In this document: positions 1 to 64,000 of the stretch, in pieces | Layout: every line of letters begins with the position of its first letter | Numbering within the stretch: the first letter of the stretch is position 1 | Assembly (NCBI GenBank): GCA_050084515.1 | Contig: CM114271.1 | Location: 6,200,001-6,264,000 of the forward strand | From: Blasia pusilla | Lineage: Eukaryota | Direction of reading: 5' to 3' | DNA length: 64,000 nt | Translations under genes and position numbers: made by a program | The notes under the pieces: model-generated | Told to the model about the DNA's origin: nothing | Database searches by the model: none | Seen by the model: only the letters and a program-made list of their open reading frames with translations

Positions 1-3000
1 CGTGTAGTTGTAGTTGACCCTGAACTACCAGAGAAATGTTGGCCTGTTCTGGTGGTTGAAACAGGTGAAGGCGACAAGTTCGGTGGCACTACACAGTCTA
101 CTTGAAGACCATGGCTCCCACTACCAAGATCATGACTAGGTCCTGCAACATTCGGACCCGTTAAAAATAAAACCTGCCCACCTTTGTCTGTCTCACTTTG
201 GTCACAATTTCCGAGTCCAATCTCATCTTGCACAGATTCCAAGTTCTTTTCTTTCCTCATTGACTTACTCCCTGATTGTGAAGTCCCATGAGCAGTTTCC
301 TTAATTACCTTTGGCACAACTTCAAAAGGAAACTCCACACTAACCGAGACGCTTTTGGGGTCTTTGATTAAATCTGAAGTCAGAGGACTGGCAGTTTCTG
401 CTGGAGGTGCAAATTGATGATCTTCAGCCAATACAATCGCTGATTTCTGTGTAGAGCCACTGGCATTCTCGGCTGTTTTTAGGCGATATAAAGTTGACCT
501 CTTATGATTTTCAGCCTCAGAAACCAGACACTGCCTTCCTAGCATGGTTGTAACACGTGAGTAGTTGCGTTTGTTCTGTAGACCCAGCCGATTGAACACC
601 TGCATTCAGCATGGCACAAAAATGATCACTACAATGAAAATCAAATGGCCATAAAGAACATAAAGGGGTGTTTGAGTCTCTTCGACAAAATCCTTCTCAT
701 CTAGCTGACAAACCTGTTGAAAGTATGTCTGAAAGATGAACAAATGAGATCGGACTCTTCAGTTCTGAGAATTTGAAACAAAAAATGAGCTTTGCAGCCC
801 CCAAAAGAATACTTTTTAAGGGACAAAAGACATACCTACACTACCAGTAAATGAATGACCCATATTATTATGAATGGTACTAAGTCTGAGGAATAATGCT
901 CTAAACATCACCAGAACACATCAGCGATATACATGTGACAATCACTAAGCAAGACTTCAATGACGAGCAAAGAAGCGGAGAGCAATTGGAAGCAAATTCT
1001 AGTCTTCTCCTTGGAAAAACCTTGAGATGGACTGCACAGTTAGCATAAATACCCAACGTCTACGTAGACTACAGCCCACAACATCGGATAAGGTTGGAAG
1101 CATAAGAGTATTATGTGAATCTGCACTCACCTCCATCATCTGGACACCATCTGAACCTGACTGAGAGACAAGATCATAGATTTGCTGATCAATAGGAAGC
1201 TCCATTACCATTTCTGTAACCTTCTCATGTTTAAGACAATTCAAAGAATGCTCATTCTCAATCTCCTCATTTGTACTGCTGAGTGCCTTCATATCAAAGG
1301 ATTTCAGCAACCGAATACAAGTTTGAACCTGCAAGACCATGTATTTGCTTCAAATTTTTTTAATTCGAAAACAATTCCATCCCTGAAACTTTGATGACTG
1401 TGCCAGCTCTTCCACTTTCAAATACTTCTTTCTCCATAATTCACATGCAACAAGTGAAACGACCATGATCGCGGTTTTCATTTATCGCGGTTCCATATCA
1501 CCAAGCAGTGTTTTGACCTCCAGACTACCGGTAATATCAGCAGATCAGACTTTCACATGGTGGACAGTGTCTTTCAAGAGTGGGCCTGGCACAATTCTTC
1601 CAATTGAGCTCTCTAACCCCAAAATTTACCACCTACCATGCTGGCCTCAAAAAATCATTATGAGTAATTCCTACTGCATTTACAGAGCCCTCTCATCCAG
1701 TCACCAATTGCCTATCCAGTGAGAGGAGATGACCTTGCGTTCGACCTGCGCACTGAACACTTCCACGACTCCAGCATCTTCCAGTCTCTTTACTAACTGC
1801 ACAGAGCACAGATGAATTCAATATACAGTTAAAAAACTTACACCCCTGAAATTCCTTTTTCTTGGCTTTGTAAGAACTCTTAAAACTTTCAGTGGATACT
1901 CCTCGGAGAATTGTAAAGCCAACTCAACCTGTTAACACAAGTGGACACTCTCCTCCTGGTAGATCCTTTGCAACTAGCACTTCACTTAAATCCAGGCACT
2001 TCCTGTAATTATATTTCTATCAGATAATTTTGAGAAGACTACCACCAACATACCCTGCGCCATGCACGATGTCCAGCAGCCAACCGATATCCCAAGCTGC
2101 TTTTCAGGTCTGACACAACCAAAACCTTCACGGAATAACTTAACTCAATCAGCAATCACATATACATATTTTACAAAATAAACAACAATTTCAGAACAGC
2201 CTCCAAAACACAGATTTCACAACACCTTGAAGTTAGCATTGGATCGAGGTGAACATGGGTTACCAGGAACTAAACTGACCAAAGATGAATATTCCTGGTT
2301 ACATTGCTTCCAATCGACTCTGTACACCAGTGGAAGCTGTGAGTTTCACTGTGAATGTAACAGGGTAGACTAGTAAGTACCTTCCCTTCTGTCTCTTCAA
2401 GCCTTTGGCAGATAGCCTGCATTGCTGGAAAGTCATCTTTTATCACGTATTCCTTTCCTTTCCTTGGCTTTCCCATTTCTTCTCCCACAACATCGTCAAC
2501 AGCTGAATTGGGTGCATCTAGTGCATTCTCTTTTGTTGTATTTAAAATTTCAAATCGTTGGTGCGAGGACAGAGTCAAGTCTTTTGCATATCGAGTGAGG
2601 TGCAGTAGATTGGTGTTCACAATTGGAGCTTGTTTACTGTTCTCAGAATTTCCATTCGATGTGCGCACCAAAGTAGTCTGGCGCACTACAAGTCCTCGAG
2701 CTTCCAGCATCCTCACTAGGTAGAAAATTCTATTTCCAGCTACCTTAAATTCCTTTGCAAGCTGATTTTGAGTGATACCTTCGTTTCTGCAGAAGACAAG
2801 TCGACATGCTCAGTCAGTTTAATTATTTCGACCCACAACAGACAATTGAGCACCTCTTTCACAGACTCTAATGAAAGAAGGCAGGAAGAAAAAGAAATGG
2901 AAAAAGATCTTGAAATAACATGAGAAACATCGATTTCCAGTTCGTCGGAATACTAAGAGAAGTTGTTAAATTTCATCGTCGAAGTCAGTAGTGGCAAACC

Positions 3001-3647
3001 TGGACTTAGCAATTCGCTCCAGTATGTCACGTTGTTCTTTTGAGAGACGAGCGTCACAGACCTTCAAGTCGTACAGTCCCAGAGAACCGTCTCTTAAAGT
3101 ATCTGGGGCCACCAGACGCACCCTTAGCTTCTCTGCTTCATGCACAGCTTGGACTCTGGGATCTGAAGCGGGAACCCTTTGCGAATTCGAAAGTAGTACA
3201 ACCATTCCTGGAATTTCGATCAACTTCTGCCAAAGAAGTTGCTGTGACTGGCCAGCCATATTTATCCCTGTTCCGTTTCCAGAAGTTTGCAACAATGCTC
3301 GGAGTTTTGGTAGAGTGCATCCTGATTGCACACACGTAGGTCCAGCTCCGAATTTTCAAATTCGAATCCTTAACTTAAATTGCTTCCATTCCAGACTTCA
3401 CAAATTTGCACAGGGGATGAAGAAATGAGAATATCCTAACAACTTTCGAATTAACAATAGGAAACTTCCAAAGCTGTACCAATGTAAAAACTTCCCTCCA
3501 AGCTTGTCAAACTCAAATTGGCCATAGAGGACTGGTAATGAAGAGCAAAACAGTAGCGGAAATAGAATATCGGCGGGCTGAGAGAAAAGGACCTTCAGGA
3601 CCCTCTACTGCCACTTCCTGCAACGCGGCAGAGAAAAGGATGTCCAT
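1..3647 (-). CDS. General transcription factor IIIC subunit 1 (B-block-binding subunit), 5' part; gene continues beyond the left edge. Exons read: 3647-3593, 3321-3000, 2786-2381, 2125-2054, 1796-1734, 1328-1131, 599-<1
   Basis: GT-AG splicing joins the exons in frame: MDILFSAALQEVAVEGPEG/CTLPKLRALL...LERIAKSR/NEGITQNQLAKEFKVAGNRIFYLVRMLEARGLVVRQ (B-block-binding winged helix)...VKDDFPAMQAIC-like segment, VLVVSDLKSSLGYR...GHRAWRR, ELPIDQQIYDLV. These blocks resemble plant TFIIIC220/Tfc3 orthologues (recognised from memory, no search run). Confidence 0.88.
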
Positions 3648-4718
3648 TCCGCAGAAGACCCTTAACGAACGACACCGTCACACTTCTCGAGGCCAGTTAC
3701 ACCACACACACTTCGTCCTGATTGTTCCAATCGTACCCCATTCGGGAGAAGGTGAAATCGCATTTCACTAGCACCAGCATCACTCCTAATTACGCAGCTC
3801 TCTCCACCAAATTGACGATTGGTCATGAATGATGTCTGAAGATTCTCCCCTAACACATATACAGTCAACCTACGTTCTGTCCTCTGCTTCTCATGTTGCA
3901 ATCGCTACTTGCAAGCTTCACATCCCTGCCAACCAACTAAACTACACCCGATAGGCTCCTGATCAATTCTTACACAGTCTGACGAGCCTCCTAATTCCGC
4001 TCGAGTGTCCAAAAGCAGTCTCTACTGTTACCTTTGCCAGTCACTGCTCCATTGTCGGAATTTAACTTCCAAAAATTGGCGAAAATGTCACTGTTCTACT
4101 AAACCGAAATTCACCACAAGAGCCTCCGAAACCGCGCCATTGACTGCAAGTCGCAATCATGTTTCCTTCCTTCAACTGCACACAACCTTCATCGTCAATT
4201 ATGCACATTGATCTTCACAATACACAAGGAGATCGTCCGCCTTTTCATCATTCCTTCATCATCTGCTTGAAGATTCCTATCGTCTTCAATTACACCCCAC
4301 ACTAACGCGGAAATCACTTGTCTCCCGAAGCACAGAAGCTTCCGCAGAATTGATCATTCTCTCGCTCCCATGACTTCATATGTCTCCCTCTCCCTCTCTC
4401 TCTCAATACGAACGTATTCGTCTGTCTGAATGTGAATCTGTCTACAATATTCCCCAAAGAGAAGTAGTCCAGCGGTTCCGAACTTCGCGTTTCCTATTCC
4501 GTTTTTACCATTTCACTTCGACCCGTTCTTGGGGGACGAACCGCACCTTACACTGCCATTTCTTATTAGAGGCTTCAGTCGCCACACAAGAACCGAACTT
4601 ATTAGGAGAGAAGACAGTTGACAAATAACTATTTTTCGAATAAATAGTTTTTTTTTTCCACTATCTAATTTATACACTTGTCCTTCATACGAATATAATA
4701 ACTAATTCTCCTCTCAAC

Positions 4719-4830
4719 TTCCCCCTCTCAAACCAGCCACACATTGGTTTTCGGATGGTGCATATTTCAATCTCTTCCCCCTCTCAAACAAGCCACACAT
4801 TGGTTTTCGGATGGTGCATATTTCAATCTC
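4719..4830. repeat. Tandem duplication, 2 x 56 bp
   Basis: ttccccctctcaaac(c/a)agccacacattggttttcggatggtgcatatttcaatctc occurs twice back to back. Confidence 0.9.
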
Positions 4831-6526
4831 GGACTAATGATTTTCCTATCCATATTTATTTTTTGATGCCAACCTCAAGAACTTACACAAGTCTTTATAA
4901 CCTATCAATTCGATCCTACGGGTTGCAATGACTTGAGAGTGTTGAGCTATGATGTCGGTTGAGAATGTGTGATTTTTGGATGAAATATGAAACTGTAGTC
5001 AAATTTCCGACATGAAAACTAGGTTTTCTTTGTTGAATTTTAAAAGAAACCGGCTAGAATGACGAGATCGCTGATTGCCTTGAAAGTTCTCTCGGAAAAG
5101 AACCAATGTGCCTAAAAATCTTGTCCCAGCATTGGTGTTGAGAGTTTCCAATTTCTCATCGGAGTCTCCAATTTCCTATGGCGTCACAAGATTTTTGGCA
5201 TAAGAGAGGGGCTATTTCCTCGCCCCCTCCCCGACCTATTAGGTCCAATAGAAATTCGAAAGAATCGGCTGTGGTGTTGGAGGTCAAGGCCCTATTTTGT
5301 AGTCGAAAACCGATTGGAAACTTGTCAACATTATAGTACCGACTAGCAGTTCCAACTGGAAAGAGTTTTCTAAAACTCTCATGAGAGGCAACCCTTATTG
5401 AGGTTCATCTTTATGTTATTGAAAGAAGCTTCATTATGGGTGTGTAATATGGATATGGGAGGACCTCAACTTTTCATGTTGACTCTCAATACTTGATCTT
5501 TGGTTTTGTGTGCTCCATCTCCATCTCCACTGTTTATCTGTAGGTAAACCTCACTAGAGAAAAATGTACTTAGAACTCATTGCTTGATATCTTGTTTACT
5601 ATTAATGGATGATTAAGTAAGAGATTAGTAGAGGGGTTTAATAGTTTATTTGAAATTTTCTAGGTCCTCCATGGCAATCTTGCTCCTCCATGACAAACAA
5701 AATAGATTCTAGAGAGAAGGCCAAACTCAAATAAAGATGATATGTCATAAATTTGGGAATATATTTATGTGGATGTAAGGAGGAGATGGAAATTGGAGAA
5801 TGTAGAAAATTAATGAGATGCCCTAATGCAAGGGTTGATGGAGCGTGTCTTAAGAATTAGGACATCCACATTGGATACCTCGAGCATTTTTTTTCCTACT
5901 CTATTGTACGAATATACATCATTGACCAAAAAATTTGGTCGTCATCAACCCATTAATCCATCTTATGAAACCTATTATATATACACATGAATGATTAGGT
6001 ACATTTTGAGAAAACCCACTCTTTGAGAGATGAATTTATTCTTTTCATCTTTGGCTATGAGTTTTGTAAAAAAAAATACCTTCCAATGTTGTAGCACTAC
6101 ATTCTATGCTTAAATAAATTACGCATGCATATTGTACTCATAGTAAAGAGATATGAGTCAATACACTCCTAAGACAAGTGCATGATCTTAATATCAATTA
6201 TAGCTCACTCTTGATGGGAGATATATAAGTTTGATGCACCAACATAACCAAGATGCAATGTACCACAAATATCACTCATTGGTTTTGCCTATATGACTTT
6301 GATATCTGAAAATGAGCTCCAAAATGATCCTCATATAACACATTTTCCTTGAAACTCATCTCCTCTTAACCTCATTGTCCTAAGTCTAATTGCCAATGGA
6401 TATTATAACTGAAAATTTACCCCTAGGAGCTAGAATCAAGCATTATGGATAGAATCACTCGAACATATTAAACAAAAAATTTGTCACCTAATATATCTTA
6501 TGTTCACCCTTACTCTTTTTTCTATG

Positions 6527-6530
<4 letters not shown>

Positions 6531-6573
<43 letters not shown>
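6531..6573. repeat. (TC)n microsatellite
   Basis: Run of about 21 TC units. Confidence 0.95.
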
Positions 6574-6576
<3 letters not shown>

Positions 6577-8297
6577 ACAAACACACACAAGACTTGAACT
6601 CTTTCCACTACTTATGGATTAGAGTACCCCCACTCTCTCATTTCCTTCAGAAAGAAAGATGTATCAGTCCTAAGGTCTCCAGATGGAGGGGGGAAGGTCA
6701 TAAATGCATGAATATATGGACAACAAGTGCACATCCCATATATTCAACATGGGATGTGCACCAAAGCGAAACATCACAACTCTAGCGAACTCACACTATG
6801 ATGGAAATGCATGAGTAGAAGTCTTGCAAAAAGCCCAAAATTGTTGGAATGATAAATTGGATTAAGGGCCATAAGGAGCAACCTAAGAGGAATTTCTAGG
6901 CAAGCTTGGATGAATTTTTCTAGAACTATATCTAAAGAGGAGGGTCTCATTTTCTCTCAGAGGGTATTTGGAACTTCAACCAAAACTTGGGAAGCACGAG
7001 GGTTAACTAAGGATACGAGATGGATTGAGGGGTTGACTTAGGGGTTTTTATACCAAGCCAAGTCTAAGTAGTTAAATTATGGATGCTAACATAGGACCTT
7101 GATTCGCGATTCACGTATTGAATCCAAGTTAGAGACTCAATTGAGGTTTATTAGGTAGTTCAGACCATCAAGTGCACTAGCAATGTTTCATGTTACTAGA
7201 TTATTGAGAAAGTTTATTCCAAGTCCTAAATAACTTGCAAGTGTTGGGGTGAGAGGTTCGGTCAATAGTTGATCTCGTCTAGATTTGTTGAGCTTGGAGG
7301 AAAACTTAAGATCTAGACTTGGGAGATGCAAGACTGGATGACTCCAACAGGGCTAATGTGAGTGTTTTCGGATATAGATTAGTAAGGAAAGTATGACGTA
7401 CTGAACACATGCTTCCACTTCACACGATGTTTGTGGAAGTGTTTGCACAACATTGTCTCCCCCAAATTTGCATCCACGTAAGTGTCGAAACTCAATGGGT
7501 ATTCTAAAATTATGATCATATTATTAGTTTGTCTTATTACCTACTATTTTTTATTGTACATGCCATTTTGAAATTAATGATTTAGATTTGTGATTATTGG
7601 TTCATCCATATGTCATGGAATTAGTATGTGGTGACATTTGGACACATTGGCAAATAAGAAATAAAACTTGAATAATACTTCTATCCTCTCTTTACCATAA
7701 AATATTGGGAACTTGTTCAATTGTAATTGCACATGTTAAAATCCAAATTATCATTGGAGATTGCTCATTTGATTTTCAAACATATCTCCTCTTGACACTT
7801 ACCCCACTCTCTTAATAGGATCATTCTAGCTCTCCATGAATAAAAGCATTCAAAATTTGTTAGAGATATCAATTAAAAATTTTGAACCTTTATTAAATCA
7901 TTAAGAATTGCATAATTACAGATTATTGGTTTAAATTTAAATTACAAATTAAATTAGTAGGTACTAATTATAAATTATTTGGACACATTCACGGTTCAAA
8001 CCCATGCCCCATTCCCCAATATTAATCGATATCGATATTGGAGAGTGCCCCTTTATTTTGCAAACTCCTCTACTCTTGACACTTGGCAATTTCATCCAAT
8101 AAGATTGCTTGCCTTTTGAACCAATAGGAATTTTAAATTAATTTAAAATGGCATGTGAAAAATTTAAGAATTCAATAAGGAAGGTAATTTGAACTCATAC
8201 ATTGCATGGGTTAATTCAAAAATTCTTCACACCATTCCTTTTACAAAACTTTTTTAAACGAGTTTGAGACGTCGTAACTCTTTTTGATGGTTTTAAA

Positions 8298-10200
8298 AGC
8301 CCGACCCCATGGACATGTGTGGAGGTCATGAAGATCCCCATTTCAATGTCCAAAATATTCTATCAATAGATAAGATAACAAAATACACCTTTCTCCAATA
8401 ACTATTTCTAATCATAATCAGGAGATTCCCCATTTATGCGCCCAAAGTTTTGGACGATTAAAAACTGGCAACCCCTTCATGGTGTGCAAAGGGCCAAATC
8501 CCAAGTACACCAAGAATTGGAGACCATAGAGGTTTGCTAGTTTTTCTGGCCCAAAACCCGTGAGTGCAAAAGTAACCCAATGTCTTAAGAATGCAATCCC
8601 ATGGACAGGCGTACAGGTTGTCATGACTTTCATTTTTGCGTCCGACATAATTTACAAATGTATAATGTGACAAAATGCACCAATTTCTAATAATTGTTTA
8701 TGGTCATAACCAACTCAAGGTCTCCAGAACGCTTTGCCTTTTCTGTGCCCAAAACTTTTGGGTGTAGAAAAACAGACGACCCTCTATAGTCGCGAGTCCA
8801 TGGGTGTGCATTGGACCTGCCCCTGAGAGATGCGTCCCATGGATGAGGGTTCGGGGCGACAATGGGAAGTCGCCACTTTTTCTACTCCCAAAAGTTTTGG
8901 GCGTAGAAACTATCTGGCGTCTGGACAACCATAAGTAATGCATACCTGACAATTACTACGAATAACTAAGGTGTTTTCTTGGATTTTCCATCAAAAAATC
9001 ATTTGGGTGCAAAAATGAGGTCGCCGTGACCTCTACAGTGGTCCATGGGACTTGACTCTTATAGGGCAATCCCATGGACATGTGCAAAGGTCGCCGCAAC
9101 CTCCATTTCTGCGTCTGAAGTAACATACCAATGGATAATGAAACAAAATGGACCAGTCCCTAGTAACTACTCCTTGTCATAAACGGGTCAAAGTCGCCAG
9201 GATGTTGGGCAATTTCTACGCCTAAAAGTTTTGGGTGTGGAAAAACTGATGATTCTCTATGGTCGCCAGTTCCTCATGTCCATGGGATCAGGCCCTAAGA
9301 AATGACCCAATGTCAAAGCTAATTGGTCTCTTTATTATCGGAAGTAGTTGTTGCATTAGGGGGTCTCAAATTAGAGGCCGTAGCACCTGACGTCACATCC
9401 ATAACTTGTTGTACAGATTTATTGCTGGTTGAATGCAGGGTGTCGGAAGAGGTGGACGCGCACGTCTTACGACCAAACGTCAAGTCCCTCTTCCTGTCTA
9501 TTTAGGTTGCGCAATGTGCTCAGCACGACATGTAACAAAATTGAATATTCATGTATGTAAACGTAAGTCATCAATAATTTACCAAACGTAAGTCAAATAC
9601 CAAGAAGATGTCGCGCTACTATCCTATTGTAGCACCATATCCATTTTTATATTACTTTGGATTTCCATGGGATCGCGCTCTAAGGACCCAGTCCCATGCG
9701 TCCGACTTCCTTCACGGTCGCAATCGGGGTCGCTACGACCTTCGTGTAGCAACCGCAAGAATAGTGTTATTTTCTTCTAGCGGATTCCTAATGGGTGCTA
9801 ACAAAGTTGCACGTACTTGCACCGTGTGTTCTAACGGTGCGAATTTTGTTCAAGTCCCATGAATCTCATCCGTTGGATCAACCAAGGTGGGGAATCGTGG
9901 GGTTAGGTCCTGGCGACCTCGGCTGCATGGGATTGGGTCCTAAGAGCCCGTCCCCATGGATTCTGTGGCGGAATGTCCCACAGGGCCTTGGCCGAAGGTC
10001 CTATAATTGGTCCGGCGATACAACCAGTTTCATCCAGTGTCAGAGGCTTGCTCTACCGGTTTCCGACAATTGGTTATGGTGGGGCTTAAAAAATGACCAA
10101 CTATCATCCTTTTATTTCCCAAGGATTGTCTTTGATATTTCTGTGTTGTAAATTCAACAGCGCACAATGACCAAGGACCCACCTATGTTGCGTGAGATGA
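8298..10200. mobile_element. Head-to-tail array of about 7 related Tourist/PIF-Harbinger-like MITEs (mostly 230-260 bp, one about 380 bp; mixed orientation)
   Basis: Repeated junctions of the type ccatggga...ggtcc|TAA|gagcccgtccccatgg at about 8586, 8824 (TGA), 9060, 9296, 9681 and 9941. Units 8589-8823 and 9062-9295 align along their length, and 8827-9058 is the reverse orientation. The ends resemble the isolated MITE at 51472-51739. Outer boundaries are approximate. Confidence 0.62.
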
Positions 10201-10569
10201 TAATCGTTAATTGTACATAGGAAGGATCCCGCGAGGATGGAATTGCTTCATGGAACCTACTCTAAGTCGCCGCCCCAAAACATCTCTAACCCAAAAGTTC
10301 TTATAACCATGCTCATTCGTTCCCGGTTGCCCCGGTCACCTCTGCCCGCGGATGTCGGGCACCGTCATCTCTTGTGACAGAATTCAGTCGCCGCACAAGA
10401 ACCTCACCGAGACCCCTCTTATGACTTCTGAGTCTGAGGCAGTCCGTTTGTGCTCTTGTAGCGTACTGGATGTCCTCTGAAACAAGGAGTTGTGACCAGA
10501 ACCGTTGGATTGAACCAGATGAACGGCTCACGATGGCAGGGTCCCGTCCCATCGTTTTCGGCCCTGCAC

Positions 10570-10578
10570 AAACCCTAA
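10570..10578 (+). promoter_or_regulatory. Telo-box (AAACCCTAA) in the RPS24 proximal promoter/5' region
   Basis: Exact AAACCCTAA about 140 bp upstream of the ATG, followed by a pyrimidine-rich tract. A reverse copy (TTAGGGTTT) lies at 11050-11058 in intron 1. Telo-boxes are typical of plant ribosomal protein genes. Confidence 0.6.
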
Positions 10579-10712
10579 TGCAGAGGCACGCCATTCTCCT
10601 TTTGTTCTCAGAAGTGCGCTCTCTAACCCCTTTCTCTGAGTCGCTGTTTTTCCTCGTCTTCCCTCGCAGCTGCTACAGCAGGACTACTGCAGGCACTTGA
10701 CATAGAGACGCG

Positions 10713-11959
10713 ATGGCGGACGCCAAGGCCTGCACCGTGCGTACGCGCAAGTTTATGACCAATCGGCTACTTGCTCGCAAACAATTTGTAGGAGCACGGC
10801 TCTCTATTTCTCTAGTCGTCACTTTTCTTTCATGTGATGGTTTGCAATGTCTAGAGTGGATGTTTTTCTAGTTCGATAGGTTGGAAAGCTCTGCCGTTCT
10901 CTTGGTATGATCGCTGACGGAGGACAGTTTGCGGACATTTGGTCAGGTCATGTAGTCGTGTACAGGTCCATCGCATAGGTCTTGTAAATGTTAACAGATT
11001 CCGACTCGTGTCTGGTAGTATTCATTGTCTGGTGTTCATGTCACGTCGATTAGGGTTTCTGAATCTGTGGTAGTTGTTTAAACGGACAGGTGATTGATGT
11101 GCTACACCCGGGGAGGCCAAATGTCTCCAAGGTAAGCCCTTCAACTTGTTCTACGAACTCATGTAAAAACTTTGAGCGTAGGAATCTACCAGATAATCAC
11201 CTCGGCATCTTCCTCGAGAGTTTACTTCTCACCTGAGAATTTCAGTCCCTTAGTTCGTAATCCGCCCTATTTGCGCAGTTAACCTATGTGTCCGAATCAA
11301 ATAAGGTGCAAGACAACCTTAGTACAATCAAACAATGTGCAAGACAACGTTAGTAATTCGTGGCAGTTGTCTCTTCTTTGTTCTTGATGAATTCTACATT
11401 TAGGCTGAATTGAAGGAGAAGCTGGCCAAAGTATACGAGGTGCGCGACCCCCAGACCATTTTCGTGTTCGGATTCCGCACGCAATTTGGAGGTGGCAAGT
11501 CCACTGGTTTTGGCCTGATCTACGACAGCCTCGACTCAGCTAAGAAGCACGAGCCCAAGTACAGATTAATCCGGGTATGCTCCCCACTTAGACTCTCGAT
11601 CTCTTGCTATGATCATATTTTATGCAGCTTACTGTAGCCCCCAATGAACAACGTTTTACGGAGCCTAAATCGTCCTTCCTCTCAACAGAACGGACTCGCC
11701 ACCAAGGTTGAGAAGTCTAGGAAGCAGGTCAAGGAGAGGAAGAACAGAGCTAAGAAACTACGGGGAACGAAGAAGGTATGTTTTACTTTTCCCAACTCCT
11801 ATTGTAGTACATTGCGAAGATTTTCGGACAACCAATGATAGGCATAGAAGATGATCATCTGTGGGCTAATATCAGAATTAGAAATGGTTGCAAGCCTAAC
11901 GTATTCTTCTCATTTTGCAGACCAAGCAAGCAGGAGACGCATCTAAGAAGAAGAAGTAG
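10713..11959 (+). CDS. RPS24: 40S ribosomal protein S24 (eS24), 137 aa; exons 10713-10787, 11090-11131, 11404-11574, 11689-11775, 11921-11959
   Basis: Spliced translation [137 protein letters not shown]. All introns are GT-AG. Confidence 0.97.
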
Positions 11960-14900
11960 AGGCTATCTGCATGTGCTCAGCAACATAATTCTGATCCTTA
12001 GTCATATCAGATTTAGAACAATTTGCCAGCTGGCGTCTGAGACCATGGATATCTATCGATCTGGAATGGAGTGGATATAAGTAAAGTTCCATTATGACTG
12101 AGGAATCAATGGGAACGGAAGCTGGAGTCCAGTGACATTCTCTCCCACCACTTAATCTCGAGCGGTGTACAGACAGATCAATTATATGAAGGGCCTCTGT
12201 AATTTTTTCTCTCACAAACAGAGGCCTCATTACATGCTGTGTCTCACGTTTTCATGGATATTTTGAAATTTTTTTATAATCCTCGGTCCATCCTCTTTGT
12301 TTCCATTGGACGCCACTTCTCAATTATTTTTGCACATGTGGACACTGTGAATTTTCATATTCCGGGTATGTTCTGTTGGACGCTGTTTCTAAAATGAGTA
12401 CTGCAGTCGTGAATCCCAGGAGGTCCTTACTGTCTGGGAATACGAAATATTTGCAGGAGTAAGGCGAGAAAGGAAGGCATTTCTCTTATCAACTTTAGGT
12501 CAAAATACATCAAGGCCTCCTTCCCTGTCCGTGAGCAGCTGCGGATTGTCCAGTTTGATTGGAAATATCTAGGAGAATTGTGGGGACTGTCACATGATGT
12601 TGAGAAACCATTTAGCCACATCTGGAGTGGCTTGACTTCGCTTGGTGGAAATATAATAGACCACTTAGTTTGTGAAGGTAGTCACAATTTTTTTTAAGTG
12701 GGACTCTTCTAAAGCCCCGGATGGTGGACATTGTGTGGGCGGATCATTTGTGATTACCTGCAGAGACTTTCCTAATTTCAGAGAGATACAGGGGTGTGAG
12801 CTTCCCCTAACTTGCATGAGCGCCATGTTGCTGGAGTGTCGGAGTATGGCATCTGGAGCAATGCTTGGTGCATGCTATTGGAATGGAAGGCAAATTTACT
12901 AAATAAGGGCAGACATTACTTTTAAAACAGGAAGGAGATACTGGAAATTGTCATTAAGGGCTAGAAATGCAAGCAACTCTGCGACAGGTTGCACATAACA
13001 TGTATCATGTCATGAATGGAAACTATCCGTGGTCATTTAACTTTCAAGACCGATGTACTCCTTTGCAACTTCCGAGTGGAAGTTTCCTAGCGTTACTAAA
13101 TGTTCTCTTTGAGAACCATGAATAGAACAAACCATATCATGGGATGTCTCACTCCTCGAATACTAGTCAAGCAGTTACTATCTTCTGAACTGTGTATGAA
13201 CACTAATTCTTTACTTTACAGCACTTTGCAGTTGTTTGTCATTTTACAGAACTGGTATCAGTAAGAAATTATATCAGTTTCAGCACTTGTTCCGGTGCCC
13301 ACCTGCAGGGATACCTAAACTAAACTTCACCTCTAAGCTGCTGAACTATGTAGTCCTTCGCTTCTACTGCATGGATGTTAGGCAACCTCTTATGGAGTGG
13401 TGACTTCAAAGTGCAGTAATGTTTGTGAACCTCTTTTGGATGATGACTCAAAAGAGGTCTCTTGTCCGTTAGAAAACTAAATTGCACCCTAACAGCTCTT
13501 CTAGCTGTTGGAGTTGCAGATAGCGAGAATAACATTGCACGCCTTCTTGTACCCCTTCCTTCCTCTATGGTAATTGAGGGCAACATCATATGCATGCTAG
13601 GTCAGGTCAGGTCAGGATTTTTAGTTTTATGAGCCCAAAAATTTTGTGCGCAGCATCGGCTTGGTGGTTTTAATCTAGTTGTGCATTGAAAGTAGATATG
13701 AAGGACTGATTTGTTTTGTTACATAATCACTTGTGAAGTTATTCTAGGTGCCAAAACAGGTGGCCTAGACCTTTGCGCATGTCCATGGGATTAGGGGAGT
13801 AACCAATTAGATGTCATAGGTGTCAATAGGAGGCGAGCACAAAGAGGGTGTGTCAAACCTCAAGTGATTGTTGATGAAAGGGTGTTGCGCACTATACTAT
13901 AGATGTCATCTAATGTCTTGACACTAGTTTCCAACCAACAATACATTTGAAAAAGAAATTAGTGTTGGTGTAATAGATAGATTTTCCCCATCGAAATCCA
14001 AAAAAATTAAAATTGTCGTGCTCAATTTCCCATCTTCCTTTGCAAGGGGATAAACAAAACCTTCCTCTCTCTTAGCCATACATATCTTTATGACCCACTT
14101 GCAACCCTACCCGCCCCCTAATTCAAGGCCATCTTCCCCGCTTTTTTACTTCACAAATCCATGTAGTCCAAAATCACTTTCAAGAGAATATTTTGATCAT
14201 CCACCTAATCCTTCCAATCAAACAAGAATTAGTATACAAAAATTAACACAAACCTCATACTTCTCATAATTTTCTCCAAAAAAATTTCACCCAAATGACA
14301 AACTGATTTTTATTGCTTTATTGTCATATGTCAATCACATGGATTGGAGTAGAGGCCCAATATAAGAGTAGATTTGTGACCACCAAAATGAAGGTAGTTA
14401 CACATCACTCCTCCTTAAAGGAAAGCCCATTTATCCCAAGAAATAAAACCCCCCTCCTCACAAAGTTCTAAAGATGTGATCATGAATACAATAAATTAAT
14501 GTTACTATTTTTTCTTATTATGTTCTTATCTTGTCTTACCATCCATATGGAGTTAGTGTTACTAATATAGATGGTTGCAACTCAAGAAGCCATCCTCCAT
14601 CAAAAGCACAAGATAAGTAGAATGATTATACCTTGAAGGGTTTATTATTTTGTCTTGTCAACGTAGATATATCATTCTCCTATCATAATGTCCAATAATA
14701 TTTAAATATATGTTCCATATGCTCCTTCTCATCTTAATTCATTCATTCTTTTTTTCTTTCTCTCTCTCTCTCCAATTAGCAATAATTTTTCTCTATCATT
14801 GATTTTCCATTCCTTTTAATGTCTCTTGAATCCCTTTGAATTTTCATTTTAATGTGTTATTGAAGATTATTTTAATTAAAAACCTTTTTCTAATTATATA

Positions 14901-17879
14901 TATATATATATATATATGTAATCCTATAATAACGTCCAATTACACTGAAAATACCTTAAGGCCCCTTTTTTTTTCCCATATAAGCTCCTTCTTATTTTAA
15001 TCTTTCCCTTCCCCTCTCTCTAGCAATGATTTGTCTCTATTATGGATTCCTTTAAGCACCTCTTAAATACCTTTGAATCTTCATTTGAATGTGCCATTGA
15101 AGATTATTTTGGATATACATAGATTTTCATTGGATCATAATTCATTAAAAAAATGCTTATGCTATTTGTGAAGCTTTGGAATCTCTGATTGAATTTAAGT
15201 TCCTCAAAATTACCATGTTTAATCTTGATAATGATGGAGTTTGGTTTAAATTTTATTTCGTATGAAAATTTTTGTATTACATTTATGCTCATCCAGAAAA
15301 TTTTGTGCTGAAATGTTTAGGAGCCAAAATAGTATCTTATTTCATTGATACAAATACGAAGAAGTTTCATTGTTGAGATACGATAAATTAAATATAAACA
15401 AAAAAGGTTATTTATGTATATGGAAGATTCTGTAATTAAGTAAAAATCTTGAGACCGTTCTCAAAGGCACTTTAATTGCAAAAAATAGACTTTCCTATTT
15501 GAAATTCACATTATCTCAAAATTTGCAGAAGTTTGTAATTAACCAAACCCATTTAGTTATTTTGGATGGGCAACTAACTCTCAAGTGGTCGTGCAATAAC
15601 TAATGTTGACTATGATGTCGCTCCGTACAACCCACACTAAAAACCTATACGAACCAATTCAAGTTCATGGCCTAATCCAACACTTGCTTGAAGAGAGTTT
15701 AATATATGTCATGTTCTAACTAATTATGTCATATGTCTTAGACTTCACAGGAAATTCATGGAGACGGTATTTAATTCTGAATATAGGAAAAGAATAGAGG
15801 AAGGTAATAGAAGAAGAAAGAGGATTATTTTTCTAAAGGGCTTGCATTTCAATAGGAGAGGGGAAAGAAAATAACAATGTTAAAAAAAAAGGGGTTTGAA
15901 AGGAGTTTTTTTAAGTGTTAAAATTTCAATATAAGAAGGAAGGAGAGATATCTGATTTTGAAAAGGGGAGTGGAAAAGAGAGAAAGATATAAATTTTCAA
16001 CAAGATGTGACTTGTCACATCTTACTTTGACGTAGGTAGAATTCTATCGCGTCGACGACATAGAGAGTCAAGGGGTCATTTGCTTGGAACTTTGTCTCGA
16101 GATGTCGGATGAGGTTGGCAACAGGTCTATTGTGTCGGGAACGTCATTTATGGCAATTTCCCTATTTTGGTTTTAGTCCTTCAGGTGACCCGTTGATCGG
16201 GTCAACGGTCACGTGGTAACTTGTGCACGCAGGTTACCGTTGGTAGGGCTATTATTGGGGGAAGAGCTTTTTGGCTCTTCCCAAGGGTATAAGAGTGAGA
16301 GAAATGGCTTTCTCAAGCCATCTTTCTCATGTTGAGCCTTAGGAGCGCCTCCCTTGCATAGACGAGTGTGGGTGTGTAGGAGTTAGGGTGCTAGTATCCG
16401 GATTCCTTCATAACAAAAGGTGGATGTGGTTCGATATGTCGATGTTAATTCACGAGTGGAGTTTTAGGCTGGATGAGCCATTTTTACTACTCTTGATTTT
16501 ACATGAGAAAGATGCGAGGGGCCAAAAAATTCGTTGTTCGCAAGTAGGCAACCGAGTTGCTTCAGTGGGGAGCCCTTGGAGACGCTAGTTGGCATTTGTA
16601 TGGTCATTTTTTTAGTTCAAGAGGCCGTGCGCGGAAGCGTAGTCCATTTTTCTTACATCTCGTTGGTGCGGGGTGATGGGAGACAACAATAGAGGATAGC
16701 GCGCGGTGTGGCAACGAGTGTCTGTGAGTGATTCGTCGACGGGTGAGTGGCAAGTGTCGGGAGAGAGACTATAGGGCTTGCAGCCGCCAGGGGGCTGTTG
16801 AGTGAAGACGGCTAAGTTGGAGCCGTAGCCGTTTAGGTTACTTGAGATTAAGATCGGACGGCTAGAAAGCCGTTACGTTGAGGAGGAGGTAGCAAGGTTG
16901 GGACAAGTCGGGTGGAGCAAGGTGGCCAATTGCGTGGCCGCCAAGTGTCACACAGAGAAGGATACGGAGCTAGGTGTGTGCAGGTCGAGGGACGTACGCA
17001 TAGGGATGCACACCCATGTCGAGTAAGAAGGTAAGAGGAGATGGCATCAAGTCGTGCGACAGCAAAGGTCGCAAAGTGAGGGAGTAATGAGGGATGGGTG
17101 GCCGCCATAGGGCAGCGTGCTACCCATGCACGAGGAGTGTGAGGTCGAGCCAAGGGTTTGGGAGGCACCAAGGCTCCATGGAGAGCCATGGCCAAAGGTA
17201 GCTAGAGGAGGGCTCGGGCAGTGAAGAGGAAGAGCCGCGGAGGGGAAATAGGCGCATAACGGGGGAGCTTTGAAGGAGATGGGAGGAAAGAAGAGCATGG
17301 GATGCAAGAGGAGCCATTAAGGCTCCATGGAGATGGGACACACAAAGCCATTATGGCTCTAGGAAGCCACATAGGGTGGCGGGCTGGGAGGTATGAAAGC
17401 TGACAACGTACAACCAAGTGCCAAGGTGTTTTTGGGAGGAAGGAAAGCGCGGAAGGTGGAGAAGAGACAGCCGACGGCTGGGCAATGGCGGACGTGGCTA
17501 AAGGCATGAAGGCGCCACATAGAAGCAAAATGTGGTAATGTGGTTGGATACTAGGTAACGTGGTAGGACTGGATGGAGTACAGTTGGTTGTGAAGTAGGG
17601 CCAGGGTATTAACCGTGGTCAGGCAGATACACTGTTGAGTGAGGTCTACATAGTTGGGGATCTGGACTTACTTGGTAAAGTAAGAGATGGTTGACCATTG
17701 ATCATGGTAAGTAACATGGTCACGGATTTCAGATTATAGTTGGGAGTTGCGACGGGATTCACTTGCACTTTGTTGACCGGTGTTGAGACGAGTGATCCAC
17801 ACCGATAGTTTGCGATTGAGTGTAAGAGGTGGAGACACACGCACCGATGCCGATAGGCAGTCTGCATCGGGGTAGTACG

Positions 17880-20190
17880 AGTAGGAGTAGTGGAGTGACA
17901 CGGAGTGGTGTGAGGTATCGAGGGGTTTTGAGTGAGGAACCACCCCGACTCCCATTCGTGGCCAGATCATCATCACTAGAGAGCGGGTCTAGTGTAGAGA
18001 TCCCAGATGGGGACAGTGATGCGTGGAGAGAGGTGGACGACATGGGCCATCGGGGCATGCGTCATTTCTCGGGTGCGGTTGATACCATAGATTTAGATGA
18101 CTTCATCTAGGAGTTCGACACGTGATGGGACTTCTAGGAGATACGGACCCCTACGCAGTTCAACCCTTTCATGGCATGGAAGGGTTGTTCCAGCACTTGG
18201 AGGATCCTGAATGGATGATTACATGGAGTTTTGATCTCTATACTCTGTAGAGATCGATGCCTGGAGGGTGTATTGGGCTCAAGGGTATATATCCACTAGT
18301 GGCTGCGAGGCGTATGATGGGATAGTGAGGGCGGAGAGACCTACACCATCAACCCTGGGACTAGGTGGAGAGGATGGCAGTGAGAGTGGTGAGGTGGCAG
18401 AGACCTCTCGTGGTAGAGGACCACCGAGTTTCAATCCTACAGTGGAGTTCTTCCAACAGTTGGGGAGGAGCTACTATGGCGTGCGGACCCACAAGCTAAA
18501 TAGTCTACAGGATTTTCACTGGAGATCGGGTGAGAGTCTTAGGGAGGCGTTCACGTGCATGCGACGGTTGATCGTTGCCACATATGGGGTGATTGAGGCG
18601 CAGTTAGTGCAATATTGGTACGGGGTGCTGGATGAGGAGCTACGGAGGAGAGTTCAAGATGCGATGTTGCTTCACAAGGCAAAGCCCACAATGAAGGTGG
18701 TCTTGGAGTTGTTTGAGCGAGTAGAGCTCAACATGAGTGATTAGGAGCCACCTAGGATGGCCTCACTAGAGTTGCAGTGTGATCATTGTCATCGATATCA
18801 TCACACTAGGGATAGGTGTTTTGATCTTCGTCGAGCGATACGTCTAGAGGTAGGCAAAGGGCCTGGGGGCGAGAGAGTTGGTGGAGATCGAGGGGTTGAT
18901 GATCGTAGTGGTAGAGTTCCATCACCAGTCAAGGGAGATGGAGGACGTGCACCCAATGCAACGTTCCTCACTCGCATCGATCAGTTGGAGTAGAGGATTG
19001 CTACCATGACAATGATGCAACCAGTGATAGGCACGGAGCCGAGAGTAGCTAGTGTGGCTCCAGCCTCCACGTCGTATGAGGATACGCGGGAGGACTATAC
19101 GGGGTTGAGGTTTATGTATAGTGCGGCTTAGGTTGAGGCTGCTGCGGCGGTGACTCGAGGTGCTGCGAGAGTAACCGAGCCATCGAGAGGTGGGGTTGAG
19201 ATTGATCCATAGGAGGGGATCGATGGGTGGCAGGCCAAGGTTCCCCAGTTGTTCACATTGTCAGAGGCACTACATACAGCGTCAACGGATGGTGCCTTGT
19301 GGACCGATAGTACCTATGGGTGAGACAGGTGCGTCCACGTCACGAGGATTTGGAGAGACAACTCCTATGCCGGTTTAGGAGGAGCCAGTGTCGACCATGT
19401 TGTTGGAGGTGGCTATTAGGGTGAGCCAGACTCTGTTGTTTTCCGCCATGGAGTTGGCGACATTGGGAGTTGGACTAGCGGAGGTGTTCCGGCTGGCCGC
19501 CACGTTGTGTGAGTGTGGAGAGGTGACTACCTATTTTTCAGAGGTAGTTGAGGAGGTGGTGGACTTGCCCTCGAAGTAGGTGCTTGGGACGTTCCCCATT
19601 GAGTCATGGCATGCGGCAGTGGCAAAGTTGGTAGATATGCCAACTAGGCGAGCGATAGAGCAAGCTATGATCACACCAAGTGTGATGTTGTTGGAAAAAC
19701 AAGCATGAGTGTTACGCTTGGTTAGTCCCACAGGTATGATGTACCATACACAACACATCCTACTTGATTCGGGACCGCAACCCTTGATGTTAGGGAAGGC
19801 AACGTGTTTAGCGTTGGGTTTACGGAAAGGCGACATCGAGCCTTATTCCTTTTAGATATAGACCTCTATTGGGGGCGTATCACCCACACAATACATGACT
19901 CGGCAGGATTTAGTGATTAGACTTCATCCATAGCATGAGTCGGATAGTGCGATGGTGCGCACTCGGGCGATTACGACATCGCAGAGTCGTATGATGTGTT
20001 GGTAGGGAGTACGGTGTTGTATCCTCTTGGTTTCATTCTGGACTTTTGGGAGGAGACCGTTTCTTATTGGCCAGGGTGGCGATTAGGTGATGGACGGGTG
20101 AGCCATCTACCGGTGCAGTTTCCAGGAGTTAGTGGTGATCGATCGCGTGAGGATACGGTGATCACGTTGGCAACATTCACAAGTGGTGTC
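17880..20190 (+). pseudogene. Degenerate gag-protease of the outer element; truncated just after the protease (no MTase, RT or integrase)
   Basis: TIDLDDFI; SYYGVRTHKLNSLQDFHWRSGESLREAFTCMRRLI (retrotransposon gag-like); CDHCHRYHHTRDRC knuckle; LLDSGPQPLMLG protease motif at ~19760; YDVLVGSTVLYPLGFILDFWEE. Many in-frame stops. Confidence 0.82.
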
Positions 20191-22799
20191 GCTATTGTGT
20201 GGTGTGTAGATATGACCAGAGATGTGGGTTGTGTAGCAATGTATATGCGTACAAAAACTGTCACATCTTACTTCAACATAGGTAGAGTTCTATCGCGTCG
20301 ACGACATAGAGAGTTAGCGGGCTGTTGGGTGTAACTTTGTCCCAAGATGTCGGATGAGGTTGGAAACAGGTTTGTTGTATCGGGAATGTCGTTTATGATG
20401 AATTTCCTATTTTGGTTTTAGTTTGTCAGGTGACGCGTTGACCGGGTCAATGGTCACCTCGTAACCTATGCACGCAGGTTACCGTTGGTAGGGCTATTTT
20501 TGGGGGAAGAGATTTTTGGCTCTTCCCAAGGGTATAAGGGAGAGAGAGATGGCTTTCTCAAGCCATCTTTATCATGTTGAGCCTTAGGAGTGACTCACTT
20601 AGATAGACGTGTGTGGGTGTATAGGAGTTAGGTTGTTAACATCCACATTCTTTCATAGTAGAGGGTGGATGTGGTTTGTCACGTCTTTTAGGATAGATCG
20701 GTGGGATCTAATAGAGCGCCTTCATGAGTAGTGGAGGACACGCCCAGTAGGTCGAGGGTGACCTGCTGAGGCCCTTGGAAACCTGAGATAGCAGGTTTCC
20801 CCTTCGTTTCGGCTCATTTGGAGCCATATTGAGGAACTTACTATTTTAGGTAAGTACCATTTTGAGTATATTATCGACTTACTATTTTTGGTAAGTGGCC
20901 CTTGACCTCCTACATCAGGTCAAGGAGGTGACTTGGGAGAATAGGTTACCATGGAGAGAGCTTGGGAGAGGAGAGGGGTATACCTCAAGGAGAGAGAGCT
21001 TGAGAGCTCATTCTCTCTTTGTTGAACCTCTTGGCATGAGGCGGCGGAGCTATGGTACCTTGCCTTGTGAGTGTAACCCAAGCCTCTCATTAGGAGAGTG
21101 GGTTTGGTTTGACATGAGAGAGAGTGCACACCTTTGAGAGCTATGGTGTGAGATGGTGGAGAGAGAGATTGGATCTTACTTTACAAAGAGAGAATGAGAG
21201 AGTGAGAGAGCTTCATGGGGGAGCTCGCTGGTCACTCCCTGTTTTTGCAGGTTGGGGACCGTGTTCCCCGTTCAGCGGCTCATGGGAGTGCTCACCGGAG
21301 CAAGGGGTGCTTTCATTACTCTTTGCATTTGCCGATTTTTCGTGTGGAAGAGTGGCGCGCGGAAGCGCTGCCCAATTTCTGATAGGGATTGAGTATGGGG
21401 GCGGTTGCCCCATGCTGGTGCTCTCGGGAACACCATGTAGCTTGCTGATATGTATTTTTACAGATGTTACATTTTCGTTGGGAGAAATCAGCGCAGGAGC
21501 GCTGCCGAATTTTGTGTAGGAGAAAGAGACATTGGGCTTTACGACAGTCCCCGTCATTTTTTACTGAAATGTTTGATTCTAAATATTTTTTGATGGTAGT
21601 GTAGATCGTGAAGCTGTGCACGCTGTGCAACAAACAGTGCACAAGTTGGAGTTGCGAGCAAAAAGTTATGGGCAATCTTGTAAAGCTGCCATTGCTAGGC
21701 GATTTTTAGGGTTAAATCGTGCAAACCCTAAATCAACCGCCACACCGGCGGCGGCCGTCGCCATCATAGTCACCGTCAACGGTCGACGGTCAACCGTCAC
21801 CGTCATCGGTCGGCCGTCACCATCAGCGGTCAACCGTCACTGTCAAGGGTCCACCGTCCATTGTCCACCCTTTGGGTGCCATTGTCGCCATTACGGAGTG
21901 GAGGGTCTTCCATGACGTTCGTTGATTCCTTGACTTGCGTCGCCACCACGTACTTTGTTTTGGCCGCCACCGTCATCGCAGTTTCTTCATCAACCAATGA
22001 AGGCAGATGACCTCCGGTTATGGTGTTTGAGTTTTGATTTCATGCTGCTATGTTGTGATTGGTAGCCGCTCGACGACGATCGAGTATCGTGTCGTGGCGC
22101 CAGAGCCGCAACGCCGCCCGATTGCCGCGCCCGTGTCGCTCGGGCCGCACCGCACCATCTCTATCGCGGAGCCGCACCGTCATTGTGGAGCGAGTGTGGG
22201 ATTATTATTGATTGAGGAGGGTATGCCGCCGAAAGTGCCGCATCCCACCATCGAGGGCCGCGGCCGTTTGTAGCCGTTCGCGTCGCGCCGCAACGCCGCA
22301 CCGTTCGGCGGGACCGCGCAGGTGTCTATCGAGGAGTTTTGAGCAGCATCATGACGGGAGGAGTATGACTTGCTGATTGGAGGAGTTGTCTCCACGATCG
22401 AGTTGGGGTCGAGATTTGCGATTCTTGAGGAGCGACATCGACATGTGTTCGGGTTACCCATTCTCGGTCCTTTACCCGCACGTGTGAGGGATTCTGGGAT
22501 TTATTTGGGGATATTGGGTGTGTGGATGCTGAGAGCATCATTTATATATGTGGTTTAGGGGACATAGACCTGTGTGGGATGTCCGGAGTTGAGGGTAGGT
22601 TGTCGATGAGATGATAGCCTGGTCGATTTGCCGCACCACGCCGCGTGTTGCAACACGTTACACGTCTCGGGGAGAGAGAGTGTAGATCGAGTGCCGCATG
22701 TTTGGGATGAGTGATTGAGGGATTCCTCACGAGGTTCAGAGTGATCGGGTGAGAGGGGCACGAGGGTCATCACGGAGTCTGTTCAGGACTTTGAGAGCC

Positions 22800-24750
22800 G
22801 AGGTGGTGAACCTAAGAGTAGCTCTAGAGGTTTTACGCGGAGTGGCGCGAGGTTTCGAGGGTCTCCACGTGAGGGACCACCTCAACCTCCTTCTGTGTCA
22901 TCGTCAGACGAGGGGGAGGGTGTAGAGGAGTTTGTGAGCACATCGCCACACATTGTGAGTGGTCCTACCGGTTGGGCGTCACGAGATGGACGATCGGGGT
23001 AGAGGACGCGAGGTTTTCAGGTGTGAGGCACGATTGAGTTGCACGCGATTTTATAGCAGAGTTTAGGAGTTGGTGCGACTCCCGTGGGCCAGAACTCTAG
23101 AGAGTTCAACCGTTCTTACAAAGATGGAACGGTATGTTCCAAAGATTTAGAGGGGGCGCCCATGGACGATTACCATGAGTTCTCTCGAGAGATATGCATG
23201 TGAGATCGAGGCGTGGAGGCTCTACTATGACCCACATTATGTGTCATGGACGGAGCGTTCCCAGATGAGGAGGAGGAGTCGAGAGGCTACTTCCTCTTCC
23301 ACTAGTGACGTTTTAGGAGGGGTCACTCGACGGGAGCGATTGCACCGTCTAGTCGGGTTCATCCCTGAGTTGAGTTCTTTTGAGTTGAGGGCGAGCTACC
23401 AAGGGGTACGGACGGAGAAGTTGCGGAGCATCCACGACTTCCAGAGGCGCCGGGTGAGAGTTTGCGTGAGGCTTACACTCGCTTGCGCCGGTTGATCAAC
23501 GTCACTCGGGGGGTGACAGAGGCTCAGCTATCCGGTCATGGTATGCGATCTTTGGCCGACCGACCCTGCGGACACGGAGTGCGGAGGGGGTGCTTCTTAT
23601 GAACACCTCCCCACGTTGAGATGTTTTTAGGACCGCCGAGAATATTGAGCGCAACATGGCGGAGGAGAGCGTAGCCACCATGGGTTCTGGGCGAGAGCAG
23701 TCACGATTGTCTGCACCACTTGTGTAGCAACGTGGACTCCGAGATAGGTCGACTATGGCACCACGAGCTCGGGGGGAGGATACCGAGAGGCCGTGCCACG
23801 AGACTGCGCCTTCATATGCGGCTCAAGGCAGCAGCCGCCTACTATTACTTGTTGGTCATGTGGTGGAGCCCATCATCAGCGCGATTGCACTCGCGGGGTC
23901 ATGGACGTGTGCCTCAAAGATGGAGGAGGAGATGGTGTCGCACCAGGAGGTTATCGGTGTGACTACCGCCGAGGTATGGTCATACACGCGCCAGGTGTTT
24001 TAGTTTACATCCTGAGTTACGCCTGGACCGAGGGCCGAGAGGGCACCAGAGCGAGTAGCCGGTCCGGTGGGCCTAGAGATCGTGCTCCAGGTGGTCCCGT
24101 TGGGGGACGAGGAGCTGGAGTTGCCCGACAGGGTGGTGGAGCGCCGTGGAGGAGGTAGAGTACCACCACCTAGACGCGCCGAGGGAGATGTCGGACGTGA
24201 GGCCGGGATGGTCGCTTTCGATACAACATGACTACATGAGCATATTGCCGCTATGGCATTGAGGTTACCCGATGCCGGATCTGTGGCATCGACATCATAT
24301 GGAAGCGTCGAGAGATCCGGAGGATCCTGGATGGATGCGAGGTTGCCAGATGGAGGCCGCCGCAGACAGACGCGTGGAGCAGCCGCAGAGTTGATCCACA
24401 GCGAGGGGAAGCCAGAGATGCAGACTAGGCTTCCTCAATCTTTCACGTTGTCGGCGATGAGGACCCCATCGATGGGTCCTCATCAAAGTTCCCAAGAGTT
24501 GGTAATGTTGTTGGTGTGCAAGCACGGAGGGTGATGGGAGAAGCGAAGTGCGACGACTCCTATTGTTGATGCTCGGAGAGGGCATGTGTCAAGCACGTTG
24601 TTGGGGCGGCCACCGTTGTGTACCGCACTCCTTTATTTTCGCTTCCGATGTTGTGACGTTGGGAGGTACGCCCGCCGAGGTTTTTTTTCGGCTGGCCGCT
24701 TCACTATGTGAGCGTGGAGTTGGAGTTCCTGCATCACATTCGTGAGGTGA
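22800..24750 (+). pseudogene. gag region of the inner element (frameshifted as assembled)
   Basis: LRASYQGVRTEKLRSIHDFQR (homologous to the outer gag); CCHC zinc knuckle CWSCGGAHHQRDC at ~23850-23890. Boundaries approximate. Confidence 0.75.
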
Positions 24751-24784
24751 TTGCAGAGGAGGTGATGGACCTGCCCTTGAGCGG

Positions 24785-25340
24785 ATGCTCGGGCCGCCCA
24801 CGCCGATTCATGGCAGTGCGGTCGCTAGGATGGCGGAGATGCCCGCTAGACCCGCGATAGAGCGTGCCATGGCTTCTCCTGGTGTTGTGTTGCTGGATAA
24901 CCGAGGAGAGGTCTTCCAGTTGGTGAGTCTTGGAGGTAGAGCTTTTAGTCCGCAGCGCGTCTTGTTGGATTCAGGAGCGCAACCCTTGATGTTGGGGAAA
25001 GCGTCATTCAGAGGATTGGGCTTGACGAGAGCCGATGTGGAGTGTTGTCCATTTCGGATACAGACATCCTTGGGTGGAGCGAGTACCACACAGTATATCA
25101 CCCGACAGGAGGTCGTGGTGAGGATTCGCCCGGGACATCCTACAGATGAGTCCGTGGTGCGCGCCAAGGCGATAGTGACTGATGCTGAGTCCTACGACGT
25201 CTTGGTTGGTGGAGCAGTGTTATACCCGATGGGGTTTTCCCTGGATTACTGGGAGGAGTCAGCGTCCTACAGACCAGGATGGCAGTCAGGTGATGGGCGC
25301 CTTAGCTCATTACCCGTTCGATTCACAGGTGCAGTGATCG
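24785..25340 (+). pseudogene. Retrotransposon aspartic protease domain
   Basis: RVLLDSGAQPLMLG active-site motif (~24960) and distal SYDVLVGGAVL motif. Confidence 0.88.
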
Positions 25341-25674
25341 AGCAATGGCGATGGCAACCTTAGCAGCATTTAGCAGTGCCATCACTTGGCCTAGTGATTT
25401 GATTGAGGGACATGTCCATGCAGAGGATACTCCCGTTCCTGACATTTCTATGGAGAGGAGTGTTATGGTAGCTGCATCATTCCGTGGAGGAGAGGTGCCG
25501 CTGTGGGGCTCGACTGAGGAGCTTCAACGATTGGCAGATGCGCACGTGCAGACCGCGTGGAGCGAGGCGTTTGCACCAGAGCGTGACGGGTCTGAGGAAC
25601 CCGAGGTAGCGGGGAGTGCTACGATGACACCCTTGGATACTACACCCATTGTGTGGTGTACCCCGGAGGAGGGT

Positions 25675-26600
25675 ATTCGAGTGTTAGATCTCTTTGGAGG
25701 GATTAGCACCGGGTTAGCTCTTGCTTTGGCAGGAGTGCGAGTACAACAAAGATTTGTATGTGGAGAGTGATGATGTTGCGAGGCGCGTCTCACTACGACA
25801 TGTGGCGCAATTACGCCTACGTTTTCCCGACTTATTGTCTGCGTCCGCATTACAGGGGATACCAGAGTTCCCTACCGAGGGATATTTTGTTGTTGGGGGC
25901 GCAGGACTTAGAGCGGGTAGGGACCATTGATTTGGTCATTGCCGGTTGGCCATGTCGGCCAATCGAGAGCCGGACGAGGCAGCTGGTTGGTCGACACTCG
26001 GTCCAGGTTTTTTGGGAGATGTTGAGGGTCTTACGGCGAGTTGCAGAGCACCGCCTCATTCTCCGGCCTACATTCGAGAATGTGCCGATCTTAGAGACTC
26101 AGTGTCACGGGTCGTGATGAATGCTCATCAGGTGCGTGCCTGGATCGGCCCAGAAGTGTTCTTGGATGCGGCGAGTGTAGGTTCTAGAGCCCATCGCCCG
26201 CGTCTATGGTGGACCAACTTGGTGCCCCATGCGGTGTTATGGAGGGCGTATGCAAGAGTGGAGCGCCCCTCCCTTTGTTAGTGGATTCCATTCTGGATCC
26301 AGTCGCCGATCACACGCAGTGAGGCACGATGATCGACCACCGCCGACCGGGTCAGGGGTAGGCAGGCCGCGGCGCCTTGCCCACGTTTGTGAGTTTTCCC
26401 GCTTCCTATGCATACAAGGAGGCCGGTCTTGGCTTGGTTTGGGATGACCAGGTTCAGCGGTTGGTGGAGCCCAACGCCGACGAGAGAGAGCGAGCAATGG
26501 GATTTCCCACAGGAGTGACGGTAGTACCATCAATGTCAGAGGCATCACGACGCCATGTCTTGGGTCAAGCGATGGACCTGAACTGCTTGACATGGATCTC
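25675..26600 (+). pseudogene. DNMT3-like C5 cytosine DNA methyltransferase domain embedded in pol (split over several frames)
   Basis: Motif I IRVLDLFGGISTGL (25675); II YVESDDVA; III PRDI; IV IDLVIAGWPC (PC at 25950-25955) then GQSRAG...DTRS; VI ENV (26076-26084); VIII LDAASVGSRAHRPRLWWTNL (26162-26221); IX EPNADERERAMGFPTGVT (26467-26520); X RRHVLGQAMDL. All are in canonical I-to-X order. Confidence 0.9.
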
Positions 26601-26939
26601 GCCTTGGGAGTGCTCGAGCGGCGTCGTATGAGATCGTGATAGATCACGGCCGGTTGCGCAGTGAGCCCCATGCCTACCGAGACGGTGGAGGCAGTGGCTG
26701 GGGGCGAGACCCGAGGAGATCTACGCACCAGGGAAGATCGGGAGAGACACACTTGGACTTCTTGGGATGTTTTGAAGGTACGCAAGGAGATGATAGCCAC
26801 AGCATCGAGTGTGGTTTCGGCAATCGCACGTGGAGGAGATCAGAGTTTGCGCTGGCTGCAGGAGAGCGGCCGAGTGTTGTTGTTCGAGACGGGTTGCACC
26901 ATAGCAACCACCGATACCCGCCACGGAGAGTCCTACCGT

Positions 26940-28370
26940 AGTCACGATGGAGACTTGGGAGCCGATATGGGCCCTAAGTTGACAGGAGGAGAGTGGCGCC
27001 GAATACATCAGTTCCTTAGGAGTTATAGGAGCCGCTGCGTTTAGCATGGAGGATTTGGGTACGTTGAAGGGACCGGGATCCGCATTGAGTTGTCGAGTGA
27101 TATGCCGATCTTCTTCCGCGACCCTACAGTGTCTGATGATATGGAGAGGGATCTGATTGAGTAGGAGCCAAGACTTGGTGAGCAGACTAGTGGAGATGTC
27201 GCATGGGGAGTATGCATCCGCCACTTTGTCATGCCCGCCAAGAAGGATGTGCATGGCAACCGGACGGATAGGCGGATGTGTGGGGATTACCGACCTATCA
27301 ATCGGCGCATTTAAGTCCGATAGGTATGCCATGCCCACCCTTGAGGAGATCTTTGATGCGATTGGTCACGCAAAGGTCTTGATTCATTGATTTTGAAAGT
27401 GGATACCATCACCGCCTATCGATTGAGGACAAAAAAGACGGCATTTTGGGGCATTGATCCTCACGGGAAGGATTGTTTGTACCAGTGGCGGTTCTTACCA
27501 TTTGGGTTAAAGAACACCCGGCTGAGTTTCAAAGGGTCATGGATAGGATCTTGGCTGGTTTGGATTATTCTAGGTGTTATATTGATGACATCGTAGTCTT
27601 TAGCGCCACCACGGTTGAGGAGCATGAGCAACATCTAGAGGAGGTGTTTCGACGATTGCAATTACATGGGTGAAGCTACATCCGGCAAGTGCAAGTTCTT
27701 CTACGACCAGATTGAGTACTTGGGTCATACGATATACCCAGGGGGCCTTGGTGTTCAAAGACGAAGGTAGAGGCTATCTCATGCATTCCACGCCCCTGAG
27801 ATGTGAGCCGTGTTCGCAAGATTCATGGGATTGGCAAACTTCTATCGGCGATCGTCAAGGGATTCGGGATTCGATTATGGCCGCTGACCTTGCTCACCAA
27901 GGTGGATCACGAGTGGCACGGGGATGAGCAGAGCGAGCATTTCGATTGCTCAAGAACAGGTTGACGCCCGCACCCATCTTGAGGAGACCGATCAGGGGCG
28001 CCCTTTCCGATTGCACACGATTGGAGCATGTTGGGGCTTGGAGCAAGTGCTCACCCAAAGATGATGATGAGGTTTGTGGTGGCTTACGCTAGCCGCTCGA
28101 ACAACGCTGCAGGCGAAATCTGATTCAGTATGAGGGTGAGTGCTTGGTCATGCGTGTGGGTCATCGCGCATTTTAGGTGTTACTTATTCGGCAACCCTTT
28201 ACCATCATCATCGATCATCAACCACTGAAGTGGTTGATGGAGTCCGACAAGCTTACAAGGAAGCTTGCGAGATGGGCTCTGTTGTTGCAGGAGTATGATT
28301 TTCAGGTGGTACATAGACGTGGAACGCTCAACCAGGATGCAGATGGGTTGAGTCGTAACCCATGCCCGAA
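26940..28370 (+). pseudogene. Reverse transcriptase and RNase H of the inner Gypsy element (frameshifted as assembled)
   Basis: RMCGDYRPIN, DRYAMPTLEEIFDAIG, KTAFWG, YQWRFLPFGLKN, PAEFQRVMDRILAGL, CYIDDIVVFS; RNase H VVAYASRS, DHQPLKWL, LARWALLLQEYDFQVVHRRGTLNQDADGLSR. Confidence 0.93.
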
Positions 28371-28539
28371 GTCGAGATGCGACTGGAGCTCGATGGCATG
28401 GAGAGAGTGATGAGGAATTGGTGCCAGGATGGCACGCGTCAGCCTATTTAGGCATGTTGGCTATGGAGAGCTAGAGTGTGGAGACTTCGATGGCGAGGTC
28501 TAGTGGAGAGTCTTTGGATCCCGAGGCCAGTGAGGACAC

Positions 28540-29800
28540 GACAAGTGGCCGAGATATTCATGATGATGGAGTAGTCTTAGAGTACCTTCGTACTGGCAGC
28601 CTTGCGAGCACCATGGATGCTAGAGAGCGGGATCGGATCCTACAGCGGGCCAGACGGTTCCGTTGGGAGGGGACACATGTTTTGAGGGTTTGGGAGGATG
28701 GCAGAGTACGCGTAGTGCCGCATCCTTTGCAGAGAGCACGACTAGTGCAGCATGCCCATGAGGAGTTGGGTCACTTTGGGGTGAAGCGGACGTATAGCTT
28801 GCTCCAGATTCAGTATTGGTGGCGAGGCATGCATGCAGACCGGCGTTCGGCAGCTTTGTTGCCAGTGCATGGTGTGTGATCGGGTCCGAGCATCGTTCAA
28901 TGCTCCGACTCACGCTTGCATCCATTACCAATCATGGGCTTAGGGTATAGATGGAGTTTGATTTTGCAGACCTTTGCCCTTGACGGAGCATCACGATCGT
29001 TATGTGTTGGTGATGGTGAGCACTTCTCGAAGTGGATCGAGTTGGTTGCATTGCCTGACAAAGCAAGTGAGGGAGTAGCTTATGCCTTCCTTGAGAGAGT
29101 GCAGAGTCATTATGGCACACCAGTTGAGGTGTTGACAGACCAGGGTACCGAAGTTTAGCGGTGAGTTCCAAGCCTTGTGTGATCGGGGCCGATCGACCAC
29201 CGCGACGACCAGCGAGATCATCCCGAGGCGGATGGATTAGCGGAGAGAGTTGTGCAGACGGTGAAGAGGGGTTTACGCAAGTATGGCTTGCGAGAGAGGT
29301 CACCTAGAGATTGGGACCTCCGATTTGCCATGGTTGGCGATGGGATACTGATTCGTGACGAGGCATCCTTAGCGTCTTTTTCACCATACTTGCTACTTTA
29401 TGGCGAGAGCCGATTTACCTGCGGCCATTCGCCGAGATCTTTGGTGAGGTGTCTGAACCTTGATGACCCAGATGTATGGGTGCGAGGATGTTCTCGTGAG
29501 GGTGAGTTATTTCGGAGAGTGATGCCCATGGCGTTCGAGAACTTGGCGATTGCACAAAGATTGGGATACGTTGAGGTATGCGACTATTCCAGGTGGTGGT
29601 TATCGACCAACAATCCGAAGGTTTCATCAGGGAGATTATGTCTATTTGCAGCAGACGGCACCGACGACGTTGGATGTGACTGCAGGGCGCACTATCCTGA
29701 GAGTGCGTGACATTTTGCCATCGGGTGTTTCTCTTCGGAGGGACGCGATGGTATGGTATGGAAGGACCATGTGCATAATTGTGCGCCATGTCACCTTCCT
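28540..29800 (+). pseudogene. Integrase (HHCC zinc finger plus DDE core) of the inner element
   Basis: HAHEELGHFGVKRTYSLL...YWWRGM...CxxC; LHPLPIMGLGYRWSL; EHFSKWIELVAL; VLTDQGTE; ADGLAERVVQTVKRGLRKY. Confidence 0.92.
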
Positions 29801-29854
29801 AACATTGATGGTACAAAGAGATCCGAGCTTAGTAGTAGTTCCTGCAGCTTGCAT

Positions 29855-29993
29855 TGTATGTTGTGTGGTTACGCCGTAGTGCGCCACAATGCTAGTCTGT
29901 GATGGGTGTTCGAGAGGATGGCATATGGCATGTTTGACGCCACCTCTCACTAGGGTTCCTCAAGGACGATGGATGTGTCCCATATGTACATAG
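29855..29993 (+). pseudogene. PHD finger (C4HC3) at the C terminus of the pol polyprotein
   Basis: CMLCG...(one frameshift)...[36 protein letters not shown], stop at 29991-29993. Confidence 0.9.
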
Positions 29994-31237
29994 AGAAGAT
30001 AGTTCTACATTCCGACTTGTGTCTATGACATGGATGACAAGGAGGCGACTAACGATGGGGCCACATGAGCACTCGGCCTTCTTGCTCTTAGCGTCCGAGA
30101 GATGTATGTCATGGTAGGTAGGGATAGATGGCTATCTGGAGTTAGAGGGACCTAATCACCAGCTAGGGGGGCGATTGGAGATATTTTGGTTCTTCTTGTC
30201 TCGTTGTTTGGATGCCATGAGTTAGCATGGGATCATGCGTGTTTCTGTGTGTGTTCGGTGACAGCGATGTATGTTGTGTAGCGATGTGTATGCGTCGGCG
30301 GTTGTCACGCGTCTTTTAGGATAGATCGGTGGGATCTAATAGAGCGCCTTCATGAGTAGTGGAGGACACGCCCGAGAGAGGTCGAGGGTGACTGCTGAGG
30401 CCCTTGGAAACCCGAGATAGCAGGTTTCCCAAGCGTTCGGCTCATTTGGAGCCATATTGAGGAACTTACTATTTTAGGTAAGTACCATTTTGAGTATATT
30501 ATCGACTTACTATTTTTGGTAAGTGGCCCTTGACCTCCTACATCAGGTCAAGGAGGTGACTTGGGAGAATAGGTTACCATGGAGAGAGCTTGGGAGAGGA
30601 GAGGGGTATACCTCAAGGAGAGAGAGCTTGAGAGCTCATTCTCTCTTTGTTGAACCTCTTGGCATGAGGCGGCGGAGCTATGGTACCTTGCCTTGTGAGT
30701 GTAACCCAAGCCTCTCATTAGGAGAGTGGGTTTGGTTTGACATGAGAGAGAGTGCACACCTTTGAGAGCTATGGTGTGAGATGGTGGAGAGAGAGATTGG
30801 ATCTTACTTTATTGGAGATATTTTGGTTCTTCTTGTCTCGTTGTTTGGATGCCATGAGTTAGCATGGGATCATGCGTGTTTGTGTGTGTGTGTTTGGTGA
30901 CAGCGATGTATGTTGTGTAGCGATGTGTATGCGCACGACAGGTTCGATATGCTGATGTAGATTCATGAGTGGATTTTTAGGTCGGGTGAGCCATTTTTAC
31001 TACTCTTGATTTTTTTGTTGGGTCTCGATGTATATATGTGAGTTTGTTTGGTTTGTGTGGATCTACCCGTATTTTGGGGAAGATCGATGTTGTGTGGTGT
31101 GTAGATGTGACCAACGATGTGGGTTGTGTAGCGATGTGTATGGGCACGACAGATCTCATAAGATTTTTTCTTATAATAGTTAATTTCAAATAAGAGATGG
31201 GAGGAAACATATAGTTGAATTTTCAAAGGGGAAGGGA

Positions 31238-32195
31238 TGTCATGTTTGTTATAGCAAAATGACGAGTATCAATATGATATTTTTGAGGAGATGGTAGATC
31301 GCTTCCAAAAGGTCGAAGATGATTTGATGAGGACTAGAATAATACTTATTACCCCATGTTTTGGGCTTATTTGGAGTTGTACTAAAGAACTTACCATTTT
31401 AGGGAAGGTCCCTATTTTGAATATAGTTAACCTTTCATTTAGGAAAAGTGGCCCTTCATCCACTATCGTAGGTTAAGGTTGAAAAGTTTATATGCGTGCA
31501 CGTTACTAAAGAGAGAGCTTGGAGAGAGAGAGAGAAGGGATGTATCCAAGGAAAAAGAGTTTGAAAACTCATTCTCTCTTTGTTGAACCTTAATTTTTAA
31601 GGCAACGGAGCTATGCTTCTCCTTGCCTTTTGAGAAATCCAAGCTTCTTATTAAAAGAGACAAAGTTAATTTGGTTTGATATGAGAATGAATGAATGAAT
31701 GAATAGATTTATTGTCCACAGAGACCCCACAAGGCCATGGGACTTAGTTTTGAGACTTAACAAAAAGTTTGGAGAGAGATCAAGCACAAGCAAGGGCCTA
31801 AGAGGTCATCTAAGCCAGGTGAGTGTCCCTATTTTCACATAGCTATGCAAGAATTTAGCAATCTGAATCTGATTCTGCCTAGCCATGAATGCGGGCACTT
31901 TGGGAGTCTGGTGATCAAAGAGATCCGGGAAGTCAAGCTTACTGTGACTATGAAAGGTGCAATTGGAGAGGTTATGATGTTCATCATCAATAAGCCCCAA
32001 GTTGCAAAATCTACATAAACTGTCCTCCTTTTTCTTCAGTGAGAATTTTCCTTTCTCAACCTCAAGGTCAATAGAGCCACATCTGAATTTCGCTAATGTA
32101 TGACGTAACTTAGTGGGAATGGGGGCAGAGATGTAAGAGGCTTGCTAAATGGATCTGCAGGTGTTCATGAGGGTGTGATAGTGCCTCATGAACAC

Positions 32196-32258
<63 letters not shown>

Positions 32259-32394
32259 TGGAGAACTTTGATCCAAAAGTGTATTTGAGATATTACGATA
32301 CATGATTTTTTGTGTGTGTAGATACCATGAGTGAGTATGATATCTTGTATTTATGTGTGTACAAATAGAAAAACCGACGTGTATGCGCATGACA
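31238..32394 (+). mobile_element. Degenerate solo A+B repeat unit related to the inner element's repeats, interrupted by a LINE fragment
   Basis: Termini tgtcatg...catgaca (7-bp inverted repeat). 31450-31685 aligns to A (gagagagcttgg..., ctcattctctctttgttgaacct, cggagctatg, ccaagc). The end gtgtatgcgcatgaca matches the B terminus. No TSD seen. Confidence 0.72.
31685..32198 (-). mobile_element. 5'-truncated non-LTR retrotransposon (RTEX/CR1-group-like) 3' end with (ATTC)n tail, inserted in a GA tract
   Basis: Minus frame QASYISAPIPTKLRHTLAKFRCGSIDLEVEKGKF...LCRFCNLGLIDDEHHNLSNC, typical of a LINE ORF2 C-terminal zinc knuckle. 3' end gtggacaataaatctattcattcattcattc. Confidence 0.78.
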
Positions 32395-33303
32395 CCCCTC
32401 CCCCAATAGATTTTACCTAATACAAGAAAAATATGTTTAGAAGTCGTAAGTATAAGTTTAATGTCTAAAGGATAGAGTGATGTAAGAATTAAACGTGAAT
32501 CAAAGGAATTATTTCAAATTGGAAAATCATTTACCCTTGTGAAAGGAACTCATATTTCTTTGACATGCAATTATATGCCCCATAATGATTGTTTGTGATA
32601 CTAATGATAATCTTATCTAAATGATCTTTGAGACCTTTAATAAATTATTATGAATTAAACTTAGTCTCTAACATTATTAGAGAACAACTTAAGGAGAATA
32701 AGCACCCTTCTTTACAACACATGTTCTCCTAGCACTTCTCCTTCCTATTTTCTTGCTTTCTCTTTCACACAAAGCATAGCAATTATCCATCATTGCTAAT
32801 CACATGCATTGAGAGAATGGAAAACCACAAGAAGAAGATACAATTTTAGATTAGAAGTTATGTATAATATTAAGTAAGAATGTGTGTCACTATGAAACAT
32901 ACTGACACATACTCTTACTTAATATTATAGATATTCAACATAGATTAAAAAACATGTTTAACTCGGAAATTCCAATAAGTTTGTGATTTTGAGATTGTAA
33001 GAGATCACTCCCTCTCAAACCTATGAAACCCTCTCTCCTATAGTAGGTGGTATGGTCTTTCACCCTAATATAATAATCTATATCTATTTTATTGTTATAG
33101 AGTGCTTGGAAGAAAATCTAGCCTTTAAATGAGCTAACCTTTCATTTTACAAACTCCTCTTCTCTTCACATTTGGCAAACCAATAAGATTGTTCCCTACT
33201 CAACAAACATGATCCTTAGAAATTAATGTAAAATGGGATAATAGAGAACTTTAAGAGCTACTTACGAGAGGAGAAATCACAAGTATGGTATGCTAATATA
33301 AAA

Positions 33304-33475
33304 GAAAACTCCAAATCCATTTGGAGGAATCTCTATAATTAAAAGAGGATGGTATTAGAGGAAACTCCAAATCCATTTGGAGGAATCTCTATAATTAAAA
33401 GAGGATGGTATTAGAGGAAACTCCAAATCCATTTGGAGGAATTTTTATAATTAAAAGAGGATGGTGTTAGAGGAA
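33304..33475. repeat. Tandem repeat, 3 x 56 bp, at the 5' end of a degenerate Helitron-like copy (~33447-33640)
   Basis: aaactccaaatccatttggaggaatctctataattaaaagaggatggtattagagg repeated with period 56. The downstream sequence aligns with 42826-43049. Confidence 0.85.
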
Positions 33476-34334
33476 GCCCTCCTCGGGTGTGACACCTATC
33501 CACCAAGATTCTTATGGTGTGACACATGTCACTTTAAAAGAGGGAGTTCAATTAGAGGACAAAATTAAATTCAAAGAGGAAGGGAATCAAAGGCATTTTA
33601 AAATTTGAAGATCACCCGTACATCACACGAACACCATCCAACCCATATTACTATTGGGAAGTGTTATTCTTTTTACACTTAGCTTTTTCAACCAACTGGT
33701 TCCCGTCCGACGCACGGATAATAAAAAAATGTTTGAAGAACTTTTGTTAGTACATAGTTCGTGAAGGGATTAATGATGTTGCACAGAAATTCAAATTTTT
33801 ATATTCTTCGCCGTAGAAAGAGAAATATTTTTCTTACTACCCAGACATCACGCATAAAATAGATAAATATTTACAACAAATAAAAAAGGCACTCTCCCAT
33901 AATATTATAGATGAGATTATTTTTTTTCTTTCAATCCAATAAAATTGTTTTAAAATGGCATTTATATTGTGAGAGGTTTTATGAGACGTTACACCAGTTC
34001 TGTATAGATACGATCATCGGTACCCGCACGGGATTTGGAGCAGTTCTCTTCCTCATTTTGTTTTCGTGGAGTTGCCATCGAATGTGGAGAGGTTGGGGTG
34101 AGCTCTTCCTCTAAATCGTCCGAATGTGCGCATCGCAAACACAGACAGCAGCGTGACATCTGAATTTGCGATCGGCCTTCTACTGAAAGCTACGCGCTCG
34201 ATTTTCGGCGTACAATTTTGGCCTCCGGAATTGCCCTTCGCTCGACTAAGTGGAGCTTCAGGTGCGCTGATGCTGTTGTGGTTAATTCAACTCGCTGGTT
34301 TCCATCCCCAGCGCCGTGAGCTCTTGAACGTTTG

Positions 34335-34368
<34 letters not shown>

Positions 34369-34374
<6 letters not shown>

Positions 34375-34408
34375 TGAATGACATTTATTGTCCACGAGGA
34401 CCTCAAAT

Positions 34409-34412
<4 letters not shown>
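34369..34412 (-). mobile_element. Very short 3' end of the same LINE family, embedded in a (GA)n microsatellite (34338-34447)
   Basis: gaatgaatgaatgacatttattgtccac matches gaatgaatgaatagatttattgtccac at 31690-31719; (GA)n lies on both sides. Confidence 0.7.
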
Positions 34413-34449
<37 letters not shown>

Positions 34450-34536
34450 TACGTCCTGAAATCTGTGCAGGTTCATTTACTTGTCCAAATCTTCCTGTTT
34501 TGCCGCGTGAACCGGTCGCGTTTTAGTCGAGCATCG

Positions 34537-34856
34537 CTAGTCTGAGGTGGCGATGTTAGGGTGCACTCCTGCTCTTGTGGTTCAAATGCGTGGCTCCCAT
34601 ATACAGCACCGGGAGCTTCTGAATCACCTAGGACGTCTGAATCTGGCATCTCTAATCTGAAGTGGAGATGTGGGAGTGTGCGCTACTGCTCTTCTTGTTC
34701 AAATGTCTGGCTCCTACCTGCAGTAGCGTGAGGGTTTGAATCACCCAGTACGTTTGAGTCGGGCATCTCTAGTCTGAGGTGGAGAGTTCAGGGTGTGCTC
34801 CTGCTCTCGTAGTTCAAATGCGTGCCCCCGACTTACCGCACCTAAGCTTCTGAATC
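34537..34856. repeat. Diverged tandem repeat, about 3 x 116 bp, upstream of the PPR coding exon
   Basis: cta(g/a)tctga(g/a)gtgg...ctgctct...gttcaaatg...tgaatc recurs at ~34537, ~34652 and ~34769. Confidence 0.75.
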
Positions 34857-35353
34857 TGCAGTTAACCTCCGTCCATAATCTGCGCAATTTCTCTCTAGAG
34901 ATGCATCCAGTTTCTTTCCCTCGGATTGGCTTTCCTCCATTGTGGTCAATGCTTTCGGGGGAACTTCACAATTCCGTAGGAGTAGATTTCGCGGATTTTT
35001 CCTGTCAATCGGCATTCGGCAGTGGCATGTTTACCGCTGTGTCTCGAGAGCGTCGATGGGACTGTATGACACTTCCGGATTGGTAGGAGTTAATGCTTGG
35101 GATCGTTTCTTACCGCAACTGCGAAGAATAGGACCGTAAAATACCACACGTCCACGACTTTTTCTGATCTGATTCTCATGGCTGGAGTAGCCGATTAGGC
35201 ATTCTGTACCGGTCTATCATGTGCTTGCTTGTTCTGATTTCGTTTGGTCTACGGTTGCGCTTTGGATAAGTTTTCGCTTCTTAACTGGCTGCATGTTATT
35301 TCCGCAGGTATGAATGTCATCAAGATCGAAGATGAACACTCTCAGACGTGAAG

Positions 35354-37474
35354 ATGAGGAATAGGTTGCTTCACACCCGGACTCTTTCGAGAGTGGTGGA
35401 AGCTCAAAGAAGGCTTATTGAAATTCGGGACAGCGAGGGGTGGATCGGCTGTTTAAGAGCTGGCAACTCCACTGGGAAATCTTTGTGTCGCACTTGGCTT
35501 GGTTCTCACAGCGTCGATCAATTCTCGAGCAACGTCGACCGGTGCAGAGTGGTGGGTTTAGGGCTTAGGGCATTTCGCAGGACGTTTTCATGGATGGTCG
35601 CTGCGCCAGATCTCACAAGGGGTTGTTTACTGGGGGATGAATATTGGAATAAACCTTTCGGAAGTGAGATATATGACAGGAAAGAGTCGAACAGGAAGGG
35701 ATCGCATTGGAGGAAGGAAGATCCGGGGTACCAAGAGGCTAAGAGTATCGGTAGTGTGTGCAATGTGCTACAGAGATGGCAGTGGACGAAAGAAACAGAG
35801 ATAGCCCTTACGAAGTTGAGTATCAAGCTCACCCCATACTTGGTCTACGAGGTATTGAAACGCCAACGTGATCCAGACATGGCATTCAAGTTTTTTGAAT
35901 GGTCCAAGCGGCAACCAGGATACAAGCATGAGACGGCAGTGTATACCCGGATGGTGATGATTGCAGGGGCATCCAAGAAGTATGAGGCTGTGAAGGGCTT
36001 GGTGGCTGAGATGGAAACCGAGGGTTGTGAGAGAAATCTCGCCTTTTACAATGCTCTGGTTGATTTTTTTTCCCAGGCTAGGATGTTGGATGAAGCCCTT
36101 CAAGCCCTTGAAACTATTAAATCATGTGGCTGGTCGCCCACATTCTTCACATACAAGTGTCTTGTTCATTCAGCTTTGAAGTCGGGGAATGTTAGAAAGG
36201 GTGCTGAAATGTACATGGAGATGATGCAAGCCGGGTTTATGCCTGACAACACCACCGTGAACATGTTAATTGACGCATTTGCCAAGACAGGCCAAATGAA
36301 GACAGCCTGCAATATCTTTCGGGAAATGGTGGATAGGGGTTGTGTACCAGACGTTTACACATACACCATTGTGATCCGGAGTCTTGGTCAAAAGGGACAC
36401 ATGAATGCAGCCATGAAAGTCTTCAGGGACATGATAGAAGCAGGCTGTAGACCTACTTCGTACACATACCACAGTTTGATCCATGCCTTTGGCAGGGAGG
36501 GGAAAGTGAACGAGGCAGTACAGCTAATCAATGAAATGGTCAACAAGGGCTATCAACCAGGTATTATAACCTATAATATACTCATTGATGCGTATGCGAA
36601 GGCAGGTGATTGGGATGGAGCAATGGAACTTTTTGAACGAGCTAAGGGGATGGCTGATGCTGTCACTTACAATAGCATGCTGGATAGGGCTGTTAAGAAA
36701 GGAGATGTTCATGCTGCCTCCCAACTTTTCGAGCAGATGGGTGCCACAGGGTGCATTGCCAACAAAGTTACGTATGCAATTTTGATCCGGGGCCTTACCA
36801 AAGCTGGCAAGGTGGAGGAAGCATGTAAGCTGTATGAAGAGATGAAGCGCCTGAATCTGAAGCCAGATGCCACCATCTTCAACAACATGATTGATTGCCT
36901 TGGGAAGATGCGGCTCATTGATGATACTCTGAAGCTTTTTAAAGAAATGAAGGATCATGGTGTACGTCCTGATATGTGTACATACAATACATTGATTAAT
37001 CGTCTATGTAAAGCAGGTCAAATAGACATGGCATCAAAAATTGCAGAGGAAATGGCAGAAGCTGGTTGTATACCAGGTCGAGTTACGTACAATTGCCTAA
37101 TCAACAGTTTGGGGAAAGGAAGGAAAATTGATGCAGCTTGCAAACTGTTTCTAGAAATGCAGCAAAAGGGTGCCAAACCTGATGTAGTTACATACACCAG
37201 CCTCATTGATGGTTTTTTCATTGCAGAGAAAATTGACTCAGCCCTATATATGTTCCAAGAAATGAAAAAGGTAGGCTGTCGCCCAAACGTCGTAACTTAT
37301 AATCTCCTCATAGATCACCTCATCAGGCAAGGTCGAATTGCTGCGGCTTTGAACTTCTGGCAAGAGATGAAAGAGAAGGGCCTTACTCCTGATGAGATCA
37401 CAGAGACCATCTTAGGTCGGATTCCACTGGAATGCAGAGGTGGGCAGACAACAAATCAAGAGGGCAAGAAATGA
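35354..37474 (+). CDS. P-class pentatricopeptide repeat protein (~706 aa), single coding exon
   Basis: Long ORF with tandem 35-aa PPR motifs (PDVYTYTIVIRSLGQKG, PDMCTYNTLINRLCKAG, PNVVTYNLLIDHLIRQG), an N-terminal AFKFFEWSKRQPGYKH motif and no E/DYW domain. First ATG at 35354; a likely 5'UTR intron acceptor at ~35308. Confidence 0.95.
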   Translation: MRNRLLHTRTLSRVVEAQRRLIEIRDSEGWIGCLRAGNSTGKSLCRTWLGSHSVDQFSSNVDRCRVVGLGLRAFRRTFSWMVAAPDLTRGCLLGDEYWNKPFGSEIYDRKESNRKGSHWRKEDPGYQEAKSIGSVCNVLQRWQWTKETEIALTKLSIKLTPYLVYEVLKRQRDPDMAFKFFEWSKRQPGYKHETAVYTRMVMIAGASKKYEAVKGLVAEMETEGCERNLAFYNALVDFFSQARMLDEALQALETIKSCGWSPTFFTYKCLVHSALKSGNVRKGAEMYMEMMQAGFMPDNTTVNMLIDAFAKTGQMKTACNIFREMVDRGCVPDVYTYTIVIRSLGQKGHMNAAMKVFRDMIEAGCRPTSYTYHSLIHAFGREGKVNEAVQLINEMVNKGYQPGIITYNILIDAYAKAGDWDGAMELFERAKGMADAVTYNSMLDRAVKKGDVHAASQLFEQMGATGCIANKVTYAILIRGLTKAGKVEEACKLYEEMKRLNLKPDATIFNNMIDCLGKMRLIDDTLKLFKEMKDHGVRPDMCTYNTLINRLCKAGQIDMASKIAEEMAEAGCIPGRVTYNCLINSLGKGRKIDAACKLFLEMQQKGAKPDVVTYTSLIDGFFIAEKIDSALYMFQEMKKVGCRPNVVTYNLLIDHLIRQGRIAAALNFWQEMKEKGLTPDEITETILGRIPLECRGGQTTNQEGKK

Positions 37475-39629
37475 AGTACTCTGAAAGAGAAGTGCTGCAC
37501 TCTTTTGAAGCAAACAGCAGGGAAGACTTTTCCAGTTGAGAAGATTTATATCAATTTAGTGGCCTGGCCCTGATCCAGTGAGTAATACCTACTACTGGAT
37601 GTGCCACGTTTTACTCTATTCTTCTGAGCTTGTGATTTACTCAAGGATTAAAAATCTGCTCCTGACCAGCCCATCACAATCCTCAGGCCTTTTGCCATCA
37701 GGCAGAGCATGGCTGAGACCAGTATGAGTAACCCCAGATAGCTACCTTATTTTTGACCTCAATAAAACTCAAATCTTTCTTATCACAGTATCTGAGTGAA
37801 GTCAGATTGCCAACGTTGTTGCTTCTGCTATCTATCTGTGATTACGTTTTTGGCGATTTGGGAACTTTGTGGAAGTATTTCTCATCCATAATAGGAGGAT
37901 ATGTGGTTGGTAGTTTCACAATTTCCCACACTTCTCTCAGTAAAAGCTTTCCCTGCTTTTGATGTCCATTATGAATCTTTTGAAGCATTGATTTTCTGTG
38001 TCGAAAGTTGCTTCTGGTAGGCTGTCATGCCTACCAGTGATTGGCCGGTGTAACATGTATGGTAAGGATCTCAACTCCCTCAAATTTGACTTCCAGAAAT
38101 GAAATGAGCTCTCTACTAGTGAGAATTGGAGTGGCCCTACCCAACATTAGAAACGGGGTGGGTGTTCCTGCAAGAGGCTTGCTCTTTGTGGGGAAACGCC
38201 CAAGACGAGTGCTTTGAATCCAGAAACATTCTAGCTATGCTGGGGAACATAATTATAACTTTTCTGAGTGATTGCAGTGTTTTGCTGTTTCGAGATGGCG
38301 GAGAGGGGTGGCGGCAAAACCTTTCTTCTGTGCTCTTAGTTGCTGATTTCTGAGCTCTGTTGGATTAAAATGAATATTGTTTCATGTGCTTCAATCTAAG
38401 TTGCCCTTCATCAGTTTGATATCCACCAACTCACTGGCTTTTCATGAGGAACATCAGTCTTTCATTTCTCTAATGTAAGTTTTTCTTGAGCTTCGCGCCA
38501 CACACAGAGGTGCTGTAAGTACTATGGAATGTTTTATGGGAGAAAGGCAGCGCAGCTCTGATGATGGGTACCTTCAGTGCTGATGAGTGAGTGCACAGTA
38601 GTCAAGAGTCTGAAAGTCCACTCAATTCAGCATAGTGACTGTGAGGAATTCCCAGGAGCAGCGTCCCGGGGCCCTGGAGAAGGGAGGTGGCATTATGGAA
38701 AGAAGCAACAGCAGATGTTGTTATTCCAGCAGCTCATGTTTGGGATGACGAGGGAGAGGTTCAGTCTTGCTAGGAACAGGTACTCTTTATCTCTCTCCAT
38801 TGCTTATTCATCGGGCTTTACATCATTGCCATAGCCATAGCCGTAACCCTTCTTGTACCTTCCATCAAAACTGGAGGCTTTTTTTCAGAAAATATTTACA
38901 GGGTCCAAGTCCTTAATCTTCAAGTTTTGCTAGAAGAAATGACAGACCATCACATCTCTTCTAGTCTGCTGGTTTTGGTTTCATGGGATTCATTCTGGAA
39001 CTGAAGCACCATGGTTTCGCTTGGATGCAGTCAAAATTGGTGATAGCTTTTATCACTAAGCGTTGCCTTGCAGTTAAAAGGTTTTACTGTGATCGTGCTT
39101 CCACTCACAGTAAAACCTGTGGGCATTGAGAATTGCATTCCTTTGTTCACTCATGTCATCAATGGCTTTTTGTTGCCAGATTAGTTAGAGTTGTAATAGA
39201 GGTTGAATCTACTGGATATTGCACTTCCTTGTGGGCCACCAACTCAACCGATCCTGATATTCTGTGCAGTTTTGCACCGAGTCTTAAAGTTTGGACAGGA
39301 CATTTGTATCAATAAATCTAATAATTCAACCCAGCTATGGCACTAATTGTCCTCTACTTAGGAGGCCTAAGTAGGTTGAAAAGCCTGCCGTCAGTGACAT
39401 GAAATGGTGGTCTTCTGACGGGGTGCCACTTCGTAAGAAGCATTGCTCATCCTCTGAATTGTTAAAAGAAAAGAACTGCAGAAACTTTAGGACAGCGAAG
39501 TCCAACTTGTCACGACTAGTGTTTGGGACCCTTCATCTACGACGTGCAAGTGCTGCTTGAACTAGCTTTTTGTCTACCTTCGCGCAGGCATCTGCAATTG
39601 GTGCCATACTATCCAATGTATACCTCACA

Positions 39630-39830
39630 AGCCTGACGAAATCCACCTCCTGTTGTTCACTGATTTTCCTTTCAACAGGTCTTTCTCTTTACATGTCTGC
39701 TTAATGAAATTGACCTCTGGTCGTCTACTCGTTGTCCTTTCAACGCACTTTCTCCCGTATGTTTGCTTGATAAAATCCACCTCTTGTTGTCTACTCATTC
39801 TCTTTTCCATACATCTTTGTCTCCTTAGGT
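39630..39830. repeat. Diverged tandem repeat, about 3 x 66 bp
   Basis: aaat(cc/tg)acctc...gt(t/c)gt...act...c.tttc(a/c)a...cttt recurs three times. Confidence 0.65.
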
Positions 39831-40570
39831 CTGCTCGGGTTTTTGTTGTTCTTCCTAGCTATATCTCATGTTTTGATGGAGTTCTTTCCGAATCTAGAGG
39901 CATGAAGAGAATGACAATGGCATGAACTAACCTTCGTGACATCAGGAAAGGAATTGTTGTCTTTGAGTCCCACGCTTTGCACATCCGATTATGGGTTCTC
40001 CCATCTTCTTTTACCCATGTTTGTCTTCTTTGTCTCCTCCAATCACCTTATTTTCCTACAGCAGGATTCAAGGGAAGCAGAATGGTCTTGAATGGGCAGA
40101 AATCCATTCCCACAAACTTTGCTGATATGGGGACTCAAATCTGCCCTTCGCAGGAACCTTTGAGAAATTTTTACTTACAAAGAATCATTAGATGCAAAGA
40201 TACGGCAAGTATTGCACAATACTTGCCGTATCTTGACTCTATCCAAGAGTATCAAATGAATTTGACTCTATCCAAGAGAGTGAGCCCATGGGAACAAGTT
40301 TGCTAGATAAAGCAGTATGGAACAACCTATCACATCAAACACTAAAAAGAAACATCATAGGGAGTAGGCCCATGGGTGTGGGCATTGGAACATACCTTAG
40401 CGAATATATCCTCCCCACACTTTTCCTTTGGCCTACTTTGCCCATCTCGTTGAGTCTAGGGGTCGATTTCTTCTAGAGTCTCCCGGAGTGCCTAGGTTTT
40501 CCACCTTACTCCCTTTGTGAACCAGTTTATGGGACCCCATTTGGATGGAGGACGTGAACACGATCTCTCT

Positions 40571-41085
40571 GGGGATGAGTTTGTGGGGTCCCCTTGGGTG
40601 AAGGTAGAAAACACAAAGACACCACCATATCCTCTCTCTCTCTCCCTCTCGGGATGAGTTTGTGGGGTGCCCTTGGGTGAAGGTAGAAAACACAAAGACA
40701 CCACCATATCCTCTCTCTCTCTCTCCCTCTCGGGATGAGTTTGTGGGGTGCCCTTGGGTGAAGGTAGAAAACACAAAGACACCTCCATATCCTCTCTCTC
40801 GGGATGAGTTTGTGGGGTCCCCTTGGGTGAAGGAAAAACAAACAAAGACACCACCATACACCATATCCTCCCTCTCTCTCTCTCTCTCTCTTGGGATGAG
40901 TTTGTGGGGTGCCCTTGGGTGAAGGTAGAAAACACAAAGACACCACCATATCCTCTCTCCCTCTCTTGAGAGAGGGAGAGAGGATATGGGACCCTAAACC
41001 CATGAGCCCTGGTTGGGTTCGGTTTTGGAGGTGCCCTTGGGTGGAGATAAGAAACACAAAGACACGAGCATAACCTCTCTCACTC
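40571..41085. repeat. Minisatellite: five ~70-90 bp units plus one diverged unit, each ending in a variable (CT)n tract
   Basis: gggatgagtttgtggggt(g/c)cccttgggtgaaggtagaaaacacaaagacaccaccatatc(ct)n starts at ~40572, 40651, 40722, 40801 and 40893. Confidence 0.92.
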
Positions 41086-42825
41086 TCATGCAGGACGACC
41101 CCATGGGATGATGCGACTACAACAAGTTCACTCTCACTTTTTCCGTGTGGTCTATTTTTATCGGACTGAGTGTCCTTTTGGTCCTTCGTGGACGGGCTTT
41201 ATCCGAACCCTTTTCGTGCCGTTTTCGTCATCTCATGCTGTCGAAACTGCTTCGTGAGCGGAGGCTTGGGCTCCTATTTGTGGTGTAGTCGTCTCCCTTC
41301 CCTTCTATCTCTTCATGTCGCCTCTTTCATTCGTCCTTCTTGTCCCCTCAAAAGCTCTTGGCCCTCTTTTACTCGTTCTATGCTCCTTCTATGGTATTGG
41401 ATCCTCGTGGGTGGGCCACTTCCTCTTCGATTACTTCGTGGGCGGATTTCTTTAGCCCTTTTTTTGGTTTTCTTTTTCTGGGCTTTTTCCTTTTCTTTAT
41501 TTTAGGTGGGGGAAGTTACCTATTAATCCTTGTGGGTGGGTGGGTGGATCGAAGTCATTCTAATTTGATTCATTTTCCCCTTTTCAGCTGTTTGCCTTGA
41601 ATGGACCGGCAAACATGCCGTCTTCTTTCGCATGTGAAACCAATGTGCGGCTCTTTGAGAGGGGTGGGGGAAGAGAGTAATTAAGAAATACGTGTGGAGG
41701 ACACATGGATAGCCTAGATAATGAGAAAATAAAGGACGATTAGGATTAGGGGCCGTAATTGAGTTAAGCCTATGCTAAAAATGCAAAAACCCTGTCTGTT
41801 TAAATTGCCACACCTTGGCAACTTTGATGTGCTTGCGTGGCATCTCTCCATGTATTTAGAATCACAAATAAAAATGCCCCTCAAAGTGCACCCACTCATA
41901 TATGCCTATATGGAATAAACTTTGATTTGATTGCTTTAAATTAGGATTAGTAAGGCATTAGCACACACATTGATATGATTGGGTCTCATTGTGTAAGGTT
42001 TTCTTCCATTTCAAAACTCTTTTCTTCTTCTGATAATTGATCCTCAATCTACCAATAAGGTTGGCACTAAACTAATGGACACTCGTCGGAGTTGAATTAA
42101 AACTGAAATTATTCATTTTTATATTTGGATCATTTAATGAAATACACTGAAATGAAAATTTAAAATTTAAAATTTAAAAATGAGGATCAGTAAAAAATTG
42201 TTTTGCCCATTTTTCCATTTGAGCACGGAAAAAAGTGTTGTTATTTCCATGTGTCATACAATTAAGATATTGAAAAGTACTAATCAATCTTCTAATTATA
42301 ATGTATATGTTTGCAAAACCAAATAAAAGATCTTGGCTTGTGATCCAGGAGTTCCATATTTTCTTCTTACATGGAAAATTTTAAACTCCAAAATAAATCA
42401 GGGCTACATTAATGGCTTGATAAAACTCTTCATGACAAGACAATTGAGTGTGGTAAATTCATTGTATATTACTTCCTCCTCACTAGAGACACACTCAATA
42501 ATTGGGAGAAGTCACAACTAGAACATCCCCCCCACCTTCTTTTTCTTATAGTTGATAATCTTTGCGACACCACAATAGGTGAGGAAAACGTATAGTGAAT
42601 ATACTCCCAATTTTGCAATCAATCATGTGTGTGTGTGTTAGTTGAAAATTGGCATAGTTGTTTCTAATGTATGTGTAGATAATATTTTGTGTGATATTAC
42701 CCGAAATTATTTTTTATTCTTGAAATCATTCTCTGAAAACTAATTAAAACTTGGTTAAAATCCATTTATTTATATAGATGTAAACACCAACTTCTAATAT
42801 TCTAGAAAAGAGCTTTTATCTTACA

Positions 42826-43049
42826 TCTATCTAATCAAAAGAGGATGGGGTTAGAGAAAACCCTCCTCCACTATTTACACATGTCCTCTAAGGATTCTTA
42901 TGGTATTGACACATGTCATTTCAAAAGAGGAAGTTAAATTAAGAGGAGATAAATAAATTAAATAAGGAGGGAAAAAGAGGAGAGGAGGTGCTACAAGAGA
43001 ATTTTTTAAAATCTGAAGATCACTCGTGCATACCAAGGGCAACCTCTAG
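42826..43049 (+). mobile_element. Short non-autonomous Helitron-like element
   Basis: 5' TC after A, 3' CTAG before T, imperfect subterminal hairpin (ctcgtg...aaggg). Related copies at ~33447-33640 (plus) and ~45160-45275 (minus). Confidence 0.62.
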
Positions 43050-43821
43050 TATTATTTGGTTATAATCCCAGTCTTTCTCCACCTCACGTTCTAAATTTTC
43101 TGATTGGCACACAATTTAATTAGGTTCATATTTCCTCTTCTTCTTTTTTTTTTTTTTTTAGAATTTAAGATGAGTGTTTCTACCTCGACACGACTACGGT
43201 ATTCTCTCCATGTTTCCATACTCATTATAACTTGTGGGTTATCCTTATCATGATGGCTCTCATTGCCAACAAAGAGCCAACTAGTGTGCGGCCCTTTCCC
43301 CATTTCTCCACCTCCTCTCATTAAGGCAATGCCACTTAACAAACTGCGCATCATGTTTCTAAAAATACTTACAAAGTGCTAAAAATATAAAAAAGTTATG
43401 ATTTTAGGATCAATTGTAACGCTGGATGTGTGAGAGCACACTCCAATTAAAGGGGGGTTGTGGCACAACTACAAACTGCTATTTAAAAAATCTCATAATT
43501 TTGGGGCCGTAACTAGCATCTCTCTCCTCTTATGCAGCTTCCCACAAAATTTGCTTGAGAGGAGGTTTATTTTCTCCATGTATAAAGGTTACTTGCTTTA
43601 GATCCTCTATGCATTTTATTTAAGATCAACTATATTGAAATTTAATTGTATCATCTCATGCAAACGAAAAGGACACCTCACTCGTTTTAGCAATACAAGC
43701 CATAGAATGCCCATGCATTGGCATGCAAGCCAAAAATTAATAAATAAATACTCTCGTACTCATTTTGAGAAATTTCAAGAGTCCCATCTCCCCTCGGACT
43801 CTCCCCTTCCTCCTTCTACAT

Positions 43822-43977
43822 CTGCTCTTTGTTTTAAAATCTCACTCTATTTTCCCTTCCTACATTTAGAAAAACATCCATCTCACCCCACCTTCTAGAT
43901 TTGCTCTTTATTTTAAAATCTCACTCTATGTTCCCCTCCTTTATTTAGAAAAACATCCACCCCACCCCACCTTCTAG
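43822..43977. repeat. Tandem duplication, 2 x ~78 bp
   Basis: tgctctt...ttttaaaatctcactctat...atttagaaaaacatcca...caccccaccttctag occurs twice. Confidence 0.85.
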
Positions 43978-46900
43978 TTTGGAGGAAAAAAATATGGGCC
44001 CTCCATGTTAGTTTGAGAAAAGAAAATTCCTTTTATGCTCCATTATTTGATAAGATAAAATTCCTCTCATCCACTTCCTTTTAACTCCCCACTTCCTCTG
44101 AAAAAAATTCATCTACTTCTACTCTCTCTCATGTTAAACTTGACATTGTAATTATCTCGTGCTAGTGCGTAAAATACGCCTTCTCATATTGTTTTCTCAC
44201 TTATTGAAAATCGCATGCGGTAAAATTTCACACCCTAGTTAGCTAAGAAGGTTACATACACTCAAGGGTTTTATTTAATTTCTTTGATTATGAAATAAAT
44301 TTTAAATTTAGAAATGGTTTTGGTATTATTGACCTTTTAATTTTATCTTAACATCTTTTTAGCTCATATTTTCAAAGTCATGCCCTCAATAAAGAAACAA
44401 TTGTTTACGCATGAGACCTCCTTTTTCGTCCCTTTCTTAATCTCTACTTAATTCTGAGTTCTTAACTCTTTTTCATTTCGAAATAATCTTTTGGAAATCA
44501 TCAAATGAGAAATTTGGAAGGAAAAATAAGATGAGAATTTTTTCTTTTTTTTTCTTGTAATGAGTTATTTTTTGCGAGTCCTAAAGTGACTAAAATGAAC
44601 TCGCCGAATTCGAAACTTGGAATTCTCTTCACCTTCTCTATTTTATTTTATTTATTTATTTATTAGCTTATTTATTTCTTACATCTTGTCATTCAAGTGC
44701 AGTAACTACAATCGTGGAATCATCTCAGGCCATCGATTCTCCGGTTGCGCGTAAGAGAAGAGGACCCGCCGTTCCACGGTATCCGTCAGATGAGTCAGCT
44801 AATTAATGAAAAATGTTCTTTTGTTTCTAGCGGCGTCGCAAAAGTCCCGCGATCGGGCGTCACAACAGAAACGGGGGGTAACATGAGCCATAGTTCTTCT
44901 CGCAATCCGGTGAAGGGAGATATTCTGTTACCGATAATGGAATATACTCCTGGAGGGACGCACCTCCGCTGTGAAGTCTCACTTACGGTCTCCACTATTA
45001 ATGGCAATTTAGGTCCATTTCGACTTTATATGACTTGTATTTAGTTTTTTTCTTTTTCTTTCCCGTTTGGAGCCTTGGAAATCAATTATCATTTCTCTTC
45101 TCATGAATTTTTTTTTAATTAGTATTTTCCGGTGTCCAGTGATATTTAATTTTTTTATTATATCCTCTTAATTCAATTCCCTCTCTCACATAGACATCAT
45201 AAGAGTCTTTAGACGACAAGTGTCAACTCCTCACGAGCGTTTCCTCAAATCCCGCCACCTTTCAATTATATAATGGGTGAGATAATGGGCAATGAAAGAA
45301 TTAGATAATGATAACCTGAAATTATTGAAGAGAGAGGGTGGCTTCTTAGAGCTTCATATTTAAAAACATAGATTTCTTTGATAACGTATCTAAGGTTTTT
45401 CTAAATTAATTAAAAATACTTTATTATGTAAAATAATTCATATTATTCATTTTGATATATTTTCCCAAGATAAAATTAAATTTATCTCCGAAAAAACTCG
45501 GAAATCAAACGTAAATTAGAAATAAAATATCTTTCATTGTTTCTAAGGATAAGTCTTGTCCCAACATCATCCTACTATTATTTTCATTTTTCCAAAAAAA
45601 AGAAATTGATTTTCCCTCCAATTAAACTTGAAAATTAATGTTTTTAATGATTTAAAATAAAATTTTGAAATTTTATATTATTTTAAATATGTGAGAAGAT
45701 GATAATAATGGAGGAAATTTTGGAATATTTCATTGAGAAACAAATTAAATTATAATCATTAAATTTTTAAATAAAAAATAAGAATTCAATCTAATTACGA
45801 AAATGTTCTTCTCATTCTACGTTTTTGCTTATCAAGGTTGGTTGTCGACAACGTTCATGTCCATGGACTTACTTACGTCCGTCCTATGTAAAGACTTGGC
45901 CATGTGGTCTCACCTTCCTTTTCTTTCCCATTCCTTACGCTTTCCTTCGTGTTCCATACTCTCTCGTTTCTTCCTCCCTCCACCTCCATTCCATCCCCCT
46001 TTATTGCCCCACTTGCCTTGCCTTGCCTTACCTTCCATCATGAACTATAAAGTGTGGGTCCCACCTCTTACAATTTATGTCCAAAATTTTATGTCCTAGG
46101 ATCAAACTTGTCAGTTTCTATGCAACCATGATGCTTAATATATGGTAAAATTAAGGGAAAAAAAATCATTAACTAGTTTATGGACGAATTTCACAAGAGG
46201 CACTCATTCATTGGTCCTCAAAGTGAGCTAATGCCGTTAATACTATGATTTATTATAATTTTATAATCACAAGGTTCTATATTTAATTGGCTATGGGGTG
46301 TGGTAGGGCAAAAGTACCAAAGAGAGCATAAGGTCAAACAACATTGTGACAAGACATTGAATTCTATCATGGCATTCCATTTGAGAAGTTGGTATGCCAA
46401 TCACATTCTCATTTGGAACCTAAACTTTATCCAATGTTCTCCACGTATATCCTTTCTTAGTGTGATTTACAACCCTAAGAGTTTTGGGAAGTGTGGCACA
46501 ACCGAGATATTATGCACTAGTAGGTTTCCTTATGATGCACACTATACAAATATCAATTTCAATCATATTTACAACTTTATACAGAATACAAATTATTATG
46601 CCGTTTCCTCACCCGTTCGTTGAGATCCAATGTGAATTTACGGACGTCTGACCAATTTTGTCATTTCCAAACCAATTACTCCCTCGTGTTAGTATTAATT
46701 AGTCGGTTACATGTAAAAAAAGTGAATGACTTATCACTTGGCAAGTACATAGCAAGTACCCTTTCACCATTAAGGAAGGAGCCTCTCGCTTTAATAGTAA
46801 TATAATTTTCAAGTATCATGCTTGAAGTATTCTCATCGGGGACCTAAAAAAGAAACATGCTTTCAGTTAATTATTTGAAGGAATCTGAAACTTTCTAAGA

Positions 46901-49066
46901 ATTTCGAAAATTGATATCATTAGGGCAGTCCTTCCTGGGAAATGAAAGTTCACTGAAAAGAAACGAAACTTTTGTAAGAATCCACTCCGGACATCGCATA
47001 ATTCGTCACTGCAAAGTGTTAAGCGACAATTCATTTGATTAGACCCTCTCGTGGGAAAGGAAGGGACAAGAAGAGGAAAACAAAAGAAATACTCCTATAG
47101 AAATGAATGAAGGACTCGCAATCTCGTATTGTCTTAGGGTGCCGTCCAAGTCATCCTCTCCGACGAAGAAAGCCAACTTTACAGCCACGAAATAACGGCA
47201 CGTGGCCTCCGCGTCCAACCGCCATAATCCCAAAGCGTAGACGTCGATAATAATATGCGATGATTCCGTGGCATCGAGCAGGCCCCTACGACGGTGCCAC
47301 CGTGATGTCCGAATGACGAGGCTTCCGAGTCCGTCCCAAACAGTCGTTTTGAAATGGGCTAAACGCCAACCACAAGAGTTTTCAAAGTGGGGAGAAGGTG
47401 TAAACTTGCTTTCTCCCCAAGTCTCCCTCCCTCCTTTCCTTCCTTCCTTCCGTCCTTCCTTCCGTTCCTTCCTCCGTTCCTTCCTTTGTTTGTGGATGAA
47501 ATTCTTGTTCGACGTAAAGTCTTGCAGACTTCCTTCCGTTCCTTCCTCCGTTTGTGGATGACGTAAAGTCTTGCAGAGGTGAAGGGCTCGAAGGGGAGTG
47601 ATTCTAAGGGGTGGCACCATAAGAGGGGACGTGATTTGGGATTTCCATAATCGCCAGGTATCTCTTTTGGATTTAGGAGGTAGAGGTCATTTCATTGCAA
47701 TTTTTTTTAATTTTGAGAATTTCCTTAATAAGAGACAACAGTATTTTTTATTGACTGGCGTATTTTTGCCGAAAAATACGAATAAATTTGTAATAATGAG
47801 AGGGGGTAAAGGGAGGGAGGATCTCCATGGAGCATCTCAAGTAGAAGTTGTCGGGGTTCCTAGCTTGTGCTACAAGAGTGGTACCAAATCATTTAAGTAA
47901 TAGACATAAATATAAATATATTCAAAAGAAATACATGAATGGAAAGAGAACGACCTCTTTTAGCACGGGGAATAATTTCGGAATATCTCCTTGGGTGGTC
48001 CGTCCAGAATTTCATCCTACCGAACTAACTCGGTAAGCAGAGTTTGAGCCGCCCTGATAATTACCGGGTTCAGGACAAGGAGTCAGGGCTGCTCTTCGTA
48101 TTGTGAATGTGTACCGGCCATATTATCCCGGTAAATATGCGGAAGTACGAAATTCCGGTACGTTGTTGTGGCGTATATACTGTGTTCATGGGACGAGTCC
48201 AGTATATAGGGGTACGGTTTTGCGATGGCCTCATAAATAAATATAAAGGGGAATCTGGAAATACGATTCGGAGACGCACTAGTAATAATAATGATAATGA
48301 TATCATGAAATGAAAAGATAGTGAGTCTTGAGATACGAAGTCTGGAGGGGGAGGGAGGGCGGCTTCTCGCGGAGGGGGTTTTGGGGTGGGAGGAAACTGC
48401 CATGTCGACGAATTCGTGAGTGGCAGCTGGCTGGAGAGTGACGGTCAACGGAATGGAGGCGAGGGAGGGAGCTTAGCTCGAGGCGGGCGGGCGGACGGAC
48501 GGACGGATAGGAGAGGAGTGCGGGAAGAACGCACGTGTGTGTGAAGGAACGTTTTCACGGACGCGCCGGTGCTGCCCGGTTCTCTCGTCAGCGCTCGCGA
48601 GCTTCGTCGCGTGCGTGGCTGCCCTAAGAGAGAACAATCCGCGGCGGGATTTCGTTGAGAGCGGGCCAAGAGAGCAGGTTCCGGCAGAATTCCCTTGGTC
48701 CGTCTGTGGCTGCGTGTGCGTGCGTGTGAGAAGGAGCGAGCGAGCGAGCGAGCGAGAAGAGAGGGAGAGAGAGAGAGAGAGAGAGAGTATACGGAGTGCG
48801 GGAGGATTGCGACGACGAGGGCGATTCGGGAGGGCGGAGGGCAGATCGAGGTGTACTTGGCGGAGCGCAAAGTGGCGCAATTGGGAGGGAAAGTCGAATC
48901 GGGAGCAGGCGTAGTCGGTGCTTCGCTGTCTACCCGCGGAGGGAGGCGAAGGCGATCGCGTCCGCGTCCGCGTCGTCGTTCAGCGGATTATCGTGGGGGG
49001 GGAGGTGGATTGCGGGTGAGAGAGTGAAGTCGGTCGATCATCGGTGGACACGAAGGGGAGAGCGCG

Positions 49067-50257
49067 ATGGGGGACAATTTCAAGGACAAGTTCTCCGCTC
49101 TGAGCGAGAAATTGAAGGTGGGAGGGTCGGATTTGTCCCGGAAGGTGTCGGAAAGAATGAACAGCATGAGCGGCAAGATGAAGGAGCTGTTCCTGGTGCC
49201 CACCGCCGCGGACAAGCTCGTCGAGGAGGCGACGGCGGAGAATTTGGAAGCGCCGGACTGGAGCAAGAACCTAGACCTCTGCGACCAGGTCAATCACGAG
49301 AGGATGAGCGGAGCGGATGCCGTCCGGGGCATCAAGAAGCGCATCATGGTCAAGAGTCCCGCGGTTCAGATCCTCGCCCTCACTCTCCTGGAAACTTGCG
49401 TCAAAAATTGCGACAAGATGTTCTCCGAGGTCGCCTCCGAGAAGGTCCTGGACGAGATGGTGAAGCTCATCGACGATCGCCAGTCGTCCATCGAGAGCCG
49501 GGAGAAGGCCCTCAAGCTGATCGAAGCCTGGGGCGAATCCACCGAGGAGCTTCGCTACTTGCCGGTGTTCGAAGAGACGTACAAGAGTTTGAGGAGTAGG
49601 GGCGTACAGTTTCCCGGCCGTGACAACGAAAGCTTGGCGCCGATTTTCACTCCTCCTCAGACCACAGCGTCGGCTGCGCGCGCTCATGGACTCGGCGACT
49701 CCTCTCCGTTTTGGAGCCCCGAGTTCGCGGCGACGCCCTTGTCGGACCCCGCCGATCCTGCGAATGTCAAGGAGACGTTCGACGTCGCCCGAAACAGCAC
49801 GGAGCTTCTCTCCACCGTCCTCAGTTCGTCTCCCCACCAAGAGGCGCTCAAAGACGAGATTACGACCACTCTGGTAGAGCAGTGTCGGCAATCGCAGTTC
49901 AATTTGCAGAGGATAATTCAGCGAGCGGAAGACAACGAGCCCAATCTATTCGAAGCGCTGAATTTGAACGACGAGTTACAAAAGGTTTTGGACAAGTACG
50001 AGGAGTCGTCCGCCCCCGGAGCCACCACTCCTGTGGCCACCATTCATGCCACTCAGACCGACAGGTTGGTTGCGCCTGCCTTCACTAGTGTTCCGGCGCA
50101 CGAAGAAGAGGATCTGCTCACAGGGGGTGGGGAAGATGCACTGGTCAGAAATTACGGACAGAGGATGCAGCACACCCCACTTTCCGCCCAAGGAGACGAC
50201 AAAGCAATGGCGGTTTTAGATGAAATGATCTTCGGCACCAAGGGAGGAACCTCATGA
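49067..50257 (+). CDS. TOL1: TOM1-like (TOL) VHS-GAT protein, TOL1/TOL2 type, 396 aa, no introns in CDS
   Basis: MGDNFKDKFSALSEKLKVGG N terminus; VHS domain (ATAENLEAPDWSKNLDLCD, LALTLLETCVKNC, LIEAWGESTEELRYLPVFEETYKSL, FPGRDNESLAPIFTPP); GAT domain (LVEQCRQSQ...LFEALNLNDELQKVLDKYEE). Closely resembles Arabidopsis TOL1 as remembered. Confidence 0.93.
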   Translation: MGDNFKDKFSALSEKLKVGGSDLSRKVSERMNSMSGKMKELFLVPTAADKLVEEATAENLEAPDWSKNLDLCDQVNHERMSGADAVRGIKKRIMVKSPAVQILALTLLETCVKNCDKMFSEVASEKVLDEMVKLIDDRQSSIESREKALKLIEAWGESTEELRYLPVFEETYKSLRSRGVQFPGRDNESLAPIFTPPQTTASAARAHGLGDSSPFWSPEFAATPLSDPADPANVKETFDVARNSTELLSTVLSSSPHQEALKDEITTTLVEQCRQSQFNLQRIIQRAEDNEPNLFEALNLNDELQKVLDKYEESSAPGATTPVATIHATQTDRLVAPAFTSVPAHEEEDLLTGGGEDALVRNYGQRMQHTPLSAQGDDKAMAVLDEMIFGTKGGTS

Positions 50258-51471
50258 GAGCCATGTGCTACTCCGAGAAGCATCGTCCTTGTGCACTCCC
50301 ACTGCAGTCGCAGCTTTTTTCCCCAGGATGGTCTCCGAAGTACAGAAAAGTCATGTGTGATATGTACAGATCGTCGAACCCCATCAGTTCTAAGGCGGCA
50401 ACAACAAAAAAAAACGGATCATGTCAATTGAGCGACGACTTTTTGTCCTACCCGAGAGGTTGTGTAGGTAGGCATCCCGCGGCCATGGCTCTCGCCGAGG
50501 GAGTTCTACCACGAGCACGCTTGATTGTGAAGTGGATTGAACTGTCTCAGCATTTTCGGTGGTACAATAGTAAGTAGGCAATTAATCAAGGCATGCTGTC
50601 CTCATAGAGTCTTGCTTCTTATGATAGCAGCAACACATTGTTCCCAAATTATCAAGGGAAGCTTGGAAATCTGTGCCCCCAGTGCAATGGTCTGTGCATA
50701 AGTTCTGTGGTCTTTCCATGGGTAAGCACTACTGCCTCAATTTCTCTTCTTGAACGAGGGGACCGTATCACTAGCGCTTCTCCGGAAGTAGAGTCTGCCC
50801 TTTTTCAATCAACCGCTCCCGCCAGTGATTAGGGTTTGGATCCTCTGTGGTCCACTACAGGATTGACGTTTGATTACCATTAGACAGATCAGGGCCCAGA
50901 CCAGTATTAATACTTGTTGTTTGTCATGGTATTCCTACTTCAACAAAACTTCAAACTTTCTAGTTCCATATCGATCTGTGACCCACATGGATAAGGTCAG
51001 ATACAGTCTTGGTAGTAGAGCTAATTGTGACAATTTGTGGTTTTGGAGCTTTCTGACATCAAATGCACTATTTAAAATCCAGTGGGTAGCGAGCGGACCG
51101 GGGTAAGAGAAGGGAATGTCATACAGCTCAATAAAGCTGTTCATGAGGATATAAGCTGTTCATGACTATGTTCTTGCCAGTACCTGCAATTGCAAATTGC
51201 AGTCTTGAAAATATGGATCTTTGGGTGAGTATGATGGAAATGATGCCGAAGCTCTGAATCTCAGGATGACACTCTCTATGATGCAGCCCAGGAACTGATG
51301 TCCACTTGTCAAGTAGCATCATTTTTGGGAACGGAGTTTCACTGCAAGTAAGTTACGTCCACAAAGAATACTACCTTGATGAGAGTCATAGCACAGCATT
51401 CAAATCCGGACTCTCTTAAATTTTGTCACGTCCTGATGTAGAGTTCCACCCATGTAAATTCAGCAGTCTTA

Positions 51472-51739
51472 GGGCGGGTCCCCATGGCAACCGTGTCGAT
51501 GGGTCGCACGGGTCCTGTACGAGCACTCACGGAAAAATTACTGGGTATCAGCGATTCTTGGAAGAAATGGAACGTGTTGTAGTGCTTCCACCACTGTAGG
51601 ACTGCCCTTCATGTTTCCTTGCTGTGATTTTTACGGTGTGGCAGGACGAAAGACCAATCTTTGGTCTGTGAGATCTTGGCGGTTGATCCTTCGAACTAAG
51701 GATCCCGCGACCCGAGAAAAGCTCCATGGGGACCTGCCC
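51472..51739. mobile_element. Tourist/PIF-Harbinger-like MITE, 268 bp
   Basis: TIRs gggcgggtccccatgg / ccatggggacctgccc (15 of 16 match), flanked by tta and ttg (degenerate TTA target duplication). Confidence 0.75.
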
Positions 51740-54700
51740 TTGAAGGTAGGGGATGTCGTCTAATAGCTCAGCATGGCTGGAAACTTACCTCAGTTGTTGT
51801 CAGTTTGTGGCATCTAGTGGATAAAACCAGGAGAGCAGCGTGCAGCACCCACAGGGGCACTAGTGTGTCTCATCATGAGTTAGGTTTCTATCCCTCAACA
51901 CATCCTCATGTCTGTTTGTAATCACTGAGAAACCAGAAAAATCATACTGAAGAAATTCAAGCATTGGCTTACGTTAACATGTTTCAGCTTTACAAGCTGA
52001 AATGACATGAGATTCCAAAATTAAGGAATCTTGAATAGTGAGGCACACTAGTGCCTCATAAAATAGTTCCAACCTTTCCTTGGAATAAGAATTGCGGTTT
52101 TTCTGTCGCAAAAGATCATATCATTGTCATCAATAAATATTTTTTTAATCCCTCGGAGGTTGATTGCCATGCAAGTTTGGGATTACATGGTATAAACAAA
52201 ACAATTTATATTACTATGGGAGAGTGTCCTTATAGGGGTGCCATCTCTCCTTTTAAACGCACAAATTTTGTCTCCTTGGCCTCTTTCATCCATGCACAAC
52301 ATGGGTACCGGCTAGTTCTTAGTTATGGTGTCATGGGTTATCTCGGATGAAAGATGATTGGAATATTTATTTAATTACATTCAAAGAGTACAAAACCAAA
52401 ATGAACATATGGGTAGGGAATAAGATAATGACCTTCCCAACAGTTTGATTACAATAGGTAGTGTTATGATTAACTTAGTGGAGGGAAGGTGTGAATAGTG
52501 TTGCTGGGCAGGTTTAATCTTAAGAGCCATTTTCAATTGTATCTTTCTCATTGCTACGAGGCCATCTCTGAAAGTGTTTCAACTATAATTAGACACCATC
52601 CAATATTCCTTTTGGGGTTAGTTCATGAAAGTGTGAAAGCTATATAGAGAAGTTTGGGTAGTTGATTGTGGTTCATGACAATAAGATGATAAAGATTTCT
52701 TTGTATTGAAATTTAATGAAAATCAAATTTTGATTTTTATAGATTTATCTTCAATTTTTTTTAAATTTTCACTTGTAGGATCTTCAAACATACATGTTAG
52801 AAATTAGGAGATTTCAGCACGAAAACAAAAATAAAAATGTGGAGATTCTACACATTAAAATAGATATCCATTAAGAAAAATCATAAGATCAACAATCAAT
52901 TTTAGATGAGACAAATGTACAAATATTAATCAGTCTCGTGCTTAATATTGTAGGAAATGATGAAGGAGAGATCTAATCATCACACACATATGCAGATGTA
53001 GGATTCTTACCCTCATATCTATGACCATCGATGTCTCCATCTGTCATTCAACGATCTTAAGCCTAAGATGCAAGATGAAGGATAATGCATCTAAGTCGAG
53101 TTTCAATTAGAGTAAATCTTGGGGCGTGGACCTTCAAAGTGAATAATTTCCATACAATGCAGAGTTAGTAAATTTTACCTCATATTTTCAATGCTAGTAG
53201 TATCACTTTCATTAAAAAACAAGAGATGGGAACAGCCCTAGCTAAGAAAAACCATAAAATCATAAGATAAGGGACCAATGAAACCATATGTGAGTATTTT
53301 TCTCATAATTGCACATATATCTTTCTAATGAGGTTAATAATTCTTATGTACGTGACAATCTAGGTATGTCTTGACTCTTGATTCTTGAGTATGAGAAAAC
53401 ACTTTATTTGGGGAACTTGCTTACGATATGAGTTCAAAAAATCTTGGAAGTTAGTTATAAGAAGAAAGGAAATACAATGCAAATCACATCACCATGAAAG
53501 AAAACTAATTGAACTTGTGTTAAAGGGGAAATTACAAGAATTCAAGAAACATGTAAATTTCAAAAAGAAAGAGAAAGAGGAACTTAGCGAACTTGAAAGC
53601 ATGTTCATTCAAAAAGAAAAAGAGGGAAAACTCAAACTCATGTAGACTTTCTAGCCTAAAAATGAATTTCAAAGAAGGAAAAATAAAGTCATCCAAATAT
53701 AACGAGAGAAAAATACTCTATAAGCTCGATTACATATTATCAAATATTATATATATAAGAATCACCTTAAACAACTTGAATTATAAGGTCAAAAGTTATT
53801 ATGTAAAATTTTTTTGATAATCAAAAAATCATTTTAGAAAAATTCTTCATAAATCTATCTTAAAATGCCAAATCCTTTTATCAAAGTGGCACAAGATTAA
53901 CCAATAGATCCATGAAGCTTTTGGAAATTTTCATTTTTGACGGAAAATACAAGCTAAGCTTTCCTACATATGACAATATAATCTATATTATTTCTTTGAA
54001 CCATGACAAAATCTCATGAATTACTAGTCATTGATGTAGTGCTCTTAAAAATTTATGGAACTAATTTTTATATTGAGCAAAAAAAAGACAAAAATATAGA
54101 TTAGATGGAAATTCGTGTAGTAAATGTTTTAACACATCCTCTTGTGAAAATCTTATTGGGATAAGATAATATTTTTGCCATATCATTCCAAAGGAAATAT
54201 ACTACCATCAGATCAAAGAAAAATCTCTTCAGCAATTTTCTCACAAGTGGAAAAATTTATCTTCGTAACATATTTCTAAAACCTGCCTAAATGTTGAAAT
54301 TTACATCCTTATGGATGATATTTTGATACATTTAATTACTAATCTCTCTTAGAAATGAAAATGCCCAAAGGTTTTTTTTTTTGGATATAACCATACCCAT
54401 AAGCGCCATGACTCTAAAACCAATCTAATAGAACTTGTATCTTTTCATTGATTGCTACCATAATCTTAAATGTATAGCCTCAATAGTGAAGCTCATCCTT
54501 TAGCTAGGAAAGTTATTAGTTTGCAACTTTATGTTGTAAGCACATATGTATACTACATGAGGAAGAAGAAGAAAATCCGAATTCTTAAATACAAGATAAA
54601 CTATATAGAGGATTTTTAGAATAAGCTTGGAATATTTCTTTAACCAATATAAGAAACATAAGATCTATTGGATACGACGACATGTATTGATCCTTCCGAC

Positions 54701-56989
54701 AAGCTGTGAAGAGATTATAATGATAAATCAGGGCATGCCACATCCTCATGATCAAACATCTTCTTGCAACATCTCCCCTTTTAGGTTGGATTGTGATAAC
54801 AATTAAGTCACTTACATAAGGAAACAAGTGAAAAAAGGATAATGAGTTAATAAACAAAGATAATAGATGCATCTCAAGAGTCCATATAATCAAGACAAGG
54901 ATTCACACTTGCCTATCACTCAAATTTGAAGCCGCAAGTTTTGGCCGAGATATGCTTACTATCTAATTGATCCCATAATAGTAATTAAAGGGGTCTATGA
55001 AAAATTTTATATTAAAAAAAAGTGAATAATTTTCAGTTTTTATTTAATAATTATATAAATTTATAAATCAAAAAATTGATAATTATTTTTTATATTTTAA
55101 AATAAAATAATTAAGTCTTAATAAAGAAATTTTGGAACTAGTTTTGGAAATAGAGATATTAAATAAAAATGATGGTAATGAAAAGGAACATACATTTAAG
55201 TCTTTTGGAGAGGAATTGGTGGTGGGGAGTTTTTTATGACATAAATCTTGTTTGAAATTTTGTTTAATTGGTTGCTTTCAATGAGGAATTTCCACAGAAA
55301 AAAAATAATTACCTAGAATATTTCAATTGGATATTGCAAGCTATAGAAATCTAATTCGAAAACAAATTCCTTACAATATATTTCCTCACAAAACTTATGA
55401 TGTGAGAATTTTTGCTTGGCTCTATTCAACTAAATATTTCCAAAGATGGAAATGTGGGCTGAAATATTGTTGGTCAAATCTTTCTAGTTTGAGTTATCTG
55501 CAAGGATTTTTTTGAAGAATTTTATAAATTCTTGTTGATTTTCAATCTTTTATTTCTACCTATATTCATGGAAAATTTGTTATTTCAATTGCTGAAAAAT
55601 AATTTTTCTTGTATTTCAGTTGAGGTCTAAAGTGTTGATTGATGTGCTGATCAATCAAGAATGTCAATTGCTATTTGGATCCTTGTCACTATATGTTACT
55701 TTGATCATTGTGAATTTTCAATGGAAAGAATGGGAAGGGTATAAATGAAGAACTAAAATCTAGTTTAAACATTATGTATCAAAACATGATAGGATAAAGC
55801 AACTTAATAGGAAAAATAGCTTCAATGATAATATGTGATAAAGTGAATGGATGCAAAAACTTATGCTGATTCTTTTTTGCAAAAGAGATTCTTTTATTTG
55901 GAAATCCTTAAAAAGAAAGGAAACTTCCATTTTATTTTTTATTGCAGCCATGAGAACCCATAATGGAAGAATGTATCCACACAATCCTAGAATCCTCGAT
56001 AGGTGTGGATTTCCCATAACTCTCCCTAATTTGCAATTGTAGCTTGAACATCGCCAAATCGGCATTTTTGCTTATGTTCATAGATGGCTAGATGATATTG
56101 CTTGGATTTAAACAAAGAGAGAAGAGGACATTATCGCCATCTAATATTCTTTTCTATCTTCACTTTAAATCCTTCCTTAGGCTCCACAAATTTTTTTGAG
56201 CTCTGACTCGTGTGAAAGGAGATTAGGATAGCAATCATACCACAAGGGTGACTATGTCATGATTAACTTTTTGGTGATCTACGAAAAATAAAAACTGATG
56301 GTCGTTACTTGATATCTCTAGCCTTCATGTATTGTCACCTCCTTACTCTATAAACGGGTGTAATCATAACAAAATTTGCATAAGATAGATGGCAAAACCA
56401 AATTGATGAAATTTAGAAAATAAGAGATGTCTTCCAAACTTCAACATTTTCGAACAAGTGATAGATGATAACAATTAATGCATAGAGCATACCACATTTG
56501 TTAGTGGTCTTCAAAAAGATTGTAAGAATATTTTATGAGAGTCATGTGGTTTGATATTAAGTTTCTTTTTTAAAATAGGTCATTAAATTGTTGAAGTAGC
56601 ATTCCTTCCACTCTATGCATAATTTTACTTCTTTTATCTAAGATCCTAGTTAACCATTGTGAGATCTATAGGAGGACATCTAAATCAAAGTCAACTATTA
56701 AAGACATGAAAGAAGTCTAATCCCTTAGGAGATTGAGGATGTTTTGTTTTGTTCATAGATTGATACATTTTTTCATTCAAAAGAGCACTTGTAAAATCCA
56801 ATTTAAAACTTAAAAAATAAGAGGAAAAATAAAGGAAATAACATCCCAATGAGGAAAGGAGTCAATTGATACAAAGATAAAATGGCAGCAAGCACATAAA
56901 AAAAAACCAACTCAACAAGTTGTACGATTTTGGATTGAAACAAATCTAACAAGAACACTAGTGGTTGGTTGAACATGAATAAACAATGA

Positions 56990-57480
56990 GCTAAGTGACC
57001 CCAACCACTTCAACTCGATAGATCAATGCCAAAAACTTATGCCCATTGTAAAGCTACCCACATCCATTCCCAAAGATAAGTAGGGACTCTAGAGAGAAAA
57101 GGACTGAGAAGAGTCAAGGTGATGATTCTCAAAGTAGTGGTAAGCACTTATTTTCAAGAAAGTATCAAAAAACACATGTAAATGCCCAAATATTTCCACT
57201 GCAAAAGGAATAAATCCATTGATTGTATGTATTACGGTAAAACCTTTAATATGTGTAGCCCGACAAACCAAGTAAATGTTGGATCAAAAAATACCACATC
57301 ACCCAATAAACAAAATCCATTTCAAGACATGACAATATCAACTTTACTATGAGAGCTTACTTGTGTGGTAGAGAAAGTAGGGACATATTGATGCTCTTGC
57401 TCAACAATGTATTATGCAGAATAAGGCATCAGTGCTACCTCCTTTCTAATCATATCAAGGATCATCGTTTATTCCACACC
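56990..57480 (-). mobile_element. Highly degenerate fragment of a CRE-like non-LTR retrotransposon (restriction-like endonuclease region)
   Basis: Minus-strand remnants KVDIVMS*NGFCLLGDVVFFDPT, FIPFAVEIFGHLHVFFDTFL and WVALQWA* resemble the RLE C-terminal motifs of CRE/NeSL-type elements. Interrupted by stops and frameshifts. Confidence 0.5.
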
Positions 57481-60400
57481 ATGTTGGTAGGGGAGGGGAT
57501 AGGAGAAAAATTTTAAGAGAGTGAAAGTGAATTCACTTTTGATTCTCTTTTATATCGAATTCAAATTCTCATAAAAGTATGAGAGGGATCTTTGTGAATA
57601 AAAGCACCTAACCATTCTCAAAACACTCACTTCTAAAGATCCATCTTATCATTTTGCGAAAAATAATTTTATTCTAGAATCTTGTGCTCCCTCATGATCT
57701 TTGGCCCAATATTTCTTTCAATATATGATTTACTTTTCTAAATTTCATCCAAAACTTACATTGTAAATCCCATTTCAAATTCGTTTGTAACTATGTTATC
57801 TATATCATCAAAAGAAGGATGGCTACTTGATATGCAATCACATCCCCTAGAAATGAGAATGAGATGATAAAAAATATTTGTCTTATGGTTCGAATTTTTT
57901 TAATAAAATTTATGGTTTAGATCCATTGGGATGTAAGATGATGTTCTAAAAGATAAGAATAAATTAATGAAGGTAGATGAGGAATATTTGTTCTTTGTTT
58001 TTAGCTTGTATTAGAAATTGAATACATATTGGATTTTAGTGCTTTTTTTATTAAAAAAATTATTTAAATTTAAAAAACTTTTATTTAAAAAAATTGGAGT
58101 CATGTATTTTTTCCATTTTAGAAATCAAATAGATATTTTTTCATATTTAAGCCACGAAACAGTTCAGTTTTTGAATTTCAAGTTTATTTTGGAATTGAAA
58201 TTACACATTATTTTGGATCCATTAGAAAAAGTAATTATAAGGATTGGAAAAATATACAATTCATGCGAAATGGTTTTAATTCCTAACTTTCATTAATTTT
58301 CAAACTTAGTTGGAAGAAATTTCTATTCATGGTTTTGGAAAGAATGGCGACAAAGTATTATGTATAATGTACGCTCCATAATACACTTTCAGAGGGAGAG
58401 ACGAGCTCGGGGGAATCAATGATTCAATATTCACGAGGTATGATAGGCAATTTGGAATCCTCATTGTCGTCTCCTCGGTTTTTTGGGGTTTGGGCGGGGG
58501 CGAGAGGCATGGAGAGAAACGGAGCGTGACGAGAGCTTCGTTTTGATCCTCCTGCATGGCGTGAAGTATTTTTATTTTTATTCATCTTTTAAATTTTCAT
58601 ATTAGGGTTCCAAATGTGAATATTAGGGTTTAGCTTATTGTCATTTGGAGAAATTTCTCAAAAAAAATTTTAAATGTGCTTCTCAATTTCGTTTGTAAGA
58701 TAATCTATTTTAGAAATGAACACTCTTAGCAACTCAAATGAGTTTATTTTTGGGAGGGGTTGGGACTAGAAGTCCTAGGTGATGTTGGTAGGTGAGAGTT
58801 TATGTTAGAGGGAGCATTACCGTGGACGGGAAGAGAGTGGTTTGCCAGGAGAGAATGGGGATGACAAATGTATTGACGGGGATTGTCGCACGATTTTATT
58901 GGAGGGGCCATATCCTCTTCTTGGTGAGTTAAAAATAAATACTAAAAAGAATTCGGAACCACTTAGCGGCTAAACAAATGGTCCCTCCTGGCCGACCATG
59001 GATGCTCTAGAGGCATGGGAGTGGTTGAGGTCCCACCAGGGTGGCATTATAGGTCTCTTCGAGACCCGTTTTCCCCGCCCGAGGTTGTTTCATAGGATCC
59101 CCCATGCTGTGGGACGACCTCCGCCACGCATTCCTCCTTCCCCTCGCTAGATCGCCTTGATCCTATGGATGATTTTTAATTAAAGAGAGGTTATAGCACG
59201 CCCGAGACGCCGAGGAGGTGAATTGGCATTTTCTCGGAAAGTTAGTCAAGAGAGATAGTTCGCGTTATCGCCCATGGAAAGCTCCTTTTTGACATTCCAG
59301 CTTTTGCACGTGACTTCCACTGACGACACGGCTATATGCCTTGACCCGTCCCTCTTTGCACGGGCACTTCTCGGACGTTCTCCGAGGATTGCCGGAGGTT
59401 TGTCTCCGGTATGATGGAAATTGCTTTCCGAGGACACCGCTAGCGGCTTCTCCGAGTTGTTTGAGGTTGCCTCACCTAGCTCAGGGGAGAGTGCCACCAC
59501 TCCCATTAAAGGGGCGGGCGACTTTCAGGCGTTGCCATAATAAAGGGGTGGTGGAGTTTACTCAAGACAAGGGCTCACTAAAAATTCACCGTAGGAGGTG
59601 CTTTGCGGTTGGTGAGTCGTACACAACGTGACTTTCACATCTTGAGTGCCACGCCACCCGGATGTGAGACGGTTGCCTTAGGTTTGAGGGCTTGTCTAGA
59701 TGTACATCCAGTGGGTGGTTCTCCAAGCGTGAAAAAATAAAAATATTAGTTAGGTAATTCCCAAATTTGGTGGCGCGTTGTTCTTGTGAGGCTAAAACTC
59801 ATATTGTTGGTCCCTGGAGGTTGTTGCCGTGCAGCGGTGAAGGTGGGGAAGTGCAAGGCTTGGTCTCCATTACCTCGTGATGATCTACATTTCGTCTTGA
59901 GGATAGGACTTTGTATCATGGTTGCGGCTCACCGAGGATCTTTCGTTGATGAACGGAGCCGGCATTCTCTCTTTCGAGACCTGGTTACCTCACTAGAAGT
60001 GCGGACATCTAGTCACCTTTCTTCCCTATAGATCCTTTGATAGGAAGCTAAATACCCGGCTCCTTAGAGTAAATGTGCAACTTCAACAGGTCTTCTTCAT
60101 GGGCCATAGTGGCACCCTCCTTTGCTCACCGCTCCTTATAGGTAAACATCCAGGTCGATGTGGGCTCCAATCTTCCTTGATGGAAGCCCACTTTTCAGTT
60201 TTTATGTTTTATTTGGAATATCCCCATGGAGGTTTGCTCTTTAGGGGCGCCCCTTCTACTTTTAGATCGTTATCGTATCCCCAACCATTTGGACATGTCA
60301 CTGGATCCACTTGGTGTGCATTTGGCACGCTGTCCATTGGGGTGAGAGGATAGCCACTCACGATGCAAAGGCGGGATATCATGTTCAAGATTGCTCGGAG

Positions 60401-63400
60401 AGTGGCTTCCATGTGCAGAGAAGAGAGAGGCACTACTCTTGCGGGATTCCCTCAAGTTCGATCTCTACATGACTTAAGACTCATGCTACAAGTGAAAGAC
60501 ACATATGACTACACGAAGGGGACACATCTTCATATAGAGAATGGGGCTGGGGGAGAACTTCGTTCACTACATTTGCCCATCATCTCCATCTATCGAATGT
60601 TTTATTTGCTAATGGGATTTGTTAATACTTCAACATTAGTAGTCAAGCTTCTAAATACTTTTTCACTCAAGTGCATCTTTCTTTTGCATATCTAGAGGAT
60701 CTGCACCTCGGTTTCCGTTTCATATGGAGAGAGAATATTCTCCATAAATTTTCAGAAGATTGGTAATTACCCAAAAAAAAGTTAGAAAAAAGAAGTAACA
60801 AGAAATAAACGAATGTAGTGTGAAAGCAAACACTCCGGGCATTAAAAAATAAAAATTTTTACTAGAAAGTATAGGTACCAAAGTAATTTTAAATTAAATC
60901 AAATTTGGTTTCTCATAGTCAAGAGCCCGTATATTCGCTTACCAAAAGTCCTCATCGTTGTGTACCATAAGGAGGAAGACAACTACTCACCGTGAGTTCC
61001 TCACATAAGCCTTGTATAGGTAACCTGCAATGCAATTCCTCTTGTGGCTAAAACCTTAGGTTGTTGCCATCCTTACCATCTCGTCTTGGATAAGCATGGA
61101 TCTGTTCTAAAAACTAATCTAAGCTATCAAATAAATAATTAAATGTGCAACTCAACACTTCATTTGCTCAATATTTGTAAACATTTCATATGTTTTATTT
61201 GGTTCAATTCGTAGTACTTTTAGATCGTTATCGTATTCAATTTAGACATGTCACTAAGTTCGCTCGCATACTCACAAGTGAAATTATCCCAAATCGTCGC
61301 ATCGACGCTAGGGCGAGCCCAAATGTTAATACTTCAACATTTGGTCATGTTCTAAATGTTTTATCCAAATACGTGCTCACTTCAAATACTCAATGAGAAA
61401 GATGGACGCAGATTCAAAAGCAGAAATTCACATGGGTTGTTTATCAAACTTGCATATAAAAGTAATATAAAAGTACTGGAATTTGTTTCAAGAACAAACA
61501 AAATCATGGGGAACTTGCTTTGAGCCCATGCGAGTCCGAAGACGCTCTTCCAATTTCTTATCATGAAAGACAATGAAAGAAAGAAGAGAACATGCTTACA
61601 AGGAACACTCTTTGGCACAGTACAAATGATAAGCTCCTCCAATATTCGTCCGCATGAGATACAAGCACTACTTGAATGCAGATTGGAAAACCTCACTTGC
61701 ATTGTTCTTCTATCCATTCGAGTTGGAAAAAAAAGTGACGACCGAGGTGTTGTGAACATTGCCCAATGGAATGCTATCCATCGTATGCAGATTCACATGA
61801 GAGAAAGGTGACTTCCTGATTTTGGAGAGCTTCCCTACTTGCCGCGTGCCACTCCATCAACCAGTGAGAAGTTTCACCCCACAGATAGCAAAAATCAAAA
61901 TTTCAGACACTGTAACAGGTGGGTTTGGATTGGAGCAGCCTAAACAATTGTGGCACAAAGGCTACATTGGAAACATGTAAAGAGAACCGTTCACTAACCA
62001 GCAAATACCATGACATAGGATGACGAGACTGCGCATGACACATGCATTTCATGTCTCAAATATGACTTTCACCTCAAGAGACTACTGCGATAAGGACAAA
62101 AGATTGGTCAATTCTTAGAGCTTTCTACCTTCACCGGATATGACCACCAAGGCTAGAATTGTGAGTTATACATTGGTCAGAAATCCTAAGCAGGCAGACT
62201 GTGCTTTGGCAGTTTCATCACATTCTAATTACAGACATATTCAGCCCGACTTTTTTTGGAAGATGCAAGTAGACTCCATTCAATTCCAACAGAAGTATGC
62301 TTTGGAGAAGGTCCAAGTAAAACCCATATATCACTCGACTCAAACTAACAAGAATGCCCACAATCTGTCACAAGTTCGTTGATTGCATAGTGAATGTAAG
62401 GGACTAACAAATCCACTGACCTCCAAGTCTCCAGTGATGCAAACCAACAAATCTGAGGAATGTCACATGTCTCTACAGGACAGTACCAAAACATCATACT
62501 CCTGTTGCAGAACACCTGATACATACTTTAGCCTCAATCAGTACAAACAAAAACAACTAGATCAAACGCTACTGCTCACTCAGTTAGCTTGAGTTCAAAG
62601 ATAAAGCAAGGAAAAGACCGCACCACATCAAGTGCTTAATTTCCTGACTATACGCACTGTCAAAAAGTCTGGGTAAAACGAACAAGTGGCATATACCCAA
62701 TATCAATAGAATTGGAATATTGAAAGGAGTAGCAGAGATCCACTCACCAACTTCCGAAGAGGTTGGCATGGACTCGATTTCCATATCAAGAGCAAGAGGA
62801 AGCCATGGCAAATCTGACAACAAAACTCATCACTTTCGGAAGCAGAAAAGTTGTCGGTTGTGACACCGCTCAACACCTACTTCTGTCTGATCAAATCTGG
62901 GGCCAATTCGGGGCACAGTTTGTGTGATACAATCCTTGATTCTATGAAATGCTTAGGAGGATCCCTCTGGAAGGGATCTCAACAAACTAGCCAAAGCATG
63001 CACAACTTCGCTCCATTGGCAATCAACTGCTATCCTCTAATGAGGAAAGATGAATCCTAAGCCATGAAGTAGACAGGGTTGGATGATCATCAATAACGTG
63101 ACTAGGGATCGAACCGCACTCCTCTCACCATCAAGGCAGCTCATCCAAAAATGAGTTCAAAATTGACTTGAGAACTTGTGTGGCTAGTCACTTAATTTCA
63201 TTCTGAACATTAAAGTTACCTCATACCATATATACAAATTACAGCACCAACCCGCAACTGGTAATTGATGACTTGCTACACGAAAGAAGGGTGGCACTAC
63301 ATCACAACTCTCAAGAGTTCTACAAACCCTCTCGCGCCAACTATAGATCGTTTCCATAGCCTAGCGATGGATGGATACCTGGCCTACAGAAGCCAATGTC

Positions 63401-63857
63401 TTACCACTGCATCCAACCATTTCACGTTTACTTCCAGCGTTGGTTACAGCAAATGGTTTCTCCTTCCGTAGGCCTCAGATGGATGCCATATTTATACAGT
63501 AGTTCCTACAAAGTGGAGTTGCTTCGGATGCAGACAGTCGATGGGGTCTACGTGTAGAACCTTTTTGAATCACAACTTCCGAATTCACCATGAGATAACA
63601 AGTCTTGCGTGAAGAAGTCTGCAAACTCCGGGAAGTAAAACAACCCAATCGTATCAAAAAACTTTCGACCCTGTCGTGTGTGACCAACGCTCAATCACTT
63701 CCATGGAGCCTGGCAGTGGAATTGGTAGGTCTACAAGAAACACGACTACACTTCCACAAGAAAACAGCTGAGCGACACCACAAAAGCTCCCGGGAAGGAT
63801 AGAGAGTCGTCTTCCGCAAGGAGGGCCTACGTTCCATCTGTAATACACTCGAGCAGT

Positions 63858-64000
63858 TTATTTAGATGAACTGCTGACAATGTTCAGAAGCTTATTTCGC
63901 CCCTCGACAATTTCATCAAAAAGGTCATTCACGTGCCAATCGATCGTCTCGACACCACTCTGGAACTTTTGAGATGTTTGCTTTAAGGTGGAAACAGTTT
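63858..64000 (-). CDS. C-terminal end of a probable DUF241/DUF793 (BPS1/ROH1-like) protein; gene starts beyond the right edge
   Basis: Minus frame TVSTLKQTSQKFQSGVETIDWHVNDLFDEIVEGRNKLLNIVSSSSK* fits the LFxxIVxxRxxLLNI C-terminal pattern of these families. Only 46 codons are visible. Confidence 0.55.
   Translation of the reverse strand, partial: TVSTLKQTSQKFQSGVETIDWHVNDLFDEIVEGRNKLLNIVSSSSK

What the first reader, a model, noticed from the sequence alone, without database searches (positions are those of the whole stretch)
20677..30940. Split direct repeats (A1-coding-B1-A2-B2) in a DDE-integrase Gypsy element
Seen: the 5' repeat A1 (20677-21183) matches only the first ~510 bp of the 3' end (A2, 30303-30811). 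The last ~130 bp (B2) is instead duplicated just upstream of A2 (B1, 30174-30294), with an 8-bp spacer (tcggcggt) replacing the terminal cacgaca. The ends are TG...CA with a 4-bp TSD, as expected for integrase-made insertions. Established: A1-B1-A2-B2 is the layout of tyrosine-recombinase retroelements (PAT/TOC1/Ngaro), not of standard LTR elements. Inference: a non-standard reverse-transcription or strand-transfer scheme. Ordinary LTR finders would mis-call or miss such elements.
Basis: partly seen in the sequence, partly recalled or inferred. Interest (0 to 1): 0.86.

Follow-up and report, generated by a model that had tools for sequence, protein, structure and literature searches.

The report
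Gypsy retrotransposon with split terminal repeats
This is a broken copy of a plant Gypsy-type retrotransposon that carries a DNA-methyltransferase gene; its odd A...B-A-B end repeats are real and normal for its family, were noted in print in 2018 for a green alga, and are still unexplained.

Summary
Element F (20677-30940) reads A1, internal region, B1, an 8-nt spacer, A2, B2. It has TG...CA ends and a 4-bp GGTT target duplication. An uninterrupted paralogous site at 16428-16431 proves these boundaries.

It is neither a one-off nor an artefact. F sits inside A2 of an older relative, O (16013-31151), which has the same layout. Related metagenome contigs show it too: L022 completely and L005 in part.

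The genes are Ty3/Gypsy type (PR, RT, RNase H, zinc finger plus DDE integrase) with a Dnmt3-like methyltransferase between PR and RT. The host looks like a liverwort.

De Mendoza et al. 2018 (Fig. 4c legend) already describe Klebsormidium "KnitGypsy-Dnmt3" as having DIRS-type repeats with Gypsy domains. The kind is therefore known; the host lineage and the anatomy below are additions.

- In relatives, B1 keeps the full terminal heptamer and is separated from A2 by only 2 nt. F's 8-nt spacer is peculiar to F.
- A conserved G6 polypurine block abuts B1.
- The A and B pairs diverge in step, so both are rebuilt at each transposition.

My reading, which is inference: the reverse-transcription repeat unit is B-A, and the integrated copy is a circular permutation opened by integrase at that junction.

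The parts
20673..20676 (+). Left target-site duplication GGTT of element F
   Evidence: The paralogous empty site 16428-16431 has GGTT once.
20677..21183 (+). A1 of F, starting TGTCACG. It is followed by CA and a purine-rich leader, not by B.
   Evidence: 97.8% identical to A2; sequence.
23151..23602 (+). gag-like region of F. It has no Pfam hit and is similar to O 18441-18606.
24746..25363 (+). Aspartic protease region. The DSG motif is seen by eye; the Pfam hits are weak and below cutoff.
   Evidence: Asp_protease_2 E = 0.049, RVP_2 E = 0.17. Similar to O 19487-20096.
25306..26631 (+). Frameshifted C5 DNA methyltransferase (Dnmt3-like) domain in four frame fragments
   Evidence: The fragment 25707-26117 hits PF00145 at E = 0.019, below cutoff. 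An exhaustive search gave 32 relatives at E <= 1e-3. Of the 10 scanned, 9 carry PF00145 above cutoff. The closest relative, P0001, hits DNMT3A best in the PDB (1e-6).
27157..27927 (+). Reverse transcriptase (fragmented)
   Evidence: RVT_1 E = 4.9e-07 on 27458-27673.
28177..28410 (+). RNase H
   Evidence: RT_RNaseH E = 1.3e-09.
28475..29710 (+). Integrase: H2C2 zinc finger plus DDE core (fragmented)
   Evidence: Integrase_H2C2 E = 9.2e-11; rve E = 8.9e-05, below cutoff. In sibling L005, rve scores 1.3e-13, above cutoff.
30130..30173 (+). Conserved block ending in a polypurine-like run AGGGGGG (30165-30171), directly upstream of B1
   Evidence: 91% identical to the same block of L022, whereas B is only 76% over 66 nt and A gives no hit. 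RNA reads of siblings match only 30138-30174 and diverge on both sides (loose ends).
30174..30294 (+). B1 of F. It lacks the terminal heptamer.
   Evidence: 96.7% identical to B2.
30295..30302 (+). F-specific 8-nt spacer tcggcggt, in place of the heptamer plus 2 nt
   Evidence: Relatives have the heptamer plus 2 nt here.
30303..30811 (+). A2 of F
30812..30940 (+). B2 of F, ending CACGACA. The A2/B2 joint is ambiguous by 1 nt.
30941..30944 (+). Right target-site duplication GGTT of F
16013..16500 (+). A1 of the older element O, starting TGTCACA and followed by ACA and a purine-rich leader. It contains the uninterrupted target of F.
16501..20188 (+). Internal region of O. gag-like and protease-like parts are present; the rest of pol, the polypurine block and the 5' part of B1 are deleted.
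   Evidence: Similarity to F 23368-23530 and 24686-25299; ORF 18235-18744.
20189..20258 (+). 3' part of B1 of O. It ends in a decayed heptamer tacaaaa (20250-20256) followed by a 2-nt spacer ac (20257-20258).
   Evidence: 81% identical to the end of B2 of O; sequence.
20259..20676 (+). A2 of O, first part, interrupted by F
   Evidence: 86% identical to 16013-16431.
30945..31013 (+). A2 of O, second part
   Evidence: Continues the match to 16432-16500 (87%).
31014..31151 (+). B2 of O, ending CACGACA

Best explanation
WHAT IT IS (about 0.9). F is a dead, frameshifted copy of a Ty3/Gypsy LTR retrotransposon lineage. The lineage carries a Dnmt3-like cytosine methyltransferase between protease and RT. 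It is the same kind as the published Klebsormidium KnitGypsy-Dnmt3, here in a liverwort-like host. Its normal, inherited layout is A1, leader and genes, polypurine block, B1, junction, A2, joint, B2.

SHOWN.
- Insertion is of the DDE-integrase type: TG...CA ends, a 4-bp target duplication and an empty paralogous site.
- The internal B1/A2 junction is a copy of the element's two outer ends, abutted and normally separated by 2 nt.
- Within each element the A pair and the B pair have diverged to the same degree. They differ far more between elements. Both pairs are therefore rebuilt from single templates at each transposition, as LTRs are.

HOW IT WORKS (inference, about 0.4). In reverse-transcription terms the repeat unit is B-junction-A. 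The plus-strand primer site (G6 block) lies before B, and the leader lies after A. Ordinary two-jump reverse transcription would then give a cDNA with B-A at both ends. The integrated copy is a circular permutation of that cDNA. The A2/B2 joint is where the cDNA's own ends were joined, either as a circle or by an end-to-end template switch. The integrase then opens one B/A junction and inserts the molecule by its TG and CA sides. The other junction stays inside and carries both termini into the next RNA.
For: Identity.
- Pfam domains in F and in sibling L005: DNA_methylase, RVT_1 at 2.8e-31, RT_RNaseH, H2C2, rve at 1.3e-13.
- The DNMT is supported through relatives.
- Host: a TOM1-like ORF is 80-85% identical to Marchantia proteins.
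- Published precedent: PMC5890265, section 9 and the Fig. 4c legend.

The layout is a family trait.
- O in the window has it.
- L022 is complete: A pair 92.1%, B pair 93.8%, junction spacer GC, TSD AAGG.
- L005 has A1, the polypurine block, B1, GC and A2 up to the contig end.

Integration.
- A TSD is present in 3 of the 4 full A...B-A-B elements with both ends: F GGTT, L022 AAGG, L013 CACA. O is the exception. The deleted copy L011 also has one (ATGT).
- The empty site is shown.

The junction is abutted ends.
- O, L005 and L022 show it.
- DNA contigs of X2 and sense RNA reads of X22 and X23 join 30940/30941 back to 20676/20677 with 0-4 letters between. Most of these read as 2-nt spacers (AC, GC, AT, GT).
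- A loose-end consensus of 37 reads continues from 30940 with AC and then TGTCAC.

Per-cycle regeneration. A/B pair identities are 97.8/96.7 in F, 92.1/93.8 in L022 and 86-87/81 in O. B between elements is at most 81%.

The repeat unit is B-A.
- The G6 block is conserved at 91% while its neighbours have diverged.
- A is always followed by the same leader: 9 of the 10 leader-adjacent A copies listed.
- The A2/B2 joint differs between copies. It is direct in F, has one extra A in L022, and has 9-11 leader nt plus filler in L012/L013. One contig each in X1 and X2 joins 21192 to 30811.

Integrases that cut LTR-LTR junctions are on record: PMC1905944 and PMC1180852 (search listing and start of abstract only).
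Against: - A symmetric two-junction circle should open at either junction. The alternative product, A-B-junction-A-genes-B, was seen in 0 of 8 distinct metagenome loci and in 0 of 2 window elements. An unexplained asymmetry is therefore needed.
- F's own internal junction lacks the heptamer, although its outer ends are perfect.
- O's flanks (gact and gatc) do not match.
- The variability of the A2/B2 joint rests on one scrambled copy (L012/L013) and on two low-depth contigs.
- No minus-strand primer site was identified. There is no initiator-tRNA-type PBS in F or O, and no significant fold at the A/leader border.
- Transcript start and poly(A) sites are not mapped. A cluster of 7 read starts at 30791 is only a hint.
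- No circular or linear cDNA was observed.
- Copies ending in polypurine block-B-flank (L011, L021) fit several schemes, including later B1/B2 recombination.
Confidence: 0.5

Rival explanations
1. A linear pathway without any circle. Minus-strand synthesis is primed at the internal junction, with the primer site being the start of A2. B then plays the role of U5 (plus R). The nascent strand copies B1 and transfers to the A2/B2 end of an RNA. It continues through A2, the junction, B1 and the genes to the RNA 5' end. A final transfer onto A2 completes A1, and synthesis stops at the junction. The product is directly the linear A...B-A-B molecule with integrase-ready ends.
For: - CA, 2 nt and then the next block is the usual U5/spacer/PBS spacing, and that is what the junction shows.
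- It yields only the observed orientation, which fits 0 of 10 for the alternative product.
- L011 is an insertion with TSD ATGT. Its right end is the B that follows the polypurine block, and its left end is only the last 11 nt of A plus the leader. This is what a junction-primed minus strand that made no transfer would look like.
- Sense RNA reads cross the junction.
Against: - Nothing forces a transfer at the internal start of B1.
- The start of A is not complementary to a tRNA 3' end; it does not begin TGG (sequence).
- Plus-strand completion of the left end needs extra assumptions.
- It gives no reason for leader-derived nucleotides at the A2/B2 joint of L012/L013.
- L011 can also be explained by later deletions: a 6-nt TGTCAT microhomology inside A, plus B1/B2 recombination.
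Confidence: 0.25
2. A one-off rearrangement or an assembly artefact of an ordinary element that had two complete A+B LTRs.
For: F is a damaged copy with many frameshifts. Its junction is aberrant compared with relatives.
Against: - The same layout occurs in O, in L022 and in L005, and in the published K. nitens family.
- In the 10 listed loci (8 distinct) the leader-adjacent A is never followed by B. It is followed by the leader in 9, and by an internal deletion in L002.
- Independent public DNA runs contain the same adjacencies.
- The paralogous empty site fixes the element's ends.
Confidence: 0.02
3. A true DIRS/PAT-like element that is moved by a tyrosine recombinase, encoded elsewhere or lost from these copies, through a closed circle. 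The Gypsy integrase would be irrelevant.
For: The repeat layout is that of PAT-like/Ngaro elements. F inserted into a copy of its own family, as DIRS-1 is reported to do (PMC7192593, Introduction), but this is a single case.
Against: - 4-bp TSDs are present in F, L022, L013 and L011.
- The termini are TG...CA.
- An integrase core (rve) is present.
- None of the 16 ORFs of at least 120 aa in 20000-31600 hits Phage_integrase in Pfam.
Confidence: 0.03

Closest known systems
KnitGypsy-Dnmt3 of Klebsormidium nitens (de Mendoza et al. 2018, PMC5890265)
   Same: Gypsy-type pol with a Dnmt3-like DNMT inside the polyprotein. Repeats are described as "the same as that of a DIRS retrotransposon" (A-coding-B-A-B) with Gypsy domain composition (section 9 and the Fig. 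4c legend, read).
   Different: - The host here is liverwort-like, not Klebsormidium.
- The nearest DNMT relative in the protein library is only 46% identical to F's fragment, so this is not the same family at sequence level.
- The paper's main text gives no termini, TSD, junction anatomy or mechanism. Its supplements are closed and may hold more.
PAT-like and Ngaro tyrosine-recombinase retrotransposons (DIRS order)
   Same: Split direct repeats A1...B1A2B2, with the two outer ends repeated side by side inside the element (PMC7192593, Introduction and Fig. 1 legend). The logic is that an internal copy of the termini lets a full element be rebuilt from an incomplete transcript.
   Different: These elements have a tyrosine recombinase and no DDE integrase. 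By recall, they make no target-site duplication. F and its relatives have rve integrase, TG...CA ends and 4-bp TSDs.
Canonical Ty3/Gypsy LTR retrotransposons
   Same: Gene order PR-RT-RH-IN, an H2C2 plus DDE integrase, TG...CA ends, a short TSD and a G-rich polypurine tract before a repeat.
   Different: - The 5' repeat is only A.
- The polypurine block abuts B1, not the start of the 3' repeat that matches the 5' end.
- No tRNA-type PBS was found after A1.
- There is an extra DNMT domain.
Cleavage of retroviral 2-LTR circle junctions by integrase, and IS3/IS911-type transposon circles with abutted ends
   Same: A DDE enzyme acts on two element ends that lie side by side, separated by a few base pairs, in a circular molecule. 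For retroviruses: PMC1905944 and PMC1180852 (listing and start of abstract only). The IS911 comparison is recalled, not checked.
   Different: In retroviruses this is a side reaction, or a step specific to spumaviruses. Here it would have to be the obligatory route. None of it is shown for this family.

Membership tests
Ty3/Gypsy (Metaviridae) LTR retrotransposon | pol order PR-RT-RNase H-integrase | tested here: met
   The order of Pfam hits along F and along L005.
Ty3/Gypsy (Metaviridae) LTR retrotransposon | DDE integrase core (rve) with an H2C2 zinc finger | tested here: met
   F: H2C2 at 9.2e-11; rve at 8.9e-05, below cutoff. Sibling L005: rve at 1.3e-13, above cutoff.
Ty3/Gypsy (Metaviridae) LTR retrotransposon | TG...CA termini and a short target-site duplication | tested here: met
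   F GGTT with an empty site; L022 AAGG, L013 CACA, L011 ATGT. O's flanks do not match.
Ty3/Gypsy (Metaviridae) LTR retrotransposon | Two complete identical LTRs, with the PBS after the 5' LTR and the PPT before the 3' LTR | tested here: not met
   The 5' repeat is A only. The polypurine block precedes B1, which is not present at the 5' end. The initiator-tRNA PBS motif is absent from F and O.
Gypsy-Dnmt3 retrotransposons (KnitGypsy-Dnmt3 kind) | Dnmt3-like C5 methyltransferase inside the Gypsy pol | tested here: met
   PF00145 is weak in F. It is above cutoff in L005 and in 9 of 10 scanned relatives. P0001's best PDB hits are DNMT3A/3B and a plant DRM.
Gypsy-Dnmt3 retrotransposons (KnitGypsy-Dnmt3 kind) | A-coding-B-A-B repeat structure | tested here: met
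   F, O and L022 in full; L005 in part.
Gypsy-Dnmt3 retrotransposons (KnitGypsy-Dnmt3 kind) | Sequence-level relationship to the K. nitens copies | not testable with these tools
   No K. nitens element sequence was available. The supplements are closed.
DIRS order (PAT-like/Ngaro) | Split direct repeats A1...B1A2B2 | tested here: met
   definition from PMC7192593.
DIRS order (PAT-like/Ngaro) | Tyrosine recombinase instead of a DDE integrase | tested here: not met
   No Phage_integrase hit in any of the 16 ORFs of at least 120 aa in 20000-31600. rve integrase is present.
DIRS order (PAT-like/Ngaro) | Insertion without target-site duplication (recalled property) | tested here: not met
   4-bp TSDs in F, L022, L013 and L011.

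The most novel reading that the evidence does not exclude
In this lineage a retroviral-type DDE integrase obligatorily uses an internal abutted-ends junction (CA, 2 nt, TG) of a circularised or end-joined cDNA as its substrate. What is a by-product in retroviruses, the two-LTR junction, would then be the normal integration site. The split repeats of DIRS/PAT/Ngaro elements and of these Gypsy elements would be the same reverse-transcription solution paired with two unrelated integration enzymes.
Probability: 0.25. Interest if true: 0.8.

Novelty: new member of a known kind. Interest (0 to 1): 0.55.

Why it matters
Split direct repeats are treated as a hallmark of tyrosine-recombinase retroelements, and how they work is still largely a paper model. 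A lineage with the same repeats but a DDE integrase leaves exact footprints: TG...CA ends, a 4-bp duplication and empty sites. The ends of the inserted molecule are therefore known to the base, which makes the replication scheme testable.

The data here add four things to the one-line published note.
- The internal junction is a near-perfect copy of the abutted termini with a 2-nt spacer.
- A conserved polypurine block sits before B1.
- Both repeat pairs are renewed at every cycle.
- The kind occurs in a land plant (a liverwort-like host), where it is very abundant and transcribed.

There is also a practical point. LTR finders will mis-call these elements, either taking A1/A2 as the LTRs and missing B2, or reporting a wrong TSD. 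Repeat annotation and insertion dating in such genomes will be biased as a result.

Tried and rejected
- No whole genome is held for this window, so a genome-wide census of copies was impossible.
- The look-up of sequencing runs listed no RNA holder among the indexed runs. I laid two unindexed raw RNA runs instead.
- The initiator-tRNA PBS motif gave 3 matches with 2 mismatches. None lies in F or O, and the count is at chance level: 82 of 100 shuffles do as well.
- ARAGORN found no tRNA gene in the window.
- RNA folds of the A/leader border of F, L022 and O are not better than shuffles (z = -0.89, 0.31, 0.26). I found no support for a Tf1-like self-priming hairpin.
- F's DNMT fragment gave nothing in the word-indexed protein search or in the PDB. 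The exhaustive search was needed.
- The search for related loci with the single protein P0001 found nothing. The alignment A1 found 40 loci.
- Loci of the 45-47% identity group (L028, L029, L030, L033, L036) showed no split repeats, only tandem repeats. They were not pursued and may be another family or host genes.
- A one-off rearrangement, a nested composite and an assembly artefact were all rejected (see rival explanations).
- I considered reading the 8-nt spacer as a PBS. I rejected this because it is not conserved: O, L005 and L022 have the heptamer plus 2 nt.
- I considered simple schemes that combine one primer site with one polypurine site. Worked through on paper, they give B-A...B-A, B-A...B, A...B-A or A...B. 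None gives A...B-A-B without an extra joining or transfer step.

Full report

The repeat finder and BLAST within the window give two repeat pairs. A1 20677-21183 matches A2 30303-30811 at 97.8% over 511 columns. B1 30174-30294 matches B2 30811-30933 at 96.7% over 123 columns.

- A1 is followed by "ca" and a purine-rich leader, not by B.
- B1 is followed by tcggcggt and then A2. B2 ends cacgaca.
- The element starts tgtcacg and is flanked by ggtt on both sides.

The boundaries do not rest on the 4-bp match alone. F lies inside a repeat of an older relative, O, and O's other copy of that repeat is uninterrupted. Region 16013-16431 matches 20259-20676 (359 of 419). Region 16428-16500 then continues directly into 30941-31013 (64 of 73), with ggtt present once. 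One contig of public run X1 also joins 20676 to 30945, skipping F.

2. WHAT THE ELEMENT ENCODES

The reading frame is broken many times. Pfam still finds the following, in this order: RVT_1 (4.9e-07), RT_RNaseH (1.3e-09), Integrase_H2C2 (9.2e-11) and rve (8.9e-05, below cutoff). Upstream there are weak aspartic-protease hits.

Between protease and RT, four frame fragments carry motifs that I recognised by eye as those of C5 methyltransferases.
- Pfam gives only E = 0.019 for PF00145 on 25707-26117.
- An exhaustive HMMER search with that fragment found 32 proteins at E <= 1e-3.
- I scanned 10 of the 32, and 9 carry PF00145 above cutoff.
- The closest, P0001 (46% identical), aligns with both neighbouring F fragments by eye. 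Its best solved relatives are DNMT3A (1e-06), a plant DRM and DNMT3B, with HhaI far behind.

None of the 16 ORFs of at least 120 aa in 20000-31600, on either strand, hits a tyrosine recombinase.

A better preserved sibling from a metagenome contig, L005, shows DNA_methylase (7.1e-09), RVT_1 (2.8e-31), RT_RNaseH (9.3e-15), H2C2 (1.7e-05) and rve (1.3e-13), in that order.

3. HOST

The window also holds an intronless PPR gene and a TOM1-like gene. The TOM1-like protein is closest to liverwort proteins:
- Marchantia polymorpha, 80% over the full length;
- M. paleacea, 85% over 79% of the query;
- Riccia sorocarpa, 76%;
- Calypogeia fissa, 75%.

No Klebsormidium protein is among the 120 listed. 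The protein atlas says Streptophyta. The host is therefore a liverwort-like land plant. I did not go further than that.

4. THE LAYOUT IS A FAMILY TRAIT

(a) Element O in the window (16013-31151) has these parts:
- A1 at 16013-16500;
- a truncated internal region;
- the last ~70 nt of B1 (20189-20258), directly before A2;
- A2 in two pieces, 20259-20676 and 30945-31013, split by F;
- B2 (31014-31151), ending cacgaca.

(b) Metagenome loci. A search with an alignment of DNMT relatives returned 40 metagenome loci.
- L022 is a complete element. A1 is 1676-2017 and B1 is 10238-10350. Two letters, GC, follow, then A2 at 10350-10691 and B2 at 10693-10805. The A pair is 92.1% identical and the B pair 93.8%. 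The TSD is AAGG.
- L005 has A1, the polypurine block, B1, GC and A2 up to the contig end.
- L013 (the same locus as L012) has a scrambled 3' part but keeps A2, B2 and the TSD CACA.
- In all 8 distinct loci that include it, the A next to the leader is preceded by unique flank, never by B. These are L002, L004, L005, L009, L013, L014 (=L015), L016 and L022 (=L023).

(c) Public runs. The run search found 19 rows from 10 studies that hold part of F, including air metagenomes. When laid, the family shows very high summed contig depth in two DNA runs and is transcribed in two raw RNA runs. First mates lie on the minus strand 10-30 times more often than on the plus strand. This means sense RNA if the libraries are of the usual stranded type, which I could not verify.

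5. ALREADY IN PRINT

De Mendoza et al. 2018 (PMC5890265; I read section 9 in full and passages elsewhere) report Dnmt3 domains inside the pol of an LTR Gypsy retrotransposon of Klebsormidium nitens. The Fig. [quoted passage not shown]"

A 2026 preprint (10.64898/2026.05.21.726589; passages only) refers to "streptophytes (Gypsy-DNMT3)".

My searches were:
- "split direct repeats" with "retrotransposon";
- "KnitGypsy";
- retrotransposon, DNMT3, liverwort and Gypsy;
- LTR retrotransposon, integrase, DIRS-like and split;
- "Gypsy-DNMT3".

None found a paper that gives termini, TSD, junction anatomy or a replication scheme for such elements, or that reports them in liverworts. The library is incomplete and supplements are closed, so this is not proof of absence.

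6. ANATOMY THAT BEARS ON MECHANISM

(i) The internal junction. In O it reads tacaaaa, then ac, then tgtcac. That is the terminal heptamer with three substitutions, a 2-nt spacer and the start of A. In L005 the intact heptamer is followed by GC and the A start. In L022 the heptamer, with one C-to-T change, is followed by GC and the A start.

In the source organism's relatives, X2 contigs join 30940/30941 back to 20676/20677 (3 and 6 contigs). RNA reads do the same (2 and 6 reads in each of X22 and X23), with 0-4 letters between. Most of these read as 2-nt spacers AC, GC, AT or GT. In X23, 37 reads continue from 30940 with AC and then TGTCAC (agreement 0.51).

The junction is therefore normally both outer ends, complete and 2 nt apart, and it is transcribed. 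F's 8-nt replacement is an oddity of this copy.

(ii) The polypurine block. A block ending AGGGGGG-CG lies directly before B1 (30130-30173). It is 91% identical between F and L022. B is alignable only over its last 66 nt (76%), and A is not alignable at all. Sibling RNA reads match only 30138-30174 and diverge on both sides. This is the behaviour of a polypurine tract, so plus-strand DNA should start at B.

(iii) The A/leader border. A is followed by the same leader in 9 of the 10 listed copies of the metagenome family. In F, O and that family, A1 is followed by a short purine-rich stretch. No tRNA-type PBS was found.

(iv) Divergence of the two pairs. A and B pairs diverge together: 97.8/96.7 in F, 92.1/93.8 in L022 and 86-87/81 in O. 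B between elements is at most 81% identical. Both pairs were therefore identical at insertion. Each cycle makes two A and two B from one template each.

(v) The A2/B2 joint differs between copies.
- F: direct.
- L022: one extra A.
- L012/L013: A, then 9-11 nt identical to the start of the leader, then a short filler, then B.
- One contig each in X1 and X2 joins 21192 (9 nt into F's leader) to 30811.

(vi) Copies ending in polypurine block, B and then flank. L021 has this structure. L011 has it too, with TSD ATGT and a left end that is only the last 11 nt of A.

7. MOST LIKELY MECHANISM (INFERENCE)

Points (ii) and (iii) make B-junction-A the unit that lies between the plus-strand primer site and the leader. 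It is the equivalent of U3-R-U5.

Ordinary reverse transcription of an RNA that runs from near the end of A1 to the end of A2 would give B-A, genes, B-A. That cDNA has exactly the content of the integrated copy: two A, two B and one junction inside. It differs only in being permuted. Joining the cDNA's own ends creates the A/B joint. Opening the junction of the leader-side unit then gives A, genes, B-junction-A-joint-B.

This accounts for points (i) to (v). That circle junctions carry primer-derived filler is my recollection of the retroviral literature and was not checked here. That integrases can cut LTR-LTR junctions is on record (PMC1905944, PMC1180852; listing and start of abstract only).

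The main weakness is asymmetry. A circle with two equal junctions should also give A-B-A-genes-B, which I saw in 0 of 10 elements.

The rival linear scheme is minus-strand priming at the junction, with B acting as U5/R, and three transfers. It explains the single orientation and fits L011. It needs an unforced internal transfer and an unknown primer.

I put the permutation reading at about 0.4, the linear scheme at about 0.25, and the rest on schemes not yet thought of.

8. VERDICT

It is not new as a kind (Gypsy-Dnmt3, 2018). It is new as to host lineage and as to the anatomical detail given here. The replication scheme remains open.

Interest is moderate to high for transposon specialists, because the footprints of a DDE integrase make the DIRS-type repeat problem tractable.

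LIMITS
- There was no genome-wide census.
- Only one lay of reads was allowed, with 90% likeness on a highly repeated family, so joints come from unknown sibling copies.
- All copies seen are degenerate.
- Transcript ends and cDNA forms were not observed.

Noticed in passing
window 31240-31700: A third, strongly decayed, AT-rich A-like sequence, about 70% identical to F's A over 346 columns. It starts tgtcatg about 90 nt after the end of O. No B-like sequence or coding region follows it.
   Followed up: partly
window 35336-37474 (+): An uninterrupted 712-aa frame whose sequence, by eye, is a P-type pentatricopeptide-repeat protein. It was not scanned.
   Followed up: no
window 49028-50257 (+): An intronless TOM1-like VHS/GAT protein, 80% identical to a Marchantia polymorpha protein. 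A single-exon form may be a retrocopy. I used it only to place the host.
   Followed up: partly
window 40564-40966, 34519-34856 and 43809-43980: Tandem repeat arrays with a period of about 80 bp at 40.5-41.0 kb (82-96% between units). The long ORFs there are repeat artefacts.
   Followed up: no
window 20677 (insertion point of F in A2 of O): F inserted into a copy of its own superfamily. This is a single case, but self-targeting is what is reported for DIRS-1.
   Followed up: no
L011 6319-6329 and 11979: An insertion with TSD ATGT whose left end is only the last 11 nt of A. These begin TGTCAT, like the true A start. Its right end is the single B after the polypurine block. It is either an abortive cDNA or a copy with several later deletions.
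   Followed up: partly
L013 12683-13245 (= L012 4923-5485): Inverted pieces of A and of the internal region lie inside a TSD-bounded element. This suggests template switching during reverse transcription, or a later inversion.
   Followed up: no
P0024 (1608 aa): A distant relative of the DNMT fragment carries both a C5 DNA_methylase and a Dam (N6-adenine) domain in one long protein. This recalls the dual-methylase "EpiLTR" elements of the 2026 preprint.
   Followed up: no
window 20400-31200, table of other letters: Differences between F and its siblings are dominated by C>T and G>A. In X22 there are 282 and 321 such places, against 33-136 for each other type. This is as expected for deamination of methylated cytosines in a silenced family.
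   Followed up: no

Follow-up and report, generated by a model that had tools for sequence, protein, structure and literature searches.

Within the window, i.e., the whole 64-kb stretch of DNA that was analysed, positions 20677-30940 are occupied by a single copy of a Ty3/Gypsy-type retrotransposon, which is 10.3 kb long and lies on the plus strand, as do all features given below. From 5' to 3' the copy comprises a terminal repeat (A1), a leader, gag, a protease, a DNA methyltransferase (DNMT), an in-frame UAG, a reverse transcriptase (RT), an RNase H, a DDE integrase, a PHD finger and the repeats B1, A2 and B2, which amounts to the repeat plan A-coding-B-A-B. A gene near the element is 80-85% identical to its counterpart in Marchantia and identifies the host as a liverwort, in agreement with the land-plant context which had been proposed from the sequence alone (the original prediction).

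The element ends with TG...CA and is flanked by a target-site duplication of 4 bp, GGTT (20673-20676 and 30941-30944); at an uninterrupted paralogous site at 16395-16470 only one GGTT is present. The 5' terminal repeat A1 (20677-21183) begins with TGTCACG and was compared with A2 (30303-30811): 501 of 512 aligned columns are identical, and the five substitutions and six gap columns are all located within the first ~130 bases. With substitutions at only about 1% of the positions shared by A1 and A2 (5 in about 506 bases), the insertion is recent. The internal copy of the short repeat, B1 (30174-30302), is 96.7% identical over 123 columns to the terminal copy B2 (30812-30940), which ends with CACGACA. 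Directly 5' of B1 a polypurine-tract-like run (AGGGGGG, 30163-30173) was found, and an obvious primer-binding site was not seen after A1. The junction between the end of A and the start of B was recovered in DNA contigs as well as in RNA reads, each from two runs. The element was inserted into an older, related element comprising gag and protease only, within the terminal repeat of the latter. The region around the element is a nest of related elements.

Of the canonical Gypsy characters, the TG...CA ends and the 4-bp duplication are present; the repeats are split (A...B-A-B) and do not form two simple LTRs. The same A..B-A-B plan, again with an AGGGGGG run before B1, recurs in an independent element (L030), which has a target-site duplication of its own, AAGG; L030 is the only element outside the window in which the plan was confirmed. 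Terminal repeats of the intact element L019 were not found in its 9.3-kb contig, and a further relative (L002) is cut at the end of its locus. The A-coding-B-A-B arrangement points to an unusual route for the regeneration of the element ends.

The long leader (21184-22980) contains no recognised domain: Pfam gave no match, and a comparison with the L030 and L002 leaders revealed no nucleotide similarity. It holds a tandem repeat of 20-27 bp at 21769-21858. Pieces of gag in three frames were located at 23011-24046 by tblastn and phmmer with two relatives (P0152 and Mp_4g09160), and a zinc-knuckle-like sequence, CWSCGGAHHQRDC, was read from the ORF at 23850-23888; Pfam zf-CCHC matches the relatives, not the gag piece of the window. 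The aspartic protease region (24617-25336) carries LLDSGA at 24962-24979 and is 50% identical to the relative P0001 over 240 aa, with weak matches to Pfam protease families (E 0.05-0.17). At 26902-26910 lies a stop codon with the context TAG CAA CCA, which corresponds to the conserved in-frame stop at the end of the first ORF (gag-protease-DNMT) of the family. Downstream follow pieces of RT (27160-27940; RVT_1, E 4.9e-7 on 27458-27670; YIDD at 27578-27589), of RNase H (27931-28470; RT_RNaseH, E 1.3e-9 on 28177-28407) and of a DDE integrase with H2C2 zinc-binding, core and C-terminal parts (28505-29872; Integrase_H2C2, E 9.2e-11; rve, E 8.9e-5). The integrase C-terminus is a PHD finger (29880-29990; Pfam PHD, E 6.7e-10, 39.3 bits with a cut-off of 24), and ORF2 of L019 likewise ends in a PHD domain. 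The order RVT_1, RT_RNaseH, Integrase_H2C2 and rve after the protease bears out the Gypsy assignment made in the original prediction.

The methyltransferase domain and its class

For the delimitation of the DNMT domain a profile HMM of 357 positions was derived from 194 relatives and run on all 2745 stop-to-stop six-frame pieces of the window. Only five pieces were matched, all of them on the plus strand and colinear, with no gap larger than the variable region: 25630-25761 (HMM positions 4-52, E 2.7e-6), 25739-25867 (45-87, E 5e-7), 25821-26096 (72-170, E 7.5e-12), 26051-26272 (155-231, E 9.7e-21) and 26368-26598 (266-342, E 2.7e-33). The DNMT3-type C5 cytosine methyltransferase domain therefore spans 25630-26598 and starts about 45 bases before the predicted position 25675; with LLDSGA upstream and YIDD downstream, its predicted location on the sense strand between protease and RT is corroborated. 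All predicted methyltransferase motifs are present and run linearly from I to X, among them FGGISTG (25693-25713), GWPC (25944-25955), ENV (26076-26084), AHRPRLWWTN (26189-26218), ERERAMGFP (26482-26508) and LGQAMD (26560-26577). A single reading frame was not found: the motifs are spread over the three plus frames, and the domain includes at least six frame changes. Due to these breaks, Pfam PF00145, the proposed check, matches single pieces of the window only below its cut-off (E 0.019), whereas the family HMM reaches E 2.7e-33.

With regard to the class of the enzyme, the family profile ranks DNMT3A (1.5e-20), DNMT3C (2e-19) and DNMT3B (5e-19) first among the PDB entries, followed at a distance by NtDRM (1.3e-9), HhaI (1.7e-8) and DNMT2 (about 1e-4). 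The single relative P0001 also finds DNMT3A (3e-9) in a colinear alignment which includes the AHR.R..W.N motif. An AlphaFold model of the relative from Calypogeia has a pLDDT of 80-94 across most of the DNMT domain, and in a Foldseek search with this model the matches listed, to rank 49, are all DNMT3A/B/C, with a target TM of 0.75-0.83 for the chains of DNMT3 catalytic domains. By sequence profile and predicted fold the domain thus appears closest to DNMT3A/B/C within a comparison that covers solved structures only, and the DNMT3-like character suggested at the outset is supported on both counts. DRM chains align by their C-terminal part only (profile 298-426 to DRM residues 225-352). DRM identity, which implies circular permutation, was rejected on the linear order of motifs, as had been predicted. 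Reader domains of the PWWP or ADD type gave no Pfam match in P0001, P0152, P0164, P0019 or ORF1 of L019; protist and algal DNMT3s are likewise described without companion domains (MBE 2025). In the relatives the DNMT is intronless, as can be seen from the uninterrupted ORF1 of L019 (1369 aa) and P0152 (1280 aa).

Frame breaks, copy number and transcription

As assembled, the copy in the window consists of 32 chained pieces with 26 frame changes and five same-frame breaks; it is dead and cannot make the enzyme. Assembly errors could in principle account for these breaks, so that the real copy would be intact or nearly so and possibly active. The damage is of a fitting kind, being nearly all indels, and the reverse pattern, 47 in-frame stops and 14 frame changes, was obtained for the DNMT domain of decayed relatives from other assemblies (L001-L031); the low divergence of A1 and A2 given above also marks a young insertion. 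Against such errors stand the host genes of the same window, which are unbroken (a PPR gene of 712 aa and a VHS-GAT gene of 409 aa), and the sequencing depth: in run X1 most of the DNA depth supports the state of the window at each of the 12 indel sites listed (180 further sites exist), with the alternative at 2-25%. In run X2 the alternative state varies from 0 to 99% across the 12 listed sites. The family is so repetitive that reads could not be attributed to any particular copy. At least the window states at these sites are common to many genomic copies, which fits a proliferating defective subfamily. We consider an intact copy hidden by assembly errors doubtful, without treating it as far-fetched.

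The family is present in high copy number in the host species: 284,495 contig pieces of run X1 align to the element. Small shares of the sequence also occur in several air-metagenome runs and in runs of organisms B-E, to which no weight is given here. It is also transcribed. From two RNA runs 3385 (X22) and 3453 (X23) reads were aligned, and the whole element is covered. For the first mate, the minus strand exceeds the plus strand in 30 of 30 bins in both runs, i.e., the transcripts are sense-oriented, given the usual chemistry of stranded libraries. Only 14 of the 3385 and 30 of the 3453 reads are at least 99% like the window copy; the RNA signal is that of the family, possibly also of related families, and not of the window locus.

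Relatives of the element and selection on the domain

Searches with the query yielded 4175 related proteins at a threshold of E<=1e-3, of which 202 remained at E<=1e-30. Named hosts are Marchantia (14 protein clusters), Calypogeia, Sphagnum, Closterium and Mesostigma; a K. nitens sequence was not among the named matches of the family searches. Public annotation lists the relatives in Marchantia as hypothetical proteins; a UniRef name starting with 'DNA (cytosine-5' is attached to at least one of them. In an unrooted tree, the rows of which are matches to a query from the same family with no plant DNMT3, CMT or MET1 among them, the window falls into a clade of 17 rows with a support of 100, together with Calypogeia, ten rows of Marchantia, Sphagnum and four further rows.

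Of the copies present in the window and at the metagenome loci, most are broken. Intact members with a complete ORF1 exist and allow the original organisation to be read. In these, gag, protease and DNMT form ORF1, which terminates at a conserved in-frame UAG, and RT, RNase H, integrase and PHD finger follow in the same frame. L019 is a representative example with an ORF1 of 1369 aa (protease, DNMT) and an ORF2 of 1047 aa (RVT, RNaseH, integrase, PHD); the position of ORF2 in the same frame after the stop was found for L019, L022 and L010. One relative (P0019) is a single ORF of 2188 aa with the order CCHC, protease, DNMT, RVT, RNaseH, integrase, and in P0168 and P0175 from Marchantia the DNMT precedes RVT and RNaseH. 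The expectation that the methyltransferase is in frame with protease and RT was thus accurate for the protease, with which it shares one ORF in intact relatives, and has to be modified for RT, before which the in-frame stop intervenes. Besides the window, 19 of 29 related loci share the context of the stop, defined as an in-frame stop followed by CAA or CAG at 225-324 nt after the domain, with the first two in-frame stops of each locus considered; the strict motif UAG-CAR-YYA occurs in frame in only six of 33 sequences.

Of 251 relatives with a DNMT, drawn from many sources, 74 show the order protease-DNMT-RT. This is decisive against an alternative according to which a host DNMT3 gene came to lie inside or beside a Gypsy element by chance, be it through a nested insertion or through a single transduplication confined to this copy. 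The nest of related elements around the locus speaks for such an event. Yet the order recurs in single ORFs (P0019, ORF1 of L019) and in the 14 protein clusters of Marchantia, and separate repeats or duplications flanking the DNMT segment, which a passive insertion confined to one copy would have led us to expect, were looked for and not found. A one-off capture is refuted by many independent relatives, the intact ORFs of which have the identical order, and the probability left to a chance neighbourhood of any kind is negligible.

A further question is whether the domain is carried along neutrally as a passenger, having been captured long ago and decaying since, with no role in the life cycle of the element. 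Among close copies pN/pS amounts to 0.94 (pS<0.05), 0.76 (pS 0.05-0.1) and about 0.45-0.57 (pS 0.1-0.4). Values close to 1 among near-identical copies, the broken state of most copies and the inactivity in yeast which de Mendoza et al. (2018, Nat Commun 9:1341) report for the enzyme of K. nitens are in line with a passenger. On the other hand, near-neutral ratios among close copies would be seen in any retrotransposon whose copies are dead. Owing to these ratios, selection is visible only at long distances, where a quantification is barred by saturated pS: between the window and 12 related loci pN is 0.26-0.29, while synonymous sites are saturated (pS 0.74-0.81). The catalytic Cys is invariant in 52 of 52 class A and 116 of 116 class B sequences (168 of 168 altogether), and the Glu of ENV in 55 of 55 and 116 of 116, respectively; a conservation of 90% or more in each of the two architecture classes was found for 35 columns. 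Moreover, the position of the domain is the same in Mesostigma, Closterium, liverworts and Sphagnum, and intact ORF1s persist. A passenger role is therefore very unlikely in our estimation.

Taken together, we assign the window element, with a probability of about 85%, to a Ty3/Gypsy-type family of bryophytes and streptophyte algae which carries a DNMT3-type cytosine-5 DNA methyltransferase in the anatomy described. The persistence of the lineage from streptophyte algae into land plants, as originally envisaged, fits the hosts Mesostigma, Closterium, liverworts and Sphagnum as well as the shared A-coding-B-A-B plan.

Comparison with known elements and possible function

Retrotransposon-borne DNMTs, to which the original prediction referred for dinoflagellates and Klebsormidium, are described from Symbiodinium and Klebsormidium by de Mendoza et al. 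(2018), and the alga Klebsormidium is the printed streptophyte example that we found. Like the window element, KnitGypsy-Dnmt3 from Klebsormidium nitens is described with LTR-Gypsy domains and an intronless, non-permuted Dnmt3-type DNMT in the coding region, and its repeats are 'the same as that of a DIRS retrotransposon' (legends of Fig. 1e and 4c), i.e., A-coding-B-A-B as in the window and in L030. The two are likened here by description; the host of KnitGypsy-Dnmt3 is a streptophyte alga (charophyte), whereas that of the window element is a land plant, and the KnitGypsy-Dnmt3 text consulted makes no mention of the ORF1-UAG-ORF2 split or of a PHD finger. In the sole activity test published for the Klebsormidium enzyme, the DNMT3 domain from K. 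nitens gave no methylation in yeast, a result considered inconclusive by de Mendoza et al. (2018). SymbioDIRS-Dnmt3 from Symbiodinium shares the Dnmt3-type DNMT in a retrotransposon polyprotein and the A-coding-B-A-B repeats, and its domains perform de novo CG methylation in yeast; as a DIRS element it has a tyrosine recombinase and lacks a target duplication, in contrast to the DDE integrase, TG...CA ends and 4-bp duplication of the window element. The acquisitions of Dnmt3 by SymbioDIRS and KnitGypsy were read as independent (de Mendoza et al., 2018). Membership of the window element in the DIRS/PAT/Ngaro class was rejected on account of Integrase_H2C2, rve and the target duplication, the split direct repeats being the only character shared with that class (definition in PMC4157794).

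EpiLTRs and LTR elements carrying DAM are likewise LTR retrotransposons in which a DNA methyltransferase and a chromatin reader occur together; they differ in their adenine methyltransferases, a DNMT4-like DNMT and a chromodomain, and are reported as absent from Streptophyta and distinct from streptophyte Gypsy-DNMT3 (bioRxiv 10.64898/2026.05.21.726589). Cellular DNMT3s, such as animal DNMT3A/B/C and the enzyme of Physcomitrium (Yaari et al., 2019), have the same catalytic fold with linear motifs I-X; the DNMT of the window differs from them in being intronless and multi-copy, in its lack of PWWP and ADD and in its place within a Gag-protease polyprotein. A literature description of Gypsy-borne DNMT3 in land plants was not found, although the supplements of de Mendoza et al. 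(2018) and of MBE 2025 (msaf176) may list some.

A second architecture (class B) occurs in green algae, among them Tetradesmus deserticola and Hariotina reticulata, with the order RT-RNaseH-DNMT-integrase-PHD and thus with the DNMT between RNase H and integrase. These elements have in common with the window a related DNMT (the 35 columns mentioned above), the PHD finger after the integrase and Gypsy-type RT, RNaseH and integrase; in the unrooted tree the DNMTs of class A and class B lie on opposite sides of a supported branch. A description of class B elements was not found in the literature, and a literature search for a PHD finger on the integrase of LTR retrotransposons, with chromodomain and green algae included, found none. 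Chromoviruses, the Ty3/Gypsy elements whose integrase bears a chromodomain, share with the window element the Gypsy backbone and a histone-reading module at the integrase C-terminus, which is a PHD finger in the window element and not a chromodomain; chromoviruses are not known to carry a DNMT.

For intact members the following course of events can be proposed. Gag-protease-DNMT would be the main translation product, and RT-RNase H-integrase-PHD would arise from occasional read-through of the UAG, as suggested by the conserved stop context alone. The protease would then free the DNMT from the polyprotein, and the DNMT, the catalytic residues of which appear to be kept by selection, may use SAM to methylate either the double-stranded cDNA of the element itself or the freshly inserted copy. 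Integration may be guided by the PHD finger of the integrase, which would read histone H3 tails. Self-methylation by the DNMT is a tentative suggestion, possible and no stronger than that.

The enzyme might also act elsewhere: on RNA, like DNMT2, on host chromatin at large, or in a structural, non-catalytic role in the particle. Methylation of RNA has been raised for a LINE-borne DNMT, for which several roles are listed (de Mendoza et al., 2018); from within the Gag-protease ORF the DNMT would be made in Gag-like amounts, and no PWWP or ADD reader domain stands alongside it. Sequence and fold are nevertheless those of the DNA-methylating DNMT3A/B/C (about 1e-4 for DNMT2 versus 1e-20), and SymbioDIRS-Dnmt3, though an unrelated element, methylates CG in yeast DNA (de Mendoza et al., 2018). 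We regard a target or role of this other kind as improbable. Extending the self-methylation proposal, one may imagine a living lineage as old as the streptophytes (Mesostigma, Zygnematophyceae, liverworts, mosses), in which DNMT3 forms the tail of Gag-protease and is probably present in the particle, so that cDNA is methylated before or during PHD-guided integration and copies are 'born methylated', adding to the methylation of the host. This complete scenario is speculative, and we think it unlikely to hold in full.

A transposon with its own de novo methyltransferase represents a paradox, because hosts rely mainly on cytosine methylation to fight transposons. As elements of this kind are abundant, transcribed and partly intact in liverworts, the question moves to a tractable system; Marchantia polymorpha, which is among the hosts, offers genetics, methylomes and mutants with derepressed transposable elements. 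Features relevant to the mechanism are the DNMT in the frame of Gag and protease before a leaky-looking stop, the PHD finger on the integrase, and DIRS-like split repeats combined with integrase-type insertion. For genome annotation, the Marchantia relatives could be mistaken for host methyltransferase genes. If the scenario of copies born methylated is true, a transposon-encoded DNMT3 could add measurably to the de novo methylation of the liverwort host genome, since the family is high-copy and transcribed in liverworts.

Methyltransferase domain and domain order of the Blasia element

For the detection of the DNA methyltransferase (DNMT) domain a profile HMM of 357 positions was built from 194 relatives and searched against all 2745 stop-to-stop pieces of the window in six frames. 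Only five pieces matched, all on the plus strand and colinear, which jointly cover HMM positions 4-342 of 357 at 25630-26598 (E 2.7e-6 to 2.7e-33). Every C5-methyltransferase motif named in the original prediction was recovered, and the domain lies on the sense strand between protease and reverse transcriptase (RT) as proposed, with LLDSGA at 24962 on its upstream and YIDD at 27578 on its downstream side. The motifs are in order, but they do not share a reading frame: the domain runs through all three plus frames with at least six changes. Because of this split single pieces stayed below the cut-off in Pfam, the check originally suggested, and the domain was matched by the family HMM. Upstream, a gag region with a zinc-knuckle-like motif is followed by the protease. 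Downstream, Pfam identified RVT_1 (27458-27670, E 4.9e-7), RT_RNaseH (28177-28407, E 1.3e-9), Integrase_H2C2 (28475-28879, E 9.2e-11), rve (28880-29158, E 8.9e-5) and a PHD finger (29880-29990, E 6.7e-10). The order of these predicted domains is that of Ty3/Gypsy elements.

The best fragment of the window led to one protein, P0001 (782 aa), with an open frame from gag through the protease into the DNMT. Among PDB sequences its best match was DNMT3A (3e-9), in a colinear alignment which includes the AHR.R..W.N motif. With a family profile of 12 sequences, DNMT3A (1.5e-20), DNMT3C (2e-19) and DNMT3B (5e-19) ranked before tobacco DRM (1.3e-9), M.HhaI (1.7e-8), Arabidopsis DRM2 (5e-7) and DNMT2 (~1e-4), and neither DNMT1 nor a chromomethylase was among the 60 PDB matches listed. 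DRM chains aligned by their C-terminal halves only, as expected from their permutation, which agrees with the claim that the element's domain is not circularly permuted in the manner of DRMs. In the AlphaFold model for the relative from Calypogeia, pLDDT is 80-94 across most of the DNMT domain, and all Foldseek matches listed for it, to rank 49, were DNMT3A/B/C (target TM 0.75-0.83 for catalytic-domain chains). Profile and predicted fold class the domain as DNMT3-type, as originally proposed, in a ranking against solved structures.

Split repeats and the nested insertion site

The element lies in a region of 52-57% G+C (~20.7-30.9 kb, against a background of 30-45%) bounded by 510-bp direct repeats. 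Its borders are fixed to the base by TGTCACG, starting at 20677, and CACGACA, ending at 30940; GGTT is duplicated, with one copy on each side, and occurs once in the uninterrupted paralogous site 16395-16470. The repeat arrangement differs from that of simple LTRs. A1 (20677-21183) and A2 (30303-30811) are identical in 501 of 512 aligned columns, and A2 is enclosed by two segments of 120-130 bp with 96.7% identity, B1 (30174-30302) and B2 (30812-30940). A purine run, AGGGGGG, stands just ahead of B1. Many DNA contigs from two runs, and RNA reads from two runs, contain the junction from A-end to B-start. The repeat plan recurs in L030, an independent element on a metagenome contig (A1 1676-2017, B1 10238-10349, A2 10350-10691, B2 10693-10804), together with the purine run, TG...CA ends and a 4-bp duplication of its own, AAGG. 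A tandem repeat of 20-27 bp in 3-4 copies (21769-21858) lies in the 1.8-kb leader of the Blasia element, a leader without counterpart in those of L030 and the related locus L002 (1.15-1.2 kb).

The insertion lies in the 3' terminal repeat of an older, related element (16013-20676 and 30941-31013), the two terminal repeats of which (16013-16431 and 20259-20676) have 85.7% identity. This relative comprises only gag and protease, with stops (18973-20226); it passes directly from there into a B-like end (20189-20247) and thus lacks DNMT, RT and integrase, and it looks like a non-autonomous derivative. Downstream lie a B-end-like segment (31084-31142, 88% identity with 20189-20247) and another that is A-like (31353-31686, 70% identity with A2); by similarity both are assigned to what is left of a third family member, which makes the region a nest of such elements.

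The land-plant context of the locus was confirmed by a TOM1-like VHS-GAT gene (49028-50257, plus strand, 409 aa), a single uninterrupted, intronless frame within a local G+C-rich island (57%). Compared as 49067-50254, it is nearest to liverworts: 80% identical in Marchantia polymorpha, 85% in M. paleacea (over 80% of its length), 76-78% in Riccia and 75% in Calypogeia, against ~60% in lycophytes, mosses and seed plants. These identities mark the host as a liverwort distinct from each of those compared. A P-type PPR protein of 712 aa is encoded in one uninterrupted frame at 35336-37474 (plus strand). A TFIIIC B-block-binding domain (E 4.3e-12) and DUF7646 (E 1.4e-11) were identified in exon-like minus-strand frames at 2270-2809 and 6-605, which probably belong to one host gene at the window start; PPR gene and TFIIIC subunit fit a plant genome. 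Three overlapping long frames at 40433-41198 (minus strand), repetitive and Arg/Glu-rich, suggest a tandem repeat array rather than a gene.

Coding plan, hosts and evolution of the family

At the related locus L019, ORF1 (1369 aa; protease, DNMT) is separated by a single TAG from ORF2 (1047 aa; RVT_1, RNase H, integrase, PHD) in the same frame, and L022 and L010 have a similar plan. The protein P0152 (1280 aa) represents a complete gag-protease-DNMT frame. Of 29 related loci, 19 have an in-frame stop with CAA or CAG as the next codon, 225-324 nt past the DNMT domain (TAG 14, TAA 5); the window copy has TAG CAA CCA at 26902-26910. The read-through context of plant viruses is UAG-CAR-YYA, which the stop context of the family resembles. 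By analogy, the part from RT to the PHD finger would be made by read-through, and the DNMT would form part of the abundant Gag-protease product. P0019, with all domains in one frame, shows that in some lineages the coding region is fused as a whole.

A full scan with P0001 retrieved 4175 proteins at E<=1e-3, of which 202 reached E<=1e-30, and a second query, the P0152 DNMT domain, retrieved 108. Named relatives among these 108 derive from Marchantia polymorpha (14 clusters), Calypogeia fissa, Sphagnum fallax and Mesostigma (one each); Closterium was added by a separate protein search. Vascular plants are absent among the named relatives, though many are in the database searched. The 251 DNMT-bearing hits comprise 74 of class A (DNMT after the protease or before RT), 127 of class B (DNMT between RNase H and integrase) and 50 in which the DNMT alone was seen. 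For the class B architecture, RT-RNaseH-DNMT-integrase-PHD (e.g., P0013, P0201, P0216, P0227), no published description was found; named members are the chlorophytes Tetradesmus deserticola and Hariotina reticulata.

In the unrooted DNMT trees a supported branch has all 56 class A rows on one side; the window, four unassignable rows and a single class B row with a long branch are on that side too. The window shares a clade (support 100) with Calypogeia, Sphagnum, ten Marchantia rows and four unnamed rows; the window's own end branch is long (0.46 against 0.003-0.24 for neighbours), in keeping with the damage to this copy. The Sphagnum fallax protein P0228 (BDL97_09G086500) shows 57% identity with the integrase core of the window. 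Its branch in the DNMT tree is short (0.15) and joins the liverwort sequences in an unresolved polytomy, which may reflect slow evolution or, equally, transfer between bryophytes.

The catalytic Cys (52/52 class A, 116/116 class B) and the Glu of ENV (55/55 and 116/116) are invariant, and in 35 columns conservation reaches at least 90% in either class. When the window is compared with the first 12 related loci, pN is 0.26-0.29 and pS is saturated (0.74-0.81). For close copies the ratio pN/pS declines from 0.94 to ~0.45 with rising divergence, a trend, though no clean estimate, that fits selection on active lineages combined with neutral decay of inserts. In the DNMT domain of the related loci L001-L031 (decayed copies, metagenome contigs), 47 in-frame stops stand against 14 frame changes; the stops, mostly CGA to TGA (18) and CAG to TAG (8), are of the kind that deamination of methylated CG and CHG sites leaves.

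State of the window copy and relation to known elements

From gag to PHD the window copy carries 26 frame changes and five same-frame breaks, yet A1 and A2 are only five substitutions apart. Such indel-heavy damage is unlike that of the relatives and could mean assembly errors. However, host ORFs elsewhere in the window are intact, and at the 12 indel sites listed the window's state accounts for 75-98% of DNA depth in run X1; in run X2 it ranges from ~1% to 100%. The RNA mostly shows the other state at seven of these sites in both RNA-seq runs (X22, X23) and at two more in X22 only. Proliferation of a defective subfamily, with other copies being transcribed, would explain these observations. 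Over the whole element 3385 (X22) and 3453 (X23) RNA reads were found, the runs sharing one species label, with a depth of 13-41 in the DNMT bins. The first mate is in excess on the minus strand in 30 of 30 bins, which in most stranded libraries corresponds to sense RNA. Only 14 and 30 reads, respectively, are at least 99% like the window copy; the signal therefore derives from the family.

A Gypsy-borne Dnmt3, its activity unproven, has been reported in Klebsormidium (de Mendoza et al., 2018), and later texts cite this work for "streptophytes". According to its legends of Fig. 1e and 4c, the Klebsormidium nitens element KnitGypsy-Dnmt3 combines Gypsy domains with a DIRS repeat structure, typically A-coding region-B-A-B (split direct repeats are defined in PMC4157794), and the Blasia element and L030 share this repeat plan. 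Tyrosine-recombinase (DIRS) elements lack a DDE integrase and target duplication, whereas the Blasia element has both. The words Marchantia, liverwort and moss are absent from the text of that article, and no description of a land-plant Gypsy-DNMT3 was found in the literature, the search being confined to sources other than supplements, Repbase, Dfam and REXdb. The kind of element is already known; the features added here are a DNMT in ORF1 before a conserved stop, the PHD finger and the integrase-type insertion of a split-repeat element, none of which is necessarily peculiar to it, as the Klebsormidium type may have them as well. Relatives in Marchantia polymorpha are annotated as ordinary hypothetical proteins (e.g., Mp_4g09160, Mp_6g11220, Mp_2g26090), and the UniRef name of Mp_8g17980 begins "DNA (cytosine-5". 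Such entries could pass for host methyltransferase genes.

Follow-up and report, generated by a model that had tools for sequence, protein, structure and literature searches.

A PHD finger on the integrase of a green-lineage gypsy clade that also encodes a DNMT3-like methyltransferase

What does a PHD finger do at the end of the pol gene of a retrotransposon that also carries a DNA methyltransferase? This combination is found in a 64,000-nt stretch of the Blasia pusilla genome (contig CM114271.1 of assembly GCA_050084515.1, positions 6,200,001 to 6,264,000, forward strand; hereafter the window, with coordinates counted from its first letter). A first-pass annotation of its sequence had noted a C4HC3 PHD finger ending pol at the place where chromoviruses carry a chromodomain, and had suggested that this chromatin reader, paired with a DNA methylation writer, might steer integration to particular chromatin or couple targeting with methylation.

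The window copy and its PHD finger

The PHD belongs to an element at 20676–30933, a Ty3/gypsy-type LTR retrotransposon of the Gypsy-DNMT3 kind. The family is present in many copies, and this one is dead. Its features are listed below; L and P numbers denote related loci and proteins, respectively.

20676..21183, plus strand: repeat A1, the 5′ terminal repeat (97.9% identical to 30302–30811 over 512 columns)
24797..25330, plus strand: aspartic protease region, with LLDSGAQ at 24962–24982 and the end motif at 25193–25213 (tblastn with L001 ORF1)
25351..26600, plus strand: DNMT3-like cytosine methyltransferase, split over three frames (tblastn with P0172, P0177 and L001 ORF1)
26952..27850, plus strand: reverse transcriptase, frameshifted, with YIDD at 27575–27601 (RVT_1 E 4.9e-7 on 27458–27670; tblastn with L001 ORF2, P0002 and P0175)
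27931..28407, plus strand: RNase H (RT_RNaseH E 1.3e-9 on 28177–28407; tblastn)
28475..29555, plus strand: integrase zinc-binding (H2C2) domain and DDE core, mostly in frame mod 2 (Integrase_H2C2 E 9.2e-11, rve E 8.9e-5)
29560..29815, plus strand: integrase C-terminal SH3-like domain, with GDYVYLQQ at 29631–29654 and NCAPCHLP at 29777–29800 (alignment to 13 relatives)
29850..29990, plus strand: PHD finger, C4HC3 (Pfam PF00628 E 6.7e-10; eight ligands invariant in 14 aligned sequences)
29850, 29859, 29898, 29907, 29922, 29931, 29976, 29985, plus strand: starts of the PHD ligand codons
29877..29879, plus strand: in-frame TAG within the PHD, private to the window copy or its subfamily (reads of other copies differ)
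29991..29993, plus strand: pol stop codon TAG, one residue past the last Cys of the PHD
30174..30294, plus strand: repeat B1 (96.7% identical to 30811–30933)
30302..30811, plus strand: repeat A2, which pairs with A1
30811..30933, plus strand: repeat B2, the element end, which pairs with B1 (A-coding-B-A-B layout)

The domain order is PR-DNMT3-like-RT-RH-IN-PHD, with RT-RNaseH-integrase in gypsy order. Residues 652–1140 of L001 ORF1, from a fully open metagenome relative described below, cover window positions 24797–26272 by tblastn. A third copy of repeat B was looked for beside A1 and none was found.

In a Pfam scan of 93 stop-to-stop plus-strand pieces between 20603 and 30278, the 37-residue piece 29880–29990 matched PF00628 by itself with 39.3 bits (E 6.7e-10). 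The check that the first-pass annotation had proposed thus exceeded the gathering score of 24 for the window piece as well as for intact relatives, which score 32–50 bits. Given this match and the gypsy-order domains recovered in the same scan, we regard the PHD at 29850–29990 as genuine and not as a chance pattern. All eight zinc ligands are there in frame mod 0, with the spacing C-x2-C-x12-C-x2-C-x4-H-x2-C-x14-C-x2-C, and they show no variation in the alignment of 14 sequences. The codon of the first Cys, 29850–29852, lies 5 nt upstream of the start assigned in the first-pass annotation (29855), and the TAG at 29877–29879 falls among the 12 residues between the first and second ligand pairs.

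Read in a single frame (mod 0), 29523–29990 covers the last part of a gypsy integrase C-terminal domain and, ~17 residues further on, the PHD. Twelve of the 13 closest relatives likewise terminate pol 0–10 residues past the last PHD Cys, and Pfam scans of the window pieces and of 38 relatives gave no match to the Chromo family. The two observations from which the question arose, that a C4HC3 PHD finger ends pol and that it stands where chromoviruses have their chromodomain, were therefore correct.

From the integrase core, which is in mod 2, the reading frame of the window copy shifts to mod 0 near 29559, to mod 2 again near 29730 and once more to mod 0 near 29816, so that the PHD (mod 0) is out of frame with the core; the conserved NCAPCHLP at 29777–29800 is read in frame mod 2. 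The RT, the RNase H and the upstream region are also broken many times. The window copy is a pseudogene that can make neither the ORF1 nor the ORF2 protein, and therefore nothing functional is expected from the window itself. The change near 29730 is not among the indel rows listed from read mapping. A 5-base duplication near 29750, considered as a cause of frameshifting, was ruled out since the alignment shows a one-base frame change near 29730. We also rejected NCAPCH as an extra zinc knuckle before the PHD, since 6 of 13 relatives have Val in place of its first Cys; the segment resembles the final strand of the integrase C-terminal domain.

The window copy is surrounded by ordinary genes, namely a PPR gene at 35336–37471 (4.4 kb downstream), as would suit a plant host, a TFIIIC-like gene and a VHS-GAT gene, a setting that says nothing for targeting to silent chromatin.

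Relatives, selection and host transcripts

As reference for our checks, intact relatives and reads from other copies took the place of a family consensus. An exhaustive HMMER search of cluster representatives with 29523–29990, in which the TAG was read as X, returned 4710 representatives at E ≤ 1e-3 and 444 at E ≤ 1e-10. Of the 150 best matches, 122 align in one stretch that runs from the integrase C-terminal domain into the PHD. Another 23 align over the finger alone, most of them in several stretches as multi-PHD proteins, and the remaining 5 are integrase-only or split. We used this stretch count, as a regular-expression count of fusions (93/150) is an undercount owing to a too strict integrase motif pattern. 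All 28 scanned matches of at least 1000 aa carry Integrase_H2C2 with a PHD downstream (Pfam); these are 28 of 32 matches of that length, the other 4 being PHD-only with several stretches.

A word-based search starting from the best match yielded 15 proteins. One of them, P0172 (1516 aa), is a single DNMT-RT-RNaseH-integrase-PHD ORF with the domain order of the window. The nearest named protein, P0177, is Mp_7g09570 of Marchantia polymorpha, with up to 76% identity to the window; this gene model joins the DNMT part of such an element to its integrase-PHD part. Other named hosts are Coleochaete scutata (a complete transcript ORF), Haematococcus lacustris and Monoraphidium neglectum. In 93 more distant relatives the tail after the PHD has a median length of 167 aa and only 8 end within 15 aa, while P0150 carries a PTM/DIR17-type Tudor domain after the PHD (E 6e-8). 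Because the PHD is non-terminal in most distant relatives and is followed by a Tudor-like domain in P0150, it may act as part of a larger reader cassette.

Scanning metagenomes with P0172 by itself gave no relative, and a scan with alignment A2 found 131, of which 80 loci were retrieved. In only 6 of these 80 loci does an ORF of at least 300 aa run through the C-terminal domain of the integrase to the end of the PHD, indicating that most copies are decayed; all six ORFs end 2–13 residues past the PHD. L001 is fully open. Its ORF1 (976–5082) contains the protease and a DNA_methylase match (E 1.8e-13), and its ORF2 (5086–8226, 1047 aa), in the same frame as ORF1, encodes RT-RNaseH-integrase-PHD and ends 13 aa after the PHD. 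Asp_protease_2 matches ORF1 of both L001 and L002 (Pfam). In L001, L002 and L052 the two ORFs are split by a single in-frame TAG. The contexts seen are TAG-CAG-TTA, TAG-CAA-TCA and TAG-GGG-TGC; the first two fit the leaky-stop context CAR-YYA.

An integrase and a PHD in one frame, as the first-pass annotation had supposed, are hence encoded by intact relatives as single ORFs (P0172, L001 ORF2). The window copy, with its three frame changes and the TAG, has lost this continuity.

The dN/dS ratio over the 45 codons of the PHD is 0.044 for L001/L002 (19 synonymous and 7 nonsynonymous differences; whole ORF2 0.059), 0.052 for L001/L003 (whole ORF2 0.059) and 0.124 for L002/L003 (4 synonymous and 2 nonsynonymous differences; whole ORF2 0.078); pairs with L015 are saturated and give no value. 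The PHD is under purifying selection with a dN/dS of about 0.05, like the rest of pol. In a large clade of green-lineage gypsy elements, from green algae to liverworts, it forms a C-terminal integrase module that is conserved and selected.

To follow the family in the host, DNA contig sets X1 and X5 and RNA-seq runs X22 and X23, which bear the same species label, were mapped on 27000–30300 at a likeness of at least 85%. With 124,554 (X1) and 9,519 (X5) DNA contig pieces the family is very abundant, and it is represented by 3469 (X22) and 3786 (X23) RNA reads. RNA depth is 30–306 with the first mate on the minus strand versus 0–19 with the first mate on the plus strand, which, given usual stranded libraries, indicates sense transcripts. 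Only 12 of the 3469 (X22) and 25 of the 3786 (X23) reads are at least 99% like the window copy.

Position 29878, the A of the TAG within the finger, is G in 102/102 and 5/5 RNA reads of X22 and in 100/100 of X23, i.e., the other copies of the host have a sense codon at the window's TAG in every covering RNA read. In the DNA contigs, G accounts for 145.5 of a depth of 153.9 (X5) and 254.8 of 670.5 (X1). One base fewer is found at 29559 in 58/135 (X22) and 81/136 (X23) RNA reads, and at 29816 in 19/70 (X22) and 13/68 (X23). Since reads from other copies differ from the window at 29878, 29559 and 29816, the breaks between PHD and integrase are not general in the family.

The DNMT3-like methyltransferase

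Methyltransferase motifs I (25684–25713), IV (PCR, 25944–25961), VI (ENV, 26073–26087), VIII (26186–26212) and X (26563–26583) can be followed through the window copy. Its pieces have no Pfam match at E ≤ 0.01, so that the identity of this domain rests on the intact relatives. Their methyltransferase domain matches PF00145 (Pfam), and among solved structures the P0172 domain is closest to DNMT3B, 3A and 3C (E about 1e-6). Motifs I (FxGxG), IV (PCQ), VI (ENV), VIII (RxR) and X (GN) are intact in L001 and L002. The pairing of the reader with a methylation writer is borne out to the extent that the same element encodes a DNMT3-like enzyme whose catalytic motifs are intact in relatives.

A DNMT lies upstream of RT in 27 metagenome loci with IN-PHD (tblastn) and in L043, L071 and L073 (profile search). 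In seven degenerate IN-PHD loci with at least 2.8 kb upstream of RT no DNMT was found, and for this reason the pairing of PHD and DNMT may not be obligatory. Nineteen long relatives have a 600–700-residue insert between RNaseH and integrase, which in 18 of them is homologous over its full length to the P0172 DNMT, with E values of 1e-29 to 1e-40 for 17 relatives and 1e-9 for one, and PF00628 is found on 110 of 120 listed relatives of this RH-DNMT-IN type. The clade nearly always encodes a DNMT3-like enzyme besides the PHD.

There are two DNMT positions, PR-DNMT-RT in the window's lineage versus RH-DNMT-IN-PHD in a chlorophyte sister lineage. Judged by the homology of the RNaseH-integrase insert to the P0172 DNMT, the PHD stays on the integrase and homologous DNMTs sit in two different places. 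This bears on the proposed coupling of reader and writer, of which the part that stands is their presence in one element. Direct coupling in cis, as in the ADD-methyltransferase of DNMT3, appears unlikely in the window's lineage because the DNMT belongs to the upstream gag-PR-DNMT ORF, and the TAG, RT and RNase H lie between it and IN-PHD. Such coupling is more conceivable in the RH-DNMT-IN-PHD arrangement of the chlorophyte sister lineage.

Predicted histone preference and known systems

A phmmer search of all solved chains with the Marchantia PHD gave 77 sequences at E ≤ 1e-3. The best 60 of these 77 are headed by CHD4 PHD1/2, PHF12, DPF2/3, ATXR5, KMT2C/D and KDM5A/B PHD1, and further top matches among them are PHF21A (BHC80), KAT6A/B, BAZ2A/B, UHRF1 and AIRE. 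We also modeled the last 175 residues of L001 ORF2 with AlphaFold (AF2; 51-sequence alignment, mean pLDDT 84.4). The model consists of a helix, a five-strand barrel (residues 46–96) and the PHD; its PHD blocks, with a pLDDT of 88–97, are predicted to adopt the interleaved two-zinc fold in L001, the element used for this test in place of the window copy. Foldseek places the whole model close to the Tudor-PHD cassettes of PHF1/MTF2 and UHRF1, and the modeled PHD superposes at 0.7–1.5 Å on DPF3b, ATXR5, MOZ, BAZ2A/B, BHC80 and UHRF1. Titles of solved entries among the fold matches include "in complex with unmodified H3K4 histone peptide" (BAZ2A) and "unmodified H3 N-terminal tail", and one fold match is an H3K4me1 complex; ligands of solved PHDs were assigned in part from such entry titles.

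H3K4me3 readers of the ING, BPTF or TAF3 type are absent from the best 60 of the 77 sequence matches and from the listed fold matches. The aromatic cage of H3K4me3 readers is formed by the positions two before the His ligand and just before the first Cys. Of 93 relatives, 78 have Gly at the former and 66 have Ala or Pro at the latter, so that such a cage is lacking. A conserved acidic residue after the second Cys would be expected of an H3K4me0 reader; this residue is D/E in 9 of 13 close relatives and S/R in 4 of 13, a variability that counts against that class. Based on its resemblance to solved PHDs, the predicted specificity of the finger groups it with readers of the unmodified H3 tail and not with H3K4me3 readers. 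The general statement of the first-pass annotation that PHD fingers commonly read the H3K4 state is narrowed accordingly: the likeness is to H3K4me0 readers and does not extend to the H3K4me3 type. Because the PHD groups with unmodified-tail readers, chromatin-guided integration is plausible by analogy.

Our best explanation as a whole, towards which we lean, is that the window holds a dead copy of the Gypsy-DNMT3 kind in whose family the PHD tethers the integrase to H3 unmethylated at K4 and the DNMT acts as a separate protein. By resemblance, the PHD would bind the N-terminal tail of histone H3 with K4 unmethylated and, by analogy with the chromoviral chromodomain, would tether the integrase-cDNA complex to nucleosomes. 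Such tethering would steer new insertions away from active promoters marked by H3K4me3. The methyltransferase would be made from the upstream ORF (gag-PR-DNMT), probably freed by the element's own protease, and would act as a protein of its own, and RT-RH-IN-PHD would probably be made through read-through of the single TAG. Encoded in separate ORFs, reader and writer would in the window's lineage share an element but not a mature protein.

The finger could instead serve the element's own DNMT as an ADD-like allosteric or targeting partner, reading H3K4me0 in order to license or direct methylation of the new insertion and taking no part in site choice. That the two domains occur together in almost all relatives (the 18/19 long relatives, the 110/120 listed relatives of RH-DNMT-IN type and the 27 metagenome loci) would suit such a partnership, as would the DNMT3-like nature of the enzyme, the match of the PHD class to H3K4me0 readers and the chlorophyte arrangement, where the DNMT is directly N-terminal to the integrase and a DNMT-IN-PHD protein is conceivable. 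However, the DNMT of the window's lineage follows the protease in ORF1 and precedes the TAG, and the PHD is ~1000 residues away at the end of ORF2; moreover, seven IN-PHD loci are without a detectable DNMT, and across both lineages it is the DNMT that changes place while the PHD keeps to the integrase. We consider this role unlikely. Even less probable in our view is that the PHD reads another mark (H3K4me3, H3K9me, or acyl-lysine with a neighbouring domain), a non-histone factor or nucleic acid, and thereby targets other chromatin or aids nuclear import or intasome assembly. PHD fingers are versatile: the close solved matches DPF3b and MOZ DPF read H3K14 acylation as tandem fingers, an H3K4me1 complex is among the solved fold matches of the L001 PHD, the second Cys is followed by a variable residue, and distant relatives have a Tudor-like domain after the PHD, with Tudor-PHD cassettes (PHF1/MTF2, UHRF1) as fold matches of the whole model. 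Yet the PHD here is single and not a tandem DPF, the two cage positions are Gly and Ala/Pro, and neither the best 60 sequence matches nor the listed fold matches include an H3K4me3 reader.

For the window locus taken by itself, the PHD is almost certainly a functionless relic from which nothing is made, considering the in-frame TAG in the finger, the at least three frame changes from integrase core to PHD, the further breaks upstream and the few RNA reads close to this copy. The family is another matter, since there the PHD is conserved and under selection. Returning to integrase tethering by the PHD as the preferred reading, we also see a wider possibility, which on balance we doubt. The gypsy clade of chlorophytes (Haematococcus, Monoraphidium), streptophyte algae (Coleochaete) and liverworts, always with an H3K4me0-type PHD, almost always with a DNMT3-like enzyme, and with the DNMT shuffled between PR-DNMT-RT and RH-DNMT-IN, might rebuild in trans the ADD-plus-methyltransferase logic of the host DNMT3, inserting into H3K4-unmethylated chromatin and methylating itself. 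If true, this would amount to a self-silencing or "stealth" strategy and could explain the very high copy number together with ongoing transcription.

Part of this picture is already known, namely DNMT-bearing gypsy elements of streptophytes and, in general terms, PHDs in transposons. KnitGypsy-Dnmt3 of Klebsormidium nitens is a gypsy element with a Dnmt3-related methyltransferase and the unusual A-coding-B-A-B repeats, the latter described in a legend to Fig. 4c (de Mendoza et al. 2018, PMC5890265, as far as covered here), and streptophyte elements are termed "streptophytes (Gypsy-DNMT3)" in the consulted part of bioRxiv 10.64898/2026.05.21.726589. As described there, KnitGypsy-Dnmt3 shares with our element the LTR gypsy type, a Dnmt3-related enzyme in the polyprotein, conserved catalytic residues (here in relatives), the repeat layout and a streptophyte host. 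The portions of the text and supplements of PMC5890265 covered here do not mention a PHD, which marks a difference from our element, as does the liverwort-like host, the nearest named protein here being from Marchantia polymorpha. In our element the DNMT is placed between protease and RT; the K. nitens element was compared by its description only. The terms "PHD", "KnitGypsy" and "PF00628" are absent from the supplements of PMC5890265, and its Fig. 4c may well show a PHD. In the literature searched, we found no description of an integrase-PHD fusion in a DNMT-bearing gypsy element.

According to the portions consulted of PMC6673714, PMC8557442 and bioRxiv 10.1101/2021.11.30.470311, PHDs occur in CR1 non-LTR elements, in REM1 and other Chlamydomonas elements, in Chlamys PLEs and, in PYGO-like form, in cnidarian retrotransposons, and a guiding role of transposon PHDs in integration has been put forward before in general terms (PMC6673714, bioRxiv 10.1101/2021.11.30.470311). 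Those PHDs are likewise accessory domains of mobile elements thought to read chromatin, but they reside in other proteins or at other positions, and the consulted portions do not describe an integrase-PHD together with a DNMT.

Among host proteins, the readers of unmodified H3 (PHF21A/BHC80, BAZ2A/B, ATXR5, KDM5A/B PHD1, AIRE PHD1, UHRF1 PHD, DPF3 PHD2) match our PHD with sequence E values of 1e-7 to 1e-15 and share with it the layout C-D-x-C-x-x-x-[WYF]-H-x-x-C-L-x-P-P-L...P-x-G-x-W-x-C-x-x-C; the modeled fold lies within an rmsd of 0.7–1.5 Å over 46–58 residues at 36–49% identity. In contrast to these readers, the PHD here has a longer loop (11–12 residues) from the first ligand pair to the second, and an acidic residue after the second Cys is not conserved. 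Animal DNMT3 resembles the element in joining an H3K4me0-type zinc-finger reader (here predicted) and a DNMT3-like catalytic domain in one genetic unit. It differs in that the two are here in different ORFs or polyprotein parts, with a plain PHD on the integrase in place of an ADD on the enzyme. The element shows how reader and writer modules have moved about in a single retrotransposon lineage of the green plants, and through it the purpose of transposon-encoded DNMTs could be addressed in concrete terms, as the family is abundant and transcribed, intact relatives exist, and the domain is small and easily expressed.

The closest functional parallel is with chromoviruses such as MAGGY and Tf1, Ty3/gypsy elements with a chromodomain at the C terminus of the integrase (Gao et al. 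2008, as cited in the portions consulted of PMC6673714 and bioRxiv 10.1101/2021.11.30.470311). In both cases a histone-tail reader, predicted for ours, directly follows the integrase C-terminal domain, and tethering to a chromatin state is proposed. The reader here is a zinc-binding PHD and not a chromodomain, with the unmodified H3 tail as predicted ligand versus H3K9me. If the PHD guides integration, the family would represent a second, independent answer to the task for which chromoviruses use a chromodomain, and one that comes together with a DNA methyltransferase of the element itself.

Boundary between the two open reading frames in intact relatives

In three intact relatives of the window element, the metagenome loci L001, L002, and L052, the boundary between gag-PR-DNMT and RT-RH-IN-PHD consists of one in-frame TAG:

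L001:5083-5085, in-frame TAG between the ORFs
L002:4661-4663, in-frame TAG between the ORFs
L052:848-850, in-frame TAG between the ORFs

The motif CAR-YYA characterizes leaky stop codons of plant viruses, and the contexts in two of the three relatives, TAG-CAG-TTA and TAG-CAA-TCA, match it. Together, the single in-frame TAG and these two CAR-YYA-like contexts suggest that pol of the intact relatives would be produced by stop-codon read-through, with the DNMT made in gag-like amounts.

Additional domains in relatives

Chlorophyte-type relatives, which have the order RH-DNMT-IN-PHD, carry 100-470 more residues C-terminal to the PHD finger. The tail of at least one of them includes a Tudor domain resembling that of PTM/DIR17, which makes up an IN-PHD-Tudor reader cassette together with the integrase and the PHD finger. 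Some relatives have a G-patch domain after the DNMT and before the integrase. The corresponding positions in the database proteins are:

P0150 1191-1239 and P0010 537-587, post-PHD extension/Tudor observation
P0059 1184-1223, G-patch domain between DNMT and integrase
P0106 328-364, G-patch domain between DNMT and integrase

Surroundings of the dead element

Host genes lie on both sides of the dead element, which thus sits in gene-bearing DNA. Immediately upstream of it, window 16013-20676 holds a fragment that is older and comes from a related element, bounded by a 420-bp repeat:

3-3355, minus strand, TFIIIC B-block subunit-like host gene
16013-16431 and 20259-20676, 420-bp repeat (copies 86% identical)
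18307-18642 and 19619-20121, gag-like and protease matches in the older fragment
35336-37471, plus strand, intronless PPR host gene (712 aa)
49028-50254, plus strand, VHS-GAT (TOL-like) host gene

The end of the 420-bp repeat coincides exactly with the start of repeat A1 (20676), and the arrangement of the older fragment and the window element may reflect nested or tandem insertion. A CT-repeat-rich tandem array at 40553-41088 (six copies of about 80-120-bp units) overlaps minus-strand ORFs with a weak SH3_retrovirus (copia-type) match. Parts of the stretch are also present in air metagenomes X6 and X10-X12 (word shares 0.14-0.26).

Terminal repeat layout

The repeats of the window element (20676-21183 and 30174-30933) are ordered A-coding-B-A-B, and no B copy adjoining its 5′ A was found. 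Reads from other family copies run from B through 'CACGACAAC' into the start of A. The window element joins a DDE integrase with these DIRS-like ends. The same DIRS-like A-coding-B-A-B layout has been described for KnitGypsy-Dnmt3, a Klebsormidium nitens gypsy element with a Dnmt3-related methyltransferase (PMC5890265).
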